Positions 1-64,000 of a stretch of DNA of 64,000 bases are shown here, piece by piece. The DNA is from Candidatus Dormiibacterota bacterium. GTDB taxonomy: Bacteria; Chloroflexota; Dormibacteria; Aeolococcales; Aeolococcaceae. The notes beneath the pieces were generated by a model. That model did no database searches, was not told where the DNA came from, and saw nothing but the letters and a program-made list of their open reading frames with translations. How positions within the stretch are numbered: position 1 is the stretch's first letter; each line of letters opens with the position of its first letter. The stretch covers positions 73,124-137,123 of the forward strand of contig CAVVJH010000001.1 in assembly GCA_963748505.1 (NCBI GenBank), read 5' to 3'. Made by a program: the position numbers and the translations under genes.

Positions 1-1223
1 GAGATTCGTTCCTGCCGCGGCAGCTCACCAAGCGCGGCCACCGTCTGGCGTTCTCCAATGGAATTTTCGTGCTTGCCGTCGGTGGCGATCACTGCTGATC
101 ATCGTCTTCAAGGCGCAGCTCAATGCCCTGGTCGGTCTCTATGCCGTCGGGGTGTTCACGGGGTTCACATTTGCCGGATTCGGCATGGTGAAACACAACC
201 TGACGCAGAAGGGAACGGCGATGGAAGATCGGCGCGGTGGTCAACGCGTTCTGCGGGGTTGCTGTCGCTCGCCGTCGTGGGCATCCTGCTGGTCACGAAG
301 TTCACCGAAGGGCGCGTGGATCGTCGCGGTCATCGGCCCACCGATGTACTTCGGGCTGATCCGCCTGCATCGGCAGTACGTCGCTGAGGAGAAGCAGCTC
401 GAGACCGGCGCCGTCGCCGCAACCGAAGCGCCCGTCCTGCAACGCCATGTGGTCGTGGTACTGGTCGGACGGCTCGACATGGCGACCGCCCGCGCCGTGC
501 AGTACGCGCGAACGCTGCGCCCCGATGAGCTGCGCGCCGTGCACTTCAACATCGACACCGCCGCGACCGAGGAGCTCAAGGAGGAGTGGAGCCGGCTGGG
601 TCTCGCGCACCTGCCGCTGGACATCCTGGAATGCCGGGACCGCCGGCTGGAACGTGCTGCGCTCGAGTACGTGGCCGACCTGGTTGCCGACGGCAAGACC
701 GAGTGCACAGTGCTGCTCCCGCGCCGCGCCTTTCACTCGCGTCTTGCGCGCGTGCTGCACGACCGCACTGCTGATCGCATCGCCGACGCGGTCGGCACCG
801 TCGCCCACGTGGCCGCGACGATCGTGCCGTTCAACCTCGAGGCGCGTCACCGGCGTCGCAGGTTCCGGCGCAACGCCGTCAAGCCTGAACCGGCCAGGCG
901 CAAGCCAATACGCGGCGCCGGGGTTGATCGGGCGCTGGCGCGGCGGGCGATCGGGACCACGCCGATCAGTCGACGTGAGTGGCGCACGCGGGTGCGCGTC
1001 GCGGGGCGGATCCGGTCGCTCCGCGTGCAGACAGCGAAAGGCACCGCCAACCTCGAGTGCGAGATCACCGACGACACCGGGATCTTGCTGCTCGTGTTCC
1101 AGGGTCGGCCGAAGATCCCGGGCATCGAGCCGGGCGCGCGGCTGATCGTCGAGGGGATGGTCGGCGTCGTGGATGCGCCGGCTGGCGATCCTGAACCCCG
1201 ACTACGAGCTCGTCAGCGAGTAG
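1..1223 (+). pseudogene. APC-superfamily permease, C-terminal part (TM helices plus ~270-aa cytoplasmic Usp-like/OB-like tail); 5' end outside window; at least 3 apparent frame changes
   Basis: Hydrophobic segments LYAVGVFTGFTFAGFGMV / LLSLAVVGILLVTKF / AWIVAVIGPPMYFGLI lie in three different frames (ORFs 58..387, 152..1282 and a third frame). A coherent tail follows in the 152..1282 frame (VVVVLVGRLDMATARAVQYARTL...). A plausible natural C-terminus RLAILNPDYELVSE* sits in yet another frame, with stop at 1221-1223. Confidence 0.45.
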
Positions 1224-1246
1224 CGGTTCCGGCATCGCGGGCTACC

Positions 1247-1712
1247 TCAGCCCGGCGACATACGGTTCGGCGAAGCGGCTAGTCGGTCCCGCCGTGCACG
1301 CTGAGCAGCCAGGGCAGGGCCTCGGCCATCGGTCGCACCAGGCGCTCCGTGTGCGGCCCGGTCGAGATGGCCTGCCGCGTGCAGCGCGAGCGCAGCACCG
1401 AGAGCGGCGGCCTCGGCATGGTGCCCCTTTTGGCCGTGCTCGATCTTCCAGGAGACGAGCGACGAGCGGCCCTCGGTGAGGTCGAGGATCTGGCGTTGCA
1501 GCGCCTCCCAATCGGCGGTGAGGTGCGCGCTCTCGATCGCCCGAAGGGCGGCCGTTTCCGCGGCGTGGTACGCGTCAGTTGCGGCAGCGCGTGCACTCCC
1601 AGCCGTGCGCCACTCGCTCGATCGCCGAAGGCGACAGTGTGCGCAAGTCATCGAGGAGGCGGCTGCTGCCGCGGTCGTCGGATCGGTAGCCGTAGCCGTC
1701 GCTGTCCATGCG
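1247..1712 (-). CDS. hypothetical protein (possible internal frameshift near 1600; candidate start MDSDGYGY in an adjacent frame)
   Basis: Strong GC3 bias on the minus strand (e.g. QRQILDLTEGRSSLVSWKIEHGQKGHH). No family recognised. Confidence 0.3.
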
Positions 1713-1747
1713 CCTACTCTGACACGATCGACTAGCATCGAAGGCCC

Positions 1748-3424
1748 GTGGACTCGAAGCAGGCTCCGTCCGCACGTCCCGGGATCGCGCTCGGTGGGTA
1801 TCGGTCAGGCCATGCGCGCGCACGGTGGGTCGTCGTCGCTGCACTGGCGACCATCGCCATCACGATGTTCGAATTCGGTGCCGACGCGGCCCAGGTACGG
1901 GTGGCGGCGCGGATTCTGTCGGGGCAGATCGTGGCGCTCAACTCTGTCGCCGCGACCGACACCTATGTGCGCGTGGCCTACATCGCCAGCGAGGTCGGAC
2001 TCCTCGTGCCCTTCCTCGTGTTCCTGTTCTGGCTGCATCGCGCCGCCACCAACGCGGGTGTGTTTGCCGGCGAGCTCCGCTTCACTCCGGGCTGGGCGGT
2101 GGGATGGTTTGTCGTGCCGTTCGCCAACCTGGTGCGGCCTGCGCGAGTTGTCAACGAAATCTGGCAGAGCCAGGACCTGGCGCCGCTGGCCGCGACCAGG
2201 GTCGGGCGCAGCGTGCTGCGTATCTCACCGCTCATCCCGGTGTGGTGGGCGCTGTGGATTCTCGACATCGGTGGGCTCGGTGCGCGATTGCTGGGCATCG
2301 TCTACAGCCAGACCAATTCGCTGGCGGGCATCCGCAACGCGACCTATCTCGACATGGCCTATTCACTGGTGGTGATCGCGTCGCTGCTGGCGACGATTCG
2401 TCTGGTCCGCCGGATGGATTCGCGCGAAGGCGCCAAGGCGGCGCTGCTCGCCACGCAGGCCGCGGAAGCCGCCATCGCCGTGCGCGCAGCCAAGAGCAAG
2501 CGAGCCGGCAAGACGGCGCGCCCGGGCCCGGTGCCGCCGGTGGCAGACATCGGTGTGCCTGCGACCCGCGCAACCAGCATGCTGCAGCGGGTCACGACAG
2601 CGACGGTCGGCAGCGCGCTCGTCGTGACGCCGCTGGCACTCGCCTTTGCGGTGAGCAATGGGACGTCGGCCAAGAGCGCGGTCCCGGCGCAGACACCCAC
2701 GCCTGCGGCGATCTGGACGGCAAGCAGCACGCGCTACACCTCGTGTTCCGACGCGATGTTTCAACCTGCCGGGGTCATCGCCGCGGGCGCGACCAACACC
2801 TGCGGCCACATCGCGATCGGTGCCGCACTCTTCTCCGCCGACTGCAGCACGGGAACGATCCCGACGACGCTGTCCACTGCCGTGTTCGACAGCACCGGAG
2901 GCACGAGCAAACTGGGTTCGGTCAAGGGAGCTGACGGGTCGTGCGAGCTGTCGGTCAGGAGCACCAGCGTGACGACCGCTGTGTTCGCCGGCAACGGCGG
3001 GACCAACCCGGCCAGCCTCCCCGGGTCGATCGTCGTGGTCGCCGATTTCATCCCCACGCCGAACACCGCCGGCATCACCACCATCGGCTTGCGCGTCAAC
3101 GCCAATGGTGAGTTCGATATCGAGCTCGGGAGCGGCGGCGACTACACCGTCAACGAGAGTGCCGGCACGCTGGCCGATCAACTCCTACAGGGCAACTTCA
3201 AGAGCGATCCGGTCGCCGCGCCGAATCTCGCCAAACCAGTACGCGCCGTCGTCTATCTGAACGGCAGCACCGCCGCCGCATTTGTCGACGGGCGTCTGAT
3301 CGGTGCCGGACCGACGATCGTTCCCAACCAGCCGGGCGGATGCGGCTTCTCGTTGAGCAGCAGCAACGTGACCAAAGCCACAGTCGCCAAGCTGCTGGAT
3401 CTCAAGGTGTATGCGGCGGGCTAG
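1748..3424 (+). CDS. DUF4328-domain membrane protein with ~330-aa Ser/Thr/Gly/Ala-rich C-terminal extracytoplasmic region
   Basis: N-terminal region with LHRAATNAGVF...WAVGWFVVPFANLVRPARVVNEIWQ typical of DUF4328; multiple TM helices. Uninterrupted 558-aa ORF. Confidence 0.7.
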   Translation: MDSKQAPSARPGIALGGYRSGHARARWVVVAALATIAITMFEFGADAAQVRVAARILSGQIVALNSVAATDTYVRVAYIASEVGLLVPFLVFLFWLHRAATNAGVFAGELRFTPGWAVGWFVVPFANLVRPARVVNEIWQSQDLAPLAATRVGRSVLRISPLIPVWWALWILDIGGLGARLLGIVYSQTNSLAGIRNATYLDMAYSLVVIASLLATIRLVRRMDSREGAKAALLATQAAEAAIAVRAAKSKRAGKTARPGPVPPVADIGVPATRATSMLQRVTTATVGSALVVTPLALAFAVSNGTSAKSAVPAQTPTPAAIWTASSTRYTSCSDAMFQPAGVIAAGATNTCGHIAIGAALFSADCSTGTIPTTLSTAVFDSTGGTSKLGSVKGADGSCELSVRSTSVTTAVFAGNGGTNPASLPGSIVVVADFIPTPNTAGITTIGLRVNANGEFDIELGSGGDYTVNESAGTLADQLLQGNFKSDPVAAPNLAKPVRAVVYLNGSTAAAFVDGRLIGAGPTIVPNQPGGCGFSLSSSNVTKATVAKLLDLKVYAAG

Positions 3425-3496
3425 TCAGGGGATCCGTCGAGCCTGCTTCCGAGCGCGGTGGGGGCGGCGTCCACGATGCCTGTGACAACCTAGGCT

Positions 3497-4267
3497 GTGA
3501 TGAACGCTCCACGACCACTCGAGCACACCGTTGCGCTGGTCACCGGCGCATCCAGTGGCATCGGCGAGGCGACTGCCGTCGCGCTCGCCAATCTCGGCGC
3601 CGCGGTTGCCCTTGCCGCGCGTCGCACGGAACGCCTCGAGGCCCTGGCGGCACAACTCCGCGCCGAGGGCGCCACCGTGTCGGTGATCACCGCCGATATC
3701 ACTGAGCAAGCCCAGGCAACCGCCGCCGTCGAACAAACGGTGTCGGAACTGGGGCGGCTCGACACGTTGATCAACAACGCAGGTGTGATGCTGCTCGGGC
3801 CGGTCATCGGAGCCCCGGTGGAGGAGTGGGAGCGCATGGTGCGCATCAACCTTCTCGGGCTCTTGTACTGCACCAACGCCGCGCTGCCACATCTGCTCCG
3901 CGCAGCCGAGGACAGCCCACGCGGTGTCGCCGACCTCGTGAACATCAGCTCGGTCGCGGGTCGCGAGACACGCAACGGCAGCGCCGTGTACAACGCGACG
4001 AAACACGGCGTCGGCGCCTTCAGCGACGCGCTGCGCAAGGAGATCTCCAGGCGACACGTGCGCGTCTCCCTGGTGGAACCTGGCGCGGTCGCGACCGAGC
4101 TCGCCGGCCACAACCGCCCGGAGGTGCGCGCCGCCCTGGAAGAACGCTTCTCGACCTTCGAGCTTCTGCAGGCAGACGATATCTCGGCGATCATCACCTT
4201 CATCGTCTCGCGGCCCCGCCATGTGGCGGTCAACGAGGTCCTCGTCCGGCCCACCGAACAGGAGTAG
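3497..4267 (+). CDS. short-chain dehydrogenase/reductase (SDR) family oxidoreductase
   Basis: TGASSGIG Rossmann motif; NISSVAG...Y...K catalytic region; 256 aa. Confidence 0.9.
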   Translation: MMNAPRPLEHTVALVTGASSGIGEATAVALANLGAAVALAARRTERLEALAAQLRAEGATVSVITADITEQAQATAAVEQTVSELGRLDTLINNAGVMLLGPVIGAPVEEWERMVRINLLGLLYCTNAALPHLLRAAEDSPRGVADLVNISSVAGRETRNGSAVYNATKHGVGAFSDALRKEISRRHVRVSLVEPGAVATELAGHNRPEVRAALEERFSTFELLQADDISAIITFIVSRPRHVAVNEVLVRPTEQE

Positions 4268-4287
4268 TCCCGGGGCCGGACGCAGGG

Positions 4288-4671
4288 TTAGGTGCCGGCT
4301 GCCGATTCCTTGCGGTCGGGCAGCTTGAAGTGAGGGTTCTCGATGATGCCGAAGACGTTGCCGCCGGCATCGCGGAGGGTCGCGACGCGTATACCGTCGC
4401 CGACATCCTGCACCTGACCGTGCTCAGTCATGCCTGACGCGAGCAGCGCAGCGTAGGCGTCGCTCGCGCTGCCGACACCCCAGTAGGCGATCGGACCCAC
4501 TGCCACATCGCCGCCAGGGTCGAGGCCAAGCTCGTAGCCGGCGACATTGAATCCGACGTAGAAAGGCTGATCGAAATACGGCTCCTGGCCAAGCACTGCC
4601 GTGTACGCCGCTTTCGCCGCAGCAAGGTCTGGTGCCGGATAGATGACCGTCCGCAATCCAAGGAATTCCAC
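4288..4671 (-). CDS. VOC (glyoxalase/bleomycin-resistance) family protein
   Basis: 127-aa protein VEFLGLRTVIYPAPDLAAAKAAY...GNVFGIIENPHF. GTG start preceded by GGAGAA ribosome-binding site (RBS). The longer 4288..5394 ORF is an upstream extension into the neighbouring gene's alternate frame. Confidence 0.8.
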   Translation of the reverse strand: MEFLGLRTVIYPAPDLAAAKAAYTAVLGQEPYFDQPFYVGFNVAGYELGLDPGGDVAVGPIAYWGVGSASDAYAALLASGMTEHGQVQDVGDGIRVATLRDAGGNVFGIIENPHFKLPDRKESAAGT

Positions 4672-4721
4672 GTGGTTCTCCTGTTGGTTCGTCTGGCCGC
4701 CGATGCTACTCGCAGCGACCT

Positions 4722-6338
4722 TTAGAGGACGACGGTGACGGTGGTCGAGCCACTGCCGGAGACGCCGTCGTTGTCGGTGACCGTGACCGTGATCGTGTAG
4801 CTCCGCAACAACGCGCTGTATGCGTGTGCAAGCACGAAGGTGGTGCCGTTGAGAGTCAGGACATGCGTACCGCTGCCGTCGCCGTAGTTGACCGTCGCGG
4901 TGAACGTGTGGTGAGCCAGATCGCTGTCGGTGAAGCTGCCGGAACCCGAGAAATGCCCCAGTACCGCGACACCTCCGGCCTTCACGGTGACCACCGGCGG
5001 CAGGTCGGGTGGAGGCGTCGGGGCGGGGGTGGGCATCGGGGTGCTCGTCGGGGCGGGAGTTGGTGTGGGTCCGGGCGATGGGGGCACGGTGGGTGTCGGA
5101 GTCGAGTTCGGCGGAGGGGTGGGACCGCCCGGCGCTGTCGTGCCGCCGCCGGGTGCGGGCGTCCCACCACCTGCACCGGTCGTTCCGGTCTGTCCGGGCG
5201 CGGGAGGCACGCTCGGTATCGAACCGGGCGGGGATGGCGTTGCCCCGCCGGTGCTGTGCGTGGGTTGGCCGCCCGTGGACACGGTCGAGATCCCCGAGGT
5301 GGGGCCGGCCGTCGGGCTCGGGCTGGTCAGTGCACCGGGACCGGTGAGTGCGATGGCAGTGGTTCCGGACATAACGGCCGCGCCCCAGTTCCATCCGAGC
5401 CGGTCAACCCAGCCAATCAGGGGGAGCTGCGCGATCCAGGAACCGAAGCCCACGACCCGCCAGAGCCGGCCCATTGAGATGTTGAGGAATGCGCGCACCA
5501 CCACCGGGTCGAACTGGCTCCCCGAGCACTTCACCAGTTCCTGCCGGGCCGCTGACACACTGACCGGCTTGCGATACGGCCGCACCGCGGTCATCACCTC
5601 GTAGGAATCCGCGACCGCCACGATGCGGCCGGCGAGCGAGATCTGATTGCCGGCGAGCCCACGGGGGTATCCGCGGCCGTCGAATCGCTCGTGGTGTTGG
5701 GGCACAGCGTCCGCCCACTCGCCGAGCCAGGAGCTGAGTGGCCCGATGAGCCGCGCCCCTTCCTCAGGATGGCGTTTGACGGCGTCGAACTCCGCGCTGG
5801 TGAGCTTTGCCGGCTTGGAGAGAATTGTTGCCGGCACGACCAGCTTGCCGATGTCGTGCAGCAGCGACGCCCAGCGAAGCCGAGCGCGGTCGCTCGGCGC
5901 CAGCTTCATCTCATCGGCGATGAGGTCAGCGAAGACCCGAACGCGCTCTGAGTGACCACGTGTCTGCCGATCGTGCACGCTCAGGGCCGCGACCAGCCCG
6001 AGCACTTTCTGCATGTACGCGGTGTCGCCGCCGGTGACCCCCTTGTCGCGTGCCTCCTGTAGCTGGCGCTGCAGGTCGCGTGGCTTGCCCACGCGCCGGG
6101 CGATCGCGAAGCGTTTCGGGGCGCGGTCCGGGAAGAGGAGCGAGAGATTGAGCAGGGCCGCAAGCGGGAGGAGGCGGCGCCCAGCGCGCTCCAGCGCGAC
6201 GATCACCACCAGCATGACGAGGCTGACCCCGGCGAACGACAGCGCGGCCGGACCGAGACCGTTCGGGCGCGGCAGGAGGCTGGTCATGATGACGCCTGCC
6301 GCGATGCCGGCAACGGCGGGGAGCACGACCACTGACAC
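4722..6338 (-). CDS. membrane-anchored HD-GYP domain phosphodiesterase with C-terminal Pro/Thr-rich linker and Ig/PKD-like beta domain
   Basis: HD motif (HDRQTRGHSERV, LLHDIGK) and HHERFDGRGYP (GYP). N-terminal TM helices. PTPTPAPTSTPMPTPAPTPPP low-complexity linker. C-terminal beta-rich ~110 aa. Confidence 0.85.
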   Translation of the reverse strand: MSVVVLPAVAGIAAGVIMTSLLPRPNGLGPAALSFAGVSLVMLVVIVALERAGRRLLPLAALLNLSLLFPDRAPKRFAIARRVGKPRDLQRQLQEARDKGVTGGDTAYMQKVLGLVAALSVHDRQTRGHSERVRVFADLIADEMKLAPSDRARLRWASLLHDIGKLVVPATILSKPAKLTSAEFDAVKRHPEEGARLIGPLSSWLGEWADAVPQHHERFDGRGYPRGLAGNQISLAGRIVAVADSYEVMTAVRPYRKPVSVSAARQELVKCSGSQFDPVVVRAFLNISMGRLWRVVGFGSWIAQLPLIGWVDRLGWNWGAAVMSGTTAIALTGPGALTSPSPTAGPTSGISTVSTGGQPTHSTGGATPSPPGSIPSVPPAPGQTGTTGAGGGTPAPGGGTTAPGGPTPPPNSTPTPTVPPSPGPTPTPAPTSTPMPTPAPTPPPDLPPVVTVKAGGVAVLGHFSGSGSFTDSDLAHHTFTATVNYGDGSGTHVLTLNGTTFVLAHAYSALLRSYTITVTVTDNDGVSGSGSTTVTVVL

Positions 6339-6622
6339 GCGGACCAGTGCGCTGAGGACTGGGCGGCGCTGCCACTGGTGGCCTGCTGGAACCGTCTCGG
6401 CTGCGGCGGCCTCGGGAGCATCTGCGATGAGTGGTTCACCTGGCGGTGCCCAGACCCGCGGCGTCGAGACGATGGCTCCAGGGCGCGAGCCTCGCTATAA
6501 GGTTCGGGCCTGTGGCGCCGGTCGTGGTCCCCGTTCGGAATTCTGTGGCGTACGGGTCACTCGCTTGTGGCAGCCGCCGCGTGGGTCAGATCGGCACGCT
6601 TTCCGGTTAGGATGCGGCCTCC

Positions 6623-7244
6623 ATGCCGATCAGCCTCCTGCGCCGCGAGCGGCGCTTCTACGACCTCTTCGACCGTCAGGCGGACAACGTCGTCGCCGCC
6701 GCGCAGCTGTTGAAGGCGGCGCTGGCTGACGACCTGTCGGCAATGCCGGCTCATCAGGCAGCGATCAAGGATCTCGAGCACGCCGGCGACGAACTCACCC
6801 ACGAAATCATCCAGACCCTCCATCGCACATTTATCACGCCGTTTGATCGCGAGGACATCTACGCGCTCAGCTCCGGCCTCGACGACGTGCTCGACTACGT
6901 CGACGAGATCGCCGAGACGATCATCCTCTACGGGATCAGCGACATCTCGCCGGCCGCGAAGTCGATGGCCGGGTTGATCGTTGAAGCGGCGCTGCAGGTT
7001 CAGGCGGCAGTGGGGAAACTCGAGTCGAAAAGCCGGCGTCAGCGAGCATGGGATCGAGGTGCACCGCATCGAGAATCTCGGCGACACCGAGTCCCGCCGG
7101 GCGATCGGGGACCTGTTCAGCGGGACCCATGACGCGGTCACGATCATCAAGCTCAAGGACTTCTACACGTTGCTCGAGGATTCGCTCGACCGTTGCGAGG
7201 ATGTGGCCAACGTGATTGAAGGCATCATCATCAAGAACGCGTGA
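6623..7244 (+). CDS. DUF47 (PhoU-like, Pit-accessory) protein; one apparent frameshift near 7025
   Basis: N-terminal part in ORF 6623..7132 (RRERRFYDLFDRQADNV...). Conserved C-terminus IEVHRIENLGDTESRRAIGDLFSG...LLEDSLDRCEDVANVIEGIIIKNA is in ORF 6981..7244. Stop TGA overlaps the GTG start of pit (GTGA). Confidence 0.7.
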
Positions 7245-8266
7245 CCGGCACCCACGTTCTGCTGGTCGTCACGATCCTGATCGCTTTGGGATTCGATTTC
7301 ACCAATGGTTTCCACGACACCGCCAACGCGGTCGCGACCTCCATCAGCACCCGTGCGCTCGGTCCGCGCACCGCGGTCGGACTCTCCGCTGCTTTCAACC
7401 TGATCGGCGCCCTTGTCGCCATCGAGATCCTGCACACGCACGTTGCCAACACCATCGGCGGACTGGTGGCACCGAAAGCCGGCGTATCACTGGGAATGAT
7501 CATCGCCGCGCTCATCGGCGCGATCATCTGGAATGTCATCACCTGGCGTCTCGGTTTGCCGTCGAGCTCGTCGCATGCCCTCATCGGCGCGCTGGTTGGC
7601 ATGGGCATCGTCGCCTACGGGTTCGACGCGGTGAAGTGGGGATCGGTGCTCCCCGTCGTGATTGCGCTGGTGGCGTCACCGCTGATCGGGTTCGTGCTCT
7701 CGTATCTGTTCACCGTGCTCACGCTCGACGTCTTTCGTCGTGCGCGGCCGAGTCCGATGAACCGCCGCTTCCGTCTCGCGCAGGTCTTGTCGGGGGCCTT
7801 CGTTTCGTTTTCGCACGGGGCCAACGATGCGCAGAAAACCATGGGCGTCATCACGCTCGCGCTGGTCAGCGCCGGCGTGGTGTCGGCGGGTGGGAAGACG
7901 TTCCCGTCGCCACCGCTCTGGGTGGTCGTCGTCGCCGCGACCGCGATCGGTCTTGGCACCTATTCCGGAGGATGGCGGATCATCCGGACCCTGGGGAGCA
8001 AGGTCATCCGCCTGGAGCCCGTTGATGGGTTCTGCGCGCAGACCATGGCTGCGGTCGTCATCCAGGGGGCGACCCAACTGGCGTTGCCGGTGAGCACCAC
8101 GCACGTGGTCTCGGGATCGGTGATCGGCGCCGGGGCGACCAGGAGGTTCGGTGCGGTGCGCTGGGGCGTGGCCCGCAACATTCTGGTCGCCTGGGTCCTG
8201 ACCATCCCGGCCACGGCCGCCATGGCTGCGATCTGCGCCCTGGTGGTCGAGCTCCTCAGGGTGTGA
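7241..8266 (+). CDS. pit: inorganic phosphate transporter, Pit (PiT) family
   Basis: LGFDFTNGFHDTANAVATSI and second half-repeat FSHGANDAQKTMGVI; polytopic; 341 aa. Confidence 0.9.
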   Translation: MTGTHVLLVVTILIALGFDFTNGFHDTANAVATSISTRALGPRTAVGLSAAFNLIGALVAIEILHTHVANTIGGLVAPKAGVSLGMIIAALIGAIIWNVITWRLGLPSSSSHALIGALVGMGIVAYGFDAVKWGSVLPVVIALVASPLIGFVLSYLFTVLTLDVFRRARPSPMNRRFRLAQVLSGAFVSFSHGANDAQKTMGVITLALVSAGVVSAGGKTFPSPPLWVVVVAATAIGLGTYSGGWRIIRTLGSKVIRLEPVDGFCAQTMAAVVIQGATQLALPVSTTHVVSGSVIGAGATRRFGAVRWGVARNILVAWVLTIPATAAMAAICALVVELLRV

Positions 8267-8918
8267 TGGTCGCCGGCGGCAGCAGCGCGCTCACCGCGGT
8301 CTCTTCGATCCAGCGCGCGTAGCGTTCCTGCGACCACCCGCGAACGTCGCGGAACAGCCGTTGCACGTCGGGGCTGGTCAGGGTCCAGAGGATCGCCGCT
8401 GCATCGTCGGTGCTGACCCCCTGTCGGAGCGGGCCGTTCGCCTCGATCCACCCGACCACGGTGCGCATGTTGCGGAATCGGTCTTCCTGATTGGCGGTCC
8501 GCGTGGTCGCGATCTCGGGATCGACCGCCGCGGCACTGCGGATGATGTCGTCCACCGGACGGAACCGTTCGATGATCCTCGCGATATCAGTCGCAAACAT
8601 CGCCAGCTGCCGGCGCTGATCCGGCTCCGCGCGAGTGGCCTGCGGGCCGGGTCGATCGAGCATGGACACCTGCTGATCGTCGCCGCCGACGCGCAGGCTG
8701 AAGAGGGCGAAGAGGATGCCGCGCTTGTTGCCGAAGCCGGCGTACACCGTGTCGACTGCGACGCCGGCGTCCGCGGCCACGGCCTCGATGGAGGTGGTCG
8801 CGTAGCCCCGCTCGGCAAAGAGTTGCTCGGCGGACTCGACGATGCGCAGGCGGGTCAGGCGTGCCTGGTCCTGGCGCAGACGCGAGGAGTACTTGCGCGG
8901 CTTGACAACGCTCATCAA
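8256..8918 (-). CDS. TetR/AcrR family transcriptional regulator
   Basis: N-terminal HTH RLRIVESAEQLFAERGYATTSIEAVAADAGVAVDTVYAGFGNK. Confidence 0.9.
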   Translation of the reverse strand: MMSVVKPRKYSSRLRQDQARLTRLRIVESAEQLFAERGYATTSIEAVAADAGVAVDTVYAGFGNKRGILFALFSLRVGGDDQQVSMLDRPGPQATRAEPDQRRQLAMFATDIARIIERFRPVDDIIRSAAAVDPEIATTRTANQEDRFRNMRTVVGWIEANGPLRQGVSTDDAAAILWTLTSPDVQRLFRDVRGWSQERYARWIEETAVSALLPPATITP

Positions 8919-8947
8919 TCTACCCTAGCATCGCTTTAGCCATCCGA

Positions 8948-9289
8948 GTGAGACTCGGAGCAATTCGATGGGAGAGAGCCATGTACGGATTCACTCAGGA
9001 TCTACCGATCACACCCGAGGTCTGGTTCCGGCTCAAAGCGGCCATCGGCACCGAGCCCATCGACGGTGCCGTGATGCACACGGTGATTCGGCACAACGGT
9101 GGCATTCGCTATATCGACATCTGGGAGTCGCGCGAGCAGTGCGATCGCTTCCTCGAGGAGCGTGTCCACCCGGTGCTGCAGGCGGTGTTCGCCGCTTCCG
9201 GTCAGCCGATGCCGGGCGAGCCGACCCGTGAGGAGTTCGAGGTCGTCGATGTGGTCTGGATGAGGGAGGCCCCGCCAGTCCCGGTCTGA
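8948..9289 (+). CDS. small conserved hypothetical protein (113 aa; alternative start 8981)
   Basis: Divergent from the TetR gene. Coding-like composition. Followed by a hairpin terminator. Confidence 0.5.
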   Translation: MRLGAIRWERAMYGFTQDLPITPEVWFRLKAAIGTEPIDGAVMHTVIRHNGGIRYIDIWESREQCDRFLEERVHPVLQAVFAASGQPMPGEPTREEFEVVDVVWMREAPPVPV

Positions 9290-9303
9290 GATCCATCGGC
9301 TAG

Positions 9304-9326
9304 GGGCGGCGATGGCCGCCCTTTCG
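9304..9326 (+). terminator. candidate intrinsic terminator (GGGCGGC-GATG-GCCGCCC hairpin followed by TTTCG)
   Basis: Perfect 7-bp stem with 4-nt loop, 15 nt after the stop of 8948..9289. Lies between convergent genes. Confidence 0.45.
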
Positions 9327-9336
9327 CTGCAAAGCC

Positions 9337-10563
9337 TCAGGGCTGACTGATTCCCTCATGGTTGAAGCGTGCATGGTGCTCAGCCAGGAGGTCGGCGCCG
9401 TAGTCACCGCCATTCGGCGTGCGAACGATGGTGTGGATGTGATGCCGCGATGGTTCGGGATTGTCGAACGCCACGCCGGGCAGGTGCTCGAACTCGATCA
9501 GCACCACCGGGCTGTGCAGCCGGTAGTAGAAGGGGGCAGTTGGGCCGGTGCCGCCCATCCAGGCGAACCACGTGTCGTCGAGGTGTCTCGCCACTTCGTC
9601 CATCTTCACGGTGGCGTACGCGTCGCGCGCCCACCCGACGTACGCCGCGATCGCGTCAGTCAGGAGCGCTCGCTGCGCGTCCGAGAGACCGTCGGCGCGA
9701 ATGCCGCAGTACGAGAGGACCGCGTTGTCACGGAACGCGCCCGTCTGAGTCAGGTTGTCGACGGGGTGCAGCAAATGGGGTGGGATCGCGTCCCGCATGA
9801 TCGACGGGAACTGGATTGCAACTTGTCGTTGATCTTCATCGAGCGAGCGGATCAGGTCGAGGCCGACACGCTCCTCGAGATCGAGCACTCGAACTCCAGC
9901 GAAGCGACCGCTTCCTCCGTCGCACGGCTCCGAACCCATGAAGGCCGGGGTCATCGCCATTTCGTTGCCGACGAGGACGCAATTGACCGCGAGATGATGC
10001 CCGTCGAACTGGAACCCCCAGGGCACCTCCGCATTGGGCACGCCAAAGAACGACACGAAATACGGCCATTCCCCGTAGTCATCGACCCGGCCGGTCAACT
10101 CTGCGAGCAAATCGTTCAGGCGCATGATGTCGCGAGCCTGCGCATAGCCACGAGCCGACAGCGTGACGCGAAGCAAGTCAAGGAATGCGTGCCGTGCAGG
10201 CGCCGACAGCTCCTCGAGCATGACGCCGTGTCGATACACGTTGATGTGCGGGTTGAACCATGAGCGCCAGAGGTTGGATTCAAACGGAAAGCACAAGCGC
10301 GAGCGCGTTGGTGCGTCCACCGACGCGAGAAATACCTCGGCCGCCTCCTTGATTGCCTCGGTCGCCACGCTGGTCCGAACCCGGTCGCGAGCCGAGAGCA
10401 CTCCATCGGTCGTGACGCCACGGAATGGTTCAGCCAGCGCGGCGTCGTTCTCCGCGAGAATGGGAGCAAAGAATTCAACCACCACCGGAATGTCTCGAAC
10501 CGGCGATCGTGCCGATATCGACATACCCTCGCGAACCCCGAACTCGGTCCAGTCGCTCATCAT
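9337..10563 (-). CDS. DUF3500 family protein
   Basis: YFVSFFGVPNAEVPWGFQFDGHHLAVNCVLVGNEMAMTPAFMGSEP signature. Start taken at MMSDWTEF; the longer ORF to 10713 overlaps the divergent GNAT gene. Confidence 0.8.
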   Translation of the reverse strand: MMSDWTEFGVREGMSISARSPVRDIPVVVEFFAPILAENDAALAEPFRGVTTDGVLSARDRVRTSVATEAIKEAAEVFLASVDAPTRSRLCFPFESNLWRSWFNPHINVYRHGVMLEELSAPARHAFLDLLRVTLSARGYAQARDIMRLNDLLAELTGRVDDYGEWPYFVSFFGVPNAEVPWGFQFDGHHLAVNCVLVGNEMAMTPAFMGSEPCDGGSGRFAGVRVLDLEERVGLDLIRSLDEDQRQVAIQFPSIMRDAIPPHLLHPVDNLTQTGAFRDNAVLSYCGIRADGLSDAQRALLTDAIAAYVGWARDAYATVKMDEVARHLDDTWFAWMGGTGPTAPFYYRLHSPVVLIEFEHLPGVAFDNPEPSRHHIHTIVRTPNGGDYGADLLAEHHARFNHEGISQP

Positions 10564-10600
10564 CAACTCTCTCCTCGCTTCGCGCAGACTCGGGCGGATC

Positions 10601-11116
10601 ATGACCAACTTATCGCTCCCGGAGTCCAACGCAGAGGACCCGATCCCGACCCCGGCGGTGGTCGAGGTGGTGCCGATCGACCCGGGGCAACCGGACGCGC
10701 AGCGCTGTCTCACGGCCTACGTCGAAGAGCTGAATCGGCGTTTCGACGCCGGGTTCGATCCGACACGAAGCATCTCCGCGGGCGTGGAGGAGATGCGGCC
10801 CCCGTCGGGGCTGTTCCTGATTGCCAGGGTCAACGGCGAGACCGTCGGCTGCGGCGCGCTCAAGTTCCACGGCGACAGTCCCGCGGAACTCAAGCGCATG
10901 TGGGTCAGCGACAGCGTCCGGGGCCTTGGCATCGGGCGCCGCCTCCTGACCGAGCTCGAGGTCCAGGCAACGGCGCACGGCGTCCGGGTGCTGCACCTCG
11001 AGACCAATGGCACGCTGGAGGCTGCGATCGCCCTCTATCGGTCTGCCGGCTACGTTGAGGTTGCTCCCTTCAACGACGAGCCGTACGCCCACCATTGGTT
11101 CGAGAAGCACATTTGA
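10601..11116 (+). CDS. GNAT family N-acetyltransferase
   Basis: Start MTNLSLPESN. Motif A region RMWVSDSVRGLGIGRRLL. Ends HHWFEKHI*. Confidence 0.8.
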   Translation: MTNLSLPESNAEDPIPTPAVVEVVPIDPGQPDAQRCLTAYVEELNRRFDAGFDPTRSISAGVEEMRPPSGLFLIARVNGETVGCGALKFHGDSPAELKRMWVSDSVRGLGIGRRLLTELEVQATAHGVRVLHLETNGTLEAAIALYRSAGYVEVAPFNDEPYAHHWFEKHI

Positions 11117-11155
11117 TCACCCTGCCCTTATCCTGAGCTTCCTCGATCGCCCGGA

Positions 11156-14149
11156 ATGGAGAGATCAGTGATGTCGGCATACGATCCGCGTCCGCGCCAC
11201 GGCCGCGCCGGGACAGCGCTGCTGGCCTCGCTGGCGGCGGGCGGCATGGTGATCGGTGCGCCGATCCTGCAAGCGCAACCAGCTGCCGCGCAGACCCGCG
11301 TCTCGACCATCCCCGCAGGGTTCAGCGACTGGACGATGCACAACGGCGATCCCCTGCATCACGCGGTGTCGGCCGAGACGATCCTCTCCAACACGACGCA
11401 GTTCAAATTGCACTGGAGCGCCAACACGGGCTCGCTGAGCTTCTCGTCCCCGGCGGTCGCGTTCAACCCGACGCTCAACGAATCGCTCGTGTATGTCGGC
11501 AACCAAGCCGGCGAGTTCACTGCCTACAACGCTGCCACGGGCGGCGTGGTGTGGACGTTTCAGGTGCCCAAAACCGCGGGGCTCTCCAAGGAGATCGAAT
11601 CGTCGCCGGCAGTTTCGGGCAACACCGTCTATTTCGGTGACGGCGACTACCACGAGTACGCCCTCAACGCGACGACGGGAGCGCTGATCTGCACCTCGCC
11701 GTCGATGGGCGGGATCAGTGCGTCGTCACCGGTGATCGGCAACCCGGCCGGCACCGGGGACGTCCTGTACTTCGGTGATTCCGGGGCGAGCGGTGACACC
11801 AGTGACGGCGGCCATCTGTGGGCGATGTACGGCGTGGGTAACAGTGGCGGCGCGGCGTGCGCAATCTATTGGTCCTTCGATGCTTTCGGAAACCCTCCCG
11901 GGAGTCAGACGGGCTCGTCAGGGGTGTACTCGACGCCCGCCTACGGCACCCTCGCGAATGGCTCACCGGTGGTCGTGGTCGGGAGCACGGATCCTGACGA
12001 TGCGATCTACGGATTCAACGCAATCACCGGTGCAGCGCTCTGGCGGTTCCAGGCATTCGTCGGCATCGACGCCGACATCGGATCGCCGCCGACCATTGCT
12101 GCGCCTCACACCATCGGTGCGGTCGGTTCGCAGACCTACAACGACGGCGTGGTGTACGACACGAGCAAGTCGGCGATCCTCTATGCGCTCGACCTCCAGA
12201 CCGGTGCACAGCTCTGGTCGTTCAACATCAAGACGAGCATCGGGCACGGCGGCAACCCCGCGCAATCGGGAGCCGCACTGGTCGGCAATTTCATCTACAT
12301 CGGCTACGGCTCAGGCATGTACTCACTCGACGCAACCACGGGTGCGCTCAACTGGGTGAGTTCGGTCACGACCGGCGTGGTGTCATCGCCGTCGGTGACC
12401 GGTCCGCCGGGCAGCCAGGTGATCGCGGTCGGGGATCTGACCGGGAACGTCGACGTCTTCGATTTGACGACGGGCAACCTGTTGTTCACCTACAGCACCG
12501 GCGCCTACATCTTCGCGTCCGCCGGTATCTCGACAGGACAGTTCTTCATCACGAGCACCACGGGAGACATCTACGCCTTCGGCGCCAGCAGCGGTGTGCC
12601 GACGCCGGCGATCACGTCCGTCACCCCAAACCACGGCGCGGTCGGCGGAAGCGAGGTCGTGAGCATCAACGGGAACCAGTTCAGCGGGAGTGGCTTCACC
12701 ACATCGGACGTGCTGTTCAACGGCATCGACATCCCGTCGACCAATGCCTTCCCGTGTCTGGGTTCGGCCGGGGGTTGCTTCCAGGTGGATACTCCCGCGC
12801 AGATCACCGTGGACACCCCGGTGAGCGCGGCCGGCACGGTCGATGTCAAGGTGGTGACGCCGGGAGGGCCCAGTCCCAGTACCTCGGACGACCAGTACAC
12901 GTTCGTCGCGCCCGGCGCCTATACCGCGCTGACGCCCCTGCGCATCTGTGACACACGCGCCAATTCCGGTGCACCCCAGTGCGCTGGACACACGCTCGCG
13001 GCCGGCGGATCCTTCACGGTGCAGATCACCGGCACGCCGATCCCAACCAACGCGCAGGCCGTCGTCATCAACCTGACCGCCATCAATCACGGGAGCGTCT
13101 CGACCTTCGTCAGCGCCTTCCCGGCGGGTGGCGCCGTTCCTCGGGCATCGAACATCAACCTGGCATCGGGCGCAGTCAACTCGAATCTCGCGTTCGTGCA
13201 GTTGAGCGCCACCGGCAAGATCACGCTGTTCAACTCGCTCGGCAGCGCCGATGTGATCGTCGACGTCCAGGGCTACTTCGCGCCGCCCGGCGCGGCGCCG
13301 GTCCCCGGAACCTTCCACTCGATGCCGCCTCTCCGGATCTGTGACTCGCGGGCCGGCCAGAACACCGAGTGCGCGACGACGAAAAACAGTCCGATCGCTG
13401 CCGGGACGTGGCGGCGGGTCGTCCTCTCTGGTCTGCCGCCAGGCGCCCCTGGTGGCACGCCATCGATTCCGACGACAGGAGCAGCGGCGGCGGCGTTCAA
13501 CCTCACCGCAACCGCCGGCACGGCCTCGACATACCTCGCGGTCACGGCACCCAATGCATCGGACGCCTGCCCGACCTCCGCTCCCCGGTTTTCGAATCTC
13601 AACCCGGCCGCGGGTGGGAGCATCCCGATTCGCGCGATCTCTCCACTCGGCCCGCACCAGGACGTCTGCGTGTTCAACGCCGCCGGAAGCATCAACTTCA
13701 TCATCGATGTGAACGGCTGGTTCGGGAACGGTCATGAGAGCGCTACCGGAGCGCGCTTCTACTCGGTGGCCCCGGCGCGCATCTGCGATACCCGCCAGGG
13801 ATCCGGCACCGAGTGCGACAGCAATCCGCTCACCCCGAACGACACCGAGATCCTGCCGGTTGCCGGCGTGTCGCCGACGCCCGCCGAAGGTGGCGCGGTC
13901 AAGCCGGTTGCGGTGGTCGTGAACCTCACCGGCGTCGCGGGGACGGCTGCAACGGTGCTCGTGCTCTATCCGAGCGACGTGAGCCCCCGGCCGAAGGCAT
14001 CAGACCTCAACCCCAATGCCGGGCAGGTCATCGCCAATCTCGCCATCGTGAGCCTCGCCCAGACTGGAGGGAACAGCGGTGACGTGAACATGTTCAATGC
14101 GGTCGGGACGATCGACGCCATCCTCGACGTCGCGGGCTGGTTCCAGTAG
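11156..14149 (+). CDS. large secreted multidomain protein: signal peptide, PQQ-like beta-propeller, IPT/TIG domain, three tandem ~130-aa repeats
   Basis: Signal peptide ALLASLAAGGMVIGAPILQAQPAAAQ. Propeller blades (VYFGD..YALNATTGAL, LYALDLQTGAQLWSF, MYSLDATTGALNWVS). IPT (ITSVTPNHGAVGGSEVVSINGNQFSG). Repeats begin YTALTPLRICDTR / FHSMPPLRICDSR / FYSVAPARICDTR. Uninterrupted 997-aa ORF. Confidence 0.85.
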   Translation: MERSVMSAYDPRPRHGRAGTALLASLAAGGMVIGAPILQAQPAAAQTRVSTIPAGFSDWTMHNGDPLHHAVSAETILSNTTQFKLHWSANTGSLSFSSPAVAFNPTLNESLVYVGNQAGEFTAYNAATGGVVWTFQVPKTAGLSKEIESSPAVSGNTVYFGDGDYHEYALNATTGALICTSPSMGGISASSPVIGNPAGTGDVLYFGDSGASGDTSDGGHLWAMYGVGNSGGAACAIYWSFDAFGNPPGSQTGSSGVYSTPAYGTLANGSPVVVVGSTDPDDAIYGFNAITGAALWRFQAFVGIDADIGSPPTIAAPHTIGAVGSQTYNDGVVYDTSKSAILYALDLQTGAQLWSFNIKTSIGHGGNPAQSGAALVGNFIYIGYGSGMYSLDATTGALNWVSSVTTGVVSSPSVTGPPGSQVIAVGDLTGNVDVFDLTTGNLLFTYSTGAYIFASAGISTGQFFITSTTGDIYAFGASSGVPTPAITSVTPNHGAVGGSEVVSINGNQFSGSGFTTSDVLFNGIDIPSTNAFPCLGSAGGCFQVDTPAQITVDTPVSAAGTVDVKVVTPGGPSPSTSDDQYTFVAPGAYTALTPLRICDTRANSGAPQCAGHTLAAGGSFTVQITGTPIPTNAQAVVINLTAINHGSVSTFVSAFPAGGAVPRASNINLASGAVNSNLAFVQLSATGKITLFNSLGSADVIVDVQGYFAPPGAAPVPGTFHSMPPLRICDSRAGQNTECATTKNSPIAAGTWRRVVLSGLPPGAPGGTPSIPTTGAAAAAFNLTATAGTASTYLAVTAPNASDACPTSAPRFSNLNPAAGGSIPIRAISPLGPHQDVCVFNAAGSINFIIDVNGWFGNGHESATGARFYSVAPARICDTRQGSGTECDSNPLTPNDTEILPVAGVSPTPAEGGAVKPVAVVVNLTGVAGTAATVLVLYPSDVSPRPKASDLNPNAGQVIANLAIVSLAQTGGNSGDVNMFNAVGTIDAILDVAGWFQ
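12915..14146 (+). repeat. three intragenic tandem domain repeats (~400 nt each) each starting with a P-x-RICD[TS]R motif
   Basis: Repeat starts seen at about 12917, 13321 and 13760. Shared pattern: VxxNLTA...NxNG...IDVxGWF/YF. Confidence 0.6.
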
Positions 14150-14236
14150 ACGCTGGCTGTAGTACGAACCCCGGTAGCCGCCGACGATCATGGACCGGGT
14201 GGGTCGATGGCGATGGCGCTGGCCTGAGCAGGGGAC

Positions 14237-14533
14237 CTAGACGCTGACCGCCGCAATGATCGGGCCGATGCGCCGTTCAGGAGGCCCGTCGAGCAGTGGC
14301 GCAACGTTCGCGCCCATCCAGGAATTGCCCAACTCCGCGGCCATGCGGTCGAGCACCGCGGCGTCGTCGGCGAAGATCACCATCACGACTTGATCGTCCG
14401 CAACCTGGACCACGCGGAAGCCCTGGAATCCCTCGAGCGCGCGCATCTGGTCGGCCAGCTCGTGCTCGGCTCGCATGAAGAGAGCGGTATCGACTGAATC
14501 CTTGAAGCGCAGCGTGTTGATGACAGCGTGCAT
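14237..14533 (-). CDS. small ABM/Dabb-like (antibiotic biosynthesis monooxygenase fold) protein
   Basis: 98 aa with beta-alpha-beta composition. Weak family assignment. Confidence 0.5.
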   Translation of the reverse strand: MHAVINTLRFKDSVDTALFMRAEHELADQMRALEGFQGFRVVQVADDQVVMVIFADDAAVLDRMAAELGNSWMGANVAPLLDGPPERRIGPIIAAVSV

Positions 14534-14591
14534 TCACGCAAGGGTAGCCGGACCAAAGCGACACCACGCATCGGCTGGTCCCACGCGTTTG

Positions 14592-14885
14592 TCAGGCAGG
14601 TGACCGCGACGTCAGCACAATCGTGGCAAGGACCGCGGCAACCAGGATTACGGCAACGCTGCCGCAGACAATCCCGACCATCGACAGCACCCTGGCCGGT
14701 CTCGTCATCGGCCGCGCGTGTCGCCGTGCGAGCACCCCGAGCGTGATTGCGATCAGGCCGCAGGGGACGGCGACGAGAAACCCGATCACGGTCACGACCA
14801 AGCCGATCGCGATCACCCCGAAAATCGCTGACGCTCGCGCAACGCCGAGTGCCGATAAGTCGGCGATCACCGGGCCAGTATGCAT
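14592..14885 (-). CDS. small membrane protein (DUF4190-like)
   Basis: Two TM helices GVIAIGLVVTVIGFLVAVPCGLIAITLGVLARR ... VGIVCGSVAVILVAAVLATIVL. Confidence 0.5.
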   Translation of the reverse strand: MHTGPVIADLSALGVARASAIFGVIAIGLVVTVIGFLVAVPCGLIAITLGVLARRHARPMTRPARVLSMVGIVCGSVAVILVAAVLATIVLTSRSPA

Positions 14886-14933
14886 GCCGCGGCGGGGCCG
14901 CCGGCGGTGTCGCGAGCCGGGGCAGGGGTTCGC

Positions 14934-16140
14934 TCAGGCGGGCGCAGCAGTGCGCGGCGTCGACTCCATGATCGCGAGCAGTTGGACCAGCACGGGGCGC
15001 AGATCTGAGCGGATGCTGTACACGATGTCGGGTTCCTGCCCGGTGGAGACCAGCACGCCGGTCGACTGGAACCGATCCAGCTGGTGGCGGACCTCGAACG
15101 GCGTGAGGTTGCTGCGCTTGGCGAGGTCTTCAAGCTTGGTCGGATGGTCGAGCAGCTGGGTCACGATGCGCAGGCGAGCCGCATCCCCGAGGGCATGCAG
15201 GAGGTCGCCGGTAGCGGTGAGCTCATCGTCGGATCGCGAGACCAGCGAGCGCACGGCCTCGAGCGCGGCGCGCGGCCGCAGCGGGAGACCGTGACCGCTG
15301 ACGTAGCTCGTCTGGAGCAGTACCTCACCCGCGGTGGCACCGGCACTGCGTCGCGCCACGATGACGTAGAACGCGCCCACCACCAGCAGCACGACGACGG
15401 CGTCGACCCAGCCGCTGCCGAACCCAACGCCAAGCAGCCGGCCGAGCGCAAGCAGCCCCGTGATGATGCTCGCCACCACGCCGATGTCCACTCCCGCCGC
15501 GAGCAGCACGCGGACCCAGCGAGGGACACGCACCAGGCCCGCACCTGACGACGACGGCGTTCTGCGCACCGCGAGATAGCACCCCACGCCCATCACGATG
15601 AGGATCGCTCCTTGCACGGCGAGCTTCTGGATCTGGTCGAGGAAGTGCTCGACAGGGACCCCGATGAGGATGCCGAGCGCCACGTAGATCCCGACCCAGA
15701 CCACAGTGGAGGAGACCATCGCCAGGATGAACGATCTGCGCGGCGCCTTCACCGCCCCCGCCACCAGCGTCGTGTAGATGCGCAGCCCGGGAATGAGGCG
15801 GCTCACGGCGATGCCGATCCATCCCGCCGATCGCAGCCGATCCTCGACGCGCTCGAGATTCTTCTGCTGGCGAAGGCGCCGTGCCAGGCCCCGCAGACCG
15901 CGATCACCCACCGCGCGCGCCCAGCTGTAGCCGACCAGCGAGCCGGCGACGCAGGCGATCAGCGCCAATGGGATGAACGCGTACGGGTTGAGTCCCACCC
16001 GATGCGATGAGCAGTCCGGCCACCAGCAACGTGAGCTCCCCGGGGGCAAAGGGCAGCGGAACGCCCGCTTCCTCGGCGAAGAGCAGCGCTGGTAGGAGCG
16101 CCAGGGCGACCGCGCCGTGTAGGCCCTGCAGGAAGTTCAC
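14934..16140 (-). CDS. DedA/SNARE-associated membrane protein fused to a C-terminal ArsR-like winged-helix domain; one apparent frameshift near 16000
   Basis: DedA N-terminus (FLQGLHGAVALALLPALLFAEEAGVPLPFAPGELTLLVAGLLIASG) in ORF 15904..16140. Rest of DedA (VSRLIPGLRIYTTLVAGAVKAP) and the wHTH (ARLRIVTQLLDHPTKLEDLAKRSNLTPFEVRHQLDRFQSTGVL) are in ORF 14934..16049. Confidence 0.7.
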
Positions 16141-16191
16141 GGCATCATCATGCCGTGAGGGTCCCGATTCGGTCGATATCCCTCACACCCG

Positions 16192-17401
16192 GTGGCGCCG
16201 TTCTGCAAGAGTTTCGCGGTGCTGGAGACCGATGTCGTGGTGGTCGGAGCAGGTCCGAGCGGCGCCACCGCAGCGCTGCTGCTGGCTCGGGCCGGCCGGC
16301 AGGTGGTGCTCGTCGACCGCGCACGGTTCCCACGCGACAAGGCCTGCGGGGAGGGATTGATGCCTCCGGGAGTGGACGTCCTGCGCCGCCTCGGGCTCTA
16401 CGACGCCGTGCTCGAGACCGGTGCGCGGCCGGTCCACGGAGTGAGGTATCAGCACCCCGGCGGCTTCCCCAAGGCGTACGCGGCGTTCCCGACGCCACCC
16501 GAGGGCGGACCCGCGTGGGCCTTGGGTATCCGGCGGACCTGGTTCGATGCCGCGCTGGTCGACGCGGTGCGGCGGGAAGATCGAGCGACGGTCATCGAAG
16601 GCGCGCGCGTCACCGGCCTCATCCGTTCGGCGTCGGGCCGAGTGTCGGGCGTCGAGACCAGCGGCGGTCCCATCGGCGCGCGGATCGTCATCGGCGCGGA
16701 CGGGCTCCACTCGAAAGTCCGCGCCTGGGCAGGGCTCAACAAGCGGTCACGTCCACAGCGGCGATTCGGTTTAGCCGGACACTGGCGGGTCGACACCACC
16801 GGCCGCGACGCCCTGCTCATCACGCTCGGCGATGGACACGAGTGGTACGAGGCTCCGGTTGGTCCGGCAGGAGCTCCTGGTGTCGGTGCTTGACGGCCGG
16901 TCGCACTCGCGACTCACGGCGCGCACCTATGAGCAGGCTGCGCGGCAGAGCGTTCCGGCCGTGCGGGACGCGGCGTTGGTGTCCCGACCGCTCGGCGGTG
17001 CCCAATTCCATCAACGCAGTCGCGCCGCCGCTGCGGGGCGGGTGTTCCTCGTCGGCGATGCAATCGGCTACGACGATCCGACCACCGGCGACGGCCTCGC
17101 GATTGGGATGCTCCTCGCCGAGCGACTCGCGAAGCACATCGACGCCCTGCTCGGCGGTGCGGGTTCGCCCGGCGTGGCGGCTCGGCACTACCAGGCCGAC
17201 CACGTCTCGCTGGTGCGCGACCGTCGCCGTCTGACCCGACTGGTGCTCGTCCAGGACCGGTCGCAGTTTCTGAGCCGCCGCGCCATCAACAAGGCCGCGC
17301 GGGACCCGCGGACGTTCACCAAGCTGCTGGCCATCAACTGCGGCTATCAGCGATTCCGGGAGCTGTCGCCACGGGACTGGCTGTCGCTCGCGGGGATCTG
17401 A
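16192..17401 (+). CDS. FAD-dependent oxidoreductase, geranylgeranyl-reductase-like family; one apparent frameshift near 16860
   Basis: DVVVVGAGPSGATAALLLARAGRQVVLVD dinucleotide-binding motif; GADGLHSKVR. C-terminal VFLVGDAIGYDDPTTGDGLAIGM lies in ORF 16832..17401. Confidence 0.75.
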
Positions 17402-17964
17402 TGGCTGTGCCGCCCTCGACGCGGGATAAACCGAGGCACCCCCTGGAAGGCCTCGCGGTATCCGGGAATCGCCTCGAGGAGCCGTTCCTCCGCGCGGATG
17501 CGCGGCACGAGCACCGCAGCGTTGGCCACGGACAGGAGGGCCGCCTCGGGGACCGCACCGACTGCGATGGGCAGGCAGGCAAACTCCAGCGCGACGGCGA
17601 CATAGTTGGGATGGCGGATGTATCGGTACGGACCGCCGGTTTCGATGTGCACTCCCGGCCGGACGTGCGCTGTGACGTTCCAGTCGGCGCCGAGGGTGCG
17701 GATCACCCAGAGCCGCAGTCCGGCTGAGGCTGCGAGACCCAGGAGCGCTGCGGTCCGCACCGGTCTGGGAACCTGCCGCCCCGGGCGGGGCCAGGCGCTC
17801 GTCGCGAAGAGCGCGAGGTGGGCGGCAACCATCGCCGGATAGGTCCGGGGTGATGCCTGCGCACCTGGTCCGCTGCGGGAGCGATTCCGGGCCGAGATCC
17901 GGAGTTCGACGAGGCGCTGGGCGCCGCTCACGAGCACCAGGCCCATCCGAGCCCGAGCGCTCAT
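17347..17964 (-). CDS. isoprenylcysteine carboxyl methyltransferase (ICMT)-family membrane methyltransferase
   Basis: IETGGPYRYIRHPNYVAVALEF motif. ATGA start/stop overlap with the upstream type III PKS gene. Confidence 0.75.
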   Translation of the reverse strand: MSARARMGLVLVSGAQRLVELRISARNRSRSGPGAQASPRTYPAMVAAHLALFATSAWPRPGRQVPRPVRTAALLGLAASAGLRLWVIRTLGADWNVTAHVRPGVHIETGGPYRYIRHPNYVAVALEFACLPIAVGAVPEAALLSVANAAVLVPRIRAEERLLEAIPGYREAFQGVPRFIPRRGRHSHQIPASDSQSRGDSSRNR

Positions 17965-19067
17965 GCCGTCCAGAGCAGCTCGAGGAGCTCGATCGTCAGT
18001 CCGGGGCCGAAGGCCGCCGCCAGACCTCGGCCGGAGGGTTCCGGGAGGTGGCGCGAGAGCTCGTCAAGCACGAACAGGATTGCCGCCGAGGAGGTGTTGC
18101 CGTACTGGCGTAACACGGTGCGGGTGGCGGCAGTCTGCGGAGCATCCAGCTCGAGGCACCGCACCACCGCATCCACGATCGCCTGGCCGCCCGGGTGGAC
18201 GGCCACCGCGTCCAGCTCGCGAGCATCGCCGATGAACGCGGTGACGAGCTGGGGGAGGTTGAGCTCCAGGAGCCGCGGAAGCTGCCGCGACACCACCACG
18301 CGAAACCCGTCGTCCGCGCGCTCGAAGCCAAGTGCGTCGGTGCTGGCGGCGAGGACCAGCTCCGAGGTGCGGCCGATACCGATCCGGCCGGATGCCGCGT
18401 CACCGCGCAACACCGCCGCGCCGGCGCCGTCGCCGAACACCAGCACGCTCAGGAGGTTGTCGGCTGAGGTGTCCTCCGGGCGAAAGGTGAGCGACGGCAC
18501 CTCGACGGCCACCACCAGGGCCAACTCGCCGGGATGTGATCGCACCCAGTCCGCAGCCGAGCTGAGCGACGCGGCGCCGCCCGCGCAACCGAAGTTCATG
18601 AACGGCATCCGCCGGATGTCGCGCCTGAGCCCGAGGTGGTTGATGAGATGCACGTCGATACCCGGGAGGACGAAACCGGTGCAGGAGGCGACGACGACCA
18701 ATCCGATGTCCTTGGTCGCGATGCCTGACGCGGTCAGGGCGCGCTCCGCGGCGAGCATCGCCAGGGGCATGGCTTCCTCGGCATAGCGGACGGCCTGCTC
18801 GCCGGGCGTCAGCGGCAGGATCGCCTCCTCGATGGGCCGCACCAGAAACCGCTGGCTGTTGGACAGCTCGTCGGCGAAGAGGCCGACCCGCCGCTCCAGG
18901 CGGGGCCAGAGCTGCGTGATCAGACGGAGCACCTCGTCACCGCCGGCACGATGCTGAGGCACGGCCGTCCCCAGCCCGTGGATCGTCACCGGTACCACCA
19001 CCGCCTCCCGCTCACGAGGAAGGGGCTCGGGCAGCGCCGCAGTGCGGATCGCCGCCTCAACAACCAT
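17961..19067 (-). CDS. type III polyketide synthase (chalcone/stilbene synthase family)
   Basis: Catalytic Cys in FMNFGCAGGAASL, His in VHPGGQAIVDAV, Asn in YGNTSSAAILFVLDE; 368 aa. Confidence 0.9.
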   Translation of the reverse strand: MVVEAAIRTAALPEPLPREREAVVVPVTIHGLGTAVPQHRAGGDEVLRLITQLWPRLERRVGLFADELSNSQRFLVRPIEEAILPLTPGEQAVRYAEEAMPLAMLAAERALTASGIATKDIGLVVVASCTGFVLPGIDVHLINHLGLRRDIRRMPFMNFGCAGGAASLSSAADWVRSHPGELALVVAVEVPSLTFRPEDTSADNLLSVLVFGDGAGAAVLRGDAASGRIGIGRTSELVLAASTDALGFERADDGFRVVVSRQLPRLLELNLPQLVTAFIGDARELDAVAVHPGGQAIVDAVVRCLELDAPQTAATRTVLRQYGNTSSAAILFVLDELSRHLPEPSGRGLAAAFGPGLTIELLELLWTA

Positions 19068-19166
19068 GCGCGGCCATCATGACACTGACGATCCGAACGG
19101 GAGTACCGATGTTTCTGGCGATGCGTGGAATAAGTGCTGGGGTTACAGGATTCCTCGTCCGGGCGG

Positions 19167-19943
19167 CTATTCCGGGGTCACGTATGCCGCCGTGAGTCCG
19201 CCGTCGACCAGGAATGTCGCGCCGTTCACATACGACGACTTGTCGCTCGCAAGGAAGAGCGCCGCATTGGCGATCTCGCGCGCCGTGGCCAGGCGGCCCA
19301 TCGGCAGGTGAATCCGTCGCCGCTCATAGGCAGCAGGATTATCGGAGAAAAGCCGCATCAACAATGGGGTTTCGACCGGTCCGGGACACAGCGCATTCAC
19401 ACGAACGCCCTGCCGCGCGAACTGGACGGCGAGCTCGCGACTCATCGACAGCACTGCCCCTTTGGACGCCGTGTACGCGATCTGTGAGGTGGCTGCGCCC
19501 ACCAATGCCACGAACGACGCGACGTTGATCACCGAGCCCGAATCGCGTTCCAGCAGATGGGGAATGCCGTATTTGCAGCACAGGAACACGCCGCGCGCGT
19601 TGACAGCCTGCACGCGATCCCACGCGTCGGCTTCGGTGATGAGGATCGAGTTGTCATCGGGCGGCATGATGCCCGCGTTGTTGTAGAGAATGTCGACACC
19701 GCCGTAGCGTTCGGCGGATTGTGCGTAGAGCGCTCGCACGCTTTCGGCGTCACTCACGTCGACCTCGATGAAGGCCGCTTCACGGCAGGCGGCGGCAGTC
19801 TGCTCGCCGGCTTCGCGACCGACGTCGGCCACGACCACGGAAGCACCTTCGGCGGAAAAGAGGATCGCTGCCTCGCGACCGATGCCGCCGCCGGCACCGG
19901 TGATCACCGCTACCTTGCCATCGAGCCGCCCCACTTCTGTCAA
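19167..19943 (-). CDS. SDR family oxidoreductase
   Basis: VAVITGAGGGIGREAA; NVASFVALVG...YTASKGAV. Confidence 0.9.
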   Translation of the reverse strand: MTEVGRLDGKVAVITGAGGGIGREAAILFSAEGASVVVADVGREAGEQTAAACREAAFIEVDVSDAESVRALYAQSAERYGGVDILYNNAGIMPPDDNSILITEADAWDRVQAVNARGVFLCCKYGIPHLLERDSGSVINVASFVALVGAATSQIAYTASKGAVLSMSRELAVQFARQGVRVNALCPGPVETPLLMRLFSDNPAAYERRRIHLPMGRLATAREIANAALFLASDKSSYVNGATFLVDGGLTAAYVTPE

Positions 19944-21292
19944 CCCTCCGTCGTGATGAACACGTTCTTGACCTCTGAGTAGCCGTCGAGCGCATTCATG
20001 CCGAGCTCGCGTCCGAAGCCAGACTGTTTGAACCCGCCGAACGGCGTCGACACCCGCACCGACGAATTGCTGTTGATCGATAGCACTCCGGTGTCGAGGG
20101 CACGCGCAACGCGCAGCGCGCGGGCACCATTGGTTGTCCAGATCGACCCTGACAATCCATAGGGCGTGTCATTGGCGATGCGGACCGCGTCCGCCTCATC
20201 GGTGAACGGAATGATCGCGGCGACCGGCCCGAAGACCTCGTCGCGCGCGATGCGATCGGAATTGGTCGCCTCGACCAGCGTGCACGGATACCAGAACCCG
20301 GGACCCTCCGGGATCGCTCCGCGAAAGAGCGGCTCACCTTCGACAAACGACGCCACCGTCTTGCGATGCGCCGCGGACACGAGCGGGCCCATCTCCGTCG
20401 ATGGATCCTCGGGATCGCCAACCCTGAGCGCGCCCGTGGCAGCGATCATCAGCGACACGAAGTGGTCATATGCCTCGCGCTGCACCAGAATCCGCGAGCG
20501 TGCGCAGCAATCCTGTCCGGCGTTGCCGAAGACCGCGTAGGGTGCCGCCGCGGCGGCTCGCTCCAGGTCGGCATCGGCGAAGATGACGTTCGCCGACTTG
20601 CCGCCCAGCTCGAGCGTCACGCGCTTGATGGTTTCCGCCGCACCGCGCATGACGCCGATACCGACCTCGGTCGATCCGGTGAACCCGATCTTCGCGACAT
20701 CGGGATGATGGATCAGCCGCTCCCCGACGATGCGACCGGGACCGACGATGACATTGAAGACACCTTCGGGAATACCGGCTTCCAGCGCGAGCTCGGCCAG
20801 ACGGATGGCCGACATAGGCGTGAGCTCGGCAGGTTTCAGCACGACGGTGTTGCCGCACGCGAGCGCGGGTCCGACTTTCCAGCTCGCGATATTGAGCGGG
20901 AAATTCCAGGGAACGATCAGCCCAACGACGCCCAGCGGCTCGCGGAAGGTCATGTCGATGCCGCCCGCGACTGGAATCGTCTGGCCGAAATGCTTATCCA
21001 CCGCGCCGGCGTAGTAGTGGAAGACCTCGGCGACCATGCCGACCTCCCCACGCGAGTCGGCGATCGGCTTGCCGACGTTGCGGGTCTCCAGCAGCGCGAG
21101 CTCCTCACGGTGGTCTTCGACGAGTTCGGCGAGCCGGCGCAGCAGACGCGCCCGATCCGAGGGCGCGACCGCGCGCCAGGCAGGGAACGCCGCTTTCGCC
21201 GCGGCAACCGCCCGGTCGGTTTCCTCAACGCCCGCCTGTTCCAGTTCGGCCACCGGCTGCTCGGTGGCCGGGTTCACCAAGCGCAGCGTCAT
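19940..21292 (-). CDS. NAD(P)-dependent aldehyde dehydrogenase
   Basis: ELGGKSANVIF, catalytic region GQDCCARSRILV, FGGFKQSGFGRE. Start taken at MTLRLVNP; the alternative at 21325 would overlap the GS-like gene by 37 nt. Confidence 0.9.
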   Translation of the reverse strand: MTLRLVNPATEQPVAELEQAGVEETDRAVAAAKAAFPAWRAVAPSDRARLLRRLAELVEDHREELALLETRNVGKPIADSRGEVGMVAEVFHYYAGAVDKHFGQTIPVAGGIDMTFREPLGVVGLIVPWNFPLNIASWKVGPALACGNTVVLKPAELTPMSAIRLAELALEAGIPEGVFNVIVGPGRIVGERLIHHPDVAKIGFTGSTEVGIGVMRGAAETIKRVTLELGGKSANVIFADADLERAAAAAPYAVFGNAGQDCCARSRILVQREAYDHFVSLMIAATGALRVGDPEDPSTEMGPLVSAAHRKTVASFVEGEPLFRGAIPEGPGFWYPCTLVEATNSDRIARDEVFGPVAAIIPFTDEADAVRIANDTPYGLSGSIWTTNGARALRVARALDTGVLSINSNSSVRVSTPFGGFKQSGFGRELGMNALDGYSEVKNVFITTEG

Positions 21293-22626
21293 CCGCGTTC
21301 GTAGAAGCGTTCGCGCTCGTAGCAAGTCACGGCGCGATCGAAGAGGCTCTGCTCGGTCCGTGCGTAGTTCAGGTAGTGGTCGACGACGTCGTCACCAAAT
21401 GCCGAGCGCGCGAACGTTCCACGCTCCAGCGCCGTGATCGCCTCGCTGAGCGTGTGCGGAAAGCGCTCCACATCGGACTCGTAGGCATTGCCCTCGAATG
21501 CGGGGCCGAGCTCGAGCTTGCGCTCGATGCCGTCGAGTCCGGCCGCCAGCAGTGCGGCGAACGCGAGGTACGGATTGGCATCTGCACCCGGGATGCGGCA
21601 CTCGACGCGGAGCGCATTCCCGTGACCGACCACACGGAACCCGCACGTCCGGTTGTCGTACCCCCACGCCAGCGTCGTCGGCGCCCAGCTGCCGGCTGCG
21701 TATCGCTTGTAGGAGTTGATATTCGGCGCCAGGAAGACCGCCAGCTCAGCCGAATGTGCGATCTGGCCGGCGACGTACTGATGGAAGAGGGGAGACTCGC
21801 CTGCGAAGACGCTGTTCTTGTCCTTCCAAAGGCTCGAATGGATGTGGCAGGAGCTGCCGATCCAGGTGTGATCGGGCTTGGCCATGAACGTGACCGAGCA
21901 TCCATGCTGGTGCGCGAGCTCCTTGATCCCATTCTTGTAGATGACGTGGTTGTCGGCCATGGTCACGGCATCGCTGTAGCGGAAGTTGATTTCCTGCTGG
22001 CCTGGCCAGGCCTCGCCTTTGGAGTTCTCCACCTTGATGCCCGCCGCCTGCATGCCATTGCGCACCGCGCGGATGAAGGGCTCGTCGTAGCTGGTCGCGA
22101 GGATGTGGTAGTCGAGGATGTACGGGACCGACGGGGTCAGACCGCGGTAGTGCTTCTCGTGCGCCTCCGCGAACGTCTCCTTGAGAAGATAGAACTCGAG
22201 CTCGGAACCGAACATCGGCTCGAATCCCAGCGCGCGCGAGCGCTCGACCTGCGCCTTGAGCACTTGCCGGGGTGACGGGCGCACCGGCGTCTTGTCGTTC
22301 CAGGCGACGTCGCAGAGCACGAGCGCTGTGCCCTCGAGCCAGGGGATTCGGCGCAGGGTCGCGAAGTCCGGCACCATGGAGAAATCCCCGTATCCACGCG
22401 CCCAACTGGCCATCTCGTAGCCGGGCACCGGGTCCATCTCCATCTCGAGCGCAAGCAGGTAGTTGCAGCCCTCGATGGGGTTGTTCGCCTCCGTCTCCTC
22501 GACGAAGAAGTGCGCCTCCATGCGCTTCCCCATCAAGCGCCCCTGCATGTCCGTGAAGGCGACGACGACCGTATCGATCTCGCCGGAATCGACCAGCGCG
22601 CTGAGTTCCTTAACCGTGAGCATCGT
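21289..22626 (-). CDS. glutamine synthetase family protein (gamma-glutamyl-amine synthetase, GlnA3/PuuA-like)
   Basis: GS catalytic-domain motifs (KPDHTWIGSSCHIHSSLW, NINSYKRY, GYDNRTCGFRV). Start MLTVKEL; its ATG overlaps the TGA of the upstream hydrolase gene. Confidence 0.9.
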   Translation of the reverse strand, partial: TMLTVKELSALVDSGEIDTVVVAFTDMQGRLMGKRMEAHFFVEETEANNPIEGCNYLLALEMEMDPVPGYEMASWARGYGDFSMVPDFATLRRIPWLEGTALVLCDVAWNDKTPVRPSPRQVLKAQVERSRALGFEPMFGSELEFYLLKETFAEAHEKHYRGLTPSVPYILDYHILATSYDEPFIRAVRNGMQAAGIKVENSKGEAWPGQQEINFRYSDAVTMADNHVIYKNGIKELAHQHGCSVTFMAKPDHTWIGSSCHIHSSLWKDKNSVFAGESPLFHQYVAGQIAHSAELAVFLAPNINSYKRYAAGSWAPTTLAWGYDNRTCGFRVVGHGNALRVECRIPGADANPYLAFAALLAAGLDGIERKLELGPAFEGNAYESDVERFPHTLSEAITALERGTFARSAFGDDVVDHYLNYARTEQSLFDRAVTCYERERFYERG

Positions 22627-23369
22627 CAGGCACCCTCGTGTTTGGTATCGGTTGCAACCGCACCGTTGTGCTCGTGTTCGGCGACCCGGTCGACAAAACG
22701 GGTGAAGAGCGCCATCGCCCAGCCCTCCTGGTTGAGCAGTTCCTCGGGATGGCACTGCACCGCGACGATCATCCCATCACCCGATTCGATGCCCTCGACA
22801 ATGCCGTCGGAGCTGTGCGCTGTCGCGTGGAGCCCAGGCGCGACGTCCTTGACCGACTGGTGATGCAGGCTGTTCACCATCACGCGGTCGCCGGGCGTGA
22901 CCATGGACAGCTCCGAACCGGGCACCACATCGATGGAATGTGCGAGCAGATCGCGCGGGTGTCCGTGCATGTCGTGCCCGTCGATGTGCTGCACCAGTGA
23001 ACCGCCGAGCGCAACGTTGATCACCTGCTGCCCGCGACAGATCCCGAAGACCGGCATCCCGCTATCGACGGCTGCGCGCACGAGTGCGATCTCCGTGAGG
23101 TCGAGCGGCGGGTCGACATTGGGCGTCTCCTCCTGGCGCGCTTCACCATAGGCAGGCGGATCGACATCCCATCCACCCGGAACCAGGAGCCCGTCGATGG
23201 CCCCCATCAGCGCGGTCGCGGCAGCGGCCGGCAGTCCGTCCGGAGCGGGGCTGAGCGTCACAGGCTCACCGCCGGCAGCCTCAACCGCGCGGAGATAGGG
23301 CGCGTAGTACGCGGGGCCACGCAGTGGACTGCAGGTCACACCGATCCTGGGCTTGGGCATGTGATGCAT
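22626..23369 (-). CDS. class I glutamine amidotransferase-like gamma-glutamyl hydrolase (PuuD-like)
   Basis: GICRGQQVINVALGGSL (Cys nucleophile) and HHQS region. Start at MHHMPKPRIGVT; the Ser-rich upstream extension is rejected. Confidence 0.85.
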   Translation of the reverse strand: MHHMPKPRIGVTCSPLRGPAYYAPYLRAVEAAGGEPVTLSPAPDGLPAAAATALMGAIDGLLVPGGWDVDPPAYGEARQEETPNVDPPLDLTEIALVRAAVDSGMPVFGICRGQQVINVALGGSLVQHIDGHDMHGHPRDLLAHSIDVVPGSELSMVTPGDRVMVNSLHHQSVKDVAPGLHATAHSSDGIVEGIESGDGMIVAVQCHPEELLNQEGWAMALFTRFVDRVAEHEHNGAVATDTKHEGA

Positions 23370-23430
23370 CCTTCGCGTGCTCGCGGCGCCGTCGCCGCGA
23401 GCACGCGTGGTAACTACTGAATTGAGCCTA

Positions 23431-24948
23431 TCAGCCTGCGAATCCGGCCTCGATCGACGCCAGCTCCTCGGGCGTGCCTTGCACCTTCGGCCCCTTGAAC
23501 CAACGGTGTGCGGACACCACCCACCAGATGGTCGTGCCCCCGAGCACCACCAGGAACGCCACCGGTGTGTAGTTGAAGTTGGTCCCGGAGACAGGGAAGG
23601 CGGTGGGGAGCAGGAACAGGATGCTGATGAAGACGATCCAGACGACGGCGATGATGCCGATCGGCTTGCTCCACCTGCCGAGATGCCACGGTCCGCGCTG
23701 GAAGCTGTCACCGGCGCGGAGCCGGAGGAATATCGGGATGCCGTATGCGACGTAGAGGCCGATGACCGCGATCGAGATCACTGCCGCATACGCATACGCG
23801 TTGAACAGATAGGGCAGGAAGAGGATGAACGCACCGACCACCGCCAGCCAGATCGAGTTGGTTGGGGTGCGCGTGCGCTTGTTGATCTTGCTCCAGAGCT
23901 GGTGGCCGGGGACCGCGCCGTCACGTGAGAAGGCGTAGATCATTCGCGAGTTCGCGGTGACCGATGACATGCCGCAGTAGAACTGCGCGCCAATTGCGAT
24001 CAGCAGCAGGAACTGGCCGGTCGCACCACCAGCGGCGTCGATGAAGATCTGCGCCGCAGGGACGACTGCGGTCGATTCCGCCGTGTAGTTCTGAATCGCC
24101 GAGGTGACGCCGATGAGGAGGATCCAGCCTGCGATCAGCGAGACGACGATCGACAGCACGATGCCGCGCGGACCGGCGGTCGCTGCGTTCCTGGTCTCCT
24201 CAGTCATGTGCGCTGACGCGTCGTAGCCGGTGAAGGTGTACTGCGCGAGCAGCAACCCGATCAGGAAGACATAGACGATGTTCCCAGGGAAGGTTGCTCC
24301 GGTGCCGTTGTTGAAGTGCGTGAAGATGAAGCTGATCGACTGGTGGTGCTTGGGCACGATCAGCAGAACGCCGACGATGACGACGACGCCGATGATGTGC
24401 CACCACACCGAGATGTCGTTGAGCAGCGCGACAATCCGGATCCCGAACGTGTTGAGCAGCCCGTGCAGGATCAGCGCGACCGCGAACACGAGGAGCACGT
24501 GCGGCGGATCGTTGGGATAGCCGAACCAGTTGTTCATGAACGCCGTGGCGAACAGTGCGAGGCCACCGTCGATGCCGGCGGTGACCGCCACCTGCCCGAC
24601 CAGGTTGAACCAGCCGGTGAACCAGCTCCAGGCTGCGGCGTTCTTCCCGCCGAGCTTTGCCGACCAGTAGTAGAGGCCACCGGCGGTTGGGTAGCTCGAG
24701 CAGACCTCGGCCATCGCCAGGCCGACGATCGTGACCATGATGCCGACCACCGGCCAGCCGATGTTCATGTCGATCGGGCCACCGTTGAACATCGCAACCC
24801 CGTACGCGGTGAGACATCCGGAAAGGATCGAGATGATGGTGAACGACACCGCGAAGTTGGAGAAGCCCCCCATCCTGCGCAGCAGTTCCTGGGCATAGCC
24901 CAGCTTGTGCAGGGTTTCGGTATCGCTATCCATAGGCTGGACGGTCAT
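23431..24948 (-). CDS. APC-superfamily amino acid/polyamine permease
   Basis: 12-TM protein with AYGVAMFNGGPIDMN... and GFSNFAVSFTIISILSG. Start at MTVQPMD. Uninterrupted. Confidence 0.85.
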   Translation of the reverse strand: MTVQPMDSDTETLHKLGYAQELLRRMGGFSNFAVSFTIISILSGCLTAYGVAMFNGGPIDMNIGWPVVGIMVTIVGLAMAEVCSSYPTAGGLYYWSAKLGGKNAAAWSWFTGWFNLVGQVAVTAGIDGGLALFATAFMNNWFGYPNDPPHVLLVFAVALILHGLLNTFGIRIVALLNDISVWWHIIGVVVIVGVLLIVPKHHQSISFIFTHFNNGTGATFPGNIVYVFLIGLLLAQYTFTGYDASAHMTEETRNAATAGPRGIVLSIVVSLIAGWILLIGVTSAIQNYTAESTAVVPAAQIFIDAAGGATGQFLLLIAIGAQFYCGMSSVTANSRMIYAFSRDGAVPGHQLWSKINKRTRTPTNSIWLAVVGAFILFLPYLFNAYAYAAVISIAVIGLYVAYGIPIFLRLRAGDSFQRGPWHLGRWSKPIGIIAVVWIVFISILFLLPTAFPVSGTNFNYTPVAFLVVLGGTTIWWVVSAHRWFKGPKVQGTPEELASIEAGFAG

Positions 24949-25064
24949 CGGCTCATCTCCCCATGCGGTCCGGTTGGTGCGCGCACAGTAGCAGCGCCCC
25001 TGCACGAGCGTCAACAAATTTATCGGGTGGACCCGATCGCGTTCAAACTGTAAGAATCCTTTCG

Positions 25065-25931
25065 ATGCCTGAGTTCCTCGTCGGCGAGTTGGTCCGGCAG
25101 CGGATGGGGGCGCTCAGCGCGTCAGAGCGCCGGCTCGCGCAAGTGCTCCTTGCGTTCTATCCCGTGGCCGGACTCGAGAGCCTGACCCGATTCGCGGAGC
25201 GAGCGGGCGTCAGCCCGGCGACCGTCACCCGGTTCATCACGAAACTGGGCCTGCGCGGCTATCCGGAGTTCCAGGACTCCCTGCGCGAGGAGCTGCAGGC
25301 GCGCCTCAGCTCACCGGTTGCCCGCTACGAGCTGACGCCGCCCGACGGCGCGAGCGACTCGGGCCTGCAGGATGCCTTCGTCACCTTCGAACACAGCCTT
25401 CGAGCCAGCCGCGACCTGCTGTCGGAGCACGATTTCGACGCGGTGGTCGAGCTGCTGGCGGATCCGCGCCGTCGAGTCCTGTCGCTGGGCGGTCGCCTGA
25501 GCTCGTTCCTCGCGCGCTACCTCGCGAGCCAGCTGCACCTCATTCGCGCGGGTGTCGAACTCATCGACCCGGAGCGCAGCAATCCCGCGGATCACCTTGT
25601 CGACCTGGGGCGCCGCGACATCCTGGTGGTGTTCGACTACCGCCGCTATCAGAGCGACACGATCACCAGTGCCAAGGTCGCAGCGGGGCGGGGGAGCACG
25701 GTGGTGCTGGTGACCGACCCGTGGCTGTCGCCGGCGGCTGCGTCAGCGCGCTACGTCCTGGTGACCGGCGTGCAGGCGACGGTTGCGCCATTTGACTCGA
25801 TGGTCTCGGCGGTGGCGCTCACCGAGGCGCTGATTGCCGGCGTGCTTGCGAGGCTTGGTGAGACGGCGCACGCTCGTATGCGACGCATGGACGAGCTTCG
25901 GGGTGGCATCGTCTACGGCGATGGTCCGTGA
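25065..25931 (+). CDS. MurR/RpiR family transcriptional regulator (HTH + SIS domain)
   Basis: N-terminal HTH (RFAERAGVSPATVTRFITKLGLRGYPEF), C-terminal SIS (RRRVLSLGGRLSSFLARYLA). Divergent from the Puu-like operon. Confidence 0.8.
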   Translation: MPEFLVGELVRQRMGALSASERRLAQVLLAFYPVAGLESLTRFAERAGVSPATVTRFITKLGLRGYPEFQDSLREELQARLSSPVARYELTPPDGASDSGLQDAFVTFEHSLRASRDLLSEHDFDAVVELLADPRRRVLSLGGRLSSFLARYLASQLHLIRAGVELIDPERSNPADHLVDLGRRDILVVFDYRRYQSDTITSAKVAAGRGSTVVLVTDPWLSPAAASARYVLVTGVQATVAPFDSMVSAVALTEALIAGVLARLGETAHARMRRMDELRGGIVYGDGP

Positions 25932-25946
25932 GCGCGCAGTGAGCCG

Positions 25947-26562
25947 ATGATCAGCGAACGTCTGGAGCTGGCCGACTGGCGCCGGCGGGTGAGCCAGCTG
26001 TATGCAGACGGTGCGAGCCAACCCTGATCCCGCCGACGCATGGATGCACTGGCGCGCGGTTCGCGACCGGCTCTTCCGAGACCATCCGCAGAGCGCCGTC
26101 CCTGCGGCGGAACGGGGCGACAACACCGTGCCCATCTATTACGACTACGACCCGGCCTTGCGCGCGGTCGCCGACGTCGACAGCGCAGACGGCGCCACCT
26201 TCGAACTTCCAGGATCGACTGCCGGCCACGTCACCGCGGAGCGAGCCGGAACGGCGCGCTTTGCGTTGCGCGGAGCGCCGGTGAGCTTGTCGATGTTCTG
26301 GCTGCTCGATTACTCGGGCGGGTTCTTTCTCTCCTATCGCGACGTCACGTCCGGCACCGAAACGTATGGTGCCGGGCGGTATCTCCTCGATACCGCGAAG
26401 AGCGCAGACCTGGGCGTCGATCCGGACGGCCGGCTCATCCTCGACTTCAACTTCTCGTATCAACCCTCCTGCAGCTATGACCCGCAGTGGAGTTGCCCGC
26501 TGCCGCCGCGCGAGAACTGGTTGCAGATTCCGATTCGCGCCGGCGAGCGATACCGGGGCTGA
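25947..26562 (+). CDS. DUF1684 family protein; one apparent frameshift near 26015
   Basis: N-terminus MISERLELADWRRRVSQLYADG in one frame. The remainder (RLILDFNFSYQPSCSYDPQWSCPLPPRENWLQIPIRAGERY) is in ORF 26002..26562. Confidence 0.65.
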
Positions 26563-28076
26563 TCAGAAGAGCGAGGGAATCACTGCCTCGATGAGGTGCG
26601 GGCCCGGCTCGGCAAAGGCACGCTCGAGGTCGGCTGCGAATGCCTCGGCGGTTGCAGGGCGCGTTGCGGGCACGCCAAAACCCTGTGCCAGCGCCACGAA
26701 GTCGATATCGGGCGGCGAGATGTCGAGCATCTCCAGCGCACGCTGACCGGATGCGGTCGCGCCGACGCGAGCGAGCTCCATCCGCAGGATCGCGTAGCGA
26801 CGGTTGCTGAAAATGACTGTGGTGACGTTGAGTTGATGACGTGCCATCGTCCACAGCGACTGCAGCGTGTAGAGCGCCGACCCGTCAGCTTCGAGCGCGA
26901 GCACGGGGCGGTCCGGGCACGCGATGGCAGCACCGAGCGCGACCGGAAGTCCCTGACCGATCGACCCGCCGGTGAGCGCGAGCCAATCGTGGGGGCGCGA
27001 CCCCGCGGTCATCGCGGGGAGAAACGTACCGCTGGTGTTGGCCTCATCGGAGACGATTGCGCCCTCGGGCAGGAGCGCGCCGACTGCCTGCGCAATGGAC
27101 TCAGCGCCCAGTGCGCCGGTGGGTCGACCAGGCAGCGGCGCACTCGGCACCGGCGCGTCGGCGGCGGCGCCAAGCGCGTCGGCGACCGCCTCGAGCGCCG
27201 CGACCGCATCCTCGTCCCCGCGCGCCAGCACATGGACTTCGCAGCCTTCCGGCACGAGATCGCTCGGCTTTCCCGGATAGGCGAAGAACGAGACCGGCGA
27301 CTTGGTGTCGACCAGGATGAGGTGGCGCAGGCCGTCGAGCTGGCTGCGTCGCCATCTCCGCGAGGTACGCGAGGCGTGGATCACCGGGGTACCCGGCGCC
27401 TCGCTCCGCTCGCGCTGCGAATGTCTCTGCCAGCACGTCCGGCGCCCGTCGCCGCGCGCAATGCGCGCGGCTGCGCGCATCCCGGACTGCGCGCATCGCG
27501 CTGCCACCGAGCAGCAGCCCGACGTCCTCGCCTGACGCAGGAGGCTGCGACGACGGCTCATCGATCGTCGCCTCGGCACCGTGGCGCGTGGCGTTCGCTG
27601 CACCGGGCCCGACGACCAAGCCACCCTCGGACCACGAGACGTCGGCCGGGAGGATGAGCGTGGCGACCTGCCCGGGAGGACCGCACGCGGCGGCGACGGC
27701 GGCCGCCGCATCGGCGCCGGCATCCTCCGGACGTGCATGCTGGTGCGGATCCACGACGACACGTTGCGCGCGACCGTCTCGATGTCCGATTCCAGAGGTG
27801 CGTCGTAGCGCTGGTGGTAGGTGGCGTGGTCGCCGACGATGGTGACGACCGGCGCGTGGCTTCGCCGTGCGTTGTGCAGATTGGCGAGCCCGTTGCCGAG
27901 ACCCGGACCCAGGTGCAGGAGCACCGCGGCAGGGACTCCGCGCATGCGCCCGTACCCGTCGGCTGCGCCGGTGGCCGCGCCTTCGAACAAGCGTCGAGCA
28001 CGCCGCGCATCTCGGGCACCGCGTCAAGCGTGGCGACGAAATGCATCTCGGATGTGCCCGGGTTGGCGAACACCAC
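26563..28076 (-). pseudogene. thiamine-diphosphate-dependent enzyme (acetolactate-synthase-like), at least 2 apparent frameshifts
   Basis: N-terminus VFANPGTSEMHFVATLDAVPEMRGVL in ORF 27558..28076. Middle and the TPP-binding C-terminus (GGSIGQGLPVALGAAIA...LALEADGSALYTLQSLWT) in ORF 26563..27990. Confidence 0.6.
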
Positions 28077-28099
28077 GTCGACGCCAGATGCCGACGAGG

Positions 28100-29532
28100 C
28101 TGCGGACCAGCGCCTCGCCGCCGATCAGCGGTGCTCGCCGGTGTCGCCGCAGCCGGGTCGAACAGCACGCCGGGATTGAGGATGCCGTCCGGGTCGAACG
28201 CGGTCTTGATGCGTGCCATCAGCGCCAGCTTGGCCGGGTCCTCGAGCGCCAGGAAGTGGCTGCGCTTGTCGGTGCCGATGCCGTGTTCGCCGGATACCGC
28301 GCCGCCGAGCGAGGCGCCTGCGGTGAAGACGCTCGCGGAGCACCTGCGTCGAGCCGCTCCGGGTCGGACTGAAACACCGAAAGGTGCACGTTGCCGTCAC
28401 CCGCGTGCCCGCAGCCGATGACCATCGGAGCCCGACCGGCGCAATTACCGGACACTTTTGCCAGAAACTCGGGGATCTGGGCGCGCGGGACGACCGTGTC
28501 GATGATCTCGTTGGCGCCTGCCGCTTTCGCGGCGAAGAAGGCGCGCTCGCGTGCCTCGATGAGGTTGGACGCGGCCCGGGGCGGGAGCACGAAGACGTCG
28601 AGCGCGCCGAGCGTGGTGATGAGGTCGCCGAGCTGCTCGATGTCCTCGTCGAGTCGGCCCGTGATCGCGCAACTCGAGGACCACGACCAGGTATGCATGC
28701 GCGACCTCCTTGACGGCGGCGCCGATGCCGAGGTCGAGCCGCGCGCAGCGGTGATGGCCGCCATCGACATCATGTCGATGTACTCGAGGATCATCGGCGC
28801 AGCGCCACTCTGCACGATTCTCGGCACCGCCTTGGCCACCTCCGCCACGGTGCGGAAAGGGCGCGAGCACCGTCGCCGCATGCGGCAGACGCGGGTAGAG
28901 ACGCAGCGTCGCCTCGGTCACGATGGCAAGGGTGCCTTCCGATCCGACGATGAACTGCGTGAGGTCGTAGCCGGAGGTCGACTTCACGAACTTGCCGCCG
29001 GTGCGGATGACCTCGCCGGTCCCGAGCACCGCTTCGAGGCCCGAGGGCCTGATGTCGCGTGACCCCGTATTTCACGGCGCGCATGCCGCCTGCGTTGGTC
29101 GCCACGGTGCCGCCCAGGCTTGCGCCTGCTCTCTCCCGGAAACACCGGGTAGACGAGGCCATGCCGGGCCGTCGCCTCATCCAGCTCGCGCAGGTTCACG
29201 CCCGGCTGCACGACCGCGACCTGGTTGTCGACATCGATCTCGAGGATCCGCTCATCTCCCGAAAGGCGATGAGGATGCCGCCCTCGCGCGGCACGCACGC
29301 ACCGGCAAGTCCCGTGCCGGAGACCACGCGCCGTGACGGGCATCGCGAACTCGCGGGCGATGGTGATGATCTCGGCGACCTCTGCCGCGGAATGGGGGAG
29401 GACGACCACGTCAGGCGCGTGCCAGATCGCGTGAGCGATTCGTCGTGCCAGTCGTCCTCGCTGACCTCCGTGCCGGTCAGGACACGCGCGGGTCCGAGCA
29501 GACGCGGTGAGCTTGTCGACGGCGCTCAGCAT
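28100..29532 (-). pseudogene. FAD-linked oxidase (GlcD/D-lactate dehydrogenase-like), at least 4 apparent frameshifts
   Basis: PCMH FAD-binding N-terminus (ORF 28984..29532), GTGEVIRTGGKFVKSTSGYDLTQ (ORF 28445..29029), C-terminal domain (ORF 28219..28881) and tail MARIKTAFDPDGILNPGVLF (ORF 27101..28219) lie in different frames. Confidence 0.55.
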
Positions 29533-29541
29533 CGAGCGGGC

Positions 29542-30335
29542 CTACGAACCGGTGAACGTCGCCCGACGTTTCTCGAGAAACGCGCCCACCCCTTCCAGCG
29601 AAGTCTGCCGTCGTGGTCGCCTCGGTCTGGAGCCGCTCCTCGAGGGCGAGTTGCGCGTCGAGGTCGTTGTGCGCGGATGCCGCCAGCGCTTGCTTGGTGA
29701 GCGCGATCGACCGTGGGCCCACGCGCCAGGCGCGTCGCGATCTCCGTGGTCACCGGCATGAGATCGCGCATCCGGCACGACGCGGTTGACGATGCCGTAC
29801 TGCAGCGCCCGTGCCGCATCAACCGTCTCGCCGAGCATGGTCGAGCTCGGCCGCTCGCGCCGGCCCGATGAGCCGCGGCAGGAAGTAGGTGCTGCGCCAT
29901 GTCCGGGATCAGCCCGATGCGCACGAATGCCTGCACGAATGTCGCCGAACTCTCCGGCGATGCGCAGGTCGCAGGCAAGGGCGAGCGAGAAACCGGCACC
30001 TGCGGCGACGCCGTTCACCGCGGCGATCACCGGTTGGTCCATCGACCGGATCGCGCGGATCGCCGGGGCGTAGTGGTCGCGCAGGACGGCGCCCACGTCC
30101 AGGCCGCCGTGCGCCGGTGCGGCGCGCAGGTCCTGGCCGCTGCAGAAACCGCGGCCGGCGCCGGTGATGATCACAGCGCGAACCGTCACGACCGGACGCG
30201 GCGTCGCGCAGCGGCTGCGGTGACCTCGTCCAGCAATGCCGGGGTGATCGCGTTCAGCACTTCGGGCCGGTTGAGCGTGAGCGTCAGCACGCCGTCGGTG
30301 ATCGATTGCAGGAGTTGCGGGGTGCTGGGCGCGAT
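29542..30335 (-). pseudogene. enoyl-CoA hydratase/isomerase (crotonase) family, at least 2 apparent frameshifts
   Basis: N-terminus ITDGVLTLTLNRPEVLNAITPALLDEV (ORF 30186..30440). Core VRAVIITGAGRGFCSGQDL...AAVNGVAAGAGFSLALACDLRIA plus tail GVGAFLEKRRATF (ORF 29542..30189). Middle segment in ORF 29526..29999. Upper boundary approximate. Confidence 0.55.
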
Positions 30336-30360
30336 GCTTCGGCGGTCATCGCGGCGAACT

Positions 30361-30679
30361 CTACGCCGACGCCGCGCCGAGATCGTGGAGGCGCTCATAG
30401 GTGTAGATGCCGGTGTTGTGGCCGTCGGCCCAGACCGCATTCAACCCATACGCGCCCACCAGCGAGATATCCGCGAGCTCGTCCTCGCCCGGATGCAGGT
30501 CCGGGTCGGAGCTGAACCTGCCGCGAAAACCCGGTTCGCCTTTGCACGCGGCGCAGGGGCAGGCGCGGCGGAGCACCGCAAACGGGAATGTGGTGCGCGG
30601 CGCCGTCAGACCACTCGATCAGCAGCGACCGATGCTTCTCGTCGTAGTCGAAGCGCAGCGGCCGGAGATCAGGTGCCAC
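30361..30679 (-). CDS. DUF971 family protein; one apparent frameshift
   Basis: LRPLRFDYDEKHRSLLIEWSDGAAHHIP (ORF 30395..30679), then LRRACPCAACKGE...YGLNAVWADGHNTGIYTYERLHDL (ORF 30361..30576). Confidence 0.55.
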
Positions 30680-30699
30680 GGGTGCGCCCGGGATGAGGG

Positions 30700-31028
30700 T
30701 TAGCGGAGCACCGACTGGAGCTTCATCGCCAGCCCCATGTCGCCCTTGATCTTGATCTTGCCGCTCATGAACGCCATGGTGCGGGTCGAGCTTGTCCGTC
30801 GGCCAGGTCGACGAAGTCCTCGGACTTCATGCTGATGGTGATGTTGGGGTTCTCCGGTGCCCCTTCGCCAACGTCGGCGGTGCCGTCTTTCAGGGAGATG
30901 TGGTACTGACCCGGCTGCTCGCCGCCGAGGTCGAACGCGTAGACAGCGTTCATCCCGGCGACCTTGGAGGGGTCGGCGGCGATGCGGGAATTGATCCCGT
31001 CGAAGACCTCAGATGCGGTGGATGGCAC
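30700..31028 (-). CDS. SCP2 sterol-carrier-like domain protein; one apparent frameshift near 30780
   Basis: VAGMNAVYAFDLGGEQPGQYHISLKDGTADVGEG...KSEDFVDLADGQ in ORF 30765..31028. Conserved C-terminus TMAFMSGKIKIKGDMGLAMKLQSVLR* in an adjacent frame (stop 30700-30702). Confidence 0.6.
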
Positions 31029-31193
31029 AGCTGCGACACTCCCTTGCGAGATTGGCGGAGTCCGGATGCGGCCCGGGCTCGATCCAGTCTACCGAGTGTC
31101 GCACTGCTGGCGGAGCGGGTCTCACATGCTGCGCCGCAATTGCTCTCGTGTAGGCCCATATGAACGCGGGTACACTCGCAGCATGGTTCCTGG

Positions 31194-31642
31194 ATGTGGG
31201 TGGTCTGGCTGCTGGCGGGTCTGGTCCTTGTCGGTCTCGAAGTCCATACCCAGGCGTTCTATTCACTCTTCCTCGCGCTCGGCGCCTTCGCCGCGACCGT
31301 CGTCGCGATCTTCCCCACCGAGGTCTGGCTGCAGGCAGTCGTCGCTGCCGCCGTCGCGATCATCGGGACCATGGCGGTGCGTCCGACGCTGGCGCGCATG
31401 TCGGCTCGCCACCTCGGTCCGAAACTCACGATGCCCGGTGCATCCGACAACCTGGTCGGCCAGCCCGCCCTGACGCTCGAACCTGTCGGCGACGAGAATC
31501 ACCCCGGTCATGCACGGCTGTTCAACGAGCGCTGGCTGGCCGTGACGACCGACTCCCGGCGGCGTGCCGCGCGCATCAGCAGGTCACCGTCGTCGAAGTG
31601 CGCGGCACCACGCTCGTGGTCGCGCCCCCCAAGGGAGGCTGA
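31194..31642 (+). CDS. NfeD-family membrane protein (partner of SPFH proteins); one apparent frameshift near 31560
   Basis: N-terminal TM helices, GHARLFNERWLAVTTD, and C-terminus QVTVVEVRGTTLVVAPPKGG* in ORF 31160..31642. Confidence 0.6.
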
Positions 31643-31648
31643 ACTACA

Positions 31649-32807
31649 GTGGACAACAGGGGTCTGGTCACCGGCGATCATCGTCATCGTCCTGCTCATC
31701 GTGGTCGCCATCCTCATCGGTGGCGCGGTCCGCGTGGTCCCGCAGGGATTCGCCGGCGTGGTCACGCGTTTCGGTCGATTCCGGCGGGAATCCCAAGCCG
31801 GTCTGACGATCATCACGCCGTTCATCGACAAGCTGCTCCGGGTCGACATGCGCGAGACGCCGCGCACCGGCGACCGGCAGGACGTGATCACCCGCGACAA
31901 CGTCGCGGTCGCGGTGAACGCGACGATCTTCAGCCAGGTCATCGAGCCGCGCGCCGCGCTGTTCAACGTGTCGGACTACCTCGTCGCCATCGACCAGCAG
32001 GCCCGCACCACGCTGCGTAATGCCTTCGGCAACGTCAGCCTCGACGAGGCGCTCTCGTCCCGCGAGCAGATCAACGCCGCGATGCAGCAGCAGATGGAGC
32101 AGGTCACCGACAAGTGGGGCATCCGCATCAACCGGATCGAGATCGTCGACATCTCGCCGCCGGTGCAGATCCTCCAGGCGATGGCCCTGCAGAAGCAGGC
32201 CGACCAGGAGAAGCGCGCGCGCATCCTGCAGTCGGAAGGTCAGCAGCAGTCGGCGGTGAACATCGCTGACGGTAACCGGCAGGCCGCAATCAAGCAGGCA
32301 GAGGGCGAGCGGCAGGCCGCCATCCTTCGAGCAGAAGGCAACCGGCAGGCTGCGATCCTCGAAGCAGAAGGCCGCGCTCAGGCGATCTCGACCGTGTACG
32401 GATCGATCAAGGCCGCGCAGCCGGATCCGACCCTGGTCGCGATCCTCCAGCTCGACACCTTGACGAAGTTCGCGGAAAGCCCGAACGCCAAGCTGGTGGT
32501 CCCCGCCGAGACTTCCGGGCTGCTCGGCGCTGCGCAGGTGCTGCGCAGCGTGCTTGGTGACGCGCCCGGGCTCGAGCCGCCGACCGTCGTCACCGTGCCC
32601 GTCGACCAGCTGAGCGGAGCCTCGCCGGTGGCCGGGCAGAGCTCGCTTTTCGGCGCCGACCCGAGCGTTCCGGACGGAGCCGCCGCGAACTCTGCGCCAC
32701 GCGCCGCTGGCGACGCGCATGCGTCCGCGCACCTTCGACGAGTTCGTCGGTCAGCACCGTGCCATCGGGGCCGGCACGGTGCTTCGCCGCGCGGTCGACG
32801 CAGGTGA
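31649..32807 (+). CDS. SPFH/band-7 (stomatin-like) protein; apparent frameshift just after the GTG start; 3' end uncertain (overlaps rarA by 89 nt as drawn)
   Basis: AAGGGAGG RBS 9 nt before the GTG at 31649. TM helix [17 protein letters not shown] then [18 protein letters not shown]...[17 protein letters not shown]... plus coiled-coil ([20 protein letters not shown]) in the 31194..32807 frame. Confidence 0.65.
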
Positions 32808-34009
32808 GGTTCCCTCGATGATCCTCTGGGGTCCGCCGGGGAGCGGAAAGACCACGCTCGCGGCGCTGATCGCGCGGCGCGACCAGCGCGACATTCGAAG
32901 CCGTCAGCGCCGACCAGCGCCGGCGTCGCCGACCTGCGCAAGGTCGTCGAGCGCGCGCGACGAGCGCCTGCGCGACGGGGACGGAGGACGGTCCTCTTCA
33001 TCGACGAGATCCATCGCTTCAACAAGACCCAGCAGGACGCGGTGCTCCCGCACGTCGAGAACGGGACGGTGACGCTGCTCGGCGCCACCACCGAGAACCC
33101 GTCGTTCGAGGTCAACGCGGCGCTGCTGTCGCGGAGCCGCGTGATCCGCCTGGAGGCGCTCGGAGCCGGAGGATCTGCGCAACCTCATCGAGCGGGCGCT
33201 GACCGATGCCGAGCGCGGGCTCGGCGCGCAGCACGTGGCGGTCGACGCCGGAGGCGATCGACCGGCTGGTCGACTCTCTGCGGCGGTGACGCGCGGATCG
33301 CGCTCAACTCCCTGGAGCTCGCCGTGCAGGCGGCGCGCGAAGGATGCGTCGGGGGTCGTCCGCGTGACGGTCGCCGACATCGAAGGCGCGCTGCAGAACC
33401 CGGCGCTGCTCTACGACCGCGCCGGCGACCAGCATTACTGGCTGGTCTCCGCCTTCATCAAGTCGCTGCGCGGCAGCGATCCGGACGCCGCGGTGTACTG
33501 GCTGGCGCGCATGCTGGAGGCGGGCGAGGATCCGCTGTTCGTCGCGCGCCGCATGGTCATTCTCGCAGCCGAGGACGTGGGCCTCGCCGACCCGCACGCG
33601 CTGGGCGTCGCCGTCGCCGCGCAGCAGGCGGCGCACTTCGTCGGCATGCCCGAGGGATTCCTGCCGCTCGCCGAGGCGGCGCTGTATCTCGCGGCGGCGC
33701 CGAAGAGCAACAGCGTGCTGCGCGCCTATGTCGCCGCGTCGGCGGACGTGGCGGAGACGCTGCATCAGCCGGTGCCGCTCCACCTGCGCAACGCGGTGAC
33801 CGGCCTGGGTCGCGCGATGGGCTATGGCAGCGGCTATCGATACGCGCACGACCATGAAGGCGGAGTGGTCGAGCAGCAGCATCTGCCCGAGTCGCTTCGC
33901 TGGTCGCCAGTACTACGACCCATCGGACCATGGAGCCGAGCGCGAGGTCACCGAGCGCCTGCGAGGCGCATCCGAGAGACGCTGGCAGCGGCGCGAATCC
34001 GAGTCTTAA
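32719..34009 (+). pseudogene. rarA: replication-associated recombination protein A (RarA/MgsA AAA+ ATPase), at least 4 apparent frameshifts
   Basis: [48 protein letters not shown] (Walker A). Sensor region [33 protein letters not shown] (ORF 33042..). MgsA_C region [43 protein letters not shown] (ORF 33235..). Tail AGRQYYDPSDHGAEREV (ORF 33824..34009). Confidence 0.65.
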
Positions 34010-34248
34010 GACGATTGGCCTAGCGGCGCCGGGATGCCGCCCGGGCTGACCATCATCGCGACGGGAATTCACTTCTTTGAAACGCAAGTCCCCCTGATAG
34101 GCGGGCGGGCGCCGACCCAGTTCAGTGGTTTACCCTCGCGGGCTCCCCCTCCCCGCGGCACCGGGTGTATCGCGGTTCTGCTGGGTCGGTGCCACCGCCG
34201 ACTTCTCTCTCCAGAGTTAGAAATATTCAGTTAGGCTGGGCTACGACC

Positions 34249-34894
34249 GTGGAAGTTCAACCCTACCCCAATCCCATTCGAGTGCTCATCGTTGATGATC
34301 ACCCATTGGTGCGGCGAGGGCTGACCTCACTCCTGAACGGGACCACCGACATCAAGGTGGTCGGCGCGGCGTCGGACGGCGAGGAGGCCGTCGCGTACGC
34401 GGTCGAGGAGCATCCCGACATCGTCCTCATGGATATCTCGATGCCGGGGATGAACGGGTTCGAGGCGCTGCGCACGGATGCTCAAGGCGGTGGCCGGGAC
34501 CAAGGTCGTAATGCTCACGTCGTACTCCGAGCACGACATGGTGGTCGAGGCCATCGACAACGGCGCGGTCGGCTTCCTGCTCAAGGACACCGAGCCGCAG
34601 GAACTCCTCAACGGCATTCGCTCGGCCGCCAAGGGCGACACGCCGCTCTCGCCCAAGGCCGCGAAGGAATTGCTCCGCGATCGCATCAAGCGGCGGCCGC
34701 TCGACGACCTGACTCAGCGCGAGCTCGACGTGCTTACGCTGGTCGGGCGAGGGATGAGCAACAAGCAGATCGCGTGGCGTCTGGGGATCAGCGAAAAGAC
34801 GGTCAAGGCGCATCTGGGATCGGTCTTCGACCGCCTCGGCGTTGAGGATCGCGTCCAGGCGGCACTGTGGGCGCAGCGCCACGGGATCATCTAG
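34249..34894 (+). CDS. NarL/FixJ (LuxR-type) response regulator, orphan; one apparent frameshift near 34480
   Basis: Receiver domain VLIVDDHPLVRRGLTSLL...DIVLMDISMPGMNGFEAL (GTG start at 34249). LuxR HTH in ORF 34478..34894 (LTQRELDVLTLVGRGMSNKQIAWRLGISEKTVKAH). No histidine kinase gene adjacent. Confidence 0.7.
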
Positions 34895-36177
34895 CGCTCG
34901 AGCTCGCCCGCCCCGGTAGTCAGCCTGGGCTGGAGGCGGCGACGAACGGCGCGCGCGAAAGCGCCGGCGGTCTGGTCGAGATCGGCGGCGGTGTGGACCG
35001 AGGAACAGAACGCGCTCGCGTTGAGGAGATCGACGCCTTCGATGCGCATCTCGTTCGCGATGCGTGCCTGGGCGCGAGGGTCGTCGAGGAGCACGTGCAG
35101 GATGCTGCTGTAGCGCCGGATCTCACCGTTGATCCCGGCGGCGGCCAGCGCGCCCGTCCACTCGGCTTCGAGGCGGACGCGTAGGCCTCGGCGGTCCGCT
35201 GCGGGACGCCGTTGGCAATGATCCCGAGGGTGGCAATCCCTGCGACTGCGCTGAGAGGGTTCGCGTTCCAGGTGCCGGGGTGGCGAATGGTGGTGGCGAG
35301 CAGCTCCAGGAGGTCGCCACGGCCGACCACGGCGCCGGCGGGCATTCCCCCGGACATGACTTTGCCGATCACGCTCAGGTCCGGAGAGAATCCCCAGCAC
35401 TTCCTGCATACCGCCCGGCGCGACTCGGAATCCGCTCACGACCTCGTCAAACACGAGCAGGGTTCCGGTGGCGGAGCAGGCGTCGCGGGCCATGCTGATG
35501 AACGATGGTGCCAGCGGCAGTTGACCGTAGTGGGCGCCTGACGCTTCGAAGATGACCGCGGCGACGTCGCCGCCGGCGAGGGCTGCCAGAAGCGCTGCCG
35601 GGTCATCGGCGGGGACGACCGTGGTCAACGCTCCGAGCGCGTCGGGCACGCCGGGTGGTGTGCGCTCCACGCCGTCCGCATCGAGGTACGGGCTCACGAC
35701 ATCCGACCAGCCGTGAAAGTGTTCCTGGAGTTTCACGATGCGATCCCGGCCGGTCGCAACGCGAGCGACGCGAAGCGCGAGCATCGCCGCCTCCGTTCCG
35801 GACGCGGTGAAGCGAACCTTCTCCGCTGACGGCACCATCGAGACGATCAACTCCGCCCACTCGACCTCGAGCGGGTGCGCGGCGCCGTAGTGCGTCCCGT
35901 TGGTCATCTGTTCGCGCAGTGCGGCGACCACTGTCGGGTAGGCGTGCCCGAGCAGGAGCGCACCGTGGCCCATCGTGTAATCGATCATCTCGGTGCCGTC
36001 GACGAGCCACTTGCGCGATCCGCTCGACCGCTGCACGTAGATGCGCGGGTCGTAGGTTCGGGCGGTGTGCGTCGCGCCGCCGGGGAGCACGCGACGCGCG
36101 CGCTCGGCGAGATCGGTATGGCCGCGCGTTCGCACGCTGTCCGTCACAGACACGCGCTCGAGGATACGCGGCGTCAA
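34891..36177 (-). CDS. class III (omega) aminotransferase, glutamate-1-semialdehyde aminomutase-like; two apparent frameshifts
   Basis: N-terminus and PLP core (LLVFDEVVSGFRVAPGGMQEVLGI) in ORF 34891..36177. Lys region IGKVMSGGMPAGAVVG in ORF 34920..35372. C-terminus back in the first frame. Confidence 0.7.
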   Translation of the reverse strand: MTPRILERVSVTDSVRTRGHTDLAERARRVLPGGATHTARTYDPRIYVQRSSGSRKWLVDGTEMIDYTMGHGALLLGHAYPTVVAALREQMTNGTHYGAAHPLEVEWAELIVSMVPSAEKVRFTASGTEAAMLALRVARVATGRDRIVKLQEHFHGWSDVVSPYLDADGVERTPPGVPDALGALTTVVPADDPAALLAALAGGDVAAVIFEASGAHYGQLPLAPSFISMARDACSATGTLLVFDEVVSGFRVAPGGMQEVLGILSGPERDRQSHVRGNARRRRGRPWRPPGAARHHHSPPRHLEREPSQRSRRDCHPRDHCQRRPAADRRGLRVRLEAEWTGALAAAGINGEIRRYSSILHVLLDDPRAQARIANEMRIEGVDLLNASAFCSSVHTAADLDQTAGAFARAVRRRLQPRLTTGAGELER

Positions 36178-36242
36178 GGCAACGGTGGGGACCGAGGTGC
36201 TCTGGTGCGCGGCCCGCTACCATGCACCGACCAGGAGTCACG

Positions 36243-37173
36243 AATGGTCACTGTGCAGCCGGAGGAATGGCCGGCACTTCCTTACAACGAGTGGCGGGCA
36301 ACCCGCGACACCCTGCACATGTACACGCAGGTGGTTGGCAAGCTGCGCCTTGCGCTCAGCCCCTTCGAGCCCGAGTGGGCCAACGTTCCGCTCTACGTCA
36401 CGGCACGCGGTCTGTGGACCTCACCGATGCCGGTCGGCCTTCGGACGATCGACGTCGAGTTTGACCTCGTCGATCACCTGCTGATCATCCGGGGCAGCGA
36501 CGGACATCTTGAGCGACGCCCACTCGGTGGCGCGGTCGCTGATTTCTATCGGGACGTGATGGCCGTGCTGGGGCGTATGGATGTTGACGTTGCGATCTCC
36601 GTAGTCCCCTCGGAAGTCGCGGACCCGATTCCGTTTCCAGAGGACCAGACGCACGACACCTATGACCTCGCCCAGGCGGCGCGCTTCCATCACGTGCTGA
36701 CGATGGTCGATGTTGTCCTGAAACGGCACCACGCGCGATTTCGGGGGCGAACCACTCCGGTGCAGTTCTTCTGGGGAACGTTCGACCTGGCGCTGACACG
36801 CTACTCCGGCCGGCGCGCGGAGGCGACCCCCGGCGCCGGCGTGATCGGCCGCGTCGGCCAGGACGCTGAGGAGATCTGTGCCGGATGGTGGCCCGGCAGC
36901 GAGGGTGTCCCGTACCCCGCGTTTTACGCATATGCGTATCCAGCGCCCGAAGGCCTCGCCTCGGCCGCCATCCGCCCTGGCGGCGCTGCGTGGAGCGACG
37001 ACGCGGGGGAGTTCCTCTTTCCCTACGATGCGGCCCGCGCGGAGGACGAGCCTTCCCGTGCCATCCTTGCCTTCTTCGAAAGCACCTATGCGGCCGCAGC
37101 CAGCGCGATGGGGTGGAACAGCGAACTCGTCGACGTCGCCGCCCCCGGTCACCACCGTCACGTCAGTCCATGA
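36243..37173 (+). CDS. DUF5996 family protein
   Basis: WRATRDTLHMYTQVVGKLRLALSPFEPEWANVPLYVTARGLWTSPMP signature. Start MVTVQPEEW at 36243; the longer ORF from 35875 is antisense to the neighbouring gene. Confidence 0.75.
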
Positions 37174-37185
37174 AGAGGGTTTCCG

Positions 37186-37482
37186 ATGACGAACTCGTGC
37201 GCGCACCTCGACCAGATCGCTGACGTCACGCCATCGGGGAATGGCTGTGTCGACTGCCTTGCGCAGGGAAGGCACGACTGGGTGCATCTCCGCGTCTGCC
37301 AGGAATGCGGCCATGTCGGCTGCTGTGACAACTCTCCCGGGAAGCACGCGACTGCGCACAACCGCTCAGTGGGCCATCCCATCATCCGGTCCTTCGAGCC
37401 TGGAGAGGACTGGTACTACTGCTATCTGGACGACCTCATGTTCGAGCTCGACGATGCGCCTCCCGCGCCGTCCCATTCGTAA
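37186..37482 (+). CDS. UBP-type zinc-finger (zf-UBP) domain protein
   Basis: CAHL...CVDCLAQGRHDWVHLRVCQECGHVGCCDNSPGKHATAHNRSVGHP: Cys/His spacing of the zf-UBP fold; 98 aa. Confidence 0.8.
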   Translation: MTNSCAHLDQIADVTPSGNGCVDCLAQGRHDWVHLRVCQECGHVGCCDNSPGKHATAHNRSVGHPIIRSFEPGEDWYYCYLDDLMFELDDAPPAPSHS

Positions 37483-37515
37483 GTTCCGCCAGCCAGCCAC
37501 CACTGAGGACTGCAC

Positions 37516-37707
37516 ATGACTGAAGAAGTCGACGATACGACGGCATCCGAACTGGGACGCGCACTCCTGCGCTGGGTGATCGACGAAGATCCAGCGCACG
37601 TCGCAAAGTTCGCGCCCGACCTCAACGCAAGCGCCGTCGATGACGCACGGGCTGCGCGTTTGGGGCATGCCCTGGCGGACTTGCTGCAAGGGCTCGACGT
37701 CGCCTGA
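37516..37707 (+). CDS. small acidic hypothetical protein (63 aa)
   Basis: GAGGA RBS 8 nt before ATG. Asp/Glu-rich. Follows the zf-UBP gene by 33 nt. Confidence 0.45.
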   Translation: MTEEVDDTTASELGRALLRWVIDEDPAHVAKFAPDLNASAVDDARAARLGHALADLLQGLDVA

Positions 37708-37834
37708 CGCCCCGCGCGGGAACACCCAGCAGCGTCAGGAAAACGACGCGCTGGCTGGGAATTGGCGACGCCCGTCGGTGCCCGATTTGGCCTGAGTGCG
37801 CCCCCTCGGTCGACGGGCGTCTGAACCTCCTAAT

Positions 37835-37848
37835 GTACGCTTGCGTAC
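37835..37848. promoter_or_regulatory. perfect 14-bp palindrome GTACGCTTGCGTAC, candidate operator site
   Basis: Located in a 450-bp intergenic region, 33 bp upstream of ORF 37881..38123. Confidence 0.4.
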
Positions 37849-37880
37849 CAATCCCTGCCTGAGTAGCATCTGACATCACC

Positions 37881-38123
37881 ATGACCGCCGCGGCGGATGC
37901 CAGCGCGATTGCGAGGCGTCTCGCGCGTCTCGCACTGGCTCATGCGGCCGAATGCCCAGACTGCATCCTTCGGCGTGGTCGGGACAGCCACCACCCGAGG
38001 ATCGAATTCTGCGAGGCCGGACTGGAACTTTGGACCGAATCGCAGGCATGGACTCGGGGAGGCGACGGCGTGCACTTGACGACGCCCGATGGGGTTCCCT
38101 CGCCTCGTGCGGTTGCTTCGTAG
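37881..38123 (+). CDS. small Cys-containing hypothetical protein (80 aa), doubtful
   Basis: CPDC...C..C spacing. No obvious RBS. Confidence 0.3.
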   Translation: MTAAADASAIARRLARLALAHAAECPDCILRRGRDSHHPRIEFCEAGLELWTESQAWTRGGDGVHLTTPDGVPSPRAVAS

Positions 38124-38152
38124 AAGCTCGACGGAGGAGTGTCAAAAAAATT

Positions 38153-38226
<74 letters not shown>

Positions 38227-38439
38227 GCTGTATCCGGGTCCGCGTCGTGCGCCGAGCCCTGATCCTGGGACAGTCTACCCGCGGGCGCTGAACACCGAGA
38301 CTGATGTCAATCGCGCACTCCGGCTCTGACGAACCCAGGAGAAATTGCCTCTTGCGTCGTTTGCTGCGATCGCCAATACTGGAGATCAGCGGCGCGGGGA
38401 GGCGCCGGTCGGGACCGAGGAGCAACCAGGAGGAGTCAG

Positions 38440-38604
38440 GTGTCGACTGTGTCGAGCGACCTCCGCAGCCGGCAGCGGACGCGAAACTGGACGACCTACG
38501 GCGTCATGCTGGCGATCGTCGTCGTGCTCGTCATCGTGGTGCACACGGTCGGCGGTGAGGCCGGTCATCTCGTGACCAAGGTGAGCCTGGGTCTCGATCA
38601 CTGA
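38440..38604 (+). CDS. small single-TM hypothetical protein (54 aa, GTG start)
   Basis: AGGAGG RBS 6 nt upstream. VMLAIVVVLVIVVHTV helix. Lies between the two tRNA genes. Confidence 0.3.
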   Translation: MSTVSSDLRSRQRTRNWTTYGVMLAIVVVLVIVVHTVGGEAGHLVTKVSLGLDH

Positions 38605-38618
38605 CCGGGAAATACCCG

Positions 38619-39257
38619 TCAGGCCGCTGACGTGTGCGACGTGCCGTTCGCGCCCGGCTCCGGTGGCATCACAAATGCGACCTCAAGGGCATCAGCAAGG
38701 GCACGGAGCCGCGCGTAAAAGCCCGCGGTGTGCGGTGAGCGGGGGAGGCGCAGGCCCGCGAAATCGTGGTGATGCTCCCATTCGTGCAGCAAGGTGTTGA
38801 GAAATACCTTGGTGGTGATGACCTGCTGACGCACTGCGGTCTTGTGATAGATCCGGATGCGCGCCTTGGTGACCTCGCCGGCGGTGAAGGTGCACCGGTA
38901 GTAGCCGTAGGTCTTGCTCTGCAGCCGCTGCCCGTTGTGCGCATGCACCTGGGCCCGATCCGCGACCACCAGCTCGCAGGCCGGAAGCCCGGCCAGCGCG
39001 TCGAGCTCGTCGATGAGCAGCTGGCCGATCCTGGTGCGCTCGCGATGGTCTTCGGAAGCGTCGAGGATACCGACGGCGAGTCCACGGGCGATCGGGCTCG
39101 GTTGCACGGGGAGCCCGGTGGCGCTCTGGCTCCGTCGGTACGCGGCGTCGGGACGTCGACCGAACATCTGCTCCCGAGTATACGGCTCGTCCCGAAGACC
39201 TGAGGCGGACGTTGCCGCAGCCAACCGCGCCCCGTGCTCGACCACCCGGCGACCCAT
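38619..39257 (-). CDS. putative zinc metallopeptidase-like protein (HExxH motif)
   Basis: TLLHEWEHHHDF contains HEWEH. Start taken at MGRRVVEH; the longer ORF would run through tRNA-Leu. Confidence 0.55.
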   Translation of the reverse strand: MGRRVVEHGARLAAATSASGLRDEPYTREQMFGRRPDAAYRRSQSATGLPVQPSPIARGLAVGILDASEDHRERTRIGQLLIDELDALAGLPACELVVADRAQVHAHNGQRLQSKTYGYYRCTFTAGEVTKARIRIYHKTAVRQQVITTKVFLNTLLHEWEHHHDFAGLRLPRSPHTAGFYARLRALADALEVAFVMPPEPGANGTSHTSAA

Positions 39258-39269
39258 AGAATCGGCAGT

Positions 39270-39353
39270 GCCGGGCTGGCGAAATGGTAGACGCGGCGGT
39301 CTTAAAAACCGCTGGGGGAAACCCCGTTTCGGGTTCGAGTCCCGAGCTCGGCA
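39270..39353 (+). tRNA. tRNA-Leu (anticodon TAA)
   Basis: GCCGGGCTGGCGAAATGGTAGACGCGGCGGTCTTAAAAACCGCTGGGGGAAACCCCGTTTCGGGTTCGAGTCCCGAGCTCGGCA. Long variable arm, anticodon loop CTTAAAA. Confidence 0.85.
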
Positions 39354-39497
39354 GGGATATCCGGCCGTTTGCGTGCCGGTGACTGACCCGCTGCCGGCGG
39401 CCGCGGCGGCCGTACGCGTTGCCGGCCGAAGTGCGAGCTGCGCCCCTGGTGGGTACGCCACCGCACGGAAAGCGCGCGTCTCACTCTGTCACCATTC

Positions 39498-39713
39498 GTG
39501 CCGATGCCCCCTTACGCGCGAGAGGGAGGCGGTTTGCACTGTGACCGTTGTGGCAGTGAGCAACTCGTCCCTTTATCCGCTCCCGTCTTCCGGCGCAAGA
39601 CCGGTTATCTCCCGGACGAGGCGCTCGTGCGACCCATGGCCAAGTGCGTCGGGTGCGGCGAGCGCATCTACGCGTCCGTCCTGTATCGAGAGCGCGCCCC
39701 GCGTCAAAGCTGA
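39498..39713 (+). CDS. small zinc-ribbon protein (two CxxC pairs), 71 aa
   Basis: CDRCG ... CVGCG. Confidence 0.45.
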   Translation: MPMPPYAREGGGLHCDRCGSEQLVPLSAPVFRRKTGYLPDEALVRPMAKCVGCGERIYASVLYRERAPRQS

Positions 39714-40033
39714 CCCGGGATGGGCATGCCACGCACCCGAGGGGCGGCGGCACCGTACCGCGATGGAAGGCGACAGCGACCTGCGCGCCAAGGCGTCAGA
39801 TCCCGACCTGATCAGCCTCCGGTCGTTGCTCGTTTGGCACGCTCGCGTGCCTGCTCGAGTTCGACAAGACGCTGTCCCGGCCGCGGCATCGGCAGCTCGA
39901 AGCGCTGGACATCCTGCGGTTCGGACTGCGCGTGGACCGGCGCGTCAGCGCGGTGACGAACGGCCGATCCGCGGACGGTCAGCCCCTGAGCCAGGGAGAG
40001 TCGGTCCCGATAGGTGAGCATCATTGGCGCGTC

Positions 40034-41620
40034 TCACAGTGTACGCGCGCCTCGTGATTCCCTTCGAGTGCGGCGGAGAGCGGCGCCCATGGCGACTCCG
40101 CCCAGAAGGATCAGCAACACCGCCAGTCCGGACACCACTAGAGAAGGCGCTGCACCCGTCGGTGGGATCGGTACCGCGCCCGGCACCACGAAGGTTGCCG
40201 ATGCCGGCACCGGGAACACGTCGTTCGAGCCGGTGGTTGCGCTGTCGACGACGGTGGTTCCCGCCGGCCCGACGACCAACACCGGCATCGACAGGACGGG
40301 GAGCGCAGTGCCTGGCGGGAGCGACGTCACCGCGAACGTTGCCGTCTCCGTCTGACCGTTGCGCGTGCACGTCCATCCGGTGCCGCCGCATCCGGCAAGG
40401 AGTGGCGTGACGCTTGCCGGGAAGGTGTCGGTGACCATGATGTCCTGCTTCTCGGGACCGCCCGACGCCGTTGTCGCCACATGAAGCTGGTAGGTCGATG
40501 TCGCGCCAACGGGCGCGGTCTGCGCACTCAACGTGGCCGTGAGACCGGGGAGCGCGCCGCTGAGCGTATCGGCAGTGACGTCGGAGATCTCATGGATATC
40601 GACGAGGCCGCCCGTCGAGCCGACCCAACCCATGCTCAGCTGATAGGGGAGGCCGTTCGCAGGGTTGATCCAGGCCGCGGGGATCGTGCCCGCTGGAATC
40701 TCGCCATTGGCCGTGGTCGGGAGCACGTCGGTGAAGCTCTGGAGGGCGCCGCCGAGCGGCGTGAACGCAACTTCGTAGTCGTGCGCCGGCACGGTCAACC
40801 CCGAGGTTGTGGTCACCGGCGCGGCGCCCGGGTTGATGACGATCTCGACAGGAACCAGCGAGCTGGCCCGAGTCCCCCCGCCGCCGTCGAGCGCCTGGGG
40901 CGCGCCGCCGTCAGTCGCTGCTGTGCTGGTCAGCGGACAGTAGCCCACCGTCCCGTTACCGGGACCGCGAACCGTCACCTGTCCCGGAATGGTCGATCCG
41001 AACACGACCCAGGACGGATCGGTGCACCCGCTCCCGTCGAGAAGACCGTTCGCATAGTTGCCGTACACGTCGATCCCGATGCCGAGGTAGGCGTCCGCCA
41101 AGCCGGTGCCGCCGCCCGATGCATAGCCGAGGTCACCGCCGGGCTGCCCGATATTTGAGGGTGGGCCAGGAGCCGTCGGATCGGTTGCGGCCAGGAAGAA
41201 GCCGATCCCGTCGGCGCCGTTCCCTCCGTACTGATAGGTGTCGAATCGGACGTCGAGACCCTTGGTCGTCGGCAGCGTCTGGCCGAACGCCACGCCTCCC
41301 TCTTCGCTGTTGTTGGCGCTCGTCAGTTGGAGCGCGCCACTGCCGTCAGGATCCGGGCTTCCCAGGCCACAACCGGGGATCGGCGTCTGCGACGTATCGC
41401 CGGATGCAGTCAGGCAGGCCGAGTTGACTCCGACCGGTGCGGCGGGCAACACCCAGGCAGTTGAGGTCGTGGTGGTATGGGTGAATGTCTCGGCCACGAT
41501 TGGCGTTTGGGCTGCCAATGCAGTGCTCGCCAATGCGATTGCAGCGATGGCTGCGGTGGCACACGTCGTTGCCCCCCGACGCAGCGCGCGCGACGTCACA
41601 GAATTCACCACCCGACGCAT
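40034..41620 (-). CDS. secreted cell-surface protein: signal peptide, L-type (legume-like) lectin domain, DUF11 repeat domain, C-terminal sortase-type sorting signal
   Basis: Signal peptide. FDTYQYGGNGADGIGFFLAATDP lectin motif. DUF11-like region. C-terminal IPPTG + hydrophobic stretch + RRTRRE. Confidence 0.8.
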   Translation of the reverse strand: MRRVVNSVTSRALRRGATTCATAAIAAIALASTALAAQTPIVAETFTHTTTTSTAWVLPAAPVGVNSACLTASGDTSQTPIPGCGLGSPDPDGSGALQLTSANNSEEGGVAFGQTLPTTKGLDVRFDTYQYGGNGADGIGFFLAATDPTAPGPPSNIGQPGGDLGYASGGGTGLADAYLGIGIDVYGNYANGLLDGSGCTDPSWVVFGSTIPGQVTVRGPGNGTVGYCPLTSTAATDGGAPQALDGGGGTRASSLVPVEIVINPGAAPVTTTSGLTVPAHDYEVAFTPLGGALQSFTDVLPTTANGEIPAGTIPAAWINPANGLPYQLSMGWVGSTGGLVDIHEISDVTADTLSGALPGLTATLSAQTAPVGATSTYQLHVATTASGGPEKQDIMVTDTFPASVTPLLAGCGGTGWTCTRNGQTETATFAVTSLPPGTALPVLSMPVLVVGPAGTTVVDSATTGSNDVFPVPASATFVVPGAVPIPPTGAAPSLVVSGLAVLLILLGGVAMGAALRRTRRESRGARTL

Positions 41621-41812
41621 CCCGACATGAGCGGCCGATTCTACAGTGCGCCGCTCGCCGGTTTGTCACGGTGACGCTGGCCCGCCACCGCGCGGTGCGC
41701 TAGCTGCCCGGGGGCCCGGTGAAGGCCAGGAGTCCCGAGACCACGATGAAGAGCAGCACGATGAACGTCAGGCCTGCGACGATCAGCTTGGTTTTCGTGT
41801 CCATGGCTCGGC

Positions 41813-42691
41813 GTGGAGTCTGCACATGGCGACGGGCTGTCAGCGTTACGGCGGTGGCGCGCTGGGGTCGCGGAGCGTCAGAGTGCGGTCGTGCGTGTGC
41901 CGATTGACCATGCGTCCCTGGCGGACTTGCTCGCGCGCGGCGGTTTCCTCGCCGCCGATGACGAAGCGAGCCAGCTCCTCGACGCGGCTGCCGGCGACGG
42001 CACCACACTCGAGGCGCTCGTCGCTCGACGGCTCACGGGTGAGCCGCTGGCGTGGATCACCGGAACGACGACCTTCTGCAACGTCGAAATCCACATCGAT
42101 CCGGGCGTTTACGTCCCCAGATGGTTGAGTGAGCCGCTCGCGGTCCGGGCCGCCGAGCGCCTTCCGATACATGGGTGTGCGGTCGACCTGTGCACCGGCA
42201 GCGGCGCTCTCGCGAAGGTCCTGATGCGGCGACGGCCGTCAGCGCGGGTGGTCGCCTCCGACATCGATGCGCGCTCGGTGGCCTGCGCAGAGGCAAATGG
42301 CGTCGAGGTGTATGGCGGGGATCTGTTCTCGCCATTGCCGGATGCGCTGGTCGGCCAGATCGATGTCGTGGTCGGCGTCGTTCCCTACGTGCCGACCCCC
42401 GAGCTTCCGCTGCTGCAGCGCGACACGTTCGCTTTCGAGTCCCGCCTCTCCTACGACGGCGGCCCCGACGGCACCGACTACCTTCGGCGTGTCATCACCG
42501 ACAGCAGGCGATTCCTTCGGAGCGGCGGCGCCTTGTTGCTCGAGCTCGGCGGCGACCAGGACGGTCTGATCGCCGGGTATCTGGCGCACCTCGACTATGG
42601 CGATGTGCAGGTCCTCACCGACGAAGACGGCGACGTGCGTGGCATTGAAGCGACCTACGGGCCCGACGCGTCGAGGCGCGATCCCGGCTAG
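41813..42691 (+). CDS. HemK/PrmC-family SAM-dependent methyltransferase (N5-glutamine / N6-adenine type)
   Basis: Motif I VDLCTGSGALA, motif IV VVGVVPYVPT (NPPY-like). Start position uncertain. Confidence 0.7.
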   Translation: MESAHGDGLSALRRWRAGVAERQSAVVRVPIDHASLADLLARGGFLAADDEASQLLDAAAGDGTTLEALVARRLTGEPLAWITGTTTFCNVEIHIDPGVYVPRWLSEPLAVRAAERLPIHGCAVDLCTGSGALAKVLMRRRPSARVVASDIDARSVACAEANGVEVYGGDLFSPLPDALVGQIDVVVGVVPYVPTPELPLLQRDTFAFESRLSYDGGPDGTDYLRRVITDSRRFLRSGGALLLELGGDQDGLIAGYLAHLDYGDVQVLTDEDGDVRGIEATYGPDASRRDPG

Positions 42692-43101
42692 GCCGGCCCC
42701 CGCACCTCCTGCACCATCCAGCCGTTGCCGTCGGGGTCGCTGAAGGTCATGAAGGAGTTGTAGCTGGTGCGCTCCGGGTCGGCGCCTGGAAGCTGGCCCC
42801 CTGTGTCTCTGTCGAAGTGGAAGACGTCGCTGGGCTCGCCACCGCGAGCAACCAGCTCGGCCCGGGCGGCGTCGATGTCGCTCACCATCAGATGCAAGCC
42901 CTGCAGGGTTCCGGCGGCATCGACATTCTTCATCAGCGCGATCGAACACGCCGAGCCCGGCGGGGTCAGCTGCACGACGCGAAAGTCTTCGCCGGCACTG
43001 TGGTCGACGAGGAGGCCGAAGCCTGCGCGCTCGAGATAGAACGCCTTTGCTGCGTCGAGGTCCGCCACCGGCACCACGATGAGTTCGAGCTTCCAGTCCA
43101 T
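42688..43101 (-). CDS. VOC/glyoxalase family protein
   Basis: 137 aa, MDWKLELIVVPVADLDAAKAFYLE... The longer ORF to 43869 is an artefactual upstream extension. Confidence 0.75.
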   Translation of the reverse strand: MDWKLELIVVPVADLDAAKAFYLERAGFGLLVDHSAGEDFRVVQLTPPGSACSIALMKNVDAAGTLQGLHLMVSDIDAARAELVARGGEPSDVFHFDRDTGGQLPGADPERTSYNSFMTFSDPDGNGWMVQEVRGPA

Positions 43102-43157
43102 GGGCACACCCCTTTTCAACGGGATCGATCCGCGCGGGTCGCCCGCGTGGAAGGGGA

Positions 43158-44343
43158 CGCTACCATCGGACGGCCCATGCGCATCTATCCACTCGTGGTC
43201 GCCAACCTCGTGGCGGTGATCGCGGTCGCCGGGTCGACCCTCGCGGCCGTGGGCGCCGGTCGTCAGGCTGACTTTGCGAAGCACGCGACCAGGCTCGAGC
43301 AGCAATGGACTGAGATGAGCGCGGCGGGTGTCGCTCCGTCCAGGCTCGCGCCGCTGCGGAGCGCCCTCACCACCTCTCCCTATCGAGCACCCTGGTGGTC
43401 GCCGTCGTGGTGGAACGACCCCGGGTCTGCTTTCATCGGGAGCCTTGGCGCAGCGACAGGGGCGATCTGGGATCACGCGATGGCCGACGCACGCATCCAT
43501 GCCGCAGCGGCCCTCGTGGGGTGGGAAGTGCTGCTCGAAGAGCAGAGTGCTGTGCTTCCGGCGTCGTCGGTGGCGTCGTCGGCCTCGCTGATCTCGCAAC
43601 TCCATGCCGCGGCGACGCCCTTGGCGATCGAGACCCTCTCTGCGCGCCTCAGGGAGGCGACCATGACGGGCGCGCATGCCGGGGACCAGCTCGCGAGCTC
43701 GCTGGTTGCCAACGTCAGCCGCAACCTGCGAGCGCTCCAGCTCAGCGCAGATCAGGCCGCGTCCGAGCACATTGCCGGTGCGAATGGCTTCCTCGCGTCC
43801 TATCACCAGTTTGCCCGAGCGGTTGCGTCCAAACCCACCGCACGCGAAGTGGCGGTCGTGAGCGCGCACGTCGTCGCCTTCGAGGCGTCAGTGGTCAGTG
43901 CGTTGCAGCACGGAGCCTGCGGTCACGCGGTGCCATCCGGCAAGGCGATCGTGATCAACCTCACCTTTCAGGAGGTCGTCTTCTATCAGAACGGTTGCGC
44001 GGTGCAGGCGACGCCCGTGACCAGTGGACGGCAGAACGAGCGCACGCCCACCGGGACGTTCCACGTCTTCCGCAAGGTGTCGCCGGTGCGCTTCACCTCA
44101 TGGGCGCCAAGCGGGTCGCCATTCTGGTACCCGCCGGAGCGCGCCAACTACGCCCTCGAATTCACCGTGGTGCGAGCAGGCATCTTTCTCCACGACGCGC
44201 CCTGGGAGGCGAACAGCGCCTACGGCGCGAACAGCGAGAACAGCAGCGCCGCGAGCCATGGATGCGTCCATGCGCAGACCTCGGTGATGCGGTGGGCATA
44301 CTCGTGGGCGCCGGTGGGCACGCCGGTGATCGTCACCCACTGA
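43158..44343 (+). CDS. L,D-transpeptidase (YkuD domain) with N-terminal membrane anchor and Ala-rich helical region
   Basis: Anchor MRIYPLVVANLVAVIAVAG. YkuD catalytic region with SHGCVH (Cys nucleophile) near the C-terminus. Confidence 0.8.
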
Positions 44344-44417
44344 GCGGTAGTCCGGGCGGTTCCACGCGGACAGGCCAATGGGCCTCGGTGCACCCTGGCG
44401 CCGAGCACCCGCCGCGC

Positions 44418-45893
44418 TCACGCCGCGGTCGTCGGTGCTCCGAACCAGGTGGTCAGCGCGTCCGGCAGCCCCTCGGCGCTGTGATCTCCCACCCACGCGA
44501 CATGCCCGTCGGGCCGGATCAGCACCGCGGTGGGAGCACTGACCGCACCCAACGCCGGAAGCTCCCAGGGACCAGCGTAGGTGGCGTCGACCATAGGAAC
44601 CCGATCTGACCATGGGGTGACGTCGAAGCCGCCCGGTTCGCCAAGGTTGAGCAGCACCCCGCGCCCTTCGTGCAGCAGCGCGAACACCCGTAGGGGTCCA
44701 CCGGCCGCCACCAGGTCAAGATCGGGCATGCGCCGCCCGAGCAGCGGATGTCCCTCGCCGAGATCGTAGTGCACGTCCAGACCGGACATCATCGCCGCGA
44801 TCCGTTTGCGCGGCTCATCCATCTCCAGCAGCTCGGCCACGGTATCGCGCAGGACGTCGACGCGTCCGTCGCAACGAAGCAGCGCTGTCTGCGCGATGGT
44901 GTTGCGCACGACCCGGGCACCGACCGGGTGACGCTCGGCGTGGTAGGTGTCCAGCAAGGTTGCTGACGAGGTGCCCTTGACCACCTGGGCCAGCTTCCAT
45001 CCCAGATTCACCGCATCCTGCACACCCACGTTGAGTCCCTGTCCGCCCACCGGCGGGTGGATGTGCGCCGCATCGCCGGCCACGAGCACGCGCCCCTCGC
45101 GATAGGAGGCCGCCTGCCGGGCGGAATCCGTGAACCGGGAGATCCAGGTGGGACTGTGGACACCATAATCCGACCCGTAGACGGCGATGAGCGCCGCACT
45201 GAGCTCCTGCAGGCTCGGCTCGTCCGCGCATACGGCCTGCGGCCCAGGGACCAGGACGCGCACCTTCGGTCCATCGTCCAGTTTGCTCAGGCTGCGAATG
45301 CCCAGTGCGTCGCGCTGGATGCCCCATTCCGGCTCCTCGGCCAGCTGGACCTCGGCGATCAGGCTGCTGGTGGTCGGTTCCCAGCCTGGGAAGTCGATGC
45401 CGGCTGCCTTGCGAATGACGCTCCGTCCCCCGTCACAGCCGATCAGGTATGCCGCTCGCAGCGACCTGCCGTCGCCGAGCTCGACGTCGACGCCGGCGCC
45501 GTCCTGGACAAAGCCCGTCGCCTCCTGTTCGCGATAGATGGTCACTGCAAGCTCGTCGACCCAGCCGGCCAGGATGCGCTCGAAATGGCTCTGCCACAGG
45601 GCGAGCCCGTAGGGGTGACGGGTCGGGAAGTCGCTGATATCGAGCCGGACCCAGGCGAACCCCGCAACCTGGGCTGTATACCCCTCCGACAGGAAGCGCT
45701 CCGCGATACCGCGCTGATCGAGTACCTCGATGGTGCGCGCGTGCAGTCCACCCGCACGCGAGCCGTCGATCTCCTGGCTCGCGCGCCGCTCGACGATGGC
45801 GACGTCGATGCCCGCCAGGGCCAGCTCGCCCGCCAGCATGAGCCCGGTCGGACCTCCGCCCACGATGACGACGGCATGCTCGGTCATCGGCAC
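44418..45893 (-). CDS. FAD-dependent aromatic-ring monooxygenase (class A flavoprotein hydroxylase) with C-terminal thioredoxin-like domain
   Basis: AVVIVGGGPTGLMLAGELALAGIDVAIVER; DG motif (LIGCDGGRSVIR); GD motif (VLVAGDAAHIHPPVGGQGLNVGVQDA). Confidence 0.9.
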   Translation of the reverse strand: MPMTEHAVVIVGGGPTGLMLAGELALAGIDVAIVERRASQEIDGSRAGGLHARTIEVLDQRGIAERFLSEGYTAQVAGFAWVRLDISDFPTRHPYGLALWQSHFERILAGWVDELAVTIYREQEATGFVQDGAGVDVELGDGRSLRAAYLIGCDGGRSVIRKAAGIDFPGWEPTTSSLIAEVQLAEEPEWGIQRDALGIRSLSKLDDGPKVRVLVPGPQAVCADEPSLQELSAALIAVYGSDYGVHSPTWISRFTDSARQAASYREGRVLVAGDAAHIHPPVGGQGLNVGVQDAVNLGWKLAQVVKGTSSATLLDTYHAERHPVGARVVRNTIAQTALLRCDGRVDVLRDTVAELLEMDEPRKRIAAMMSGLDVHYDLGEGHPLLGRRMPDLDLVAAGGPLRVFALLHEGRGVLLNLGEPGGFDVTPWSDRVPMVDATYAGPWELPALGAVSAPTAVLIRPDGHVAWVGDHSAEGLPDALTTWFGAPTTAA

Positions 45894-46110
45894 CCGACCA
45901 CCCCCAGCATGCTGGTCGATATCCGCACAGACGGCAGCATTCGCATAGGCATTTCATGACCCCCAGTTCCGCGGGTTTCCGACCTCGGCCGCTCACTCTG
46001 CGGCACGACCCCGGTCTTGCCGCAAGCCCCCCACTGGGGTATAAGTTAGAAGTGGAAGGGAGTTCCCCTGGTGCCGTCAGGCAGATGGGTGCGGACTCCC
46101 AGCGAGAGCG

Positions 46111-47400
46111 CTAGCCGACCGGCTGTGCGGCCAGGCTCGTCACCGCTTCCTCGATCACGCCCAGCGCGCGGTCCAGATCCTGCTCGTCAATCACCAGCGG
46201 TGGCTGGATGCGTACCACATTGCCGAGTGAGCCACCGATGCCGATGAGCACACCGCGTTCCCGGCAGTGCTTCTTCACGGCGGCGGCCTCGGACGTTGCG
46301 GGCTCTTTGGTCACGCGGTCGCGCACCAGCTCCACGCCGATCATCAATCCGGTTCCGCGCACATCGCCGATCAAATCCGATTCCACCGCAAAGGCGTCGA
46401 GACGGCTTCGCACCATGCGACCCACGCGGGCGGCGCGCTCCGGCAGCTGCTCCTCGACGAGCATGTCGATGGTTGCCACACCCGCGGCGCACGAGACCGG
46501 ATTGCCCCCGAACGTGCTCATGTGGTCGCCGGGCTCGAATGCGTCGGCGATCTCCTCTCGCGCGATGAATGCCCCCAGTGGAAAGCCGCTGGCAATTCCC
46601 TTGGCCATGGTCATGATGTCGGGCTCCACGTCGTACGCCTCGATCGCGAACATGGTGCCGCTGCGCCCGAAGCCGCTCTGGACCTCGTCCGCGATGAGGA
46701 GAATCCCGCGTGCATCGAGCAGCTCCTTGACGCGCTTGAGGTAGCCGTCGGGCAGCGGGATGATGCCGCCTTCACCGATGATCGGTTCGATGATGAACGC
46801 GGCGACGTCGTCGCTCGTCTCGTAGCGGATGACGTCATCGACCGCATCGGCGCATGCCAGCGAGCAGGATCCTGAACACATACGGCAGCGGTATGGGTTC
46901 GGCGTCGGCGCGAAGGCGATCCCGGCAATCTGCGCGCCACCACGATGCTTGCGTAACGCGTTGCCGGTGATCGCCAGTGCACCGGCGGTGCGGCCGTGGA
47001 ACGAACTCTGCAACGCGATGATCTCGCGACGCCCGGTGTAAGAACGTGCCAGCCGGAGCGCGCCTTCGACCGCCTCGGCGCCGCTGTTGCCGAAGAAGGT
47101 TTTCTGCAGACGGCCGGGCGTGATCTGCGCCAGCCGTTCGGCGAGATCGGCGACCACCGGGACGTGATAGACATACGAACAGGAGTGCACGACCTTGTCC
47201 ATCTGTCGTTTCGCGGCCTCGGCCACCTTCGGGGGCACGTGGCCGGCGTTGACCACGCCGATCCCGGCGTAGAGATCGGTGTACTCGGTGCCATCGGTCG
47301 CGGTCACCGTCGCGCCGCGCGCGCTTTCCACGGTAATGGGTTCAACGCCTGCGAGCGCGCTCGTGTTGATGTAGCGGCGGTACTTCTCAACGGTGTCCAT
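46111..47400 (-). CDS. class III pyridoxal-phosphate aminotransferase (omega-amino acid / GABA-type)
   Basis: LLIADEVQSGFGRSGTMFA, MTMAKGIASG (PLP Lys); 429 aa, uninterrupted. Confidence 0.9.
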   Translation of the reverse strand: MDTVEKYRRYINTSALAGVEPITVESARGATVTATDGTEYTDLYAGIGVVNAGHVPPKVAEAAKRQMDKVVHSCSYVYHVPVVADLAERLAQITPGRLQKTFFGNSGAEAVEGALRLARSYTGRREIIALQSSFHGRTAGALAITGNALRKHRGGAQIAGIAFAPTPNPYRCRMCSGSCSLACADAVDDVIRYETSDDVAAFIIEPIIGEGGIIPLPDGYLKRVKELLDARGILLIADEVQSGFGRSGTMFAIEAYDVEPDIMTMAKGIASGFPLGAFIAREEIADAFEPGDHMSTFGGNPVSCAAGVATIDMLVEEQLPERAARVGRMVRSRLDAFAVESDLIGDVRGTGLMIGVELVRDRVTKEPATSEAAAVKKHCRERGVLIGIGGSLGNVVRIQPPLVIDEQDLDRALGVIEEAVTSLAAQPVG

Positions 47401-47426
47401 CGATGCGCGCTCCTTTCAGAAAGTGG

Positions 47427-48212
47427 TCAAAAAGTTGGTGGAGTGTTGACCCAGAACAGCCGGGTGGAGACGCCTGCGTGATTGATCCAGCGATGCTGCT
47501 GGGCGCTGCGGAAGTAGAGGGTGTCCCCGGGCTCGAGGTGGTAGTGCTCGATCTCGTCCAGCCAGATGTCGAGCTCGCCGCTCAACACGTAGATCGCCTC
47601 TTCGCCATCGTGTGCGTAGGCGCCGCCGCTGCCGCCGCCGGGCGCAACGCTGAAGATGTCGATCTCCAGCACGGCATTCGGAAAGGTGACCAGGTCTTCG
47701 ATTTCGACACGGTCGAAACCACGCAGCCGGCGCCGCTCCGTGCTCCGTACCAGTTTCGGTCCGGCGACGCCTGCCGATGCGGCGCCGAAGAACTCGAGCA
47801 GCGTCCCACCGTACGCCGATGCGACGCGCTGGAGCAGCGACACCGATGGTTCCGCAAGCCCGCGCTCGACGAGGCTCAGGTACGACGCGGAAATGCCCGC
47901 CCGACCGGCCGCGCTCCTGAGCGAGAGACTGCGTTTCGTACGCGCGGCGCGCAACCGCTTGCCGACCACCGGGTCCTCGGGCATCGCCTCACCGGTCATG
48001 AGCGAATGCACCGCAGGTGTCGCAAAACCACGCGTCAGCAGCGCGTGCACGTCGCGCAGACGCGCGATGTCATCAGACGTGTAGCGGCGGTGCCGCCCAC
48101 TGGCGCGGACGGGGAGGACCAGCCCTTTGCGTTCCCAGGCTCGAAGCGTGGAGGGGCTGACCCCCACGCGCCGTGCGACTTCGCCGATGCGAACGTCTTC
48201 CACGTCGCTCAT
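47427..48212 (-). CDS. three-domain transcriptional regulator: MerR HTH + XRE HTH + C-terminal cupin
   Basis: VRIGEVARRVGVSPSTLRAWERKGLV (MerR). LRSAAGRAGISASYLSLVERG (XRE). Cupin region EAIYVLSGELDIWLDEIEHYHLEPGDTLYF. Confidence 0.8.
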   Translation of the reverse strand: MSDVEDVRIGEVARRVGVSPSTLRAWERKGLVLPVRASGRHRRYTSDDIARLRDVHALLTRGFATPAVHSLMTGEAMPEDPVVGKRLRAARTKRSLSLRSAAGRAGISASYLSLVERGLAEPSVSLLQRVASAYGGTLLEFFGAASAGVAGPKLVRSTERRRLRGFDRVEIEDLVTFPNAVLEIDIFSVAPGGGSGGAYAHDGEEAIYVLSGELDIWLDEIEHYHLEPGDTLYFRSAQQHRWINHAGVSTRLFWVNTPPTF

Positions 48213-48283
48213 CCCGCCACGGCTCCGGGCGGGCAGCAGGTACGCTGTTCGACCGAGTAGAACTTGTCAGTGTTGAGTAGGTC

Positions 48284-49598
48284 ATGAGTCTCTGGTCGCC
48301 GGCCGGGCCGCCCGGCAAACGCATTGCGCCGCTTGCCGAGGATTACCGTGAAACGCCGCTGTGGTGGGACGACACGGCCTTTCCGGTCTTGCCGGAGATC
48401 GCCGCTGCCGGCGTCCGCTGATGTCGTCATTGTCGGCGCCGGATTCACCGGACTCACTGCGGCTGCGCGCATTGGACAGCACGGAAAACACGCCGTCGTC
48501 GTGGACAGCGGCGCGCTCGGCGAGGGTGCGAGCGGCCGCAACGCCGGGATGATCCACGCGGGTGTGCGACGCGACTCCGCCTACCTCGAACGCAAATACG
48601 GTGTCGCCGGCAAGGCATTGCACGATGCGAGCATCGAGGCATACGACTTTGTCGCGAGCACTGCGAAGGAAGTTGCACCCGATGCCGCCTACCGGCAATC
48701 CGGCTGGCTGCACCTCGCGCATCGCAAATCGCGCATGAAGGGGCTGCGCCGCGACGAGGCCGACCGCCGACAGCACCTCGGCGAAGCCACGGTCATGCTC
48801 GAGGAAGCCGCACTGGAGGCCGAAGCCCCGTGCCGCGGTTTCCACGGCGGGATGCTGACCGACAACGGGGCGAGTATCCATCCGGCTCGGTACCTGGCCG
48901 GCCTGGCGCGGCTCGCCATGGATCGCAAGGCCGAGATCCATCCGCACACGCAGGTAACCGGGATCGAGACCCACGGCGCGGGTTCGGTGCTGCACACCAC
49001 ACGAGGCGACATCGCTGCCGCCGAAGTGCTGGTGGCAACCAACGGCTACACCGATGGTGCGGCTCCCTGGGCACGCCGCCGCATCATCCCGATCGGCAGC
49101 TACATCATCGCCACCGAGCCACTCGGTGACGCGCGTGCAGCGGACATCAGTCCGCACCGGCGGATGATGAGCGATACGCGGAATTTCCTTCATTACTGGC
49201 GACTCTCACCGGACGGGCGGATGGTCTTCGGGGGTCGGACGAGCTTCGTGCCGGTCACTGTGCCGGCGGCGCGGGATCGGCTCTACGCGGCGATGATCGA
49301 CATGTATCCGCAACTCGCCGGTGTGCGGCTCTCGCATGCGTGGACTGGGAATGTCGGCTTCACGTTCGACCAGCTGCCGCACCTAACTCGCGAAGGCGGG
49401 GTCACCTATGCGATGGGGTACTGCGGCAGTGGCGTGGCGCTGGGCAGTTGGATGGGAACGCTGGCCGGCGAGTGGATCGCCAGGGGTGCCCAACCGGCGT
49501 TTTCCAGCCTCCGCTTTCCGCGGCTGCCGGGCTACCGGGGGCACCCCTGGTTCCTCCCTCTCGTCGGCGTGTATTACTCGCTGCTCGATCGGCTCTGA
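48284..49598 (+). CDS. FAD-dependent oxidoreductase (DAO family, gamma-glutamylputrescine-oxidase PuuB-like); one apparent N-terminal frameshift near 48420
   Basis: N-terminus ...YRETPLWWDDTAFPVLPEIAAAGVR in one frame, then ADVVIVGAGFTGLTAAARI... in ORF 48324..49598. Confidence 0.75.
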
Positions 49599-49599
49599 G

Positions 49600-51190
49600 C
49601 AGCGGGGTCGACGGCGCGACGGAAGCGACTGGCACGGACGGCGCACCAGCGGTTGCTCCTGCGAGTTCCATCGTGCTGCCGCCGGTGGTTGCGGCGACGA
49701 GCCGGCCATTCTGCTTGACGTACGAGACCGTCTTTTGATGGAAGAATCCAGTCTTGTTGGTGACGGCCGCAACGATCGTGAGCGGAATGCCCAGCCCGAA
49801 CGCGATGAGCACGGGCGCCGCGACCTCGAGGTTGCTGGCGTTGATCGGCCGTCCGGAAAGACCACCTGATATCCGATCCAGAACAGGAAGAGGCCACCGG
49901 CCAGGGGAAGGAGTCCGGCGAGGAAGAACAGCGTGGGTGAGGTGAAGAGCACCTTCCGAAAAGCCCAGGCGCAGGCGATGCCCGTGATTCCGTAGTAGAA
50001 GGCGACCAGCACCCCGATCTCGAGGATGAGGTTCCCGAACTGGTTGTTGACCGCCTCGATGAACGTCGACGCGATGACCAGGATCGAAAGCCCGGTGGTC
50101 ACGAGCGTGCCCACCCACGGGGTCTGCCAGCTCTTGTGCACGATCCCGAACATTTTCGGGAAAACGCCATCCCGGGCCATCGAGTAGGAGAGCCGGCTCG
50201 ATGGCAGGAGCGTCGTCTGAATGCGTGGCGACGGTGGAGGAGAGGACCGCCAGCACCATGAGGTACGCGATCGGCGGACCGCTCAGCGACTGTGCGAAGA
50301 AGTACAGGATGTCGCCGCCGTTGTTACCGATGTTGTTGAGGTTGTTCGCCGAGGTGTACATGTCGATCGCCGTGGCTGCAAAGAGGAACAGCACCAGCAG
50401 GACGACCATGCTGAGGAGGCCCGCGTATCCGGGTGTCGTCTCAGCATCCTTGGTTTCCTCGTTGACGTTGGCCGCAGTGTCCCAGCCCCAGAAGAAGAAC
50501 ACCCCGAGTGCGGCACCCGCCGCCAGCCCACTGATGGATTTCAACGCCAGCGGGTTGAACCAGTGGCAGGTGCACCGGCTGCGCGGCTGGTGTGCCACTG
50601 AGACCGTGCACGAACGCCGCGATGCAGAACCCGACGACGATGAAGTACTCGATCGCGAGCAGAACCCATTGGAAGTTCGCGGTGAGCCGGATGCCCTTGA
50701 CGACCATATAGGTCACAAAGAGCAGCCACGCGATGCCGGCGACCGCGACCCAGAACTGGCTCCCGGCTACGTCGTTGCTGATCCAGCCCCAGCTGTTGAG
50801 GAGTTGCAGCGTGTACTGGCCGGCGATGATCGGCGCGGCCGCGCAGAACAGGACGTTCGCGCAGAGCTGCACCCATCCACCGAACCACCCGACGTAGGGA
50901 CTCAACGTCCGGCTGACCCATGAGTAGGATGCGCCGCAGTTGGGGTCCTGCCGGTTGAGGTAGTAGTAGGCAAGCGCGATGAATGAGACGGGGAAGAAGC
51001 TGACCAGGATCGCCGCAGGCGAAGCCACGCCGCTGACCACGAACAGAAACGCGATCGTTGCCGCGAGGCTGTAGGCCGGCGCGACGCTCGACGTTGCGAT
51101 GATCGTGGCGTCGAAGAGATTCAGCGTGTTGGTCTTGAGCGCCGAGACCACAGGTTTCCCGTGGACGATCGGCTCCGCTACCGTCGCCAT
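49600..51190 (-). pseudogene. APC-superfamily amino acid permease, at least 3 apparent frameshifts; 3' end uncertain
   Basis: N-terminal TMs in ORF 50441..51190, middle in ORF 49402..50598, further TMs in ORF 49383..50180 (MARDGVFPKMFGIVHKSWQTPWVGTLV...). Confidence 0.6.
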
Positions 51191-51242
51191 ATCTGTTTCC
51201 TCACCATGGCTTCCTCCTCAGTCCTCGGTCGAGCCTGGATCG

Positions 51243-52685
51243 TCAGGCTTCGATGTTGCTCATCACGTGTTTGATGCGGGTGTAATCCTCGAATCCGTAC
51301 ATCGAGAGATCCTTGCCGTATCCCGAGTGCTTGTAGCCCCCATGGGGCATCTCCGACACCAGCGGGATGTGCGTGTTGATCCAGACGCACCCGAAGTCGA
51401 GCGCTCGCGCCATGCGCATGGCACGGCCGTGGTCACGTGTCCAGACGCTGGACGCGAGCCCGTATTCGACGCCGTTTGCCCATTCCAGAGCCTTGGCTTC
51501 GTCGTCAAATCGCTGCACCGTGATGACCGGTCCGAAGATCTCCTGCTGGATGAGGTCGTCGCCCTGCTCCAGCCCGGAGATGACGGTGGCTTCGTGGAAA
51601 TAGCCGTTCGCTCCGACCTGGTGCCCGCCCGCGACGACCTCCGCGTGCGACGGCGCACCCTCGACGAGCGCGCGTACGCGCCGGAGCTGCGTGGCGTTGT
51701 TGAGCGGGCCGAAGGCGACCTCGTCATCGTCGGGAGCGCCCGTCTTGTTGGCCGCGGCCTGCTCGGCCAGCGCGGCGATCAGCTCGTCGTGAATCGACGA
51801 TGACGCGAGCACGCGGGTCGCTGCCGTGCAGTCCTGGCCGGCGTTGAAATAGCCGGCCATGGCCACGGTCTCGGCAGTCGCGGCGATATCGGCGTCGTCG
51901 AACACGATGACCGGCGCCTTGCCCCCGAGTTCGAGATGCACGCGCTTGAGATCGCTTGCAGCGGCCTTGGCGACTTCGAGCCCGGCACGGACGCTGCCGG
52001 TGATCGACGCCATCGCCGGGATCTTGTGGGTCACCAGCGCGGCACCGGTCGTGGGGTCGCCGCAGACGACATTGAAAACCCCGGGTGGCAGGAACTCGGC
52101 CATGATCTCGGCCATCAAGAGCGTGGTGACCGGTGTGGTGTCCGAAGGCTTGAGGACCACTGTGTTGCCGGCGGCAATTGCCGGCGCCCACTTCCAGATG
52201 GCCATGACCATCGGGTAATTCCAGGGCGTGACCTGCGCGCAGACACCGACCGGCTCGCGCCGGATCATCGATGTGTGCCCGGCCATGTACTCGGCCGCAC
52301 TCCTGCCTTCGAGAATGCGTGCGCAGCCGGCGAAAAAGCGCACCGGGTCGATCAGTTGCGGGATCTCCTCGCTGCGGGTGAGTGAGATCGGCTTGCCGGT
52401 GTTCTCGCATTCGAGTTGCACGAACTCTTCCGCGCGTGCCTCGAACGCGTCGGCGATCTTGAGCAGTGCCATGCTTCGCTCGCGCGGCGTCGTGTCGCGC
52501 CAGACCGTAAAGGCGCGCTGCGCGGCTCGCAGTGCCAGATCGACGTCCGCGGCGCTCGACACCGGCGCCCGGGCGAATTCCTCGCCGGTCGCGGGGTTGA
52601 TCAGCGGCGTCCACGAGTCGGAAGTCGCCTCCCGATGCTCGCCGTCGACGAAGTTGCGCAACGTCCGGGTTGCGACCGCACTCAT
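51243..52685 (-). CDS. NAD(P)-dependent aldehyde dehydrogenase
   Basis: [23 protein letters not shown] (Cys), start [17 protein letters not shown]. Confidence 0.9.
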
Positions 52686-54052
52686 GCTTTGAGATCCCTC
52701 GCCAGCTCGCGGAAGTTCGAGACGTAGCGCTGGACGTCGCTGGATGCGTGCTGCACCGAGAGCGTCCAGTTCTCCTCCGCACCCGGCGCCATCAGCACGC
52801 CGCGGTTGGTCTGGTAGAGCCACGACACGTAGGCGAGCGACTTGTCCATCGCGGCGTAGTCGCGATAGTTGCGGACGGGGTCCTTGCGGTAGGTCACGCA
52901 ACCGCGCGCACCCATGGAGACGACGTGGAAGGGCAGCTCGAACTCAGACATCACCTCGCGGAGGCCGCCGCTCAACTCCTCGGTGAGGGCGTCCAGATGC
53001 GAATATGCCTGCCCGGTCATGACCTCGAGCAGCGTCGCGCGCGACGCGGCCGTGGTGAGCGGGTTGCCGTTGAAGGTGCCGAGCTGCGCGACCTTCCCGT
53101 CGCTGATCGTCGCCATGATGTCGGCTCGACCACCGACCGCGCCGCAGGGGAGACCTCCACCGATCGCCTTGGCGAGACACACGATGTCCGGCACCACGCC
53201 AAATCGCTCGGTCGCCCCGCCGGGGGAGATCGTGATGCCGGTTTTGACCTCATCGAAGATGACGACCGCCCCGTGTTTGTGCGCGATCTCGACCACACCG
53301 GCGAGATAGCCATCCTCGGGGAGCACGAACCCGATGTTCATCATCGCGGGCTCGACGATCACGCCGGCCACCTCACCCTCGTGCGCCGCAAAGGCCCGCT
53401 CCAGACCGGCAAGGTCGTTGAACCCGACCACCGTCGTCAGCTCCACCGTGGACCGCGGAATCCCGCCGGTCATCGGCACCGAGTTCGGGGACTCCGCGTC
53501 GCCCATGGCCTCGACCGGGGGCTCCACCGAGACCAGCAAGGCATCGTGGTGCCCGTGGTACGAGGCTTCGATCTTGATCAGACGCTCGCGGCCGGTGAAG
53601 CCACGCGCCAGACGCACCGCATCCAGCGTCGATTCGGTGCCACTGTTGGTGAAGCGCCACTGGGGCTGCTGGAACCGTCGTGCGAGCTCGCGCGCGACCA
53701 CGATGTTCTCGGCCACCGGCTGCGCGAAATGCGAGCCGCGGTGCATTTGCGCGTCGACCGCCGCCACGATCGCCGGATGCGCGTGGCCGACCACCATGAC
53801 GCCGAAGCCGTTGTGGAAGTCGACGTACTCGTTGCCGTCCACGTCCCAGACATGGCTGCCCTTGCCATAGTCGATGAAGACCGGTTGCGGCGGCGTGTCC
53901 TGGAACGAGCTGGGGACTCCGCGCGGAATGACTTCCTTGGCCTCGGTCCACATCTCGTGCGACCGCGCACGGTGTGCACGAAACTCGGTTTCCTCGCGGG
54001 CAGTCAGCGCCGCCACCCGATCCGACGCGACATTACCCAGGGTCGTAGCCAT
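52682..54052 (-). CDS. class III aminotransferase (glutamate-1-semialdehyde aminomutase-like)
   Basis: [18 protein letters not shown]; [10 protein letters not shown]; 456 aa uninterrupted. Its TGA overlaps the ATG of the downstream aldehyde dehydrogenase (ATGA). Confidence 0.9.
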
Positions 54053-54157
54053 CGAACCAGGTCCCTCCAGAGCCCCCGCGGTTGCTGAGAATTCTACTGA
54101 ACGCCTGTAGAATCAGCGCAACGTTAGACGCAAACCCCAGGGACCGTCAAGCGGTCC

Positions 54158-54472
54158 TCAGCGCCAGTCGACCTCGGTGACCTGACCGTCGGCAATCTCG
54201 ACGGTCCGCGTGGCGCAGGGCCCCGCCCCCCACAGAGTCCAGGTGCCGGCATCGAGCGACGGGAAGAGCGCCACGGGAAGGCGCTCGCCAGCCATTGGCC
54301 GGGCGTGCACTCCGGTGTGGGTACGGGCATCGGGTTGCCCATCACGGCTGACCTCGATCTCGGAATGGAGGAGCGCTGCCGGCACGATGACCAGCAGCGC
54401 CCCAGCCCCCCCGCCGATATCGAGGACCGCGGGCCCGTCAGGGACGGAACCCGCGGACTCGATCTCGGTCAA
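54158..54472 (-). CDS. conserved hypothetical protein (104 aa) translationally coupled to the DUF4331 gene
   Basis: ATG overlaps the TGA of the upstream gene (ATGA). Coding-like composition. Confidence 0.5.
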   Translation of the reverse strand: MTEIESAGSVPDGPAVLDIGGGAGALLVIVPAALLHSEIEVSRDGQPDARTHTGVHARPMAGERLPVALFPSLDAGTWTLWGAGPCATRTVEIADGQVTEVDWR

Positions 54473-55845
54473 CTCGGAGTGTCGAATCCGTTGAGCGGTG
54501 TGCCCAGGTACGGGAAATGATCGATGTAGCGGTTGTGTCCGGGGACCGAGCCGTCGCTGAATTGCGCAGCGGAGAAGTCGCTCACCACACCCGCGGCCCC
54601 GTCCGGTGTGTAGCTGGAGTCGACCAGCGGAATCGTGACGCCCGCGATGGCGCGGATCTCGATGGTGGCGACGTCGTCGAACACGCGCCGGCCGTTCGGG
54701 AAGCCCGCAAGGTCCCCACCGAGGATGCCGTTGATGTTCGGCGTCGACGCCGGCGGGATCGCCATGTTCAGGCGAAGCAGGTCGGCGGGAGTCGAGCCGG
54801 TCGAGTTCTGGAAGCCCGGGATCACGCCGGTCGGGATTCCGACCAGCAGGATCGCTTCGAGGTCGACACGGTCGGGGGTGTAGGCCGCGAGGTGCGGGAA
54901 CACGCCCGGGTAGAGCACGGGGAGGAGCCCGGCGAGCTCAGGATGCGCGTAGTTCGCAGCGAACTGGGCGTCGTTCCTGGGTTCGGTCGAGTTCCAGAAG
55001 TCCTTCTTGCCGATGGGGATGACGACCTCGTTGATCAGCGGCATTCCCAGGCGGGAAACCTGCACCCATGGACCGACGTCGGTGGAGGATCCACCGTGCA
55101 GGACGGTCGACTTGCGGCGGCTCGCGGAGGTGTAGACACCGATGACCGAGTCCGCTGCAGCAGGGTCGGTGGGATCGGCACCGTGCGGCGTGAGGTGCGT
55201 CTTGGGGATCTGGATCGCGATGGTGTGCACGTTGAGGTGCTTGCTGGAGTCCACGCCGCCGACGGCCGGAAGCGGGATGAGGTGCAGGTTCTGGAAGGGC
55301 CGCAGCGCGCCGAGGTCGAAGATCGACCCGAGGTCGACGTAGAAGCCTTCACGGCGCTGGCCGGCAAAGACCCATCCACCGTCCAGGGGATGTACTGCGG
55401 CACGCGCGAGCGCGCCGTAGTTCGGGGTCGACCGGACGCCGACGTTCACCGGCGGGCAGGCGAGCTTGTTGGCGAGCACTTCGGCGTGGCCACCCTTGAT
55501 CCGGGTCACCGAGTAGAACTGGCGAACGTTCCAGCTCGAGCTGGTCAAGCTGCTGATCGGACCGGTGTTGTACAGGAACGTGTTCGGATTCGTGTACTCG
55601 GTGGTGAACTTGAACTGGTACTTGATCGCGTCCTTGACGCTGCCACCGTTGGTGATATTGATCTCGTAGAGAACGTCGTCACCGAAGTTGTAGAAGTTCG
55701 GCCCACCATCGGGTCCCTCGAGCGGGATGTAGTTGGCGATCAGCGTTACGGTGTCTGGATGATCCGGACTGACGAACGCGTAAAGGTCAGTGCTGTCCGC
55801 AACCGGGTCTTTTGCGATGCCCGGTGCTTCACGATGCGAAGACAT
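54469..55845 (-). CDS. DUF4331 family protein
   Basis: N-terminus MSSHREAPGIAKDPVADSTDLYAFVSPD characteristic of DUF4331 (from memory, not verified). 458 aa uninterrupted, no signal peptide. Confidence 0.85.
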   Translation of the reverse strand: MSSHREAPGIAKDPVADSTDLYAFVSPDHPDTVTLIANYIPLEGPDGGPNFYNFGDDVLYEINITNGGSVKDAIKYQFKFTTEYTNPNTFLYNTGPISSLTSSSWNVRQFYSVTRIKGGHAEVLANKLACPPVNVGVRSTPNYGALARAAVHPLDGGWVFAGQRREGFYVDLGSIFDLGALRPFQNLHLIPLPAVGGVDSSKHLNVHTIAIQIPKTHLTPHGADPTDPAAADSVIGVYTSASRRKSTVLHGGSSTDVGPWVQVSRLGMPLINEVVIPIGKKDFWNSTEPRNDAQFAANYAHPELAGLLPVLYPGVFPHLAAYTPDRVDLEAILLVGIPTGVIPGFQNSTGSTPADLLRLNMAIPPASTPNINGILGGDLAGFPNGRRVFDDVATIEIRAIAGVTIPLVDSSYTPDGAAGVVSDFSAAQFSDGSVPGHNRYIDHFPYLGTPLNGFDTPS

Positions 55846-55887
55846 GAGTACCCCTCGTGAGGATGTGAATGCTGTTTATTCCGGCCG

Positions 55888-56157
55888 TCAGCGCGTGACG
55901 CGCTGCAGACGCCGGACGAGCGACGGGTCCTTGGTGACGACCGCGCGATGGCCGACCATGACCGTGATTTCGCCTGTGCCCGCATCGCTGACGTACGCGG
56001 TCATGGGCTCGCTGGACACTGGACCGTCACTTGCATCGGCGACGTTCTGGGCCGCCTCCACCAGCGTGCTCGGCCCGGCGATCAGCCCCATCGCCGCTAC
56101 TCCGCCGGCTGCCCCCACCGTCGTGGACAGAAACGTCCGCCGTGTCACCTTGGCCAT
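55888..56157 (-). CDS. small Tat-signal secreted protein (89 aa)
   Basis: MAKVTRRTFLSTTVGAAGGVAAMGLIAG with AxA site (VEAAQN). Confidence 0.55.
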   Translation of the reverse strand: MAKVTRRTFLSTTVGAAGGVAAMGLIAGPSTLVEAAQNVADASDGPVSSEPMTAYVSDAGTGEITVMVGHRAVVTKDPSLVRRLQRVTR

Positions 56158-56278
56158 GTGTACACCTCTCCTGAGCGGTCGCTGACGATCCGGTTGGCCG
56201 TCTTGGCACCGCCCTGTCACCGCTTGGTACGGACGGGTCGGGACGCCGGATCACTTCGCCTCAGGCGAGGGCGGAAGG

Positions 56279-56953
56279 TCAGGTCCAGGCGGGCACGAGC
56301 ACCTCGACGTTGTCGGCAGTGACACGCGTCTTGATCGTCGGCAGCGGGTTCAGCCGATAGTCGCCGGGATTGGCCTCGCCGGTCAGGTTGAAGCTCATCG
56401 GATGGCACGGGCAGGCGAGCTTGCTCGCCGCCGGGTCCGGGACCAGCGTGCATCCCTGGTGGGTGCAGACGGCGCTCAACCCCCGAATCTCCCCATCGAG
56501 TGTGAAGAGAACGCCCTGGATACCGCCGGCGGCGAACTGCTTGATCTTCCCCGGCGTGACGTCGGCGAGGGTGGCGACCGCGACCCAGGCGCTGACGTAC
56601 GGCTCGATCGGCCCGGTACCGCTCTGCGCCTCGGTGAACACCTCGTGGAGGCGCTCGGCGCCAACTCCGGCGGCCACCGACGCTGCCACCGTGGCGATGC
56701 CACCGGCCAGGAACCGCCGCCGGCGAATTTGGGCGTCGGCCCAGCCGGGCTCGTGGTCCACGGCTTCGCGGAGCTTGCGGCCGAGGCTGTCGACGAATGC
56801 CGGAGAGGGATCGGCGCCGCCGGGATGGGCCGCACGCAGGCGGGTGGCGGTCTGCATCGCCGCCGAGTCGTCGTCCGCGGGCGACCGTGGAGGGCGGCGA
56901 TTGTCGACGAGCGCCGCGATGAAGCGGGACAGCCGGCGATCAGCTTTGGACAT
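56279..56953 (-). CDS. Rieske [2Fe-2S] domain membrane protein with ~75-aa cytoplasmic N-terminal extension, in anti-sigma-factor position
   Basis: Rieske boxes CTHQGC and CPCHPMS. Single TM after RRRFLAGG. Start overlaps the last 14 nt of the ECF sigma gene. Confidence 0.8.
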   Translation of the reverse strand: MSKADRRLSRFIAALVDNRRPPRSPADDDSAAMQTATRLRAAHPGGADPSPAFVDSLGRKLREAVDHEPGWADAQIRRRRFLAGGIATVAASVAAGVGAERLHEVFTEAQSGTGPIEPYVSAWVAVATLADVTPGKIKQFAAGGIQGVLFTLDGEIRGLSAVCTHQGCTLVPDPAASKLACPCHPMSFNLTGEANPGDYRLNPLPTIKTRVTADNVEVLVPAWT

Positions 56954-57473
56954 CTGGGACTCCGTTGCTTGCGGCGCGGCGGAGCGCCCTCAGCTGCAAC
57001 ACCTTGGCGTTGGCCACACTCACGCCCATGGCAGCGGCCGTCTCGCGAATCGAGTAGCCGCGCAGGAAGCGGAACTCCAGCACGCTTCGATAGTTGGAGG
57101 GCAGCCCATTGAGGATGGGGCTGACATCCACCTCGTGCTCGCGCTCGGCAGGGGTGGCGGCGTCGCGTTGGTCATCGAACTCCATGAGGACGGTTCCGTG
57201 GCGCTGGCGCCAGACGTCGGCAAGGACGGTACGCGCCGTGGTTCGTAGATAGGCGCGGATCTCCGCGGCCGAGACATCCGACCGGAGGCGCGGGAGTGCC
57301 CGAAGAAAGGTGGTCGAGGTCACGTCCTCGGCGTCGGGGGTGTTCCCGGTCCGTGAGTACACATATCGATAGAGGGGAGCGACATGCTCCTGATAGACGG
57401 ACTCCCAGTCGCTCGGGGAGCGTTCTGGGGCGCCCACCACGCGAAGCGGGGGAGGAGATTCGGGCACGGCCAC
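56940..57473 (-). CDS. ECF (extracytoplasmic function) sigma-70 family RNA polymerase sigma factor
   Basis: Region 2 (VYQEHVAPLYRYVYSRTGNTPDAEDVTSTTFLRAL) and region 4 (YRSVLEFRFLRGYSIRETAAAMGVSVANAKVLQLRALRR). Confidence 0.85.
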   Translation of the reverse strand: MAVPESPPPLRVVGAPERSPSDWESVYQEHVAPLYRYVYSRTGNTPDAEDVTSTTFLRALPRLRSDVSAAEIRAYLRTTARTVLADVWRQRHGTVLMEFDDQRDAATPAEREHEVDVSPILNGLPSNYRSVLEFRFLRGYSIRETAAAMGVSVANAKVLQLRALRRAASNGVPDVQS

Positions 57474-57545
57474 GGTTGTAGTGTCCTACGTCACCGAGTT
57501 ACGCAATCGGGTATTGGGGGCATGATTGTGGTGAGGGTTTGAACG

Positions 57546-58598
57546 ATGAGCTCGGAGACTTCCCGCGAACGCCTGATCGGCACCGTTTCATTGATCCTGG
57601 ATCGTATGGTGCATGTCCGCCTGACGGCGGTCGGTATCGCGCGCCCGGGCGAGATCGATCGCACGCCGGCGGAGCCCACTGCATTCTGGGAGCAGAGCCG
57701 GGTCGGTAACCCACGCCCGATCCGGGTCAACCGCGAATGGGAGTCCCTCGAGGGCCCGAAGTGGCGCGAGCTGGAGCTCGAAGGCGACAGTGCGGGTCCG
57801 GGGGGGCATTGGGGCAGCCGCCACCTGGTCGCGACCGCGCATATCCGTCGCTCCCCGGAACCCGCTCCCTTCGTGCTCATGCTGCACGGCTACGCGGTGC
57901 CGCAGACGACCTACGACCGGTGGCTCGCGAAACAGATGCGGCTGCGCGGCGCACACACCGCTCGGCTCGACCTTCCGTACCACCTGCGGCGCACGCTGCC
58001 GGCGCAGCGCAGCGGCGACGGATATTTCAGCATGGATCCCGCGCACATCCGCGCGGTGGTGCGCCAGTCCGTCGAGGATGCCGCGGCGATCGTCGCCTGG
58101 GCAAAGGCGGAGATCACCCCGCATGTCGTCGTGATGGGCGTCAGCCTCGGGGGCTTGATCGCCACCCAGCTGGCCGCACAGCTGGACCTCGACCAGGTGA
58201 TCGCGGTGGCACCGTTCTGCGACCCGGCCACGACGCTCTCGCAGCGGCCACCGACGCCGTCCCTGCGCCATCTCGGGATGATCGGGGAACATGCGGTGTC
58301 CTGGGGACGAGACCGCGAAACCGCCGGGCGCATCCTGCAGTCAACGCTCGCGCCGCTGGTGGTCCGCAACCTGACGCCTCCTCGCACGCCGGGGGATCGG
58401 ATCACGCTGGTTCGCGCCATGCAGGATCTGGTGGTGGGCGCCGACCCGGTGACCGAGCTCGCCGAGATGTGGCGCACCGAGCTCTGGACCTACCCGCACG
58501 GCCACATGACCGTGATGAGCGCGCACGGTATCGCGCGGCGCATCGTGGAGCGCGCCACATCCGGTGGTCCGGCACCCAGCCTGTCCATCGCCGTATGA
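57546..58598 (+). CDS. alpha/beta-hydrolase fold protein
   Basis: GVSLGG nucleophile elbow; 350 aa uninterrupted. Confidence 0.8.
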   Translation: MSSETSRERLIGTVSLILDRMVHVRLTAVGIARPGEIDRTPAEPTAFWEQSRVGNPRPIRVNREWESLEGPKWRELELEGDSAGPGGHWGSRHLVATAHIRRSPEPAPFVLMLHGYAVPQTTYDRWLAKQMRLRGAHTARLDLPYHLRRTLPAQRSGDGYFSMDPAHIRAVVRQSVEDAAAIVAWAKAEITPHVVVMGVSLGGLIATQLAAQLDLDQVIAVAPFCDPATTLSQRPPTPSLRHLGMIGEHAVSWGRDRETAGRILQSTLAPLVVRNLTPPRTPGDRITLVRAMQDLVVGADPVTELAEMWRTELWTYPHGHMTVMSAHGIARRIVERATSGGPAPSLSIAV

Positions 58599-59185
58599 CT
58601 CCGGCTCCGCCGGTGCTCCGGCGAGACGGGGTCACCCCGGACGGGCGTCCGTATCTGGTCAGGCCGTCCCGCGACGACGACGCCGCCGGGCTGGCCGACC
58701 TCATCGATGCGGTGGCCGGGGAAGGGGAGTTGATCGCGGCCGTCCCCGGCGAGCCCGACACCATCGAGCAGAGCGCGCGCCTGGTGTCGATCGTGCTCGA
58801 GGGAGGGCTCACGCTCACGCTCGAGATCGACGGCGTCCCGGCCGGGCACGTGATGGTGCTGCGCCGAGCCGGTGCGCACTATGCCCACGTCGGTGAAATC
58901 GCCATTCTTGTCAGCAACGCATATCGCGGTGCCGGGCTCGGTCGCCTGCTCATGGAAATGGCGATCGAATGGGGTCGCGCGGTGGGGCTGGCCAAGCTGA
59001 CGCTGCGCGTCTTCCCCGACAACGCGCGCGCCATTTCGCTCTATCGATCGCTCCACTTCCGCGACGAGGGTCTCGTGACCGGCGAGGTCCGCATGCCGAG
59101 CGGTGACCGGGACATGCTGCTCATGGGGCTCACCCTCCATGCCCCGGACGTGACCTCGCCCCCTGGTATCCTGCGATCCGAATGA
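58595..59185 (+). CDS. GNAT family N-acetyltransferase
   Basis: Start MTPAPPVLRRDG, ATGA-coupled to the hydrolase gene. Motif A RGAGLGRLLM. The long 57737..59185 ORF is an alternate-frame artefact. Confidence 0.75.
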   Translation: MTPAPPVLRRDGVTPDGRPYLVRPSRDDDAAGLADLIDAVAGEGELIAAVPGEPDTIEQSARLVSIVLEGGLTLTLEIDGVPAGHVMVLRRAGAHYAHVGEIAILVSNAYRGAGLGRLLMEMAIEWGRAVGLAKLTLRVFPDNARAISLYRSLHFRDEGLVTGEVRMPSGDRDMLLMGLTLHAPDVTSPPGILRSE

Positions 59186-60036
59186 GCGACTCGCGCCCGA
59201 TCGGCGTGTTCGACTCCGGTGTCGGCGGCCTGACCGTGCTCCGCGAGATACGCCATCAGATGCCGGCGGAGCGCCTCATCTATGTCGCCGACCTGGAGCA
59301 CTTCCCCTACGGGCCGCGCCCGCAAGGGCAGGTGCGCACCCTGGCGCTGGACATCATTGAGATGCTGGTCGGCATGGATACCAAGCTGGTGGTGATCGCC
59401 TGCAACACGGCAACCGCCGCCGCCTTGCACACCGCGCGCGAGCGGTTCGACATTCCCGTCGTCGGTGTGATCGCCCCCGGGGCGCAGGCGGCCGCGGACG
59501 CAACCAGGAACGGGCGCGTGGCGGTCCTGAGCACCGAGGGGACCCGCGCCAGCGGCGAGTACGTCCAGGCGATCAAGGAGGCCAACCCCGGGGATCGTCG
59601 TGTGCAGCGAGGTCGCCGCCGACCTGGTCGAGATCGTCGAGGACGGCGACGCCGACACGGCGCGCGCCGACGCGGCGCTGGCGCCGGTGCTTGACCGCGT
59701 GGTCGCGTGGGGCGCCGACACGCTCGTCCTCGGCTGCACCCATTACCCCTTGCTGCGGTCGGCCCTGGAGCGCGTGATCGGATCCCGGCCGATGCAGGTG
59801 GTCGACAGCGCGGGGACCACGGCCGCACGGGTCGCCCGGATCCTCGAGGTCAACCGCCTGGGCGCCGAAGCCACCGGTGCAGTCACGACATCGCTGACTC
59901 CCAGACCCAGATGCTGGTGACCGCGGCGCCCGCCCGATTCCAGGGGAACGCCGCGCGACTCTTCGATGAGCCCCTCCCGGAGGCGCGTTTGGTCAGGCCG
60001 ATACGCGAAGTGGTCGGCTTGGCCACCGGATCATGA
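59182..60036 (+). CDS. murI: glutamate racemase MurI; two apparent frameshifts (near 59590 and 59890)
   Basis: IGVFDSGVGGLTV, VIACNTATAAAL in ORF 59182..59694. LVLGCTHYPLL in ORF 59600..59920. C-terminus in ORF 59707..60036. Confidence 0.75.
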
Positions 60037-61007
60037 GCATCGCCGCCGACGAGCTCCTGGAGCCGATCGCCGCGGAGTTGGTCGAGTTCGAGCAGCGCCT
60101 CGACGCAGAGATCGCCTCCGACCTGGGGCCGATGGCCAGTGCGATGTCGCACATCGTCAAAGCGGGCGGCAAGCGTCTGCGCCCCGCCCTGGTGATCCTC
60201 TCGGCACGGCTGGGCGACGCCAACCCGAACGACGTCTTCAACCTGGCGATGGGCATCGAGTTCATTCACACCGCAACGCTCGTGCATGACGATCTCATCG
60301 ACAAGGCGCCGACGCGGCGTGGGATCACGACGATTCACGAAGCGCTCGGCCCGGACCCGGCGGTGATCATTGGGGACTATTACTTCGCCAAAGGCGCGTA
60401 TCTGCTGGCGGAGATCGGCATGCCGGCAATCGACTCCGCGATCAGCAACGCGGTCATGACCATCTGCATGGGCGAGTTGCTACAGATGACCAGCCGCAAC
60501 GCCTATGACCAGACGCTCGCCGACTATCACCGCAAGATCGGCCGCAAGACGGCAACCCTGGTCAGCACCTGCTGCTACGGCGGCGGGCTCATCGCGGGGC
60601 TGGACAGCGAGGCCGTGGAGCGGCTCCGGCGCTACGGCCACAGCCTCGGTATGGCGTTCCAGATCGCCGACGACGTGCTTGATTACGTGGCGACCAGCGC
60701 AGAGGTCGGCAAACCGGTGGGCGCCGACCTTCGCCAGGGCACGGTGACGCTGCCCCTCATGCTCGCCCTGAAGGACCGCGAGGTCGGCGAGCGACTTCGC
60801 AGAGATTCTTGCCAAGAATGACCTGAACGATGAGGATTTCGAGACTGTGGTGGCACTGGTGCGGGGGTCGGAGGCAATCGCCAAGGCGGAGCACGGTGCG
60901 CAGGAATTTGCCAGGGAAGCCGCCGCCGAACTGTCGGGTTTCCGGAATCGCCCGCGCGGACCACGCTGGAACGAGTCTGCGACTACGTCGTCGAGCGCCG
61001 GATCTGA
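60033..61007 (+). CDS. trans-polyprenyl diphosphate synthase (GGPP/heptaprenyl type); two apparent frameshifts near the 3' end
   Basis: First DDxxD (LVHDDLIDK) and second (FQIADDVLDY). C-terminal pieces in ORF 60847.. and a third frame ending ...CDYVVERRI*. Confidence 0.7.
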
Positions 61008-61020
61008 CCGCCAGGTCCCT

Positions 61021-61605
61021 TCAGAGCGCTCCCAGCCTCCGCACCTCGGCGCCAAACGTGTATGCCCACGCAGCAAGCACGACCGCGGCCACCGCGTAGC
61101 CGGCAGCCTCGATGACGGTCGCGGGAAGCGAACTCGAGACCGTGGTGTCGCCTGATTGGGCGGCGATGACGCTCGCCACCGTCCGCGCCACATCGACGGC
61201 GGCGAGCAAGCCGACCACCACCAGCGCGATGCGCGCCACGGCGTATTCACGTCGTAGCCCGCGCCGAAGCTGGCGAAGGGTCAGGTGCTCGACGTCGGCG
61301 CGGCCGGCGGGCGGCTCGGTGGCGCCGTGGCGCAGACGTAGCACCGCAGCAGCGAAACACACTGCGGCAACCCAGCCCGGCCAGAGTGTCCGCAGGCTCG
61401 ATCCGTCAGCGATGAGGGTCTGCAGCGGATTGAGTGCCATGTGCTCGGCCAGATCGGCCGCAAGGGACTGGTGCAGCCGGACGAGCAGTGTTCCCGCAAC
61501 GCCGCACGCGACAGCCGCGGCCGCGACGGCAATCCACCGCAACACGATCGGTCCGCGCCCAAGGAAGACGAGCTCGGTCAGGTGTGCGTCGCGCTGTGGC
61601 TGCAC
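61021..61605 (-). CDS. hypothetical membrane protein
   Basis: Three or four hydrophobic helices. No family recognised. Confidence 0.35.
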   Translation of the reverse strand: MQPQRDAHLTELVFLGRGPIVLRWIAVAAAAVACGVAGTLLVRLHQSLAADLAEHMALNPLQTLIADGSSLRTLWPGWVAAVCFAAAVLRLRHGATEPPAGRADVEHLTLRQLRRGLRREYAVARIALVVVGLLAAVDVARTVASVIAAQSGDTTVSSSLPATVIEAAGYAVAAVVLAAWAYTFGAEVRRLGAL

Positions 61606-61629
61606 CGTGGCATTGTAAGTTCGCTTCGA

Positions 61630-62648
61630 ATGTCGCGAACCAGAACTCCATCAGGCCGAACCATTCGCGCCGCCACCTACAACATTCTCCTGGGCGGTGA
61701 AAGCCGCCGCGAGTTGGTGCGCAAGGTGCTGCGGCGCCTCGATGCCGACGTCGTGGCGCTGCAGGAGGTGAGTGACGTCGACCACATTCGCACCCTGGCC
61801 CGCGAGCTGAAGATGCAGATGCTGCTCGGCGAGCCGAGTGACCCCGACTCGCGCATGCACACGGCGATCCTCACACGCTTGCCGGTGCGCAGCTGGCACA
61901 ACCGCCGTCACCACGGACGGATGCTCCGTTCACACCTGCACTGCGAGATCGAGACCGGGGGCGGCGGCTCCCGGTCATCGGTGTCCATTGCCTGCACCTC
62001 GCCGCCCGCTTCGGCGAGCGCAACAAAGGTGAGGCGCGTCGCATCCGCGAAATCGGCGCGGTCCTGACGGACATCGCACGCGAGCCGTCGCTGCCGCACA
62101 TGCTGATCGGCGACTTCAATGCGCTCGCGCCTGGCGACGACATCCTTGCCACGTCGTTCTTCCGGCGCATGAACGACCTCCGGCGTGCCGGGCTGCTGGT
62201 CGCCGGTCCGAACGGCAACCTGATGCCGATCGTCCCCGATGCCTCAGACGATGCTGATGGTCTCGGGGACCGCTGGCGACGCGAGGGCGTCGACCCGCGA
62301 CTCCTCGGGGGGATCCCGGTGCTGCCACGGGTGGTCTCGCCGCTGACGATGGGGCTGCCCGTGTCGCATGCGATGGACCGTCTCCTCGGACGCCTCATCG
62401 AACGCTGGACGGTGGATCGCCTCCTCGGCGAGGGCTACGTCGACTGCTACCGGCGGGTCCATCCACGCGCTCGCGGCCTCACCTGCGCGACCTGGCAGCT
62501 GTCCGCGCGTGTCGACTACGTGTTCGCCACCAATGATCTCGCCCAGCACGTCACCGGCGCGGACGTCGTCGGCGGCAGAACGTGGCCGGACGCGGACGCC
62601 GCGGTGGCGTCCGACCACTACCCGGTGGTGGCTGAATTCAGCGTCTGA
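61630..62648 (+). CDS. endonuclease/exonuclease/phosphatase (EEP) family protein; one apparent frameshift at a G5 run near 61960
   Basis: IRAATYNILLGG...VVALQEV N-terminal motifs. LIGDFNAL and SDHYPVVAEF C-terminal motifs in ORF 62100..62648. Confidence 0.7.
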
Positions 62649-62651
62649 GCG

Positions 62652-63122
62652 TCAGCCCAAGTTGGCGTTGATCGAGTTCACAGCGGTGAACACCACGGCG
62701 AGGAAGAGGACAGCGATCACGAGCGCGACGATGCCGGTCACGATGCCGGTGATCGCCATGCCCTTGCCCAGCCGCCATGCGTATTCGCGTGGCGAACCCC
62801 GAGCGCGCCGAAGATGATCGCGAGCGCACCCAGGATGATGCTGAGTAGTCGACGAAGGGGATCCAGCAGAGCACCACCGCAACGATCCCGCAGACGCCAC
62901 CGGCGATCCCAATCCCATTGCCTTGTTGCGGCATCGCGTACATCGGCGGCCCTTGGTAGTACGCGGGCGGCGGAGGCGAATATGGGGATAGGCGTCGGGG
63001 GCATAGCCCTGCGGTGGCGTATAGCCCGAGGGCTGGCCGGGCATGCCCGGCTGCGGAGTGCCCCACTGCCCGGGTGAGTGCGGTGCAGGCGGCGGTGCCG
63101 CGCCCGGGTCGTCGTTTGCCAT
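62652..63122 (-). CDS. Pro-rich N-terminus plus DUF4190-like membrane protein; at least 2 apparent frameshifts
   Basis: MANDDPGAAPPPAPHSPGQWGTPQPGMPGQPSGYTPPQGYAPD, TM GIAGGVCGIVAVVLCWIPF, and tail GMAITGIVTGIVALVIAVLFLAVVFTAVNSINANLG* are distributed over three frames. Confidence 0.45.
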   Translation of the reverse strand: MANDDPGAAPPPAPHSPGQWGTPQPGMPGQPSGYTPPQGYAPDAYPHIRLRRPRTTKGRRCTRCRNKAMGLGSPVASAGSLRWCSAGSPSSTTQHHPGCARDHLRRARGSPREYAWRLGKGMAITGIVTGIVALVIAVLFLAVVFTAVNSINANLG

Positions 63123-63129
63123 GTCTGCC

Positions 63130-63703
63130 TCCGGTGGTGTGACCGGCTCGGTCCTACGAGCTTGGCGCTGGCGGCGGTGCGGTGGCGGTCGAGGTCGGTG
63201 GCGAGTCTGTACGAGCTCAGCCGCTTGGTGGGGGGTTGCGGCTCGCCACGCAGCAACTGCCCGCCTGCGGCGATTGCGCCACCCACGAGGATCCCGACGA
63301 AGACACCGAAACTCGGTCCCGACTGATATCCGGGAAGGAACTGATAGGCAAGGTAGGTCGAGGCCAAGCCGCCACTGCTCACGAACCAGACGACCGCGCA
63401 CAGGCACATGACCATGCCGATCGCGAGATAGATCACCGCATCGGTCCACGGCAGCGCCAGCCTGACCACCGAGGGTGAGAGACGGATCGCAAACAGCACG
63501 ACGCCCGCGAGCGCCGCCAGGAAGAAGATCCATCCCGACCAGTACCCGAGAGCGTCGCGGAAGCCGTTCGACACGGTGCCGAACCTGTCGATCGCGGTCG
63601 TGCTGTGCCAGGGGAGGAACGCGTCGATCACCCCCACGACCAATCCGGCGCCCACCACAAGGGCGCCGTTGGAGAGCCGTCTTCCGGCGACGGTCAGTGG
63701 CAA
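63130..63703 (-). CDS. hypothetical polytopic membrane protein (3' end uncertain)
   Basis: MPLTVAGRRLSNGALVVGAGLVVGVIDAF... with four hydrophobic segments. Confidence 0.4.
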
Positions 63704-63745
63704 CTCAGACCACCTGGAGCATGAGCGCGTCGACGCGCCGAGCCG

Positions 63746-63982
63746 TCAGACGCTCGGCGGCGGCGGCGGAGCGGAAGGAGGCGGTGCCGACGGGGTCTGG
63801 TAGCTGCTCATCGGCCTGGTGGTCGGCTGCGGATCCGACCGCTTGAGGAAGCCACCAACCAGCACGGCCACTCCGGCGATGATGCCGATGATCAGGCCAA
63901 AGCTGATACCGACCGAGTAGCCCGGACCAGACGATCCGCCGGGGGCGCCGGCGACGAGCCAGAGAAGCGCCATCACCACCAT
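63746..63982 (-). CDS. small membrane protein with Pro-rich C-terminal tail (possibly 5'-incomplete at window edge)
   Basis: LWLVAGAPGG...ISFGLIIGIIAGVAVLVGGFL followed by PPPSAPPPPPSV*. Confidence 0.3.
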   Translation of the reverse strand: MVVMALLWLVAGAPGGSSGPGYSVGISFGLIIGIIAGVAVLVGGFLKRSDPQPTTRPMSSYQTPSAPPPSAPPPPPSV

Positions 63983-64000
63983 GACCGCGCCAAGGACCAG

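Follow-up and report, generated by a model that had tools for sequence, protein, structure and literature searches.

A putative "sensor-last" membrane HD-GYP phosphodiesterase with a C-terminal PKD-type domain in Candidatus Dormiibacterota

The gene at 4722..6338 on the minus strand of a 64,000-nucleotide stretch of DNA from a Candidatus Dormiibacterota bacterium (the whole stretch is called the window below) is real and intact, and its product is, on balance, best explained as an HD-GYP phosphodiesterase that spans the membrane several times and is built "sensor-last". As alignments and domain matches showed, the protein is a member of a large family in which a constant N-terminal core is followed by interchangeable C-terminal modules. 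The features on which the argument draws were the following:

6429..6578, minus strand: conserved stretch of about 150 nt before the proposed start, putatively a promoter and/or leader, from 10 aligned loci
6436..6441, minus strand: Shine-Dalgarno-like AGGTGA, 7 nt before the ATC; putative ribosome-binding site
6426..6428, minus strand: proposed non-canonical start ATC (AUC), from alignment of the in-frame ATC; the protein would then have 568 aa
6339..6425, minus strand: N-terminal tail (..PAGHQWQRRPVLSALVR), predicted to be cytoplasmic; it precedes the first canonical start, frame open
6336..6338, minus strand: GTG, first canonical start codon, from which the listed 538-aa ORF runs; situated where the conserved tail meets TM1
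6273..6335, minus strand: TM1, aa 2-22 (KD 2.25 over aa 3-21; AF2 helix 2-21, pLDDT 81-93)
6192..6254, minus strand: TM2, aa 29-49 (KD 2.66 over aa 31-49; AF2 helix 28-54)
5988..6191, minus strand: juxtamembrane region RRLLPLAALLNLSLLFPDRAPKRF, aa 50-117, conserved (AF2 helical, pLDDT 55-85)
5478..5987, minus strand: HD-GYP catalytic domain, aa 118-287 (Pfam HD_5 and HD; AF2; Foldseek)
5406..5471, minus strand: segment A GRLWRVVGFGSWIAQLPLIGWV, aa 290-311, conserved (KD 0.6-1.4; AF2 helix)
5325..5390, minus strand: segment B NWGAAVMSGTTAIALTGPGALT, aa 317-338, proposed TM3, uncharged and hydrophobic
5001..5324, minus strand: Pro/Thr/Gly/Ser-rich linker, aa 339-446, 108 aa (composition; disordered in AF2)
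4725..5000, minus strand: PKD-like Ig-fold domain, aa 447-538 (AF2 pLDDT 92-98, all beta; Foldseek)
4722..4724, minus strand: stop codon, end of the 538-aa ORF

The listed reading frame ran for 538 aa without an internal stop when the frames of the window were checked, and its composition was of coding type (GC3 0.82, uniformly high along the gene). A public protein (P0001) was 100% identical to the window protein and also started at GTG. Orthologs with the same architecture, which the preliminary description had proposed to look for, were found in the form of over 100 homologues of nearly full length that keep this domain order. Because of this identical protein and these homologues, the fusion is no frame artefact. 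The claim that the HD-GYP core, the membrane parts, the linker and the beta domain follow one another in a single ORF was thus borne out by the uninterrupted frame, and a hidden stop, which would have split the C-terminal region off into a separate gene, was absent from the window.

The coding region very probably reaches upstream of the GTG, as far as the ATC at 6428. The frame of the N-terminal tail was open from a TAG at 6497-6495, and its motif was conserved, most of the changes being synonymous (codon-position entropy 0.55, 0.31 and 1.09 at positions 1, 2 and 3, respectively); the RW..RP part of it was also present in the family consensus. In 10 of the 11 Dormiibacterota loci an in-frame ATC occupied one and the same column of the alignment. 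In the window and in loci L018, L020 and L025, no ATG, GTG or TTG occurred from the upstream in-frame stop to the conserved QWQRRP motif, and in L020 and L025 that stop stood two codons before the ATC. At most of the other loci a G-rich run (GGGGG, GGGGGG, GAGGGTGG) ended 6-9 nt upstream of the common ATC, the run of L022 being weaker. Since the shared ATC follows a G-rich run and the conserved tail precedes the first canonical start, translation probably begins at the ATC at 6428. AUC initiation in E. coli reaches about 1-2% of that of AUG, and the only two non-canonical starts confirmed in this species are both AUU (10.1101/063800). A conserved AUC start would constitute a rare and well-supported case of non-canonical initiation, and it would serve as a warning that in all assemblies examined gene callers have put the start in the wrong place.

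Furthermore, the 5' region contained runs of positions that did not vary (e.g., GCCACAG, CCGA and GCGG..GGG) across 10 Dormiibacterota loci, and in at least five loci it was non-coding, with in-frame stops there. The RNAalifold consensus was weak (-6.5 kcal/mol, with almost no covariation), no Rfam match was obtained at E<=10 in 6380-6640, and at the Rfam gathering threshold the window gave only two tRNAs and no c-di-GMP or other riboswitch. A scan of 4200-6800 for sigma-70 promoters and terminators found none. Expression of the gene is probably held low, with translation apparently beginning at the conserved AUC, preceded by the putative G-rich ribosome-binding site and the conserved 150 nt upstream.

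The conserved HD...HD...GYP core that had been read from the letters was recovered with all of its catalytic motifs. Pfam HD_5 (PF13487) matched aa 118-280 with E=9.6e-38 (130 bits, cut-off 27.2) and Pfam HD (PF01966) matched with E=5e-18 (65.9 bits, cut-off 22). The motifs were complete (H129, H161-D162, K165, H190, H215-H216-E217, D220-G221-x-G223-Y224-P225 and D244) and aligned to the ligands of PmGH; all seven binuclear-metal ligands, the GYP loop and the c-di-GMP-contacting Lys were kept in this alignment, and the catalytic residues were invariant or nearly invariant in alignments of 88, 125 and 147 sequences. The fold was predicted by AF2 with a pLDDT of 90-98, and it matched 4r8z (PA4781), 9rbz (DvhD) and 4mcw (PmGH) in Foldseek (E between 1.5e-10 and 1e-9, target TM-scores reaching 0.80). 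As the metal ligands, the GYP loop and the Lys are all kept, the domain is very probably catalytically active and breaks down c-di-GMP. The position of Glu185 of PmGH, which binds the third metal, was occupied by Gln125, placing the protein outside the trinuclear-site subclass; this residue was Gln in at least 90% of the Dormiibacterota clade and variable in the wider family. The RpfG/NosR-type model NCBIfam NF053512 scored 115 bits where 400 are required, its match being confined to the HD-GYP part, and no REC match was obtained.

The N-terminal TM helices described as flanking this core were also recovered, and both of them were strong by hydropathy. Pro7 of TM1 was nearly invariant (at least 90% conserved in the family alignments), and an E-R-x-x-R-R motif directly followed TM2, the positions of R51, R54 and R55 being 88-95% charged, mostly Arg, in the family. 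The number of K+R per 15 aa was 2.6-3.4 in the N-tail and in the stretch after TM2, versus about 1.2 in the TM1-TM2 loop. The Arg-rich N-tail and post-TM2 stretch argue for an N-in, TM2-in arrangement and, therefore, for a cytoplasmic catalytic domain. In the juxtamembrane region, P58, F69, P70, P74 and A80 were invariant across the Dormiibacterota and Actinomycetota members aligned. The Pfam scan of aa 1-117 gave no match, HAMP included.

Behind the HD-GYP domain, the preliminary description had named one hydrophobic segment. A conserved hydrophobic region was indeed present at aa 290-338, but it consisted of two segments: the one that had been quoted was A (aa 293-311), whereas the TM-like one in the family was B. 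Segment A showed high conservation of G290, R291, W301 and P306 and, in the family, an uncharged core of 15 residues with two Pro and an Arg at either flank; its Actinomycetota counterparts had flanking and internal charges and two Pro in the 15-residue core. According to its hydrophobic moment it was only moderately amphipathic, and AF2 drew, with low confidence, a continuous helix (278-303) from the last HD-GYP helix into it. Segment A is probably an interfacial helix prolonging the last helix of the catalytic domain, as modelled. Segment B had a mean KD of 1.35 (up to 1.96) in the Dormiibacterota relatives and of about 1.7 (range 1.4-2.1) in the Actinomycetota ones. In the window protein itself both segments were marginal (A, KD 1.03 and Eisenberg <H> 0.53; B, KD 1.1 and <H> 0.50), and K+R counts before and after B gave no clear contrast between inside and outside. 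The AF2 model of aa 1-345, built with a deeper alignment, was good for TM1, TM2 and HD-GYP and gave a pLDDT of 43-57 for aa 290-345; the full-length model was poor outside the PKD domain.

The pattern at the family level favours a single crossing after HD-GYP, at segment B. The topology judged likely is N-in, with TM1 leading out, TM2 leading in, a cytoplasmic HD-GYP domain, A at the inner face, B as TM3, and a linker taking the PKD domain across the envelope to the surface. The best evidence for an extracytoplasmic C-terminus comes from the surface-protein modules that are swapped behind the constant core in the relatives. The earlier proposal of an extracytoplasmic C-terminal domain tethered to a cytoplasmic HD-GYP enzyme is therefore the best-supported reading, and none of the topology evidence gathered puts the PKD domain inside.

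The linker was composed of P (31%), T (21%), G (18%), S (11%) and A (7%), together 88%, with one charged residue. Its length was conserved in close relatives (median 107 aa), and a comparable low-complexity stretch was present in 73% of the family representatives. A Pro/Thr linker of about 100 aa had been described as typical of actinobacterial cell-envelope proteins; the linker is present, but the source is Dormiibacterota and the closest named relatives of the window protein were Candidatus Dormiibacterota MAGs, not actinobacteria, although the family also occurs in Actinomycetota.

The beta-rich Ig/PKD-like domain assigned to the C-terminus was recovered in the predicted structure, and the modelling showed a PKD-type Ig fold. 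In Foldseek its best domain-size matches were the PKD domains of collagenases, and the matches comprised 4tn9, 4aqo, 4jrw, 2y72, 4u6t, 6aem, 4l9d and 1wgo. Target TM-scores were 0.66-0.75 for the PKD domains of ColG, ColH, Epp and PrtV and 0.48 for SorCS2 (1wgo), and the ColG/ColH superposition had an rmsd of 2.7-3.1 A; general Ig and fn3 folds also matched, so that the fold alone is not PKD-specific. The motifs VNYGDGSG and TVTVTDNDG were present in the sequence. Alone, the window domain matched PKD_4 (PF18911) with E=1.9e-5 and 25.0 bits, against a cut-off of 27, and all 25 of the family C-domains matched it at E<=0.01 (best 1e-8), 10 of them also matching PF00801; many homologues carried a precomputed PF18911 match. 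A profile of the family C-domains gave nothing at E<=0.01 against PDB sequences. When this profile was used to search for PKD domains fused to other signalling outputs, none were found, and only proteins of 54-171 aa were returned. Most of these were taken as gene fragments, the L021 case being a confirmed split gene. With such short fragments only, the argument of a "promiscuous sensor domain" is unavailable for the PKD domain.

At least 150 clusters at 50% identity matched the core. The best 150 all scored at least 321 bits over aa 3-340 and had lengths of 298-1666 aa, compared with about 72-124 bits for the HD-GYP domains of solved structures against the full window protein. The core (two TM helices, HD-GYP and the hydrophobic pair) was also found in Actinomycetota, at about 50% identity and with different tails. 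In these relatives it was followed by a clearly hydrophobic segment (KD 1.4-2.1), a low-complexity linker and modules of secreted or surface type. The tails behind the last hydrophobic segment varied, with PKD, Big_9/cadherin-like repeats, fn3, Laminin_G and pentapeptide repeats; among 74 representatives, Big_9 was found in 10, Cadherin_5 in nine, fn3 in five and PKD_4 in three, with single cases of Laminin_G_3, DUF642, MBG_2, He_PIG and pentapeptide. The pentapeptide-repeat tails of some relatives are not specifically extracellular. No description of this family layout was found in the literature searched, which also held nothing relevant on HD-GYP with PKD or on Dormibacterota with c-di-GMP.

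For the way in which such a protein might work, we infer a sensing function of the outside module. The extracytoplasmic module would act as the input: it would bind a ligand on the surface or in the matrix, associate with itself or be put under tension by way of its tether. The signal would pass from it to TM3 and on to segment A, which runs directly into the final catalytic-domain helix, and TM3 may also act against the bundle of TM1, TM2 and the juxtamembrane region. HD-GYP activity would be altered and c-di-GMP lowered or raised, which would amount to "outside-in" signalling. Input, signal route and effect on c-di-GMP taken jointly fall slightly short of being probable.

The main competitor keeps the same topology and makes the outside module an anchor or localiser rather than a sensor. 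A constitutively active phosphodiesterase could be fixed at the wall, the S-layer, a matrix polymer, the pole or the septum, or the tail could drive oligomerisation and create a local c-di-GMP sink. PKD, Big_9, cadherin-like and fn3 domains are classic binding and spacer modules of surface proteins and not sensors of small ligands, the tail varies freely beside a strongly conserved core, and the enzyme is not joined to the membrane by HAMP or any other signal-conversion module. However, A, B and the juxtamembrane region are conserved like the active site, beyond what a passive anchor needs, and the continuity of segment A with the last catalytic helix in AF2 is a geometry fit for passing on a conformational change; the anchor was considered a rather unlikely but credible alternative to the sensor. 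Less probable still is a cytoplasmic location of linker and PKD domain, with A and B forming a membrane hairpin of two crossings or with neither crossing, as peripheral or soluble helices. The near-equal, sub-threshold hydrophobicity of A and B in the window protein, the weak charge bias around B, the uninformative AF2 model of this region and the pentapeptide repeats, often cytoplasmic, in some tails would all be compatible with it. In the Actinomycetota, in contrast, only B is clearly TM-like, with A charged and bearing two Pro, and the tails are mostly of secreted or surface domain types, some with more than 1000 aa of Big_9/cadherin-like repeats. Moreover, both a Pro/Thr linker and a PKD domain are typical of extracytoplasmic proteins.

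The enzyme might also act mainly on something other than c-di-GMP, as a 3'3'-cGAMP or pGpG phosphodiesterase, or serve chiefly in protein-protein interaction, as some HD-GYP proteins do. The best match among PDB sequences, ahead of PmGH (4mcw) and PA4781 (4r8z), was the cGAMP-specific HD-GYP protein V-cGAP3 (5z7c, E=9e-35), and Gln125 points to a binuclear site as in the PA4781 structure. Nevertheless, none of the core ligands has been lost, nor have the GYP motif and the conserved Lys, and CD-NTase and other cGAMP-related Pfam families were absent among the approximately 35 window ORFs scanned, which makes this an improbable account. As for a pseudogene or an artefact in which faulty assembly or a frame error has run two genes together, frameshifted genes did occur elsewhere in the window (PhoU_div near 7030, an FAD monooxygenase near 16870), and in the L021 assembly a probable indel splits the same gene within the linker. 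This reading was effectively refuted by the continuous frame, by the uniformly high GC3 and by the same full-length order in over 100 independent homologues, which come from different samples and were built with different assemblers, and it retains next to no probability.

Compared with known systems, the preferred sensor-last enzyme shares its catalytic domain with the solved HD-GYP proteins PmGH (4mcw), PA4781 (4r8z), DvhD (9rbz) and V-cGAP3 (5z7c) (E=1e-20 to 1e-36, fold predicted alike), including the HD, the HHExxDGxGYP, the Asp ligands and the conserved Lys. Those proteins are soluble and have N-terminal GAF, REC or PAS inputs, whereas here the domain lies between membrane segments with a long tail after it, and the third-metal Glu of PmGH is replaced by Gln. 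The statement that HD-GYP proteins normally carry N-terminal sensors was confirmed by the survey of Galperin & Chou (10.1101/2021.11.05.467447), in which the domain is normally C-terminal to the sensors, no HD-GYP protein with an extracytoplasmic sensor is reported as experimentally characterised, and the 2TM/HD-GYP/TM/tail layout is not described. The dCache-, PBPb-, CHASE2- and MASE9-12-HD-GYP proteins (Streptomyces HdgA, V. cholerae VC1295) are one-component systems in which envelope or membrane input reaches a cytoplasmic HD-GYP domain (10.1101/2021.11.05.467447; PMC6205966). The window protein resembles them as a one-component transmembrane protein with a cytoplasmic HD-GYP domain; they have the sensor or a 6-8-TM domain at the N-terminal side and HD-GYP at the C-terminal end, while it carries two TM helices ahead of HD-GYP, lacks a HAMP domain, and has behind the enzyme a putative third membrane segment and, at its C-terminal end, the probably extracytoplasmic module. 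With only two upstream TM helices and no HAMP, it falls outside the MASE9-12/HAMP-linked class, MASE9-12 being judged on the TM count alone.

RsgI-type anti-sigma factors and PknB-type Ser/Thr kinases consist of a cytoplasmic effector, a membrane crossing, often a Pro/Thr-rich spacer, and a C-terminal extracellular binding module, and they follow the same sensor-last logic. They differ from the window protein in that its effector is an HD-GYP hydrolase and an extra N-terminal TM hairpin is present; no homology is implied. The PKD domains of the collagenases ColG and ColH and of Vibrio PrtV and Epp resemble its C-domain (rmsd about 3 A, 18-24% identity) and share YGDG and TVTD-type motifs with it, but they sit on secreted proteases, whereas here a single domain is tethered to a signalling enzyme.

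In its widest form, the sensor-last reading may be extended, tentatively, to the whole family. Its members would be surface-contact or matrix receptors, in which swappable adhesin-type modules (PKD, cadherin-like/Big_9, fn3 and lectin-like) on wall-spanning Pro/Thr tethers control HD-GYP through a three-TM scaffold, the Dormiibacterota receptor being kept scarce by its AUC start and possibly by a regulatory 5' leader. Cell contacts or secretions would, if this were true, feed back directly on c-di-GMP, which itself controls adhesion and matrix production. The opposite domain order together with adhesin-like modules outside would add a new link from the surface to c-di-GMP in monoderm soil bacteria, and the many natural "domain-swap" variants on a constant core would be suited to the study of transmembrane HD-GYP control. 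Finally, no conserved gene neighbour hinting at a ligand or pathway was found across the loci compared, apart from a divergent PhoU_div/Pit pair, which was present in the window and recurred in loci L017 and L025.

The HD-GYP gene at window positions 4722..6338 (-) was a single open frame of 538 codons, with a GC3 of 0.82 that matched the high third-position G+C of the real genes of the window. All of the elements listed in the preliminary description were present in this one frame and in the same order; the frame was intact and continuous, with no undetected stop splitting off the C-terminal region. An HD_5 (HD-GYP) domain was located by Pfam at aa 118-280 (E=9.6e-38) and, together with two strong TM helices, bore out the conserved core with N-terminal TM helices; in the whole protein, PKD_4 also scored weakly over aa 472-535. 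NCBIfam gave a partial match to a response-regulator HD-GYP family, far below threshold (115 bits vs 400). The hydrophobic segment described after the catalytic domain was found, but as two stretches, A and B, instead of a single TM segment.

Features of the HD-GYP protein, numbered from GTG 6338
aa 3-21, TM helix 1, Kyte-Doolittle (KD) 2.25
aa 31-49, TM helix 2, KD 2.66
aa 293-311, segment A, KD 1.03, weaker than the N-terminal TM helices
aa 317-338, segment B, KD about 1.1, weaker than the N-terminal TM helices
aa 339-446, linker, 88% Pro/Thr/Gly/Ser/Ala with one charged residue

An identical protein was on record in NCBI/ENA, and the search for orthologs of the same architecture returned more than 100 homologues with 50-95% identity and full-length coverage. 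Those with a named organism were mostly from Candidatus Dormiibacterota, a few records being binned elsewhere (e.g., Mycobacterium sp. and Saccharimonadales). The two full-length genomic matches, loci L001 and L002 (68-69% identity), were both Dormibacteraeota MAGs. The window thus most likely derives from this phylum and not from an actinobacterium. At locus L021 (3001-4667 of a 1.34-Mb MAG contig), the orthologue was called as two overlapping ORFs, one of 476 aa and an 89-aa PKD piece, the break lying where the Pro-rich linker ends. Extrapolating from this split, most of the short 'PKD-only' proteins from the C-domain search are probably such gene fragments.

For the catalytic domain, sequence searches of the PDB matched V-cGAP3, PmGH, PA4781, and DvhD. 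In the alignment to PmGH, the ligands H129, H161/D162, H190, H215/H216, and D244 were all kept, as were the Lys after HD (K165) and HHE-x2-DG-x-GYP, and alignments of 88, 125, and 147 relatives showed little or no variation at these residues. The AF2 model of aa 1-345, from the 125-sequence alignment, had a mean pLDDT of 83 (90-98 over the HD-GYP domain), and its first Foldseek matches were PA4781, DvhD, and PmGH. Judging from these ligands and motifs, the model and the structural matches, the enzyme is very probably active. Since the position of Glu185, the third-metal holder of PmGH, corresponds to Gln125, a binuclear site like that of the PA4781 structure appears more likely. By family knowledge only, the substrate would be c-di-GMP, possibly also cGAMP or pGpG.

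The C-terminal region (aa 447-538) was modelled by AF2 as a beta-sandwich with a pLDDT of 92-98. The best domain-sized Foldseek matches (target TM-score 0.66-0.75, rmsd 2.7-3.1 A) were the PKD domains of two clostridial collagenases, ColG and ColH, with further matches to those of PrtV and Epp from Vibrio and of SorCS2, in agreement with the beta-rich Ig/PKD-like domain first described. Scanned alone, the domain fell 2 bits below the Pfam cut-off; PKD_4 was matched by 25/25 diverse family C-domains (best E=1e-8), the motifs YGDG and TVTVTD-x-x-G were present, and no PDB sequence matched the family C-domain profile. The predicted fold, the motifs, the PKD_4 matches and the lack of a PDB sequence match point to a divergent PKD-type domain.

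Furthermore, counterparts of aa 1-311 with about 50% identity occurred in MAGs of Actinomycetota (Acidimicrobiia, Thermoleophilia, Gaiellaceae, and a Cellulomonas bin). These ORFs retained the Arg-rich N-tail, the two TM helices, the HD-GYP domain, a striking juxtamembrane motif (RRLLPLxAL..LSLxFPDxAPSRF) and, as segment A, the motif GRLRxxxGPLxWLAQLP, which was followed by segment B, here a single stretch of clear hydrophobicity (KD 1.4-2.1). Beyond it lay Thr/Pro-rich spacers and then widely differing ends, including pentapeptide repeats, unassigned domains or, in proteins as long as 1525 aa, 4-8 Big_9/cadherin-like repeats. When aa 1-345 were searched exhaustively with HMMER, the best 150 clusters (50% identity) all scored at least 321 bits across nearly the whole query. 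The matching proteins were 298-1666 aa long and, except for a few sequences truncated at the N-terminus, carried the match at that end. The tails had a median length of 212 aa, and 73% of the family representatives' tails contained a 60-aa window with at least 70% P/T/S/A/G.

Tail domains found by Pfam in 74 representatives of the HMMER clusters
Big_9, 10 of 74
Cadherin_5, 9 of 74
fn3, 5 of 74
PKD_4, 3 of 74
Laminin_G_3, DUF642, MBG_2, He_PIG, and pentapeptide, 1 each of 74

In the family column statistics, segment A had an uncharged core of 15 residues that included two prolines and was flanked by Arg on either side, and segment B was an uncharged Ala/Val/Gly/Thr/Leu run. Lys+Arg were dense in the N-tail and behind TM2 and sparser in the TM1-TM2 loop. 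Given these profiles and the tail modules, the most economical topology has the C-terminal tail outside; a cytoplasmic N-terminus, TM1, TM2, a cytoplasmic HD-GYP domain, segment A at the inner face and segment B crossing as TM3 is thus the likely arrangement. The extracytoplasmic C-terminal domain initially proposed is accordingly also likely, from the family tails, the hydropathy of segment B and the Lys+Arg pattern. We go no further than this because segments A and B of the window protein are equally marginal, the charge bias around segment B is weak and AF2 was unconfident around both.

The juxtamembrane region and both segments, A and B, equalled the active site in conservation, and in the AF2 model segment A prolonged the last catalytic-domain helix, at a place of low confidence. 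The tail modules are of types found in adhesins and secreted enzymes, and the linker would in principle be long enough to span the cell wall. The best reading would be a one-component receptor with its input module at the C-terminus, in which the HD-GYP domain would respond to events at the outside module by way of TM3 and segment A. In the main rival reading, the topology is the same and the tail would localise or oligomerise a constitutive enzyme; sequence alone does not separate the two, and the comparison of neighbour genes for a functional hint found none conserved. The layout of the putative receptor presumably follows a logic like that of RsgI-type anti-sigma factors and PknB-type kinases, a likeness without homology.

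In a survey of HD-GYP architectures (10.1101/2021.11.05.467447), the sensors lie ahead of the output domain, on its N-terminal side; the membrane or periplasmic inputs that it names are dCache, PBPb, CHASE2, and MASE9-12, and according to it no HD-GYP protein with an extracytoplasmic sensor was characterised; the HD-GYP proteins of Streptomyces are 6TM-HD-GYP (PMC6205966). A literature search found nothing that connects HD-GYP with PKD, or c-di-GMP with Dormibacterota, and database names for the family were generic only ('HD-GYP domain-containing protein', 'tandem-95 repeat protein'). Hence, the window gene is an HD-GYP family member carrying a PKD fold, both known families, in an HD-GYP-first, tail-last architecture that is widespread yet appears undescribed. 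It offers a tractable system, and no result here overturns established HD-GYP knowledge.

The first canonical start, GTG 6338, fell within the junction of the conserved N-tail and TM1. The frame stayed open for 53 codons upstream, encoding PAGHQWQRRPVLSALVR, which was kept in all related loci.

Features upstream of GTG 6338
6339-6425 (-), N-tail coding stretch
6426-6428 (-), proposed ATC start codon, in frame and common to 10/11 loci
6429-6578 (-), upstream region of about 150 nt, conserved at the DNA level (alignments A6 and A7)

In 11 loci, the N-tail codons varied chiefly at third positions (entropy 0.55/0.31/1.09 at positions 1/2/3), a pattern which argues that this stretch is translated. 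The loci named for the N-tail and ATC were the window, L001, L002, L017, L018, L020, L021, L022, L024, and L025. The window, L018, L020, and L025 lacked any ATG, GTG or TTG in the interval from the upstream in-frame stop to the N-tail motif; in L020 and L025 this stop lay two codons ahead of the ATC, and beginning L025 at its first canonical start would cut away most of TM1. A G-rich run (AGGTGA in the window) ended 6-9 nt ahead of the ATC in most ATC loci. Considering the common ATC, this run and the four loci without a canonical start, ATC 6428 is probably a conserved AUC start codon, giving a protein of 568 aa. Gene callers differed on the start in every assembly. AUC initiation in E. coli reaches about 1-2% of the AUG level, and the confirmed non-canonical starts of that species number only two (10.1101/063800); since AUC is a weak initiator there, its conservation would suggest deliberately low or regulated expression. 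The 150-nt region was non-coding and kept across Dormiibacterota loci whose upstream genes differ. No Rfam family matched it, and its consensus RNA structure was unconvincing; it may act as a promoter/operator or as a leader of unrecognised type.

A PhoU_div (DUF47) gene at 6623-7244 (+), divergently oriented to the HD-GYP gene, carried a frameshift near 7030: in tblastn, the intact orthologue of L017 aligned in frame 2 as far as 7033 and in frame 3 from 7029. It was followed by an intact PHO4/Pit phosphate transporter gene (7241-8266). An FAD-binding monooxygenase gene at 16192-17401 (+), compared with the intact 393-aa L017 orthologue, had a frameshift near 16866-16874. These two frameshifts suggest assembly indels or pseudogenes in the contig. 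The matches of the ORF at 33235-34023 (+) were confined to the C-terminal domains of an MgsA-type AAA+ ATPase (AAA_assoc_2 and MgsA_C); lacking the N-terminal ATPase part, this gene may likewise be frameshifted, or else truncated.

Rfam and ARAGORN detected no RNA genes in the window beyond two:
38153-38226 (-), tRNA-Cys(GCA)
39269-39354 (+), tRNA-Leu(TAA)

Additionally, a 558-aa protein (1748-3424, +) combined a DUF4328 membrane domain at the N-terminus with an unassigned, Ala/Thr/Ser/Gly-rich C-terminal region of roughly 300 aa; its gene adjoined an SDR gene, a pair also found near the L017 HD-GYP gene. A 997-aa protein with PQQ/BamB-like beta-propeller repeats was encoded at 11156-14149 (+). 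A group of genes for a type III polyketide synthase, an ICMT/PEMT-like methyltransferase (assigned in the window from position), the FAD monooxygenase and a VTT-domain membrane protein was syntenic between the window (14934-19067), L017 (1-3733), and L020 (686-4621).

Follow-up and report, generated by a model that had tools for sequence, protein, structure and literature searches.

The largest open reading frame of the window (the whole 64,000-nucleotide stretch of DNA that was analysed) encodes a 997-residue protein that ends in three related repeats, and the module formed by these repeats represents a real domain family that is apparently undescribed to date. In the arrangement that we propose, an N-terminal β-propeller would be a variable ‘payload’, the IPT/TIG domain that follows it a spacer, and the C-terminal 411 residues a self-contained triple jelly-roll module. 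By analogy with known three-repeat wall anchors, we tentatively regard this module as a non-catalytic binding head that would anchor the protein non-covalently to a surface bearing glycans, the likeliest being a wall-linked polymer of the producer itself.

Architecture of the protein

The complete CDS extends from 11156 to 14149 on the + strand (ATG start, 997 residues plus a stop codon in the ORF listing). The second largest ORF of the window has 558 residues, in line with the initial annotation, which had called this the largest intact gene there. The protein consists, in order, of a signal peptide, an eight-bladed BamB/PQQ_2-type propeller, one IPT/TIG domain and three diverged repeats. The secreted architecture of propeller, TIG and three repeats had been read correctly at the outset. 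On the best explanation, the protein has several domains, is exported by the Sec route and acts outside the cell of a Candidatus Dormibacterota bacterium, an uncultured soil organism. Dormibacterota contain about 22 full-length relatives, 983–1016 residues long; the best of them (P0384) is 94% identical over the N-terminal 586-residue query. The adjoining genes (DUF3500, GNAT, DUF4190 and VTT/DedA) have no functional link to the protein that would give an operon context, and no promoter or terminator consensus was found around the gene.

The signal-peptide-like region (approximately residues 1–45; 11156..11290, + strand) was read from the sequence together with the orthologue leader. An n-region rich in arginine (PRPRHGRAG) can be read, followed by a hydrophobic segment, TALLASLAAGGMVIGAPIL, and by AAAQ; orthologues share a similar consensus leader, which ends in ASA. 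A disordered linker then runs to about residue 75, and residues 1–75 have a pLDDT below 50 in the full-length AF2 model. This model is of moderate quality overall (pLDDT 70, pTM 0.46) and was therefore used solely for the blade count and the domain borders.

The propeller (residues 78–480; 11387..12595, + strand) passes the Pfam gathering threshold for PQQ_2 (PF13360; 87 bits for a cut-off of 27.6), and the PQQ and Beta-prop_ACSF4 models also match over roughly the same residues. Its model contains 32 strands between residues 83 and 477, read as eight blades of four strands, and the cysteine pair 179/235 is invariant across 24 orthologues. Against PDB sequences, phmmer retrieved BamB and quinoprotein chains for the propeller (E values of 1e-7 to 1e-6) and nothing for the repeats; close relatives are named ‘PQQ-binding-like beta-propeller repeat protein’ by NCBI. 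Unlike known BamB/PQQ_2 propellers, this one is secreted in a lineage presumed to have no outer membrane, and the BamB equivalog and PQQ-dehydrogenase subfamily models of NCBIfam failed on the whole protein: the PQQ-dependent alcohol/methanol dehydrogenase model TIGR03075 gave 57.2 bits for a cut-off of 480, and the BamB models gave 75 bits for 285 (TIGR03300) and 67.5 bits for 423 (NF008351).

These failures weigh on the idea that the repeats are catalytic, or that the whole protein is a PQQ-dependent enzyme with the repeats in its active scaffold, which we consider very improbable. It would draw on the weak Pfam PQQ similarity (32.8 bits, residues 78–176) and on the strictly conserved polar residues of the repeats. 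However, judged by its sequence the propeller is of the cofactor-less PQQ_2/BamB type, three tandem catalytic sites fused to unrelated enzymes would be unusual, and the close structural neighbours of the repeats include no enzyme fold, with the exception of accessory domains of glycosidases. The protein had first been described as a ‘cell-surface binding or enzymatic scaffold’: binding is the part that we retain, as the best-supported if conditional one, and the enzymatic scaffold finds no support, given the dehydrogenase score and the resemblance of the repeats to binding sandwiches.

The IPT/TIG Ig-like domain (PF01833; residues 484–584; 12605..12907, + strand) passes its threshold marginally (21.5 bits for a cut-off of 20.9, match over residues 484–582) and carries a conserved cysteine pair, 534/541. 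The relatives P0397 and P0402 carry PF01833 annotations as well, and in 24 of 60 family proteins TIG stands immediately ahead of the module, more often than any other partner.

Three diverged repeats without a named family

Repeat 1 (residues 587–717; 12914..13306), repeat 2 (residues 718–864; 13307..13747) and repeat 3 (residues 865–997; 13748..14146), all on the + strand, start with ..TPLRICDTR, ..PPLRICDSR and ..APARICDTR and end with VDVQGYF, IDVNGWF (continued as IDVNGWFGNG) and LDVAGWF, respectively, the last being followed by a glutamine (LDVAGWFQ) that is the C-terminus of the protein. In repeat 1 the opening motif is P-L-R-I-C-D-T-R. The repeats are approximately 130–147 residues long and 36–37% identical in pairs, with 30 invariant columns in the protein alignment; repeat 2, the longest, has an insertion. 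A polar set is invariant in each of them: P-x-R-x-x-D-T-R, N-x-T, S-N-x-N, N and D-x-x-G-[WY]-F. A single-repeat HMM, of whose 33 member sequences 30 are repeats from other proteins, matches all three (E values of 5.4e-43, 3.3e-44 and 5.6e-49 for repeats 1, 2 and 3, respectively) and nothing else in the 64 kb window. The relatedness of the three C-terminal repeats, proposed from the outset, thus holds.

It had also been asked whether the repeats might be a duplication artefact. That they stem from a collapsed or duplicated segment in the assembly, or from its annotation, has next to no probability, since the copies have diverged at the DNA level, where they have only one 32-nucleotide stretch in common, at 72–75% identity, and TRF found no tandem array in the repeat DNA. 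The protein copies are themselves diverged, and the ordered R1–R2–R3 layout recurs in hundreds of independent assemblies, complete Streptomyces plasmids included. We therefore ruled this explanation out.

No named family covers these repeats. Residues 583–997 have no Pfam match, nor has any repeat alone at E ≤ 10; no NCBIfam model covers the module, and neither Pfam nor NCBIfam covers it in two full-length actinobacterial carriers. A search of all PDB sequences with a single-repeat profile (A3, E ≤ 10) returned titin alone, at an E value of 0.25, and a literature search for the repeat motif gave nothing relevant. The initial statement that the repeats could not be assigned to a family is borne out by these blank searches.

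Cysteine pairs and probable disulfides

Each repeat has a second cysteine 10–11 residues past that of the motif (598/609, 729/739 and 877/887), so the second cysteine announced ‘10–25 residues later’ exists, at the low end of that range. Repeat 2 has an additional conserved pair, 805/838; in module numbering, Cys143, Cys153 and Cys252 of this repeat are invariant and Cys219 is nearly so. All 12 cysteines of the 997-residue protein sort into six conserved pairs.

The same regularity extends to the family. Where the motif cysteine is present, the next 22-residue loop contains exactly one cysteine (455 of 455 repeat units); where it is absent, the loop has none or two (477 of 486). The number of cysteines per repeat is even in about 97% of 966 units. 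Such pairing and even counts are consistent with an oxidizing extracellular location, and the pairwise covariation supports disulfides, lending weight to the pairing suggested at first. In the Dormibacterota branch, the disulfide would staple the loop that follows the first strand of the repeat. The motif cysteine, initially described as invariant, is not so across the family, as most actinobacterial copies have a leucine in its place (R[FLIV]LDTR).

Predicted fold of the module

Each repeat is predicted to be all-β (pLDDT above 90), and the three-repeat module is predicted as a single rigid unit with a pLDDT of 95.7 and a pTM of 0.92. In these models the repeats are jelly-roll β-sandwiches that fold together as one rigid body. 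The closest structural neighbours of a repeat are an adhesive-fibre tip and carbohydrate-binding modules of families CBM6, CBM22, CBM35 and CBM36. For the whole module, Foldseek searches of the PDB and BFVD gave matches at the fold-class level only (TM ≤ 0.23). The best PDB match is an engineered single-chain C1q globular head (PDB entry 5HZF; E value of 2.5e-5), with a TM of 0.22 and an r.m.s.d. of 19.3 Å despite a probability of 1.0. Both consist of three jelly rolls in series that make up one head, as in C1q/TNF-type trimers, although the three sandwiches of the module are placed otherwise and there is no sequence similarity. The module may be regarded as a trimer written into a single chain, with a putative pseudo-threefold geometry.

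The fibre tip is the C-terminal tip of Bd2133 from the MAT adhesive fibre of Bdellovibrio bacteriovorus (PDB entries 8OK3 and 8OND; PMC10769870). It shares the fold of the repeat, with 13% identity in the structural alignment and no sequence relationship in a profile search. In this diderm predator, each Bd2133 chain bears a single tip copy, and the chains homotrimerize on a β-helix fibre (Caulton et al., 2024, PMC10769870); the module, in contrast, has three diverged copies fused in one chain, behind globular payloads and in monoderm lineages. We found no single-repeat proteins of the homotrimer type other than fragments among 383 sequences. Plasmid matches that covered one repeat, considered as single-repeat proteins, proved to be three-repeat modules. 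An origin from phage tail fibres was also considered and dropped: the module was not found in phage records, and 2.9 million viral contigs gave one weak match.

The predicted rigid three-domain body would also suit a structural or self-assembly unit that has no particular small ligand, for example the lattice-forming or oligomerizing base of an S-layer-like coat, or a rigid pedestal. Jelly rolls in series serve as building blocks of the capsid kind, module-only proteins are known, and one six-repeat protein has a sub-threshold, stretch-level match to S_layer_C. In that match, however, no stretch passes by itself, every copy of the repeat keeps the invariant polar residues R, D, R, N, T, S, N, N and D, which are commoner in binding sites than in lattice contacts, and the varied payloads and the number of paralogues look like those of anchor or targeting modules. 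We therefore hold self-assembly to be unlikely. For the binding head that we prefer, the invariant polar set of each repeat is taken as candidate binding or interface sites.

A large family with a fixed number of repeats

An exhaustive profile search places the module in 34,575 clusters at 50% identity, so it is by no means peculiar to one gene. The sampled members come from Dormibacterota, Chloroflexia and Actinomycetota (Streptomyces and Arthrobacter) and are labelled hypothetical. One set of sources was Dormibacterota and Chloroflexia MAGs; plasmid records with the module were from Actinomycetota in 24 cases out of 24, and the named matches of a further search were all from this phylum. All of the sources sampled from the 34,575 clusters are monoderm-type Terrabacteria lineages, the envelope of Dormibacterota being deduced from phylogeny. 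Several paralogues occur per genome, some of them clustered: one Chloroflexia contig has four, three of which lie within about 30 kb.

The layout with three repeats is found again in hundreds of independent sequences. Exactly three full repeats were counted in 322 of the 383 collected proteins; lower counts come mostly from short or incomplete sequences, and higher ones range from four to six, the full six being present in three proteins. We interpret proteins with four or five copies as carrying double modules of which a part escaped detection. Copy number, whose variation it had been proposed to survey, is thus almost always three and occasionally six, and its variation is not a feature of the family. 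In Actinomycetota the repeats within a protein are homogenized (median identity 61%, up to 99%) and their number is still three, which argues for a structural need for three.

Payloads, and the choice between anchor and lectin

Of 332 proteins, 324 have the module at one end (305 at the C-terminus and 19 at the N-terminus) and eight have it internally; the carrier proteins have signal peptides ahead of it. The payloads comprise Ig-like and spacer domains (TIG, PKD, fn3, Big_3_5, He_PIG), peptidases (Peptidase_A4, S8, C39-like, a sedolisin pro-domain), domains likely to act on peptidoglycan (Rv2525c-like PF08924, in about 20 of 120 matches, GH25 and SLT), and also CAP, LamG, RCC1, assorted propellers, cutinase, an RHS toxin, GH5 and GH18. 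In at least 12 proteins, the module follows a signal peptide and nothing else is present. Some relatives have the propeller of the 997-residue protein but lack the module or end in different domains, which indicates that the module is an add-on. The terminal position, the signal peptides and the very diverse payloads point to an anchor-like usage.

The same data may be read in another way, with the module as a lectin, adhesin or CBM-like head for external polysaccharides from plants, fungi or other microbes, which would direct enzymes, toxins or adhesin stalks towards a substrate or a target cell, and not towards the wall of the producer. We regard this as a serious possibility, if a doubtful one. 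The nearest folds, the fibre tip and the CBMs, recognize foreign surfaces or substrates, which counts against an anchor on the producer's own wall. Cutinase, GH5 and GH18 act on external polymers, for which a substrate-targeting CBM is the ordinary reading, and the RHS toxin is a further payload in favour of a head for external ligands. The secreted module-only proteins fit an autonomous lectin better than a mere anchor, and the mostly distal C-terminal position behind TIG, PKD, Big_3_5 or fn3 resembles that of adhesin stalks. On the other hand, no CBM family is matched by sequence, the repeats having no sequence similarity to CBM6, CBM22, CBM35 or CBM36, nor is there a close structural match that takes in their ligand or Ca2+ site. 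Classical CBMs vary in copy number and accompany mainly glycoside hydrolases of a given substrate class, whereas the module is fixed at three copies and its payloads are mostly not glycoside hydrolases. Many paralogues with unrelated payloads, and restriction to monoderms among the sampled sources, would suit a generic display system better.

For such a display system, the wall anchor that we favour would have the role that is played in Firmicutes by triplets of SLH or CWB2 repeats. SLH and CWB2 anchors typically have three adjacent repeats that form a pseudo-trimer, in which conserved arginines bind wall polysaccharide (PMC5817068). The module resembles them in using three adjacent repeats as one unit and in its diverse secreted payloads, with amidases, proteases, adhesins and S-layer proteins among those of the three kinds of module; all three can sit at either end of proteins, have many paralogues per genome and conserved arginines, and occur in monoderm organisms. 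The SLH fold is helical and the CWB2 fold is α/β, while the repeats here are all-β jelly rolls. Bacillus subtilis WapA probably carries three CWB2 repeats ahead of its RHS region. The WapA of Streptococcus mutans is the only WapA discussed in the wall-anchor review (PMC5817068). No sequence match to SLH (PF00395) or CWB2 (PF04122) was found, even at E ≤ 10 on single repeats, and the module belongs to neither family. Wall-polymer binding is demonstrated for SLH and CWB2; for the module, we infer by analogy both that a ligand is bound and that it would be a wall-linked polymer of the monoderm envelope. It is conceivable, though rather less than probable, that in Actinomycetota, Chloroflexota and Dormibacterota this module is the general, non-covalent attachment to the cell wall that has so far been missing. 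It would then be a third, independently evolved device beside SLH and CWB2 in which three repeats make one pseudo-trimer that binds a wall polymer.

Significance

With over 34,000 clusters at 50% identity and members in Streptomyces and Arthrobacter, both well-studied genera, the family still has no Pfam or NCBIfam model, and proteins that carry the module alone are labelled hypothetical. Non-covalent surface display in these monoderm phyla, including the uncultured Dormibacterota, is far less described than in Firmicutes. The three-copy jelly-roll head offers a hypothesis for how they retain or target secreted enzymes, adhesins and toxins, and one that can be tested in culturable Actinomycetota. 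If the module is an anchor, a family model would make it possible to annotate the module-only hypothetical proteins, and sequences could be used to sketch which proteins Dormibacterota expose at the surface; the module might also be used as a new display tag. If it is a general anchor, it would mark out a large set of surface-displayed proteins in these phyla, Streptomyces included. Should it instead be a lectin for external glycans, it would still constitute a large new family of carbohydrate-binding heads.

Gene, domain architecture and genomic surroundings

The ORF at 11156–14149 (+) encodes 997 amino acids and, as stated in the initial annotation, is the largest of the window. The proposed secreted architecture of a PQQ-like propeller, an IPT/TIG domain and three repeats also held: Pfam places a BamB/PQQ_2-type β-propeller at residues 78–480 (PF13360; 87 bits, cut-off 27.6) and an IPT/TIG domain at residues 484–582 (21.5 bits against 20.9), with no match in residues 583–997. 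The propeller is neither BamB nor a quinoprotein dehydrogenase, since the NCBIfam matches are sub-threshold (BamB, 75 bits against 285; PQQ-dehydrogenase, 57 against 480). The full-length AlphaFold2 model is moderate (pLDDT 70, pTM 0.46), with confidence dropping at the linkers, and comprises a disordered stretch (residues 1–75), 32 strands forming eight blades, the TIG domain and the C-terminal module.

The neighbouring genes (DUF3500, GNAT, DUF4190 and VTT/DedA) suggest no operon function. Directly upstream, ending 39 nt before the gene, is a 317-residue ORF (10163–11116, +) whose GNAT domain is confined to residues 205–297; its long N-terminal extension overlaps the opposite-strand DUF3500 gene (9337–10713, −), so its true start is probably much further downstream than 10163. 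Two overlapping ORFs in different frames (16192–16893 and 16832–17401, +) look like a single FAD-dependent oxidoreductase cut in two: the first aligns with just positions 1–173 of the 349-position FAD_binding_3 profile and the second has a GDA..-type C-terminal motif. A frameshift or indel is the probable cause, in keeping with the many indels noted earlier for the window.

The three repeats and their cysteines

The module (residues 587–997) consists of the repeats R1 (587–717), R2 (718–864) and R3 (865–997), all encoded on the forward strand. Each starts with P-x-R-I-C-D-[TS]-R and ends with [VIL]-D-V-x-G-[YW]-F; their identity is 36–37%, with 30 invariant columns. A single-repeat HMM, 30 of whose 33 sequences are repeats from other proteins, recovers all three (E from 5e-43 to 6e-49) and matches nothing else in the 64-kb window. 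At the DNA level they share just a 32-nt motif stretch at 72–75% identity, and TRF finds no tandem array, which rules out the assembly duplication previously raised as a possible refutation; that the repeats are an artefact is hardly credible. Judged from their sequences, they are old and diverged. Every repeat has, mid β-strand, an invariant N-x-T (NLT or NVT; N-L-T in this protein, at 13070–13078, 13499–13507 and 13922–13930). It fits the pattern of an N-glycosylation sequon, but a structural or ligand-contact role is more probable.

The motif Cys, initially described as invariant, is not universal in the family, being Leu in most actinobacterial copies. Where it is present, exactly one Cys follows within 22 residues (455 of 455 units); where it is absent, the loop contains no Cys (424 units), two (53) or one (9), and the Cys count is even in about 97% of 966 units. 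All 12 Cys of the 997-residue protein fall into six pairs conserved in orthologues (179/235, 534/541, 598/609, 729/739, 805/838 and 877/887). This strict covariation and pairing supports the disulfides proposed in the initial annotation, and an extracellular location.

Family size and distribution

A search with the 411-residue module returned 216 proteins (top identity 66%), none with Pfam annotation on the module. The 33-sequence profile, searched exhaustively against representative clusters at 50% identity, matched 34,575 clusters at E ≤ 1e-3 and 11,183 at E ≤ 1e-30. In PLSDB (tblastn), the module is found on 24 plasmids, all of Actinomycetota (Streptomyces 19, Arthrobacter 2, Curtobacterium 2, Aeromicrobium 1), in proteins annotated as hypothetical, PKD, LamG-like, cutinase or RHS. 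A Streptomyces module used as seed gave 4,291 matches, of which all those named are actinobacterial and nearly all are called ‘hypothetical protein’. In the two actinobacterial proteins that were scanned, no Pfam or NCBIfam model covers the module; searching the literature for the repeat motif found nothing, and the libraries and literature searched held no experimental work on any member. The repeats thus stay outside any named domain family, as first noted; the family appears unnamed and uncharacterized, and the gene itself is an ordinary member of a family abundant in public data. No phage matched, and the sole match among 2.9 million viral contigs is weak: a single repeat-like stretch (locus L086, 5001–5369), 37% identical to repeat 1 and no more than about 460 bases from one end of the 61.8-kb contig IMGVR_UViG_3300020061_000006, which may be prophage DNA or a cellular contig wrongly classed as viral.

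When one genome per GTDB species was scanned, 492 relatives of the module emerged. Nearly all of the top 80 belong to Candidatus Dormibacterota MAGs, whose sources are soils such as peat, palsa and fen, and several to ‘uncultured Chloroflexia’. The closest locus (91% identity) lies on JBEPVD010000027.1, and the same contig holds a counterpart of the N-terminal half (94% identity; protein P0384, 992 residues); about 22 further proteins of 983–1016 residues, named ‘PQQ-binding-like beta-propeller repeat protein’ by NCBI, have the full architecture. These relatives assign the window to a Dormibacterota genome. Dormibacterota and Chloroflexota are sister lineages in the Terrabacteria, which are mostly monoderm (PMC10608941). 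Genomes carry several paralogues, sometimes clustered: contig CAVOOO010000004.1 (‘uncultured Chloroflexia’) has four between about 382 and 518 kb (L060, L062, L066 and L064), three of them within about 30 kb, and JBEKIT010000002.1 and CAWCVK010000001.1 also bear several, which suggests local tandem expansion. Six loci (L009, L011, L012, L028, L059 and L079) lie in SMAG-series MAGs labelled Candidatus Acidiferrales, Saccharimonadales or Binatia; their modules are 47–62% identical to that of the window, the Dormibacterota range, and the labels may be wrong or the bins mixed.

A conserved set of three on diverse payloads

Of the 383 proteins collected, 322 carry three full repeats, no more and no fewer. 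Counts of one or two come mainly from short or partial sequences. Above three, the count is four to six, with the full six in three proteins; we read the four- and five-copy cases as partly detected double modules. The six repeats of P0122, P0123 and P0144 form two complete triple modules, placed in tandem at the N-terminus in P0123 and P0144; in P0123, RCC1 repeats follow, and there is also a sub-threshold S_layer_C stretch. Complete proteins start with a signal peptide. Of the 332 proteins with three repeats or more, 305 carry the module at the C-terminus, 19 at the N-terminus (directly after the signal peptide) and eight internally.

The three positions are differentiated in the Dormibacterota branch, with R2 always the longest and bearing an extra Cys pair, whereas in the actinobacterial branch all three copies are R1-like. 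Within-protein identity has a median of 61% (up to 99%) in the latter compared with 44% in Dormibacterota, and on this sequence evidence the actinobacterial repeats are homogenized or re-duplicated, with the number three kept. That three persist despite homogenization we take as the strongest indirect evidence that they are one obligate structural unit.

The fused payloads are very diverse. Ig-like or spacer partners are TIG, PKD, fn3, Big_3_5, He_PIG and FlgD_ig, TIG being the commonest immediate neighbour (24 of 60 proteins). Peptidases comprise Peptidase_A4 (G1), Peptidase_S8, the sedolisin pro-domain and Peptidase_C39-like; Rv2525c-like PF08924 (about 20 of the 120 matches listed for the 411-residue search), GH25 and SLT likely act on peptidoglycan. 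Other partners are the glycoside hydrolases GH5 and GH18, as well as CAP, LamG, RCC1, NHL, BNR, lactonase and YncE-like propellers, cutinase and RHS polymorphic toxin. At least 12 proteins are signal peptide plus module and nothing more. The propeller of our protein also occurs alone (about 475 residues) or with Big_9/PPC tails, so the module is evidently an interchangeable add-on. An RHS polymorphic toxin on a Curtobacterium plasmid (NZ_CP126276.1, locus L084, 5356–9945; WP_111072640.1) has its triple module at residues 88–473, straight after the signal peptide. This layout resembles the presumed one of Bacillus subtilis WapA, in which three wall-binding repeats would precede the RHS region.

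Predicted structure and possible function

The AlphaFold2 model of residues 587–997, built with a 77-sequence alignment, is all-β, each repeat having some seven or eight strands (pLDDT 95.7, pTM 0.92); given the high pTM, the repeats are predicted to be held in a fixed mutual arrangement. A pseudo-threefold symmetry, like the geometry of the disulfides and the placing of the invariant residues, is putative. The best whole-module PDB match (Foldseek) is an engineered single-chain C1q head, which likewise has three jelly rolls in one chain, but a TM-score of just 0.22 rules out a C1q-like arrangement. A viral structure library gave generic serial-jelly-roll matches only. Structural neighbours of the repeats include the C-terminal tip of Bd2133, from the Bdellovibrio bacteriovorus MAT adhesive fibre, followed by a GH87 accessory domain, CBM36/35/6/22, viral jelly-roll capsids, C1q and nucleoplasmin. 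The Bd2133 tip was reported as a previously uncharacterized β-sandwich without PDB homologues, a homotrimer at the fibre end with water, Na+ and Cl− on its threefold axis (PMC10769870).

The role of the module we can only infer. With binding domains as neighbours, the repeats would be non-catalytic β-sandwiches; of the cell-surface binding or enzymatic scaffold first suggested, binding is favoured and catalysis is very improbable. The fibre-tip and CBM neighbours, the module-only proteins and payloads including cutinase, GH5 and GH18 favour the main rival, a lectin or CBM-like head that would bind external glycans or target cells; this is a possible, if doubtful, reading. A purely structural or lattice unit is unlikely. 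The repeats always come in threes, as a predicted rigid body, on many unrelated secreted proteins, and are so far confined to monoderm-type Terrabacteria. The closest functional parallel is the SLH/CWB2 anchors: they typically comprise three repeats side by side, folded into a pseudo-trimer whose conserved Arg residues bind wall polysaccharide, and their payloads include amidases, proteases and adhesins (PMC5817068). On these grounds we tentatively favour wall retention: the three repeats of one chain would form a pseudo-trimeric binding head, which would retain the secreted payload on a wall glycopolymer. The fixed triple jelly roll would then be a new variation on a known principle, in which three repeats make one binding unit. 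It would overturn nothing; it marks a sizeable annotation gap, open to a clear and cheap experimental test in culturable Actinomycetota.

Follow-up and report, generated by a model that had tools for sequence, protein, structure and literature searches.

[quoted passage not shown]

What kind of product is to be expected from a gene trio that resembles actinomycete loci for polyketide quinones and is carried by a bacterium that is no actinomycete? The DNA analyzed here, a stretch of 64,000 nucleotides referred to as the window, belongs to a MAG of Candidatus Dormibacterota, an uncultured soil phylum. Peat, permafrost and Antarctic soils are rich in Dormibacterota, and we know of no cultured member. 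A literature search for type III polyketide synthases (PKSs) or quinones in Dormibacterota found nothing relevant. A preliminary description of the window had compared the trio with Streptomyces srsABC and with the mycobacterial polyketide quinone locus, and had proposed a methylated phenolic lipid or quinone as the product. Our analysis makes it fairly likely that the three genes constitute a compact, vertically conserved biosynthetic module of Dormibacterota of the srs/pkq/bps kind.

Organization and conservation of the trio

The type III PKS gene occupies positions 17961-19067 of the minus strand and encodes 368 aa with the Pfam domains Chal_sti_synt_N and Chal_sti_synt_C; its start is backed by full-length homologues. 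The gene for an ICMT-family integral-membrane methyltransferase follows on the same strand (17347-17964, 205 aa; Pfam ICMT, 5.9e-19), and the stop codon of the PKS and the start codon of the methyltransferase overlap in an ATGA at 17961-17964 of the minus strand, as read from the sequence. A geranylgeranyl reductase (GGR)-like flavoprotein is encoded convergently on the plus strand in two ORF pieces (16192-16893 and 16832-17401), both of which match FAD_binding_3. The 3'-ends of the methyltransferase and flavoprotein genes overlap on both strands at 17347-17401, that is by 55 nt including the two stop codons. The ATGA coupling, the convergent orientation and a 3'-overlap of about 55 nt were thus correctly described before.

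The three genes were found together in 64 species-level loci of Dormibacterota, with PKS identities of 53-89%. Because the arrangement recurs in 64 independent species-level loci, it is not due to chance. A failure of the methyltransferase and the flavoprotein to stay paired with the PKS in orthologous loci had been named in the preliminary description as evidence against its proposal; the pairing is conserved in all 64 loci and therefore this objection does not arise. With the ORFs of five seed loci as queries for the whole set of loci, the trio alone recurred and no further conserved cluster genes were found. The flanking GS, ALDH, SDR and DedA-ArsR genes are kept in close relatives only. 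The pair of PKS and ICMT genes is kept in 64 or more loci, and a deeper-branching clade (L066-L070) has it without the flavoprotein.

The stop/start overlap of PKS and methyltransferase is also kept across orthologous loci. The 4-nt overlap carries ATG, GTG or TTG in about 35 loci, and in about 24 loci with CTG at this place an in-frame ATG, GTG or TTG is located 3-9 nt upstream. Judged from these sequences, the ATGA overlap is a predicted translational coupling of PKS and methyltransferase. The convergent overlap measures 55-58 nt in 46 of the 64 loci and 38 nt in 7, and is missing in 5. In the 55-nt overlap, third codon positions coincide between the strands. Although conserved, the overlap probably results passively from an antisense frame with few stop codons.

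The surroundings of the trio added few further elements. Neither tblastn with the UbiA of a Streptomyces cluster nor Pfam scans, which took in about 35 ORFs of the window, detected a UbiA-like gene in it, in agreement with the earlier remark that no UbiA prenyltransferase is adjacent. An acyl-activating enzyme was likewise not detected in the window by tblastn or by Pfam scans of the same set of about 35 ORFs. Neither an acyl-CoA ligase nor an ACP was found near the trio, and no isoprenoid genes were found there. No regulatory RNA or riboswitch was detected near the cluster, the Rfam matches being two distant tRNAs alone, and a promoter scan around the cluster gave no match. A weak terminator-like hairpin lies at 17295-17311 of the minus strand, just 3' of the methyltransferase stop codon and within the flavoprotein coding region. 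Terminator-like hairpins were found at 2 sites against 0.7 expected in a scan for the consensus only, which does not indicate a function.

The polyketide synthase and the membrane methyltransferase

The PKS reached 77.7 bits (1.2e-21) against Chal_sti_synt_N and 71.6 bits (9.5e-20) against Chal_sti_synt_C, for which the cut-off is 27. Alignment to PKS11 and THNS gave C161/H291/N324 as the catalytic triad, the Cys being placed via the PKS11 chain 4jat, a C138S mutant. None of the three residues varies among 27 homologues. The catalytic Cys is not to be confused with C129, which belongs to an SCTGF motif. Domains and triad together confirm the type III PKS with a Cys-His-Asn triad that had been read from the sequence before.

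The top PDB sequence matches of the PKS were THNS 1u0m (4e-44, 154.5 bits), Pks11 (9e-41, 144 bits) and a Pks18-like chain (4e-38), and its best NCBIfam match was DpgA, far under the DpgA cut-off. Identity to the non-Dormibacterota PKSs compared was at most about 35%. In a neighbor-joining (NJ) tree with 100 bootstraps, in which PKS11 and srsA-like enzymes of Streptomyces stand in for canonical SrsA and PKS10, the Dormibacterota PKSs formed a clade of their own with 100% bootstrap support. This clade lies outside the clade of PKS11 and srsA-like enzymes of Streptomyces (100%) and outside the wider group containing THNS (72%). Hence, the phylogenetic check suggested in the preliminary description did not return the window PKS within the PKS11/srsA-like clade, nor did it return the grouping with THNS/RppA that would have spoken against the proposal. 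On these sequence data the PKS is provisionally regarded as standing apart from the SrsA/PKS10/PKS11 group.

Resorcinol formation has been reported to depend on a Trp residue, which is W281 in ArsB and corresponds to W230 in PKS11 (PMC5916927). PKS11 and the enzymes from Streptomyces, Sphingomonas, Rhizobium and Deinococcus have Trp at this position, and the Pks18-like alkylpyrone synthase has Leu. The window PKS has Phe248; of the 27 members of its clade, 16 have Phe and 11 have Tyr. Since Phe248 replaces the Trp that resorcinol formation calls for, we can only infer that the product is a resorcinol or a quinone. With Phe/Tyr at this position and a THNS-like Cys, the PKS may follow a ring chemistry other than those of SrsA, PKS10 and ArsB.

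The methyltransferase scored 68.7 bits against Pfam ICMT (PF04140; cut-off 24), which upholds its previous assignment to the ICMT family. It contains 4-5 hydrophobic segments, an RHPxY motif at residue 117 and an EExxL motif at residue 159; the catalytic core extends to about residue 180 and is followed by a low-complexity tail. A PDB search gave one match only, the ICMT 4a2n. Against the NCBIfam equivalog model for protein-S-isoprenylcysteine methyltransferase the score was 33 against 160, and as this cut-off is missed, the enzyme is no true prenylcysteine methyltransferase. Compared with the ICMT from a Streptomyces cluster composed of T3PKS, ICMT and FAD monooxygenase genes (L078), the methyltransferase shows 41.7% identity, and its best matches among 72,556 plasmid records were Streptomyces ICMT genes adjoining T3PKS genes (41.5% and 40.5%).

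A flavoprotein with an interrupted reading frame

Translation of the flavoprotein may start at GTG 16192 or GTG 16219. The N-terminal part (16192-16866, plus strand) displays a GxGxxG FAD-binding fold and the FPRDKACGEGLMP motif and matches FAD_binding_3 with 8e-21. The C-terminal part (16867-17401, plus strand) contains the GDAIGYDDPTTGDG motif, covers FAD_binding_3 positions 231-329 and ends in a conserved SPRDWLSLAGI. Between the two, at 16862-16868 of the plus strand, a 1-nt insertion is located (GGTCCGGCAGG), with one base fewer in orthologues. MAFFT alignment to three orthologues (L001-L003) identified it as an extra G in CCGG at about position 16866, and the single apparent frameshift reported earlier is thereby traced to one base. 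Removal of one G results in a 402-aa flavoprotein colinear with its homologues. All flavoprotein homologues from databases (388-412 aa) are intact, and 62 of the 64 orthologous loci encode the protein in a single frame. A programmed frameshift was rejected, as the shift is absent from these 62 loci and from every database homologue.

The frameshift is probably an assembly indel. This cause is the likelier one because at least three more frameshifts are present in two other genes of the window, a rarA-like gene and an aminotransferase gene. In addition, a Logan contig from run ERR11571141 terminates at window position 16865, and a contig end at the indel suggests read heterogeneity there. The organism therefore probably encodes an intact flavoprotein. 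It is doubtful that the flavoprotein gene is a genuine pseudogene in this strain and that the pathway ends at the methylated polyketide. Such a lesion would fit with the presence of the insertion in the deposited assembly, with the NCBI and ENA annotation of a 233-aa fragment only (P0236), with the lack of an intact 100%-identical flavoprotein on record, and with the intact frames of six neighboring genes in comparison to L001. However, the 1-nt insertion is the sole lesion, and the sequences on both sides of it are 81-87% identical to intact orthologues. One of the other frameshifts in the window affects the rarA-like gene, a housekeeping gene, and the ERR11571141 contig ends exactly at the insertion site, which both argue against a genuine pseudogene.

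The best NCBIfam family of the reconstructed flavoprotein is GG-red-SF (TIGR02032; 124 bits, cut-off 158.8, profile positions 2-289), and the GGR-type motifs KxCGxG and GDAxG are present, in accordance with the GGR-like flavoprotein of the preliminary description. GG-red-SF is also the best NCBIfam match of the monooxygenase from the Streptomyces cluster (110 bits, cut-off 158.8). The two proteins are 35.9% identical and have DKACGEG(L/I)MP and GDAxGYxDxxTGxG in common. Matches among the 72,556 plasmid records include genes adjoining T3PKS genes in Paludisphaera (31%) and Streptomyces NBC_00184 (36%). Many orthologues are labelled 'menaquinone-9 beta-reductase' by JGI, and on sequence alone the flavoprotein is indistinguishable from a reductase.

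Several more specific assignments of the flavoprotein were tried and rejected. The best PDB matches, 8zop and CmlS, pointed to a halogenase, yet the WxWxIP motif is absent (HEWYEAP versus GWVWMIP). The reconstructed protein is no MenJ, with 86 bits against a cut-off of 700, and it remains under the GG-red-SF cut-off for a true geranylgeranyl reductase.

Related clusters, proposed pathway and alternatives

The Dormibacterota trio has the gene content of Streptomyces griseus srsABC and of Mycobacterium smegmatis pkqABC, the pks10 operon (PMC6669644, PMC9927152, PMC5916927). The methyltransferase encoded by srsB is described as being of the ICMT type and the srsC product as a monooxygenase (PMC6669644), pkqABC and srsABC give rise to methylated quinones derived from alkylresorcinol (PMC9927152, PMC5916927), and both gene sets form co-directional operons (PMC9927152). 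The architectural match claimed at the outset holds for gene content and does not hold for co-directional order, since the Dormibacterota flavoprotein gene is convergent and overlapping and not the third co-directional gene. Likeness to the srsABC type was gauged on the Streptomyces cluster L078 in place of the canonical SrsA/B/C and Pkq sequences, and amounts to 42% for the methyltransferase and 36% for the flavoprotein. The Dormibacterota PKS, in contrast, belongs to a separate clade, is about 32% identical and has Phe/Tyr for the conserved Trp.

Of the annotated relatives that we found, the one nearest to both tailoring enzymes is a plasmid cluster of Streptomyces sp. NBC_00184, similar in type to agqABCD of Actinoplanes, which consists of UbiA, T3PKS, ICMT and FAD monooxygenase genes. 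There, UbiA adjoins and extra SAM methyltransferases are present, whereas no UbiA was detected in the Dormibacterota window, and the monooxygenase is shorter than the Dormibacterota flavoprotein (337 aa versus 402 aa). Trios of T3PKS, methyltransferase and FAD oxidoreductase genes have also been described in Planctomycetota and cyanobacteria (PMC10896814). Cyanobacterial hidABC and planctomycetal mtr-fdo-t3pks, associated with hierridins and alkylresorcinols, combine a T3PKS and a methyltransferase with a GGR-like FAD oxidoreductase, as in our trio. The Gimesia fdo product and the Paludisphaera oxidoreductase share KxCGxx and GDAAGY motifs with the flavoprotein, the latter at 31% identity over 86% of the length. 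In place of an ICMT, however, the hidABC and mtr-fdo-t3pks clusters have a soluble SAM methyltransferase of class I, and the planctomycetal order mtr-fdo-pks is co-directional, unlike that of the convergent Dormibacterota flavoprotein gene. Planctomycetal and Dormibacterota PKSs are about 25-30% identical, as estimated from fragmentary HSPs with OCR-damaged sequences of the PMC10896814 supplement.

In the pathway that we propose, the PKS (C161/H291/N324) would most likely be primed by a fatty acyl thioester as the presumed starter. Its extension with malonyl-CoA would yield a lipid with a putative phenolic or pyrone ring. The ICMT-family enzyme would O-methylate this lipid in the membrane, as suggested by its homologues in T3PKS clusters of Streptomyces and Sphingomonas. 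By homology to the FAD monooxygenase of a Streptomyces cluster of the srs/agq type, with which it shares a subfamily, the GGR-like flavoprotein would then hydroxylate the ring, resulting in a hydroquinone or quinone.

As THNS is primed by malonyl, an aromatic product that is not a lipid is also conceivable. A THNS/RppA-like enzyme would form a naphthalene- or phloroglucinol-type polyketide from a malonyl-CoA primer, and O-methylation and oxidation would lead to a methoxy-(naphtho)quinone instead of a long-chain phenolic lipid. We consider this quite unlikely. THNS was the top PDB match of the PKS, but its margin over Pks11 is narrow (154 versus 144 bits), and in the NJ tree THNS pairs with a Streptomyces homologue (100% bootstrap) in a clade that does not include the Dormibacterota enzymes. 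The Dormibacterota PKS and THNS have the SCTGF motif in common, and its Cys, which corresponds to THNS C106, does not vary among the 27 sequences. THNS Tyr224 is matched by Phe in the window PKS and by Phe or Tyr across the clade. In contrast, the window PKS has Pro where THNS has Cys168, and Thr where THNS has Cys171. DpgA, the far-below-cut-off best NCBIfam family, is malonyl-primed too, and a fatty acyl-activating gene was not found near the trio. The gene neighborhood differs from that of THNS/RppA. The obligatory partner here is a membrane ICMT-type enzyme, and the homologues found for it adjoin T3PKS genes of the srs/bps type. In the THNS-like Streptomyces locus L074, the neighbors are P450, NTF2 and aldo/keto-reductase genes instead.

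The bpsAB genes of Bacillus subtilis direct the synthesis of alkylpyrone methyl ethers. In bpsAB and in a Sphingomonas pair the PKS gene is directly followed by an ICMT-family gene, as in our locus, but no flavoprotein is present, and the Sphingomonas and Rhizobium PKSs have Trp where the Dormibacterota PKSs have Phe/Tyr. Likeness was assessed on the Sphingomonas ICMT in place of the BpsA/B sequences, which is 40.7% identical to the Dormibacterota methyltransferase. A two-gene core of this kind would produce alkylpyrone methyl ethers, and the flavoprotein would be a GGR/MenJ-type reductase of a side chain or quinone and no ring hydroxylase. The existence of PKS-ICMT pairs without flavoprotein, in the clade L066-L070 as well as in Sphingomonas, is in line with this, and so are the missing resorcinol-determining Trp, the geranylgeranyl reductase family as best NCBIfam match and the JGI labels. 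Nevertheless, it has little likelihood in our view. At the Trp position the Dormibacterota PKSs keep a bulky aromatic residue (Phe/Tyr), unlike the Pks18-like enzyme with its smaller Leu. The scores for GG-red-SF (124 versus 158.8) and MenJ (86 versus 700) are both below cut-off, no isoprenoid genes are located nearby, and the nearest T3PKS-linked relative of the flavoprotein is annotated and positioned as an SrsC-type monooxygenase.

In mycobacteria and Streptomyces, analogous products are described as carrying electrons by an alternative route when oxygen is limiting or when spores are formed (PMC9927152, PMC5916927). Tentatively, and with some doubt, the trio may be no occasional secondary-metabolite cluster but a core function that Dormibacterota inherit vertically throughout the phylum. 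A so far uncharacterized PKS lineage would then contribute to a polyketide quinone or phenolic lipid of the membrane, with a role as alternative respiratory electron carrier or as dormancy or envelope lipid. For annotation, the lesson is that the flavoprotein 'frameshift' should not be taken for pathway decay. The rule that resorcinol formation hinges on Trp can be put to a natural test in the PKS lineage, and the module, conserved in at least 64 species-level genomes, offers a clonable lead to a Dormibacterota membrane lipid or quinone.

Organization and conservation of the gene trio

The three protein families that the preliminary description had named were borne out by the ORF table and by Pfam and NCBIfam scans. 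The type III PKS (17961-19067, minus strand, 368 aa) matched Chal_sti_synt_N and Chal_sti_synt_C. The ICMT-family methyltransferase (17347-17964, minus strand, 205 aa) matched PF04140 with 68.7 bits, comprises 4-5 hydrophobic segments as well as RHPxY and EExxL motifs, and has the archaeal ICMT 4a2n as its sole PDB relative. The flavoprotein is encoded in two pieces on the plus strand (16192-16893 and 16832-17401), each matching FAD_binding_3, with GG-red-SF as top NCBIfam family. A halogenase function, suggested by the halogenases heading its PDB list, was ruled out by the missing WxWxIP motif. The Cys-His-Asn triad of the PKS is present as C161/H291/N324, assigned by phmmer alignments to PKS11 and THNS, and is invariant across 27 homologues. 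A PKS11 chain mutated at its active site (C138S) identifies C161 as the catalytic Cys. The SCTGF motif supplies another Cys, C129, which corresponds to THNS Cys106 and is not the catalytic residue.

Scanning a single genome for each GTDB species gave 71 loci of the Dormibacterota type, against which conservation was measured by tblastn of the window proteins. The order PKS, methyltransferase, and convergent flavoprotein was found in 64 loci with PKS identities of 53-89%. Glutamine-synthetase-like, aldehyde dehydrogenase, and SDR neighbors on the upstream side and a DedA-ArsR fusion on the downstream side are common only to relatives with approximately 70% PKS identity or more, and a search seeded with ORFs of distant loci yielded no further conserved neighbors. 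Therefore, the module consists of three genes. A deeper-branching clade (L066 and L068-L070, 45-47% PKS identity, ~75% GC) has kept the PKS and ICMT genes (912-3038, minus strand, in L066). Upstream of them, in divergent orientation, an AMP-binding enzyme that contains an ACAS_N domain is encoded; no flavoprotein was detectable within 8 kb. In L070, electron-transfer-flavoprotein domains are encoded downstream of this gene pair. Some MAGs of this clade are labeled Micrarchaeia or Verrucomicrobiia, probably owing to a binning or labeling problem.

Upstream of the PKS, genes for an SDR (19167-19943), an aldehyde dehydrogenase (19940-21325), and a glutamine-synthetase-like protein (21289-22755), which co-occur with the trio in close relatives only, are followed by an ORF judged by eye to be class I amidotransferase- or gamma-glutamyl hydrolase-like (22626-23711), by one resembling amino-acid permeases (23431-25017), and by the gene of an RpiR/SIS regulator (24936-25931). 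As a whole, 19167-25931 looks like a putrescine or gamma-glutamyl catabolic cluster. A fusion of an N-terminal DedA/VTT membrane domain to a C-terminal ArsR/SmtB-type HTH domain (14934-16049, minus strand) is divergent from the flavoprotein gene, separated by a 142-nt intergenic region, and may act as a membrane-tethered regulator. The product of a 997-aa ORF at 11156-14149 (plus strand) resembles, by eye, secreted proteins that contain beta-propeller-type repeats. The window also encodes, 27 kb from the trio, a second aromatic-ring hydroxylase, of the classical type with FAD_binding_3 and Rng_hyd_C domains (44418-45953, minus strand); its gene adjoins a MerR/cupin regulator and aminotransferases and lies outside the conserved module.

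Gene overlaps and the flavoprotein frameshift

The PKS stop and the methyltransferase start overlap in an ATGA at 17961-17964 on the minus strand, as had been noticed before, and the convergent methyltransferase/flavoprotein overlap, originally estimated at about 55 nt, is exactly 55 nt long (17347-17401, both strands). ATG, GTG or TTG occupies the 4-nt site in about 35 loci. In the L001-L067 junctions, about 24 loci carry CTG there, and all of these offer ATG, GTG or TTG in frame at a distance of 3-9 nt upstream, within the PKS gene. Thus, the overlap is kept while the start codon moves, and the alternative starts are often made by the conserved PKS Trp366 codon (xxG TGG). The convergent overlap measures 55-58 nt in 46 of the 64 loci and 38 nt in 7 others, whereas 5 loci lack it. 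The two strands of the window share their third codon positions here (coordinates of 1 mod 3 on each), and of the possible antisense phases this one contains the fewest stop codons in a GC-rich genome. The core of the methyltransferase finishes near ...VPRFIP at approximately residue 180, and the tail beyond it is encoded antisense to ...SPRDWLSLAGI, the conserved end of the flavoprotein. We read the convergent overlap as tolerated read-on of the methyltransferase ORF and not as a designed feature. It means that both transcripts must overlap or terminate within coding sequence.

The frameshift reported near 16860 was confirmed as one extra base at ~16866, GGTCCGGCAGG, by alignment with three orthologous loci (L001-L003). 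Dropping one G results in a 402-aa flavoprotein colinear with homologues of 388-412 aa, all of which are intact. Both halves share one frame in 62 of the 64 loci, the exceptions being L054, which stops before the N-terminal half, and L071, with frame changes in several genes. A 2,270-bp Logan contig from run ERR11571141 with an identical PKS spans 16865-19134 and has one end exactly at the indel, as expected if reads disagree at this site. The flavoprotein may truly have been lost in this strain, leaving a genuine pseudogene, in favor of which no intact identical flavoprotein is on record. We consider an artefact quite probable. A rarA/mgsA-like AAA+ ATPase gene (32719-34023, plus strand) is likewise broken across three frames by at least two frameshifts, with a P-loop at 32719-33072, AAA_assoc_2 positions 17-39 at 33042-33857, and AAA_assoc_2 positions 38-81 plus MgsA_C at 33235-34023; frameshifts in this housekeeping gene suggest assembly indels. 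A class-III aminotransferase gene (34891-36177, minus strand) is split over two frames, with the shift located at 35402-35428 by tblastn with an intact paralogue (46111-47415).

Relationships of the PKS and its tailoring enzymes

The closest PKS relatives, with up to 87-89% identity, are all from Candidatus Dormibacterota MAGs and from soil or peat metagenomes. Hence, the actinomycete framing of the preliminary description is an analogy and not the taxonomic context. Identity to any non-Dormibacterota PKS compared does not exceed ~35%, and among PDB entries, THNS, Pks11, and a Pks18-like enzyme come out almost equally close. In a neighbor-joining tree (343 columns, 100 bootstraps), 100% support was obtained for the core Dormibacterota clade, for PKS11 with Streptomyces srsA-like enzymes (83% with Sphingomonas and Rhizobium added), and for THNS with a Streptomyces homologue. 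The Dormibacterota clade falls outside a 72%-support group holding all of these others. Membership of the SrsA/PKS10 lineage was not supported. Neither is the PKS RppA/THNS-like in this tree, and the methyltransferase-oxidoreductase pairing is conserved in the 64 loci; the findings that the preliminary description had named as refuting its reading were thus not made. Resorcinol formation has been reported to be determined by a Trp (ArsB W281) that is conserved in FtpA, SrsA, PKS10, and PKS11 (PMC5916927). It corresponds to W230 of the PKS11 chain and to Phe248 of the window PKS, a position occupied by Phe in 16 and Tyr in 11 sequences of the Dormibacterota clade, by Tyr in THNS, and by Leu in the Pks18-like alkylpyrone synthase. 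The PKS is the odd member among the three proteins.

Comparable trios include hidABC in cyanobacteria and mtr-fdo-t3pks in Planctomycetota (PMC10896814, PMC8086630). The genes srsB and srsC of Streptomyces srsABC encode an ICMT-type methyltransferase and a monooxygenase (PMC6669644), and pkqABC, the pks10 operon of M. smegmatis, makes polyketide quinones (PMC9927152, PMC5916927). In 72,556 plasmid records searched with each trio protein, the top methyltransferase matches were ICMT genes directly downstream of type III PKS genes on two Streptomyces plasmids, and flavoprotein matches included PKS-adjoining genes of Paludisphaera and Streptomyces sp. NBC_00184. The latter cluster is ordered UbiA (divergent), type III PKS, ICMT, and FAD-dependent monooxygenase, and in pairwise BLASTP its ICMT is 41.7% identical to the window methyltransferase, its monooxygenase 35.9% identical to the flavoprotein, and its PKS 32% identical to the window PKS. 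Its monooxygenase and the window flavoprotein share DKACGEG(L/I)MP and GDAxGYxDxxTGxG, and GG-red-SF is the top NCBIfam match of both (110 and 124 bits, respectively, both below the cut-off of 158.8). In contrast, a Deinococcus type III PKS cluster relies on a hydroxylase of the UbiH type and on a methyltransferase of class I, and the methyltransferase of the planctomycetal and cyanobacterial trios is also class I. Thus, the tailoring pair is specifically of the srs/agq/bps (ICMT) type.

Putative product

A scheme of fatty-acyl priming, O-methylation, and ring hydroxylation appears reasonably likely. The PKS would form a lipid of the phenolic or pyrone type, which would be O-methylated by the ICMT-type membrane enzyme co-translated with it. 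The GGR-like flavoprotein would then hydroxylate the ring, yielding a (hydro)quinone; the same step has been proposed for SrsC and for the oxidoreductase of the pkq cluster. A resorcinol or quinone is the presumed product. A malonyl-primed, THNS-like aromatic product would also fit the Cys of the SCTGF motif and the Phe/Tyr at position 248, but the membrane-bound partner methyltransferase and the tree placement of the PKS argue against it. A further rival is a bpsAB-like pathway to an alkylpyrone methyl ether, with the flavoprotein acting as reductase.

What had been observed in the sequence proved accurate. The initial srsABC/polyketide-quinone reading was right in kind, over-specific on lineage, architecture, and product, and wrong in the taxonomic context it implied; the trio could be argued to be a slight variant of an already known cluster type. 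Our literature search turned up neither type III PKS clusters nor quinones described for Dormibacterota. The main interest lies in a module conserved across an uncultured phylum.

Follow-up and report, generated by a model that had tools for sequence, protein, structure and literature searches.

Why is a Rieske iron-sulfur protein encoded directly behind, and in overlap with, an ECF sigma factor? The question is raised by five co-directional minus-strand genes within a 64,000-nucleotide stretch of DNA (hereafter the window), all of which are present and intact at the positions listed below, as a preliminary description of the region had them. Based on sequence comparisons and predicted structures, we propose, with a probability of roughly 0.7, that the Rieske protein is the cognate single-pass anti-sigma factor of this sigma factor, operating by the mechanism outlined below, and that the other three genes form a separate trio. 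The homologues carry the name Candidatus Dormibacterota, which replaces the Actinobacteria initially taken as the setting. The organisms concerned are all uncultured.

57487-57502, minus strand: motif cGTAAC-N7-CGTA, 13 nt upstream of the sigma GTG; candidate autoregulated promoter
56940-57473, minus strand: ECF sigma factor gene, 177 aa, GTG start
56279-56953, minus strand: Rieske protein gene, 224 aa
56729-56953, minus strand: Rieske protein residues 1-75, N-domain, proposed sigma-binding (anti-sigma) domain
56654-56728, minus strand: Rieske protein residues 76-100, RRRRFLAGG and hydrophobic helix, read as Tat signal-anchor
56282-56596, minus strand: Rieske protein residues 120-224, predicted extracytoplasmic Rieske [2Fe-2S] domain of bc1/b6f type, disulfide cysteines included
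55888-56157, minus strand: gene of the 89-aa Tat-signal protein, first of the DUF4331 trio
54469-55845, minus strand: DUF4331 protein gene, 458 aa, without signal peptide
54158-54472, minus strand: p104 gene, 104 aa, TTG start, third member of the DUF4331 trio

The overlap between the sigma and Rieske genes amounts to 14 nt (ATGTCCAAAGCTGA), as described before and read directly from the sequence, and a 121-nt gap separates the Rieske gene from that of the 89-aa protein. The p104 gene and the DUF4331 stop share 4 nt; its start is TTG and the overlap TTGA, correcting the ATGA coupling given earlier. Matches to Sigma70_r2, Sigma70_r4_2, PF00355 and PF14224 bear out the sigma, Rieske and DUF4331 assignments, and Rfam returned nothing for the region besides a spurious miRNA match.

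The product of 56940-57473 is an ECF (group 4) sigma-70 factor with the sigma2 and sigma4 regions only, the composition that defines the group at a length of ~170-200 aa. It matches Sigma70_r2 (E=8e-10, residues 27-91) and Sigma70_r4_2 (E=4.5e-9, residues 121-166), and reaches 54.5 bits against TIGR02937 (cutoff 42.9). Scores against named subfamily and equivalog models stay below every cutoff (best NCBIfam model TIGR02983, 68.6 bits, cutoff 141.6), so that the classification suggested in the preliminary description leads to ECF group 4 and to no named or characterised subgroup. The best relatives in the PDB, BldN, SigL and SigE, are found only at E=1e-9 to 1e-14.

The sigma factor and the N-terminal domain of its partner

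The placement of a Rieske membrane protein in the anti-sigma position proved to be no peculiarity of the window. An orthologous ECF sigma gene lies directly upstream of the N-domain protein, with a stop/start overlap of 4-14 nt, in 35/35 loci from Dormibacterota and Chloroflexota (21 of the Rieske class, including the window, and 14 of a non-Rieske class), and the orthologues that stand before each N-domain protein share 39-91% identity with the window sigma factor. Among Rieske genes without the N-domain, a co-directional upstream sigma gene accompanies 0 of 64. In the 14 non-Rieske loci the N-domain protein still follows the orthologous sigma gene, and the same N-domain and TM helix there carry an alternative C-domain of ~110 aa, unrelated to Rieske and without a Pfam match. 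The same N-domain thus occurs with swapped outer domains beside the same sigma factor, a modularity typical of anti-sigma factors, and coupled adjacency independent of the sensor domain, by which this functional class is recognised, is found with two sensor classes. The sigma-Rieske arrangement is far beyond chance and recurs in every related locus examined, in most of them as a unit of two genes, after which come convergent or unrelated genes. Like the genes, domains and motifs of the locus, this co-occurrence and modularity are established by computation. A natural in-frame fusion of sigma and anti-sigma was sought among the matches, where only frameshift debris was found (P0129, P0261).

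The N-domain itself (~70 aa) is carried by 542 representative proteins, with R7, L15, R19, R20, P21, A36, L39, A42, P49, F53, L57 and R62 near-invariant in the alignment. AlphaFold2 predicts helices at residues 3-16, 27-42 and 51-66 and a fourth at the membrane, at a pLDDT of only 55-79. As claimed at the outset, it resembles no known anti-sigma fold in sequence: the zinc motif HxxxCxxC is absent from residues 1-75, as is any other Cys or His motif, a profile of 19 sequences has no match below E=0.3 among PDB sequences, and against Pfam the same profile finds noise only and no anti-sigma family (zf-HC2, RseA_N, RskA, RsdA).

The Rieske domain and its membrane anchor

The layout described previously, a ~75-aa N-terminus, one TM helix and a Rieske domain, is retained, with the refinement that the helix is read as a Tat signal-anchor because a conserved twin-arginine motif, IRRRRFLAGG, directly precedes it (R78 invariant, R79 at least 90% conserved). 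The segment follows the pattern of Tat substrates (S/T-R-R-x-F-L and a hydrophobic stretch), which makes the protein a putative one. Of the Rieske-type members, 134/136 have an RRx-hydrophobic motif, as compared to 1/5 of the non-Rieske members; the motif hence tracks the Rieske domain, which fits export of a cofactor-loaded fold.

The domain matches PF00355 (E=2.8e-12, 46.8 bits, cutoff 20.3, residues 123-194) and contains the motifs CTHQGC and CPCH, with the ligands C163/H165/C181/H184 and the disulfide cysteines C168/C183 conserved. It is modelled at pLDDT >90, the best PDB folds being the Chlorobaculum Rieske ISP 8hn2, PetC3 5cxm and AioB. Database names of the homologues are b6f iron-sulfur subunit or ring-hydroxylating ferredoxin. 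A respiratory identity as QcrA or PetC, which the preliminary description had named as a possible pitfall, was considered and rejected: the protein scores far under the cutoffs of the NCBIfam respiratory and oxygenase models, the respiratory scores being 22-35 bits against 154-275 (NF050121, 22 against 275; NF010001, 35 against 154), and none of the called or predicted genes adjoining the Rieske gene in the loci inspected was seen to encode a cytochrome b or c. PetC and QcrA share with it a bc1/b6f-type Rieske domain (CTHxGC...CPCH and a disulfide) and, together with Streptomyces Sco2149, a Rieske protein with an internal Tat-dependent helix, the twin-arginine motif directly before the anchoring helix. 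In contrast to PetC and QcrA, the present protein shows no adjoining cytochrome b/c genes in the loci inspected, possesses a conserved 75-aa cytoplasmic extension and is always paired with a sigma factor.

Could the protein nevertheless be an electron carrier of the usual periplasmic sort, giving electrons to or taking them from, for instance, a cupredoxin or an oxidase? It would then share a transcript with the sigma factor and be under its control without binding it, and its N-domain would serve membrane insertion or partner docking. The database names, the intact ligands and disulfide, a cupredoxin gene directly after the Rieske gene in one locus (L002) and the lack of similarity of the N-domain to known anti-sigma domains are compatible with such a role. 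However, the sigma factor tracks the N-domain and not the Rieske domain, and the partner is kept when Rieske is replaced; no redox-partner gene is conserved beside the Rieske gene, ligand-altered variants persist, and the respiratory and oxygenase models remain out of reach. We therefore regard this explanation as very unlikely.

A different question is whether an anti-sigma factor of this kind senses redox or iron at all. The ligand pattern CxH..C/CxCH is kept in 131/136 Rieske-type members, and the ligand changes known from a few members, His-to-Asp (CxD..C, 4 members), His-to-Gly (CxCG, 1 member) and His-to-Arg (CPCR, P0136), suggest that redox chemistry is perhaps dispensable. The Rieske domain might then be a scaffold for binding a protein or ligand, the signal being a bound partner (secreted lipoprotein, cupredoxin) or envelope stress conveyed by proteolysis. 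The non-Rieske sister anti-sigma factors share the same sigma factor and the same Lipoprotein_15 target, which would leave the regulon untied to Fe-S chemistry. On the other hand, all four ligands and the disulfide pair are kept in those 131 members and the Tat motif in 134, arguing that the cofactor-bearing fold is under selection, and we judge a mere scaffold distinctly improbable. The proposed Rieske anti-sigma factor may be redox- or iron-responsive, as the preliminary description had it.

The upstream motif and a proposed mechanism

A conserved motif, yGTAAC-N7/8-CGTA, is found before the sigma gene in 19/20 Rieske-class loci having upstream sequence, and in the non-Rieske class too. The single copy in the window is the one upstream of the sigma gene (0.26 expected by chance); in relatives it also stands before Lipoprotein_15, cupredoxin and YceI genes. 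Related loci contain 29 copies in 257 kb, unrelated loci 7 in 800 kb, and the motif keeps strictly to one orientation and position, 5-110 nt upstream of genes on the same strand. A candidate for the conserved ECF promoter motif asked for earlier thus stands before the sigma gene in nearly all loci, but not with the canonical spacing. In canonical ECF promoters, the -35 (xGAAC-like) and -10 (CGT-like) blocks are 16-17 nt apart. The block sequences found here fit, whereas their spacing, 7-8 nt in 25/25 aligned sites, does not, and no further conserved block is present upstream of GTAAC in the aligned sites, leaving the promoter identity uncertain. Two assignments were discarded. With GTAAC as a canonical -35, nothing is kept 16-17 nt downstream and CGTA is conserved in the would-be spacer; a sigma-54 promoter (-24/-12) is similar in geometry, but the defining invariant GG at -24 and GC at -12 are absent, the blocks being GTAAC and CGTA.

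It is doubtful, though a possibility to be kept in mind, that the motif is instead the operator of another DNA-binding regulator or some other non-promoter element. Such a function would account for a spacing incompatible with -35/-10 geometry, and the blocks share CGTA and so resemble a direct repeat. Yet the strict orientation and position before same-strand genes, the co-variation of motif and sigma family across both classes of anti-sigma factor and the lack of any other regulator gene conserved nearby speak for a promoter.

Taken as the promoter of a sigma/anti-sigma pair, the arrangement suggests the following mechanism. The cytoplasmic three-helix N-domain (residues 1-~70) would hold the sigma factor, with residues 76-100 as an uncleaved twin-arginine signal-anchor. 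The Rieske domain would fold and take up its [2Fe-2S] cluster in the cytoplasm, prior to export by the Tat pathway. Cluster loss, oxidation or failed assembly may then destabilise or mislocalise the anti-sigma factor, which is the weakest step of the scheme, whereupon proteolysis would remove it and free the sigma factor. From yGTAAC-N7/8-CGTA sites the latter presumably transcribes the operon that encodes it and, in relatives, also genes for small secreted proteins (Lipoprotein_15, cupredoxin, YceI). More tentatively, Dormibacterota and Chloroflexota may possess a new class of ECF signalling, in which the external Rieske [2Fe-2S] domain of a Tat-exported anti-sigma factor signals the iron-sulfur or redox state, assembly of the cluster and subsequent Tat proofreading, or damage to the external cluster, decide on retention, and the sigma promoter has its blocks 7-8 bp apart at about -25/-12.

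The pair agrees with the single-pass class I systems RseA/sigmaE, RsdA/SigD, RslA/SigL and RskA/SigK in the coupled gene directly downstream of sigma, in the ~70-90 aa helical cytoplasmic N-domain with one TM helix and a variable outer sensor domain, and in a likely promoter motif upstream of the sigma gene. It differs in the N-domain, which is without detectable sequence similarity to the zf-HC2, RseA_N, RskA and RsdA families and without HxxxCxxC, and in the Tat-type signal-anchor and Rieske [2Fe-2S] sensor fold. An Fe-S anti-sigma factor, RsmA with a [2Fe-2S] cluster, occurs in Streptomyces coelicolor. For M. tuberculosis RshA, an anti-sigma factor, an Fe-S cluster is likewise reported (PMC3427169). 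With the proposed Rieske anti-sigma factor, these have in common an iron-sulfur cluster on a protein controlling a sigma factor. RsmA (HATPase-type) and RshA (ZAS-type) are soluble and cytoplasmic with the cluster in or beside the sigma-binding part, whereas that of the Rieske protein would lie in a domain of its own beyond the cytoplasmic membrane.

We consider it very probable that the Rieske protein is an anti-sigma sensor of a kind not recognised before. Known inputs of anti-sigma factors are zinc-thiol switches, partner proteins and proteolysis, and in the open literature searched, neither an anti-sigma factor with an extracytoplasmic iron-sulfur sensor domain nor one exported by Tat is described. 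If confirmed, the pair would represent a new type of input for ECF signalling, with transcription tied to the Tat pathway and to Fe-S assembly, and several hundred proteins labelled b6f iron-sulfur subunit or ring-hydroxylating ferredoxin would need re-annotation. For the Dormibacterota, a phylum of which no model has been cultured, it would open a first access to regulation, and the small size of the two-gene unit and its defined motif suit it to tests in a heterologous host. Should the short-spaced motif be a promoter, the fixed geometry that is assumed for ECF promoters would come into question.

The DUF4331 trio

The preliminary description had joined all five genes into one unit with DUF4331 as partner of the sigma/Rieske sensor. 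The conservation of the neighbourhood that it asked for applies to the sigma-Rieske pair and not to the DUF4331 part, which stands beside the pair in the window and the three loci most closely related to it (L004-L006) but in no other locus. The genes for the 89-aa, DUF4331 and p104 proteins are a separate conserved module, beside the sigma pair only in this lineage. That the trio is nonetheless the dedicated output of the sensor within a single functional operon, with the 89-aa protein as Tat escort, is unlikely. The five genes are co-directional, the arrangement is kept in L004-L006, and an intrinsic terminator was looked for and none found; against this, the trio is missing from 17/21 Rieske-class and all 14 non-Rieske-class loci, the Rieske gene being followed elsewhere by unrelated or convergent genes, and it exists in other phyla (L088-L091) without any sigma gene within 5 kb, so that, by a criterion of the preliminary description itself, DUF4331 finds no support as a partner of the ECF sigma factor. 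Furthermore, the 121-nt gap before the trio holds its own conserved block of ~90 nt and no sigma motif precedes the trio in the window. A degenerate copy before the 89-aa gene was dismissed, the best candidate, CGTCCC-N8-CGTA, having two mismatches in the invariant GTAAC. Though without its own sigma motif, the trio could be co-transcribed with the pair by read-through.

The true start of the 89-aa gene is the ATG at 56157, with the ribosome-binding site GGAGAGG. Its product begins MAKVTRRTFL and scores above the cutoff of the Tat signal model TIGR01409 (19.8 against 16.7 bits), sustaining its description as a Tat-signal protein, and has a conserved C-terminal segment of ~40 aa. Homologues of 91-101 aa come before DUF4331 in L088-L091. 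In the MelC1/MelC2 Tat hitchhiker system, too, the gene of a small Tat-signal protein directly precedes that of a larger partner lacking a signal, although similarity to MelC1 is confined to the signal region (E=0.02) and DUF4331 is unrelated to tyrosinase. By this analogy, the 89-aa protein might conceivably co-export the DUF4331 protein.

No relative of the DUF4331 protein was found among PDB sequences, PHROGs gave no match for the trio, and the open literature searched on DUF4331 and PF03640 held nothing relevant. The AlphaFold2 model of the DUF4331 protein is poor. The p104 domain recurs as the N-terminus of a 293-294-aa protein after DUF4331 in L088/L089 and as a 118-aa protein adjoining DUF4331 in L091. 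The DUF4331 protein matches PF14224 at E=1e-133 over profile positions 1-421 of 421, with the domain beginning at residue 2 (MSSHREAP), in line with the earlier description as a 458-aa protein without signal peptide, and homologues of the same length, 67-72% identical, occur in Ktedonobacteria, Chloroflexota and Acidobacteriota.

Gene arrangement and conservation of the sigma-Rieske pair

We propose that the ECF sigma factor and the adjoining Rieske protein would most likely operate as a sigma factor with its single-pass anti-sigma factor, a relationship to which we assign a probability of roughly 0.7-0.8. The anti-sigma factor would be unusual in combining a new N-terminal sigma-associated domain, a Tat signal-anchor and an extracytoplasmic Rieske [2Fe-2S] sensor domain. 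That the state of the cluster is the signal sensed is put forward tentatively. The five co-directional minus-strand ORFs of the preliminary description are all present in the window at the positions described and are full length, unlike some neighbouring genes, and searches with Sigma70_r2 and r4_2, Rieske PF00355 and DUF4331 profiles all returned matches.

Genes of the cluster
56940-57473, minus: ECF sigma factor, 177 aa (Sigma70_r2 and r4_2, Pfam/NCBIfam)
56279-56953, minus: Rieske protein, 224 aa (PF00355)
start ATG at 56157, minus: small Tat-signal protein, 89 aa (TIGR01409 above cutoff; GGAGAGG ribosome-binding site)
54469-55845, minus: DUF4331 protein, 458 aa (DUF4331 match, E=1e-133)
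54158-54472, minus: p104, a 104-aa protein (ORF)

The ATG at 56157 is the biologically sensible start of the small ORF, giving 89 aa, and p104 has no match in Pfam or NCBIfam. The end of the sigma gene and the beginning of the Rieske gene share 14 nt, as read previously; p104, described as ATGA-coupled to the DUF4331 gene, instead starts with a TTG over the DUF4331 TGA (overlap TTGA).

The Rieske protein has full-length homologues (35-92% identity) in MAGs and metagenomes of Dormibacterota and Chloroflexota; the actinobacterial context once assumed gives way to homologues named Candidatus Dormibacterota. For comparison of gene order, 84 loci with Rieske genes were gathered and their six-frame ORFs searched using the window's proteins. 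In 20/20 loci whose Rieske protein carries the N-domain, i.e. its conserved ~70-aa cytoplasmic N-terminus, an orthologous ECF sigma gene immediately precedes the Rieske gene in the same orientation and shares 4-14 nt with it; no co-directional sigma gene is found upstream in the 64 loci whose Rieske protein is without it (three of these have an opposite-strand sigma match nearby). Downstream of the Rieske gene, most of the 20 loci have a convergent or unrelated gene (dxs, for instance, or an opposite-strand GGDEF gene), and one has a cupredoxin gene. The conserved unit is the two-gene pair of sigma and Rieske genes: this part of the proposed five-gene operon stands, while the five-gene unit is not conserved.

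The N-domain and its exchangeable outer domains

Residues R7, L15, R19, R20, P21, A36, L39, A42, P49, F53, L57 and R62 of the N-domain are invariant or nearly so, and three helices are predicted by AF2 at positions 3-16, 27-42 and 51-66. An N-domain profile search identified 542 representative proteins among 1.84 billion, with a Rieske domain present in most full-length matches. In a second class, the N-domain is followed by a Sec-type TM helix and an unrelated C-terminal domain of ~110 aa, which has no Pfam match and displays the motif GQIVAYRGxPSWVFMNV... (P0207, P0218, P0223, P0235, P0249, P0256 and P0263; loci L085-L087 and L092-L103). An orthologous sigma gene is again located directly upstream, with a 4-nt overlap, in all 14 non-Rieske loci having upstream sequence, and one of the encoded sigma factors is 50% identical to that of the window.

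A constant sigma partner combined with exchangeable outer domains is a classical anti-sigma signature. Since the partner is retained here across exchanged outer domains, the N-domain protein reads as an anti-sigma factor, and the non-Rieske class as a putative second class of such factors. A profile search detected no sequence relationship between the N-domain and either known anti-sigma domains or PDB chains; from the consistent genomic association of the domain we infer that it is a sigma-associated module through which the sigma factor would be bound. Among known systems, the closest are the RseA, RsdA, RslA and RskA type anti-sigma factors, which have the architecture in common with the Rieske protein but different domains, followed by RsmA and RshA, cytoplasmic Fe-S anti-sigma factors whose cofactor is of the same class but whose location and fold are not those of the Rieske protein. 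The searchable literature yielded no account of an anti-sigma factor that has a Rieske domain or is exported by Tat, although the ECF Hub may already catalogue the group without comment.

A twin-arginine motif, (S/T)RRxFL with R78 invariant, directly precedes the hydrophobic helix. It is present in 134/136 Rieske-type members versus 1/5 of the non-Rieske class, a distribution as expected if the cofactor-loaded Rieske fold were to cross the membrane via Tat. The Rieske domain itself is of bc1/b6f type (CTHxGC...CPCH plus the disulfide cysteines), is modelled by AF2 with pLDDT >90, and has as closest folds the Chlorobaculum Rieske ISP, Synechocystis PetC3 and arsenite oxidase AioB. The alternative raised earlier, that the protein is a respiratory subunit of the qcrA type, is ruled out by QcrA and PetC model scores far below cutoffs; no cytochrome partner is seen among called or predicted genes adjoining the Rieske gene. 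A His to Asp ligand change (CTDxGC) occurs in a subclade to which locus L001 (P0079) belongs, and the variants CPCR (P0136) and CPCG occur as single cases; Tat motif and sigma partner are retained in the ligand-variant members (P0079, P0077, P0080, P0214, P0136 and P0177). Such substitutions, present in a few members, speak against electron transfer as an obligatory function and would fit a sensory or regulatory domain.

A promoter-like motif and candidate targets

The motif yGTAAC-N7/8-(C)GTA is located 5' of the sigma gene in 19/20 Rieske-class loci, 5-20 nt ahead of the start codon, and in the non-Rieske class its second block reads CCTATTA or CGTATT. Positions were drawn from the window, L001-L020 and L085-L103. 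The only copy in the window is at 57487-57502 (minus), with 0.26 expected by chance, and the motif is found 29 times in 257 kb of related loci versus seven times in 800 kb of unrelated loci. It thereby behaves like a candidate autoregulated promoter of this ECF family.

Genes with the motif 5' in matching orientation
Lipoprotein_15 (PF03640) lipoprotein gene: L008, L010-L012, L014, L085, L094, L096-L098, L102
plastocyanin-family lipoprotein gene: L017
YceI gene: L085

The Lipoprotein_15 gene, encoding a product of ~165-185 aa, lies close to the anti-sigma gene or on its downstream side and is motif-bearing in both anti-sigma classes; it looks like the signature target of the sigma family. We note that locus L085, of the non-Rieske class, also encodes both subunits, small and large, of a [NiFe]-hydrogenase (3537-5165, plus), ~1.3 kb downstream of the YceI gene.

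The two blocks look like an ECF -35 (GTAAC) and -10 (CGTA), yet they are 7-8 nt apart, i.e. with a spacer ~10 bp too short. No further conserved block is detected upstream of the motif in the aligned sites, and a sigma-54 site is excluded because the GG/GC invariants are missing. Taking the second block as the -10 places the first near -25; start codons follow the second block by 9-14 nt, which suggests sigma mRNAs with little or no leader.

The DUF4331 trio and flanking genes

The window and its three closest relatives (L004-L006) are the only loci in which the trio of small Tat-signal protein, DUF4331 protein and p104 genes lies beside the sigma pair. DUF4331 homologues 67-72% identical are present in Ktedonobacteria, Chloroflexota and Acidobacteriota, where they follow a Tat-signal protein homologue of 91-101 aa and a p104-like domain is encoded immediately 3'. 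In L088 and L089 the product of the next co-directional gene starts with this domain, which is fused to a further ~190-aa domain without Pfam match; L091 encodes it on the opposite strand as a protein of 118 aa. The small proteins share a MAKxTRRxF start and a conserved C-terminal ~40 aa (window and L088-L091). No sigma or Rieske gene is found within 5 kb of the other-phyla trios (L088-L091), contrary to the partnership originally claimed for DUF4331.

In the window, 121 nt separate the trio from the Rieske gene, and this gap holds no sigma motif. A ~90-nt block within the gap, 5' of the 89-aa gene (~56158-56250, minus), …CCGTACCAAGCGGTGACAGGGCGGTG(A/C)CAAGACGGCCAACCGGATCG…, is kept in L004, L005 and L006; it has no Rfam match and could represent a promoter or leader of the DUF4331 module. 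Hence, given its occurrence without sigma in other phyla, its own conserved block and the missing sigma motif, the trio is a separate module conserved across phyla. As no terminator was found, sigma control via read-through is possible, though unsupported, and control of DUF4331 by the sigma/Rieske system appears unlikely overall. The DUF4331 proteins of this subtype lack a signal peptide, and every one starts with MSSHREAP; MelC1/MelC2 offer an analogy by which the small Tat protein may carry its signal-less partner out of the cell, hitchhiker-style.

Three neighbouring genes look truncated or frameshifted beside their orthologues, probably through assembly indels or as pseudogenes.

59182-59920, plus: murI, split over two frames (170 + 106 aa versus 278 aa in L001)
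60033-60821, plus: polyprenyl synthase, 262 aa (versus ~324-350 aa in orthologues)
50441-51190, minus: amino-acid permease, 249 aa (versus 536 aa in L006)

The permease gene belongs to a stretch 3' of the trio (50441-54052, minus) with class-III aminotransferase and aldehyde dehydrogenase genes, an order kept after the trio in L004-L006; the stretch probably serves amine or amino-acid catabolism and has no connection with the five genes described above.
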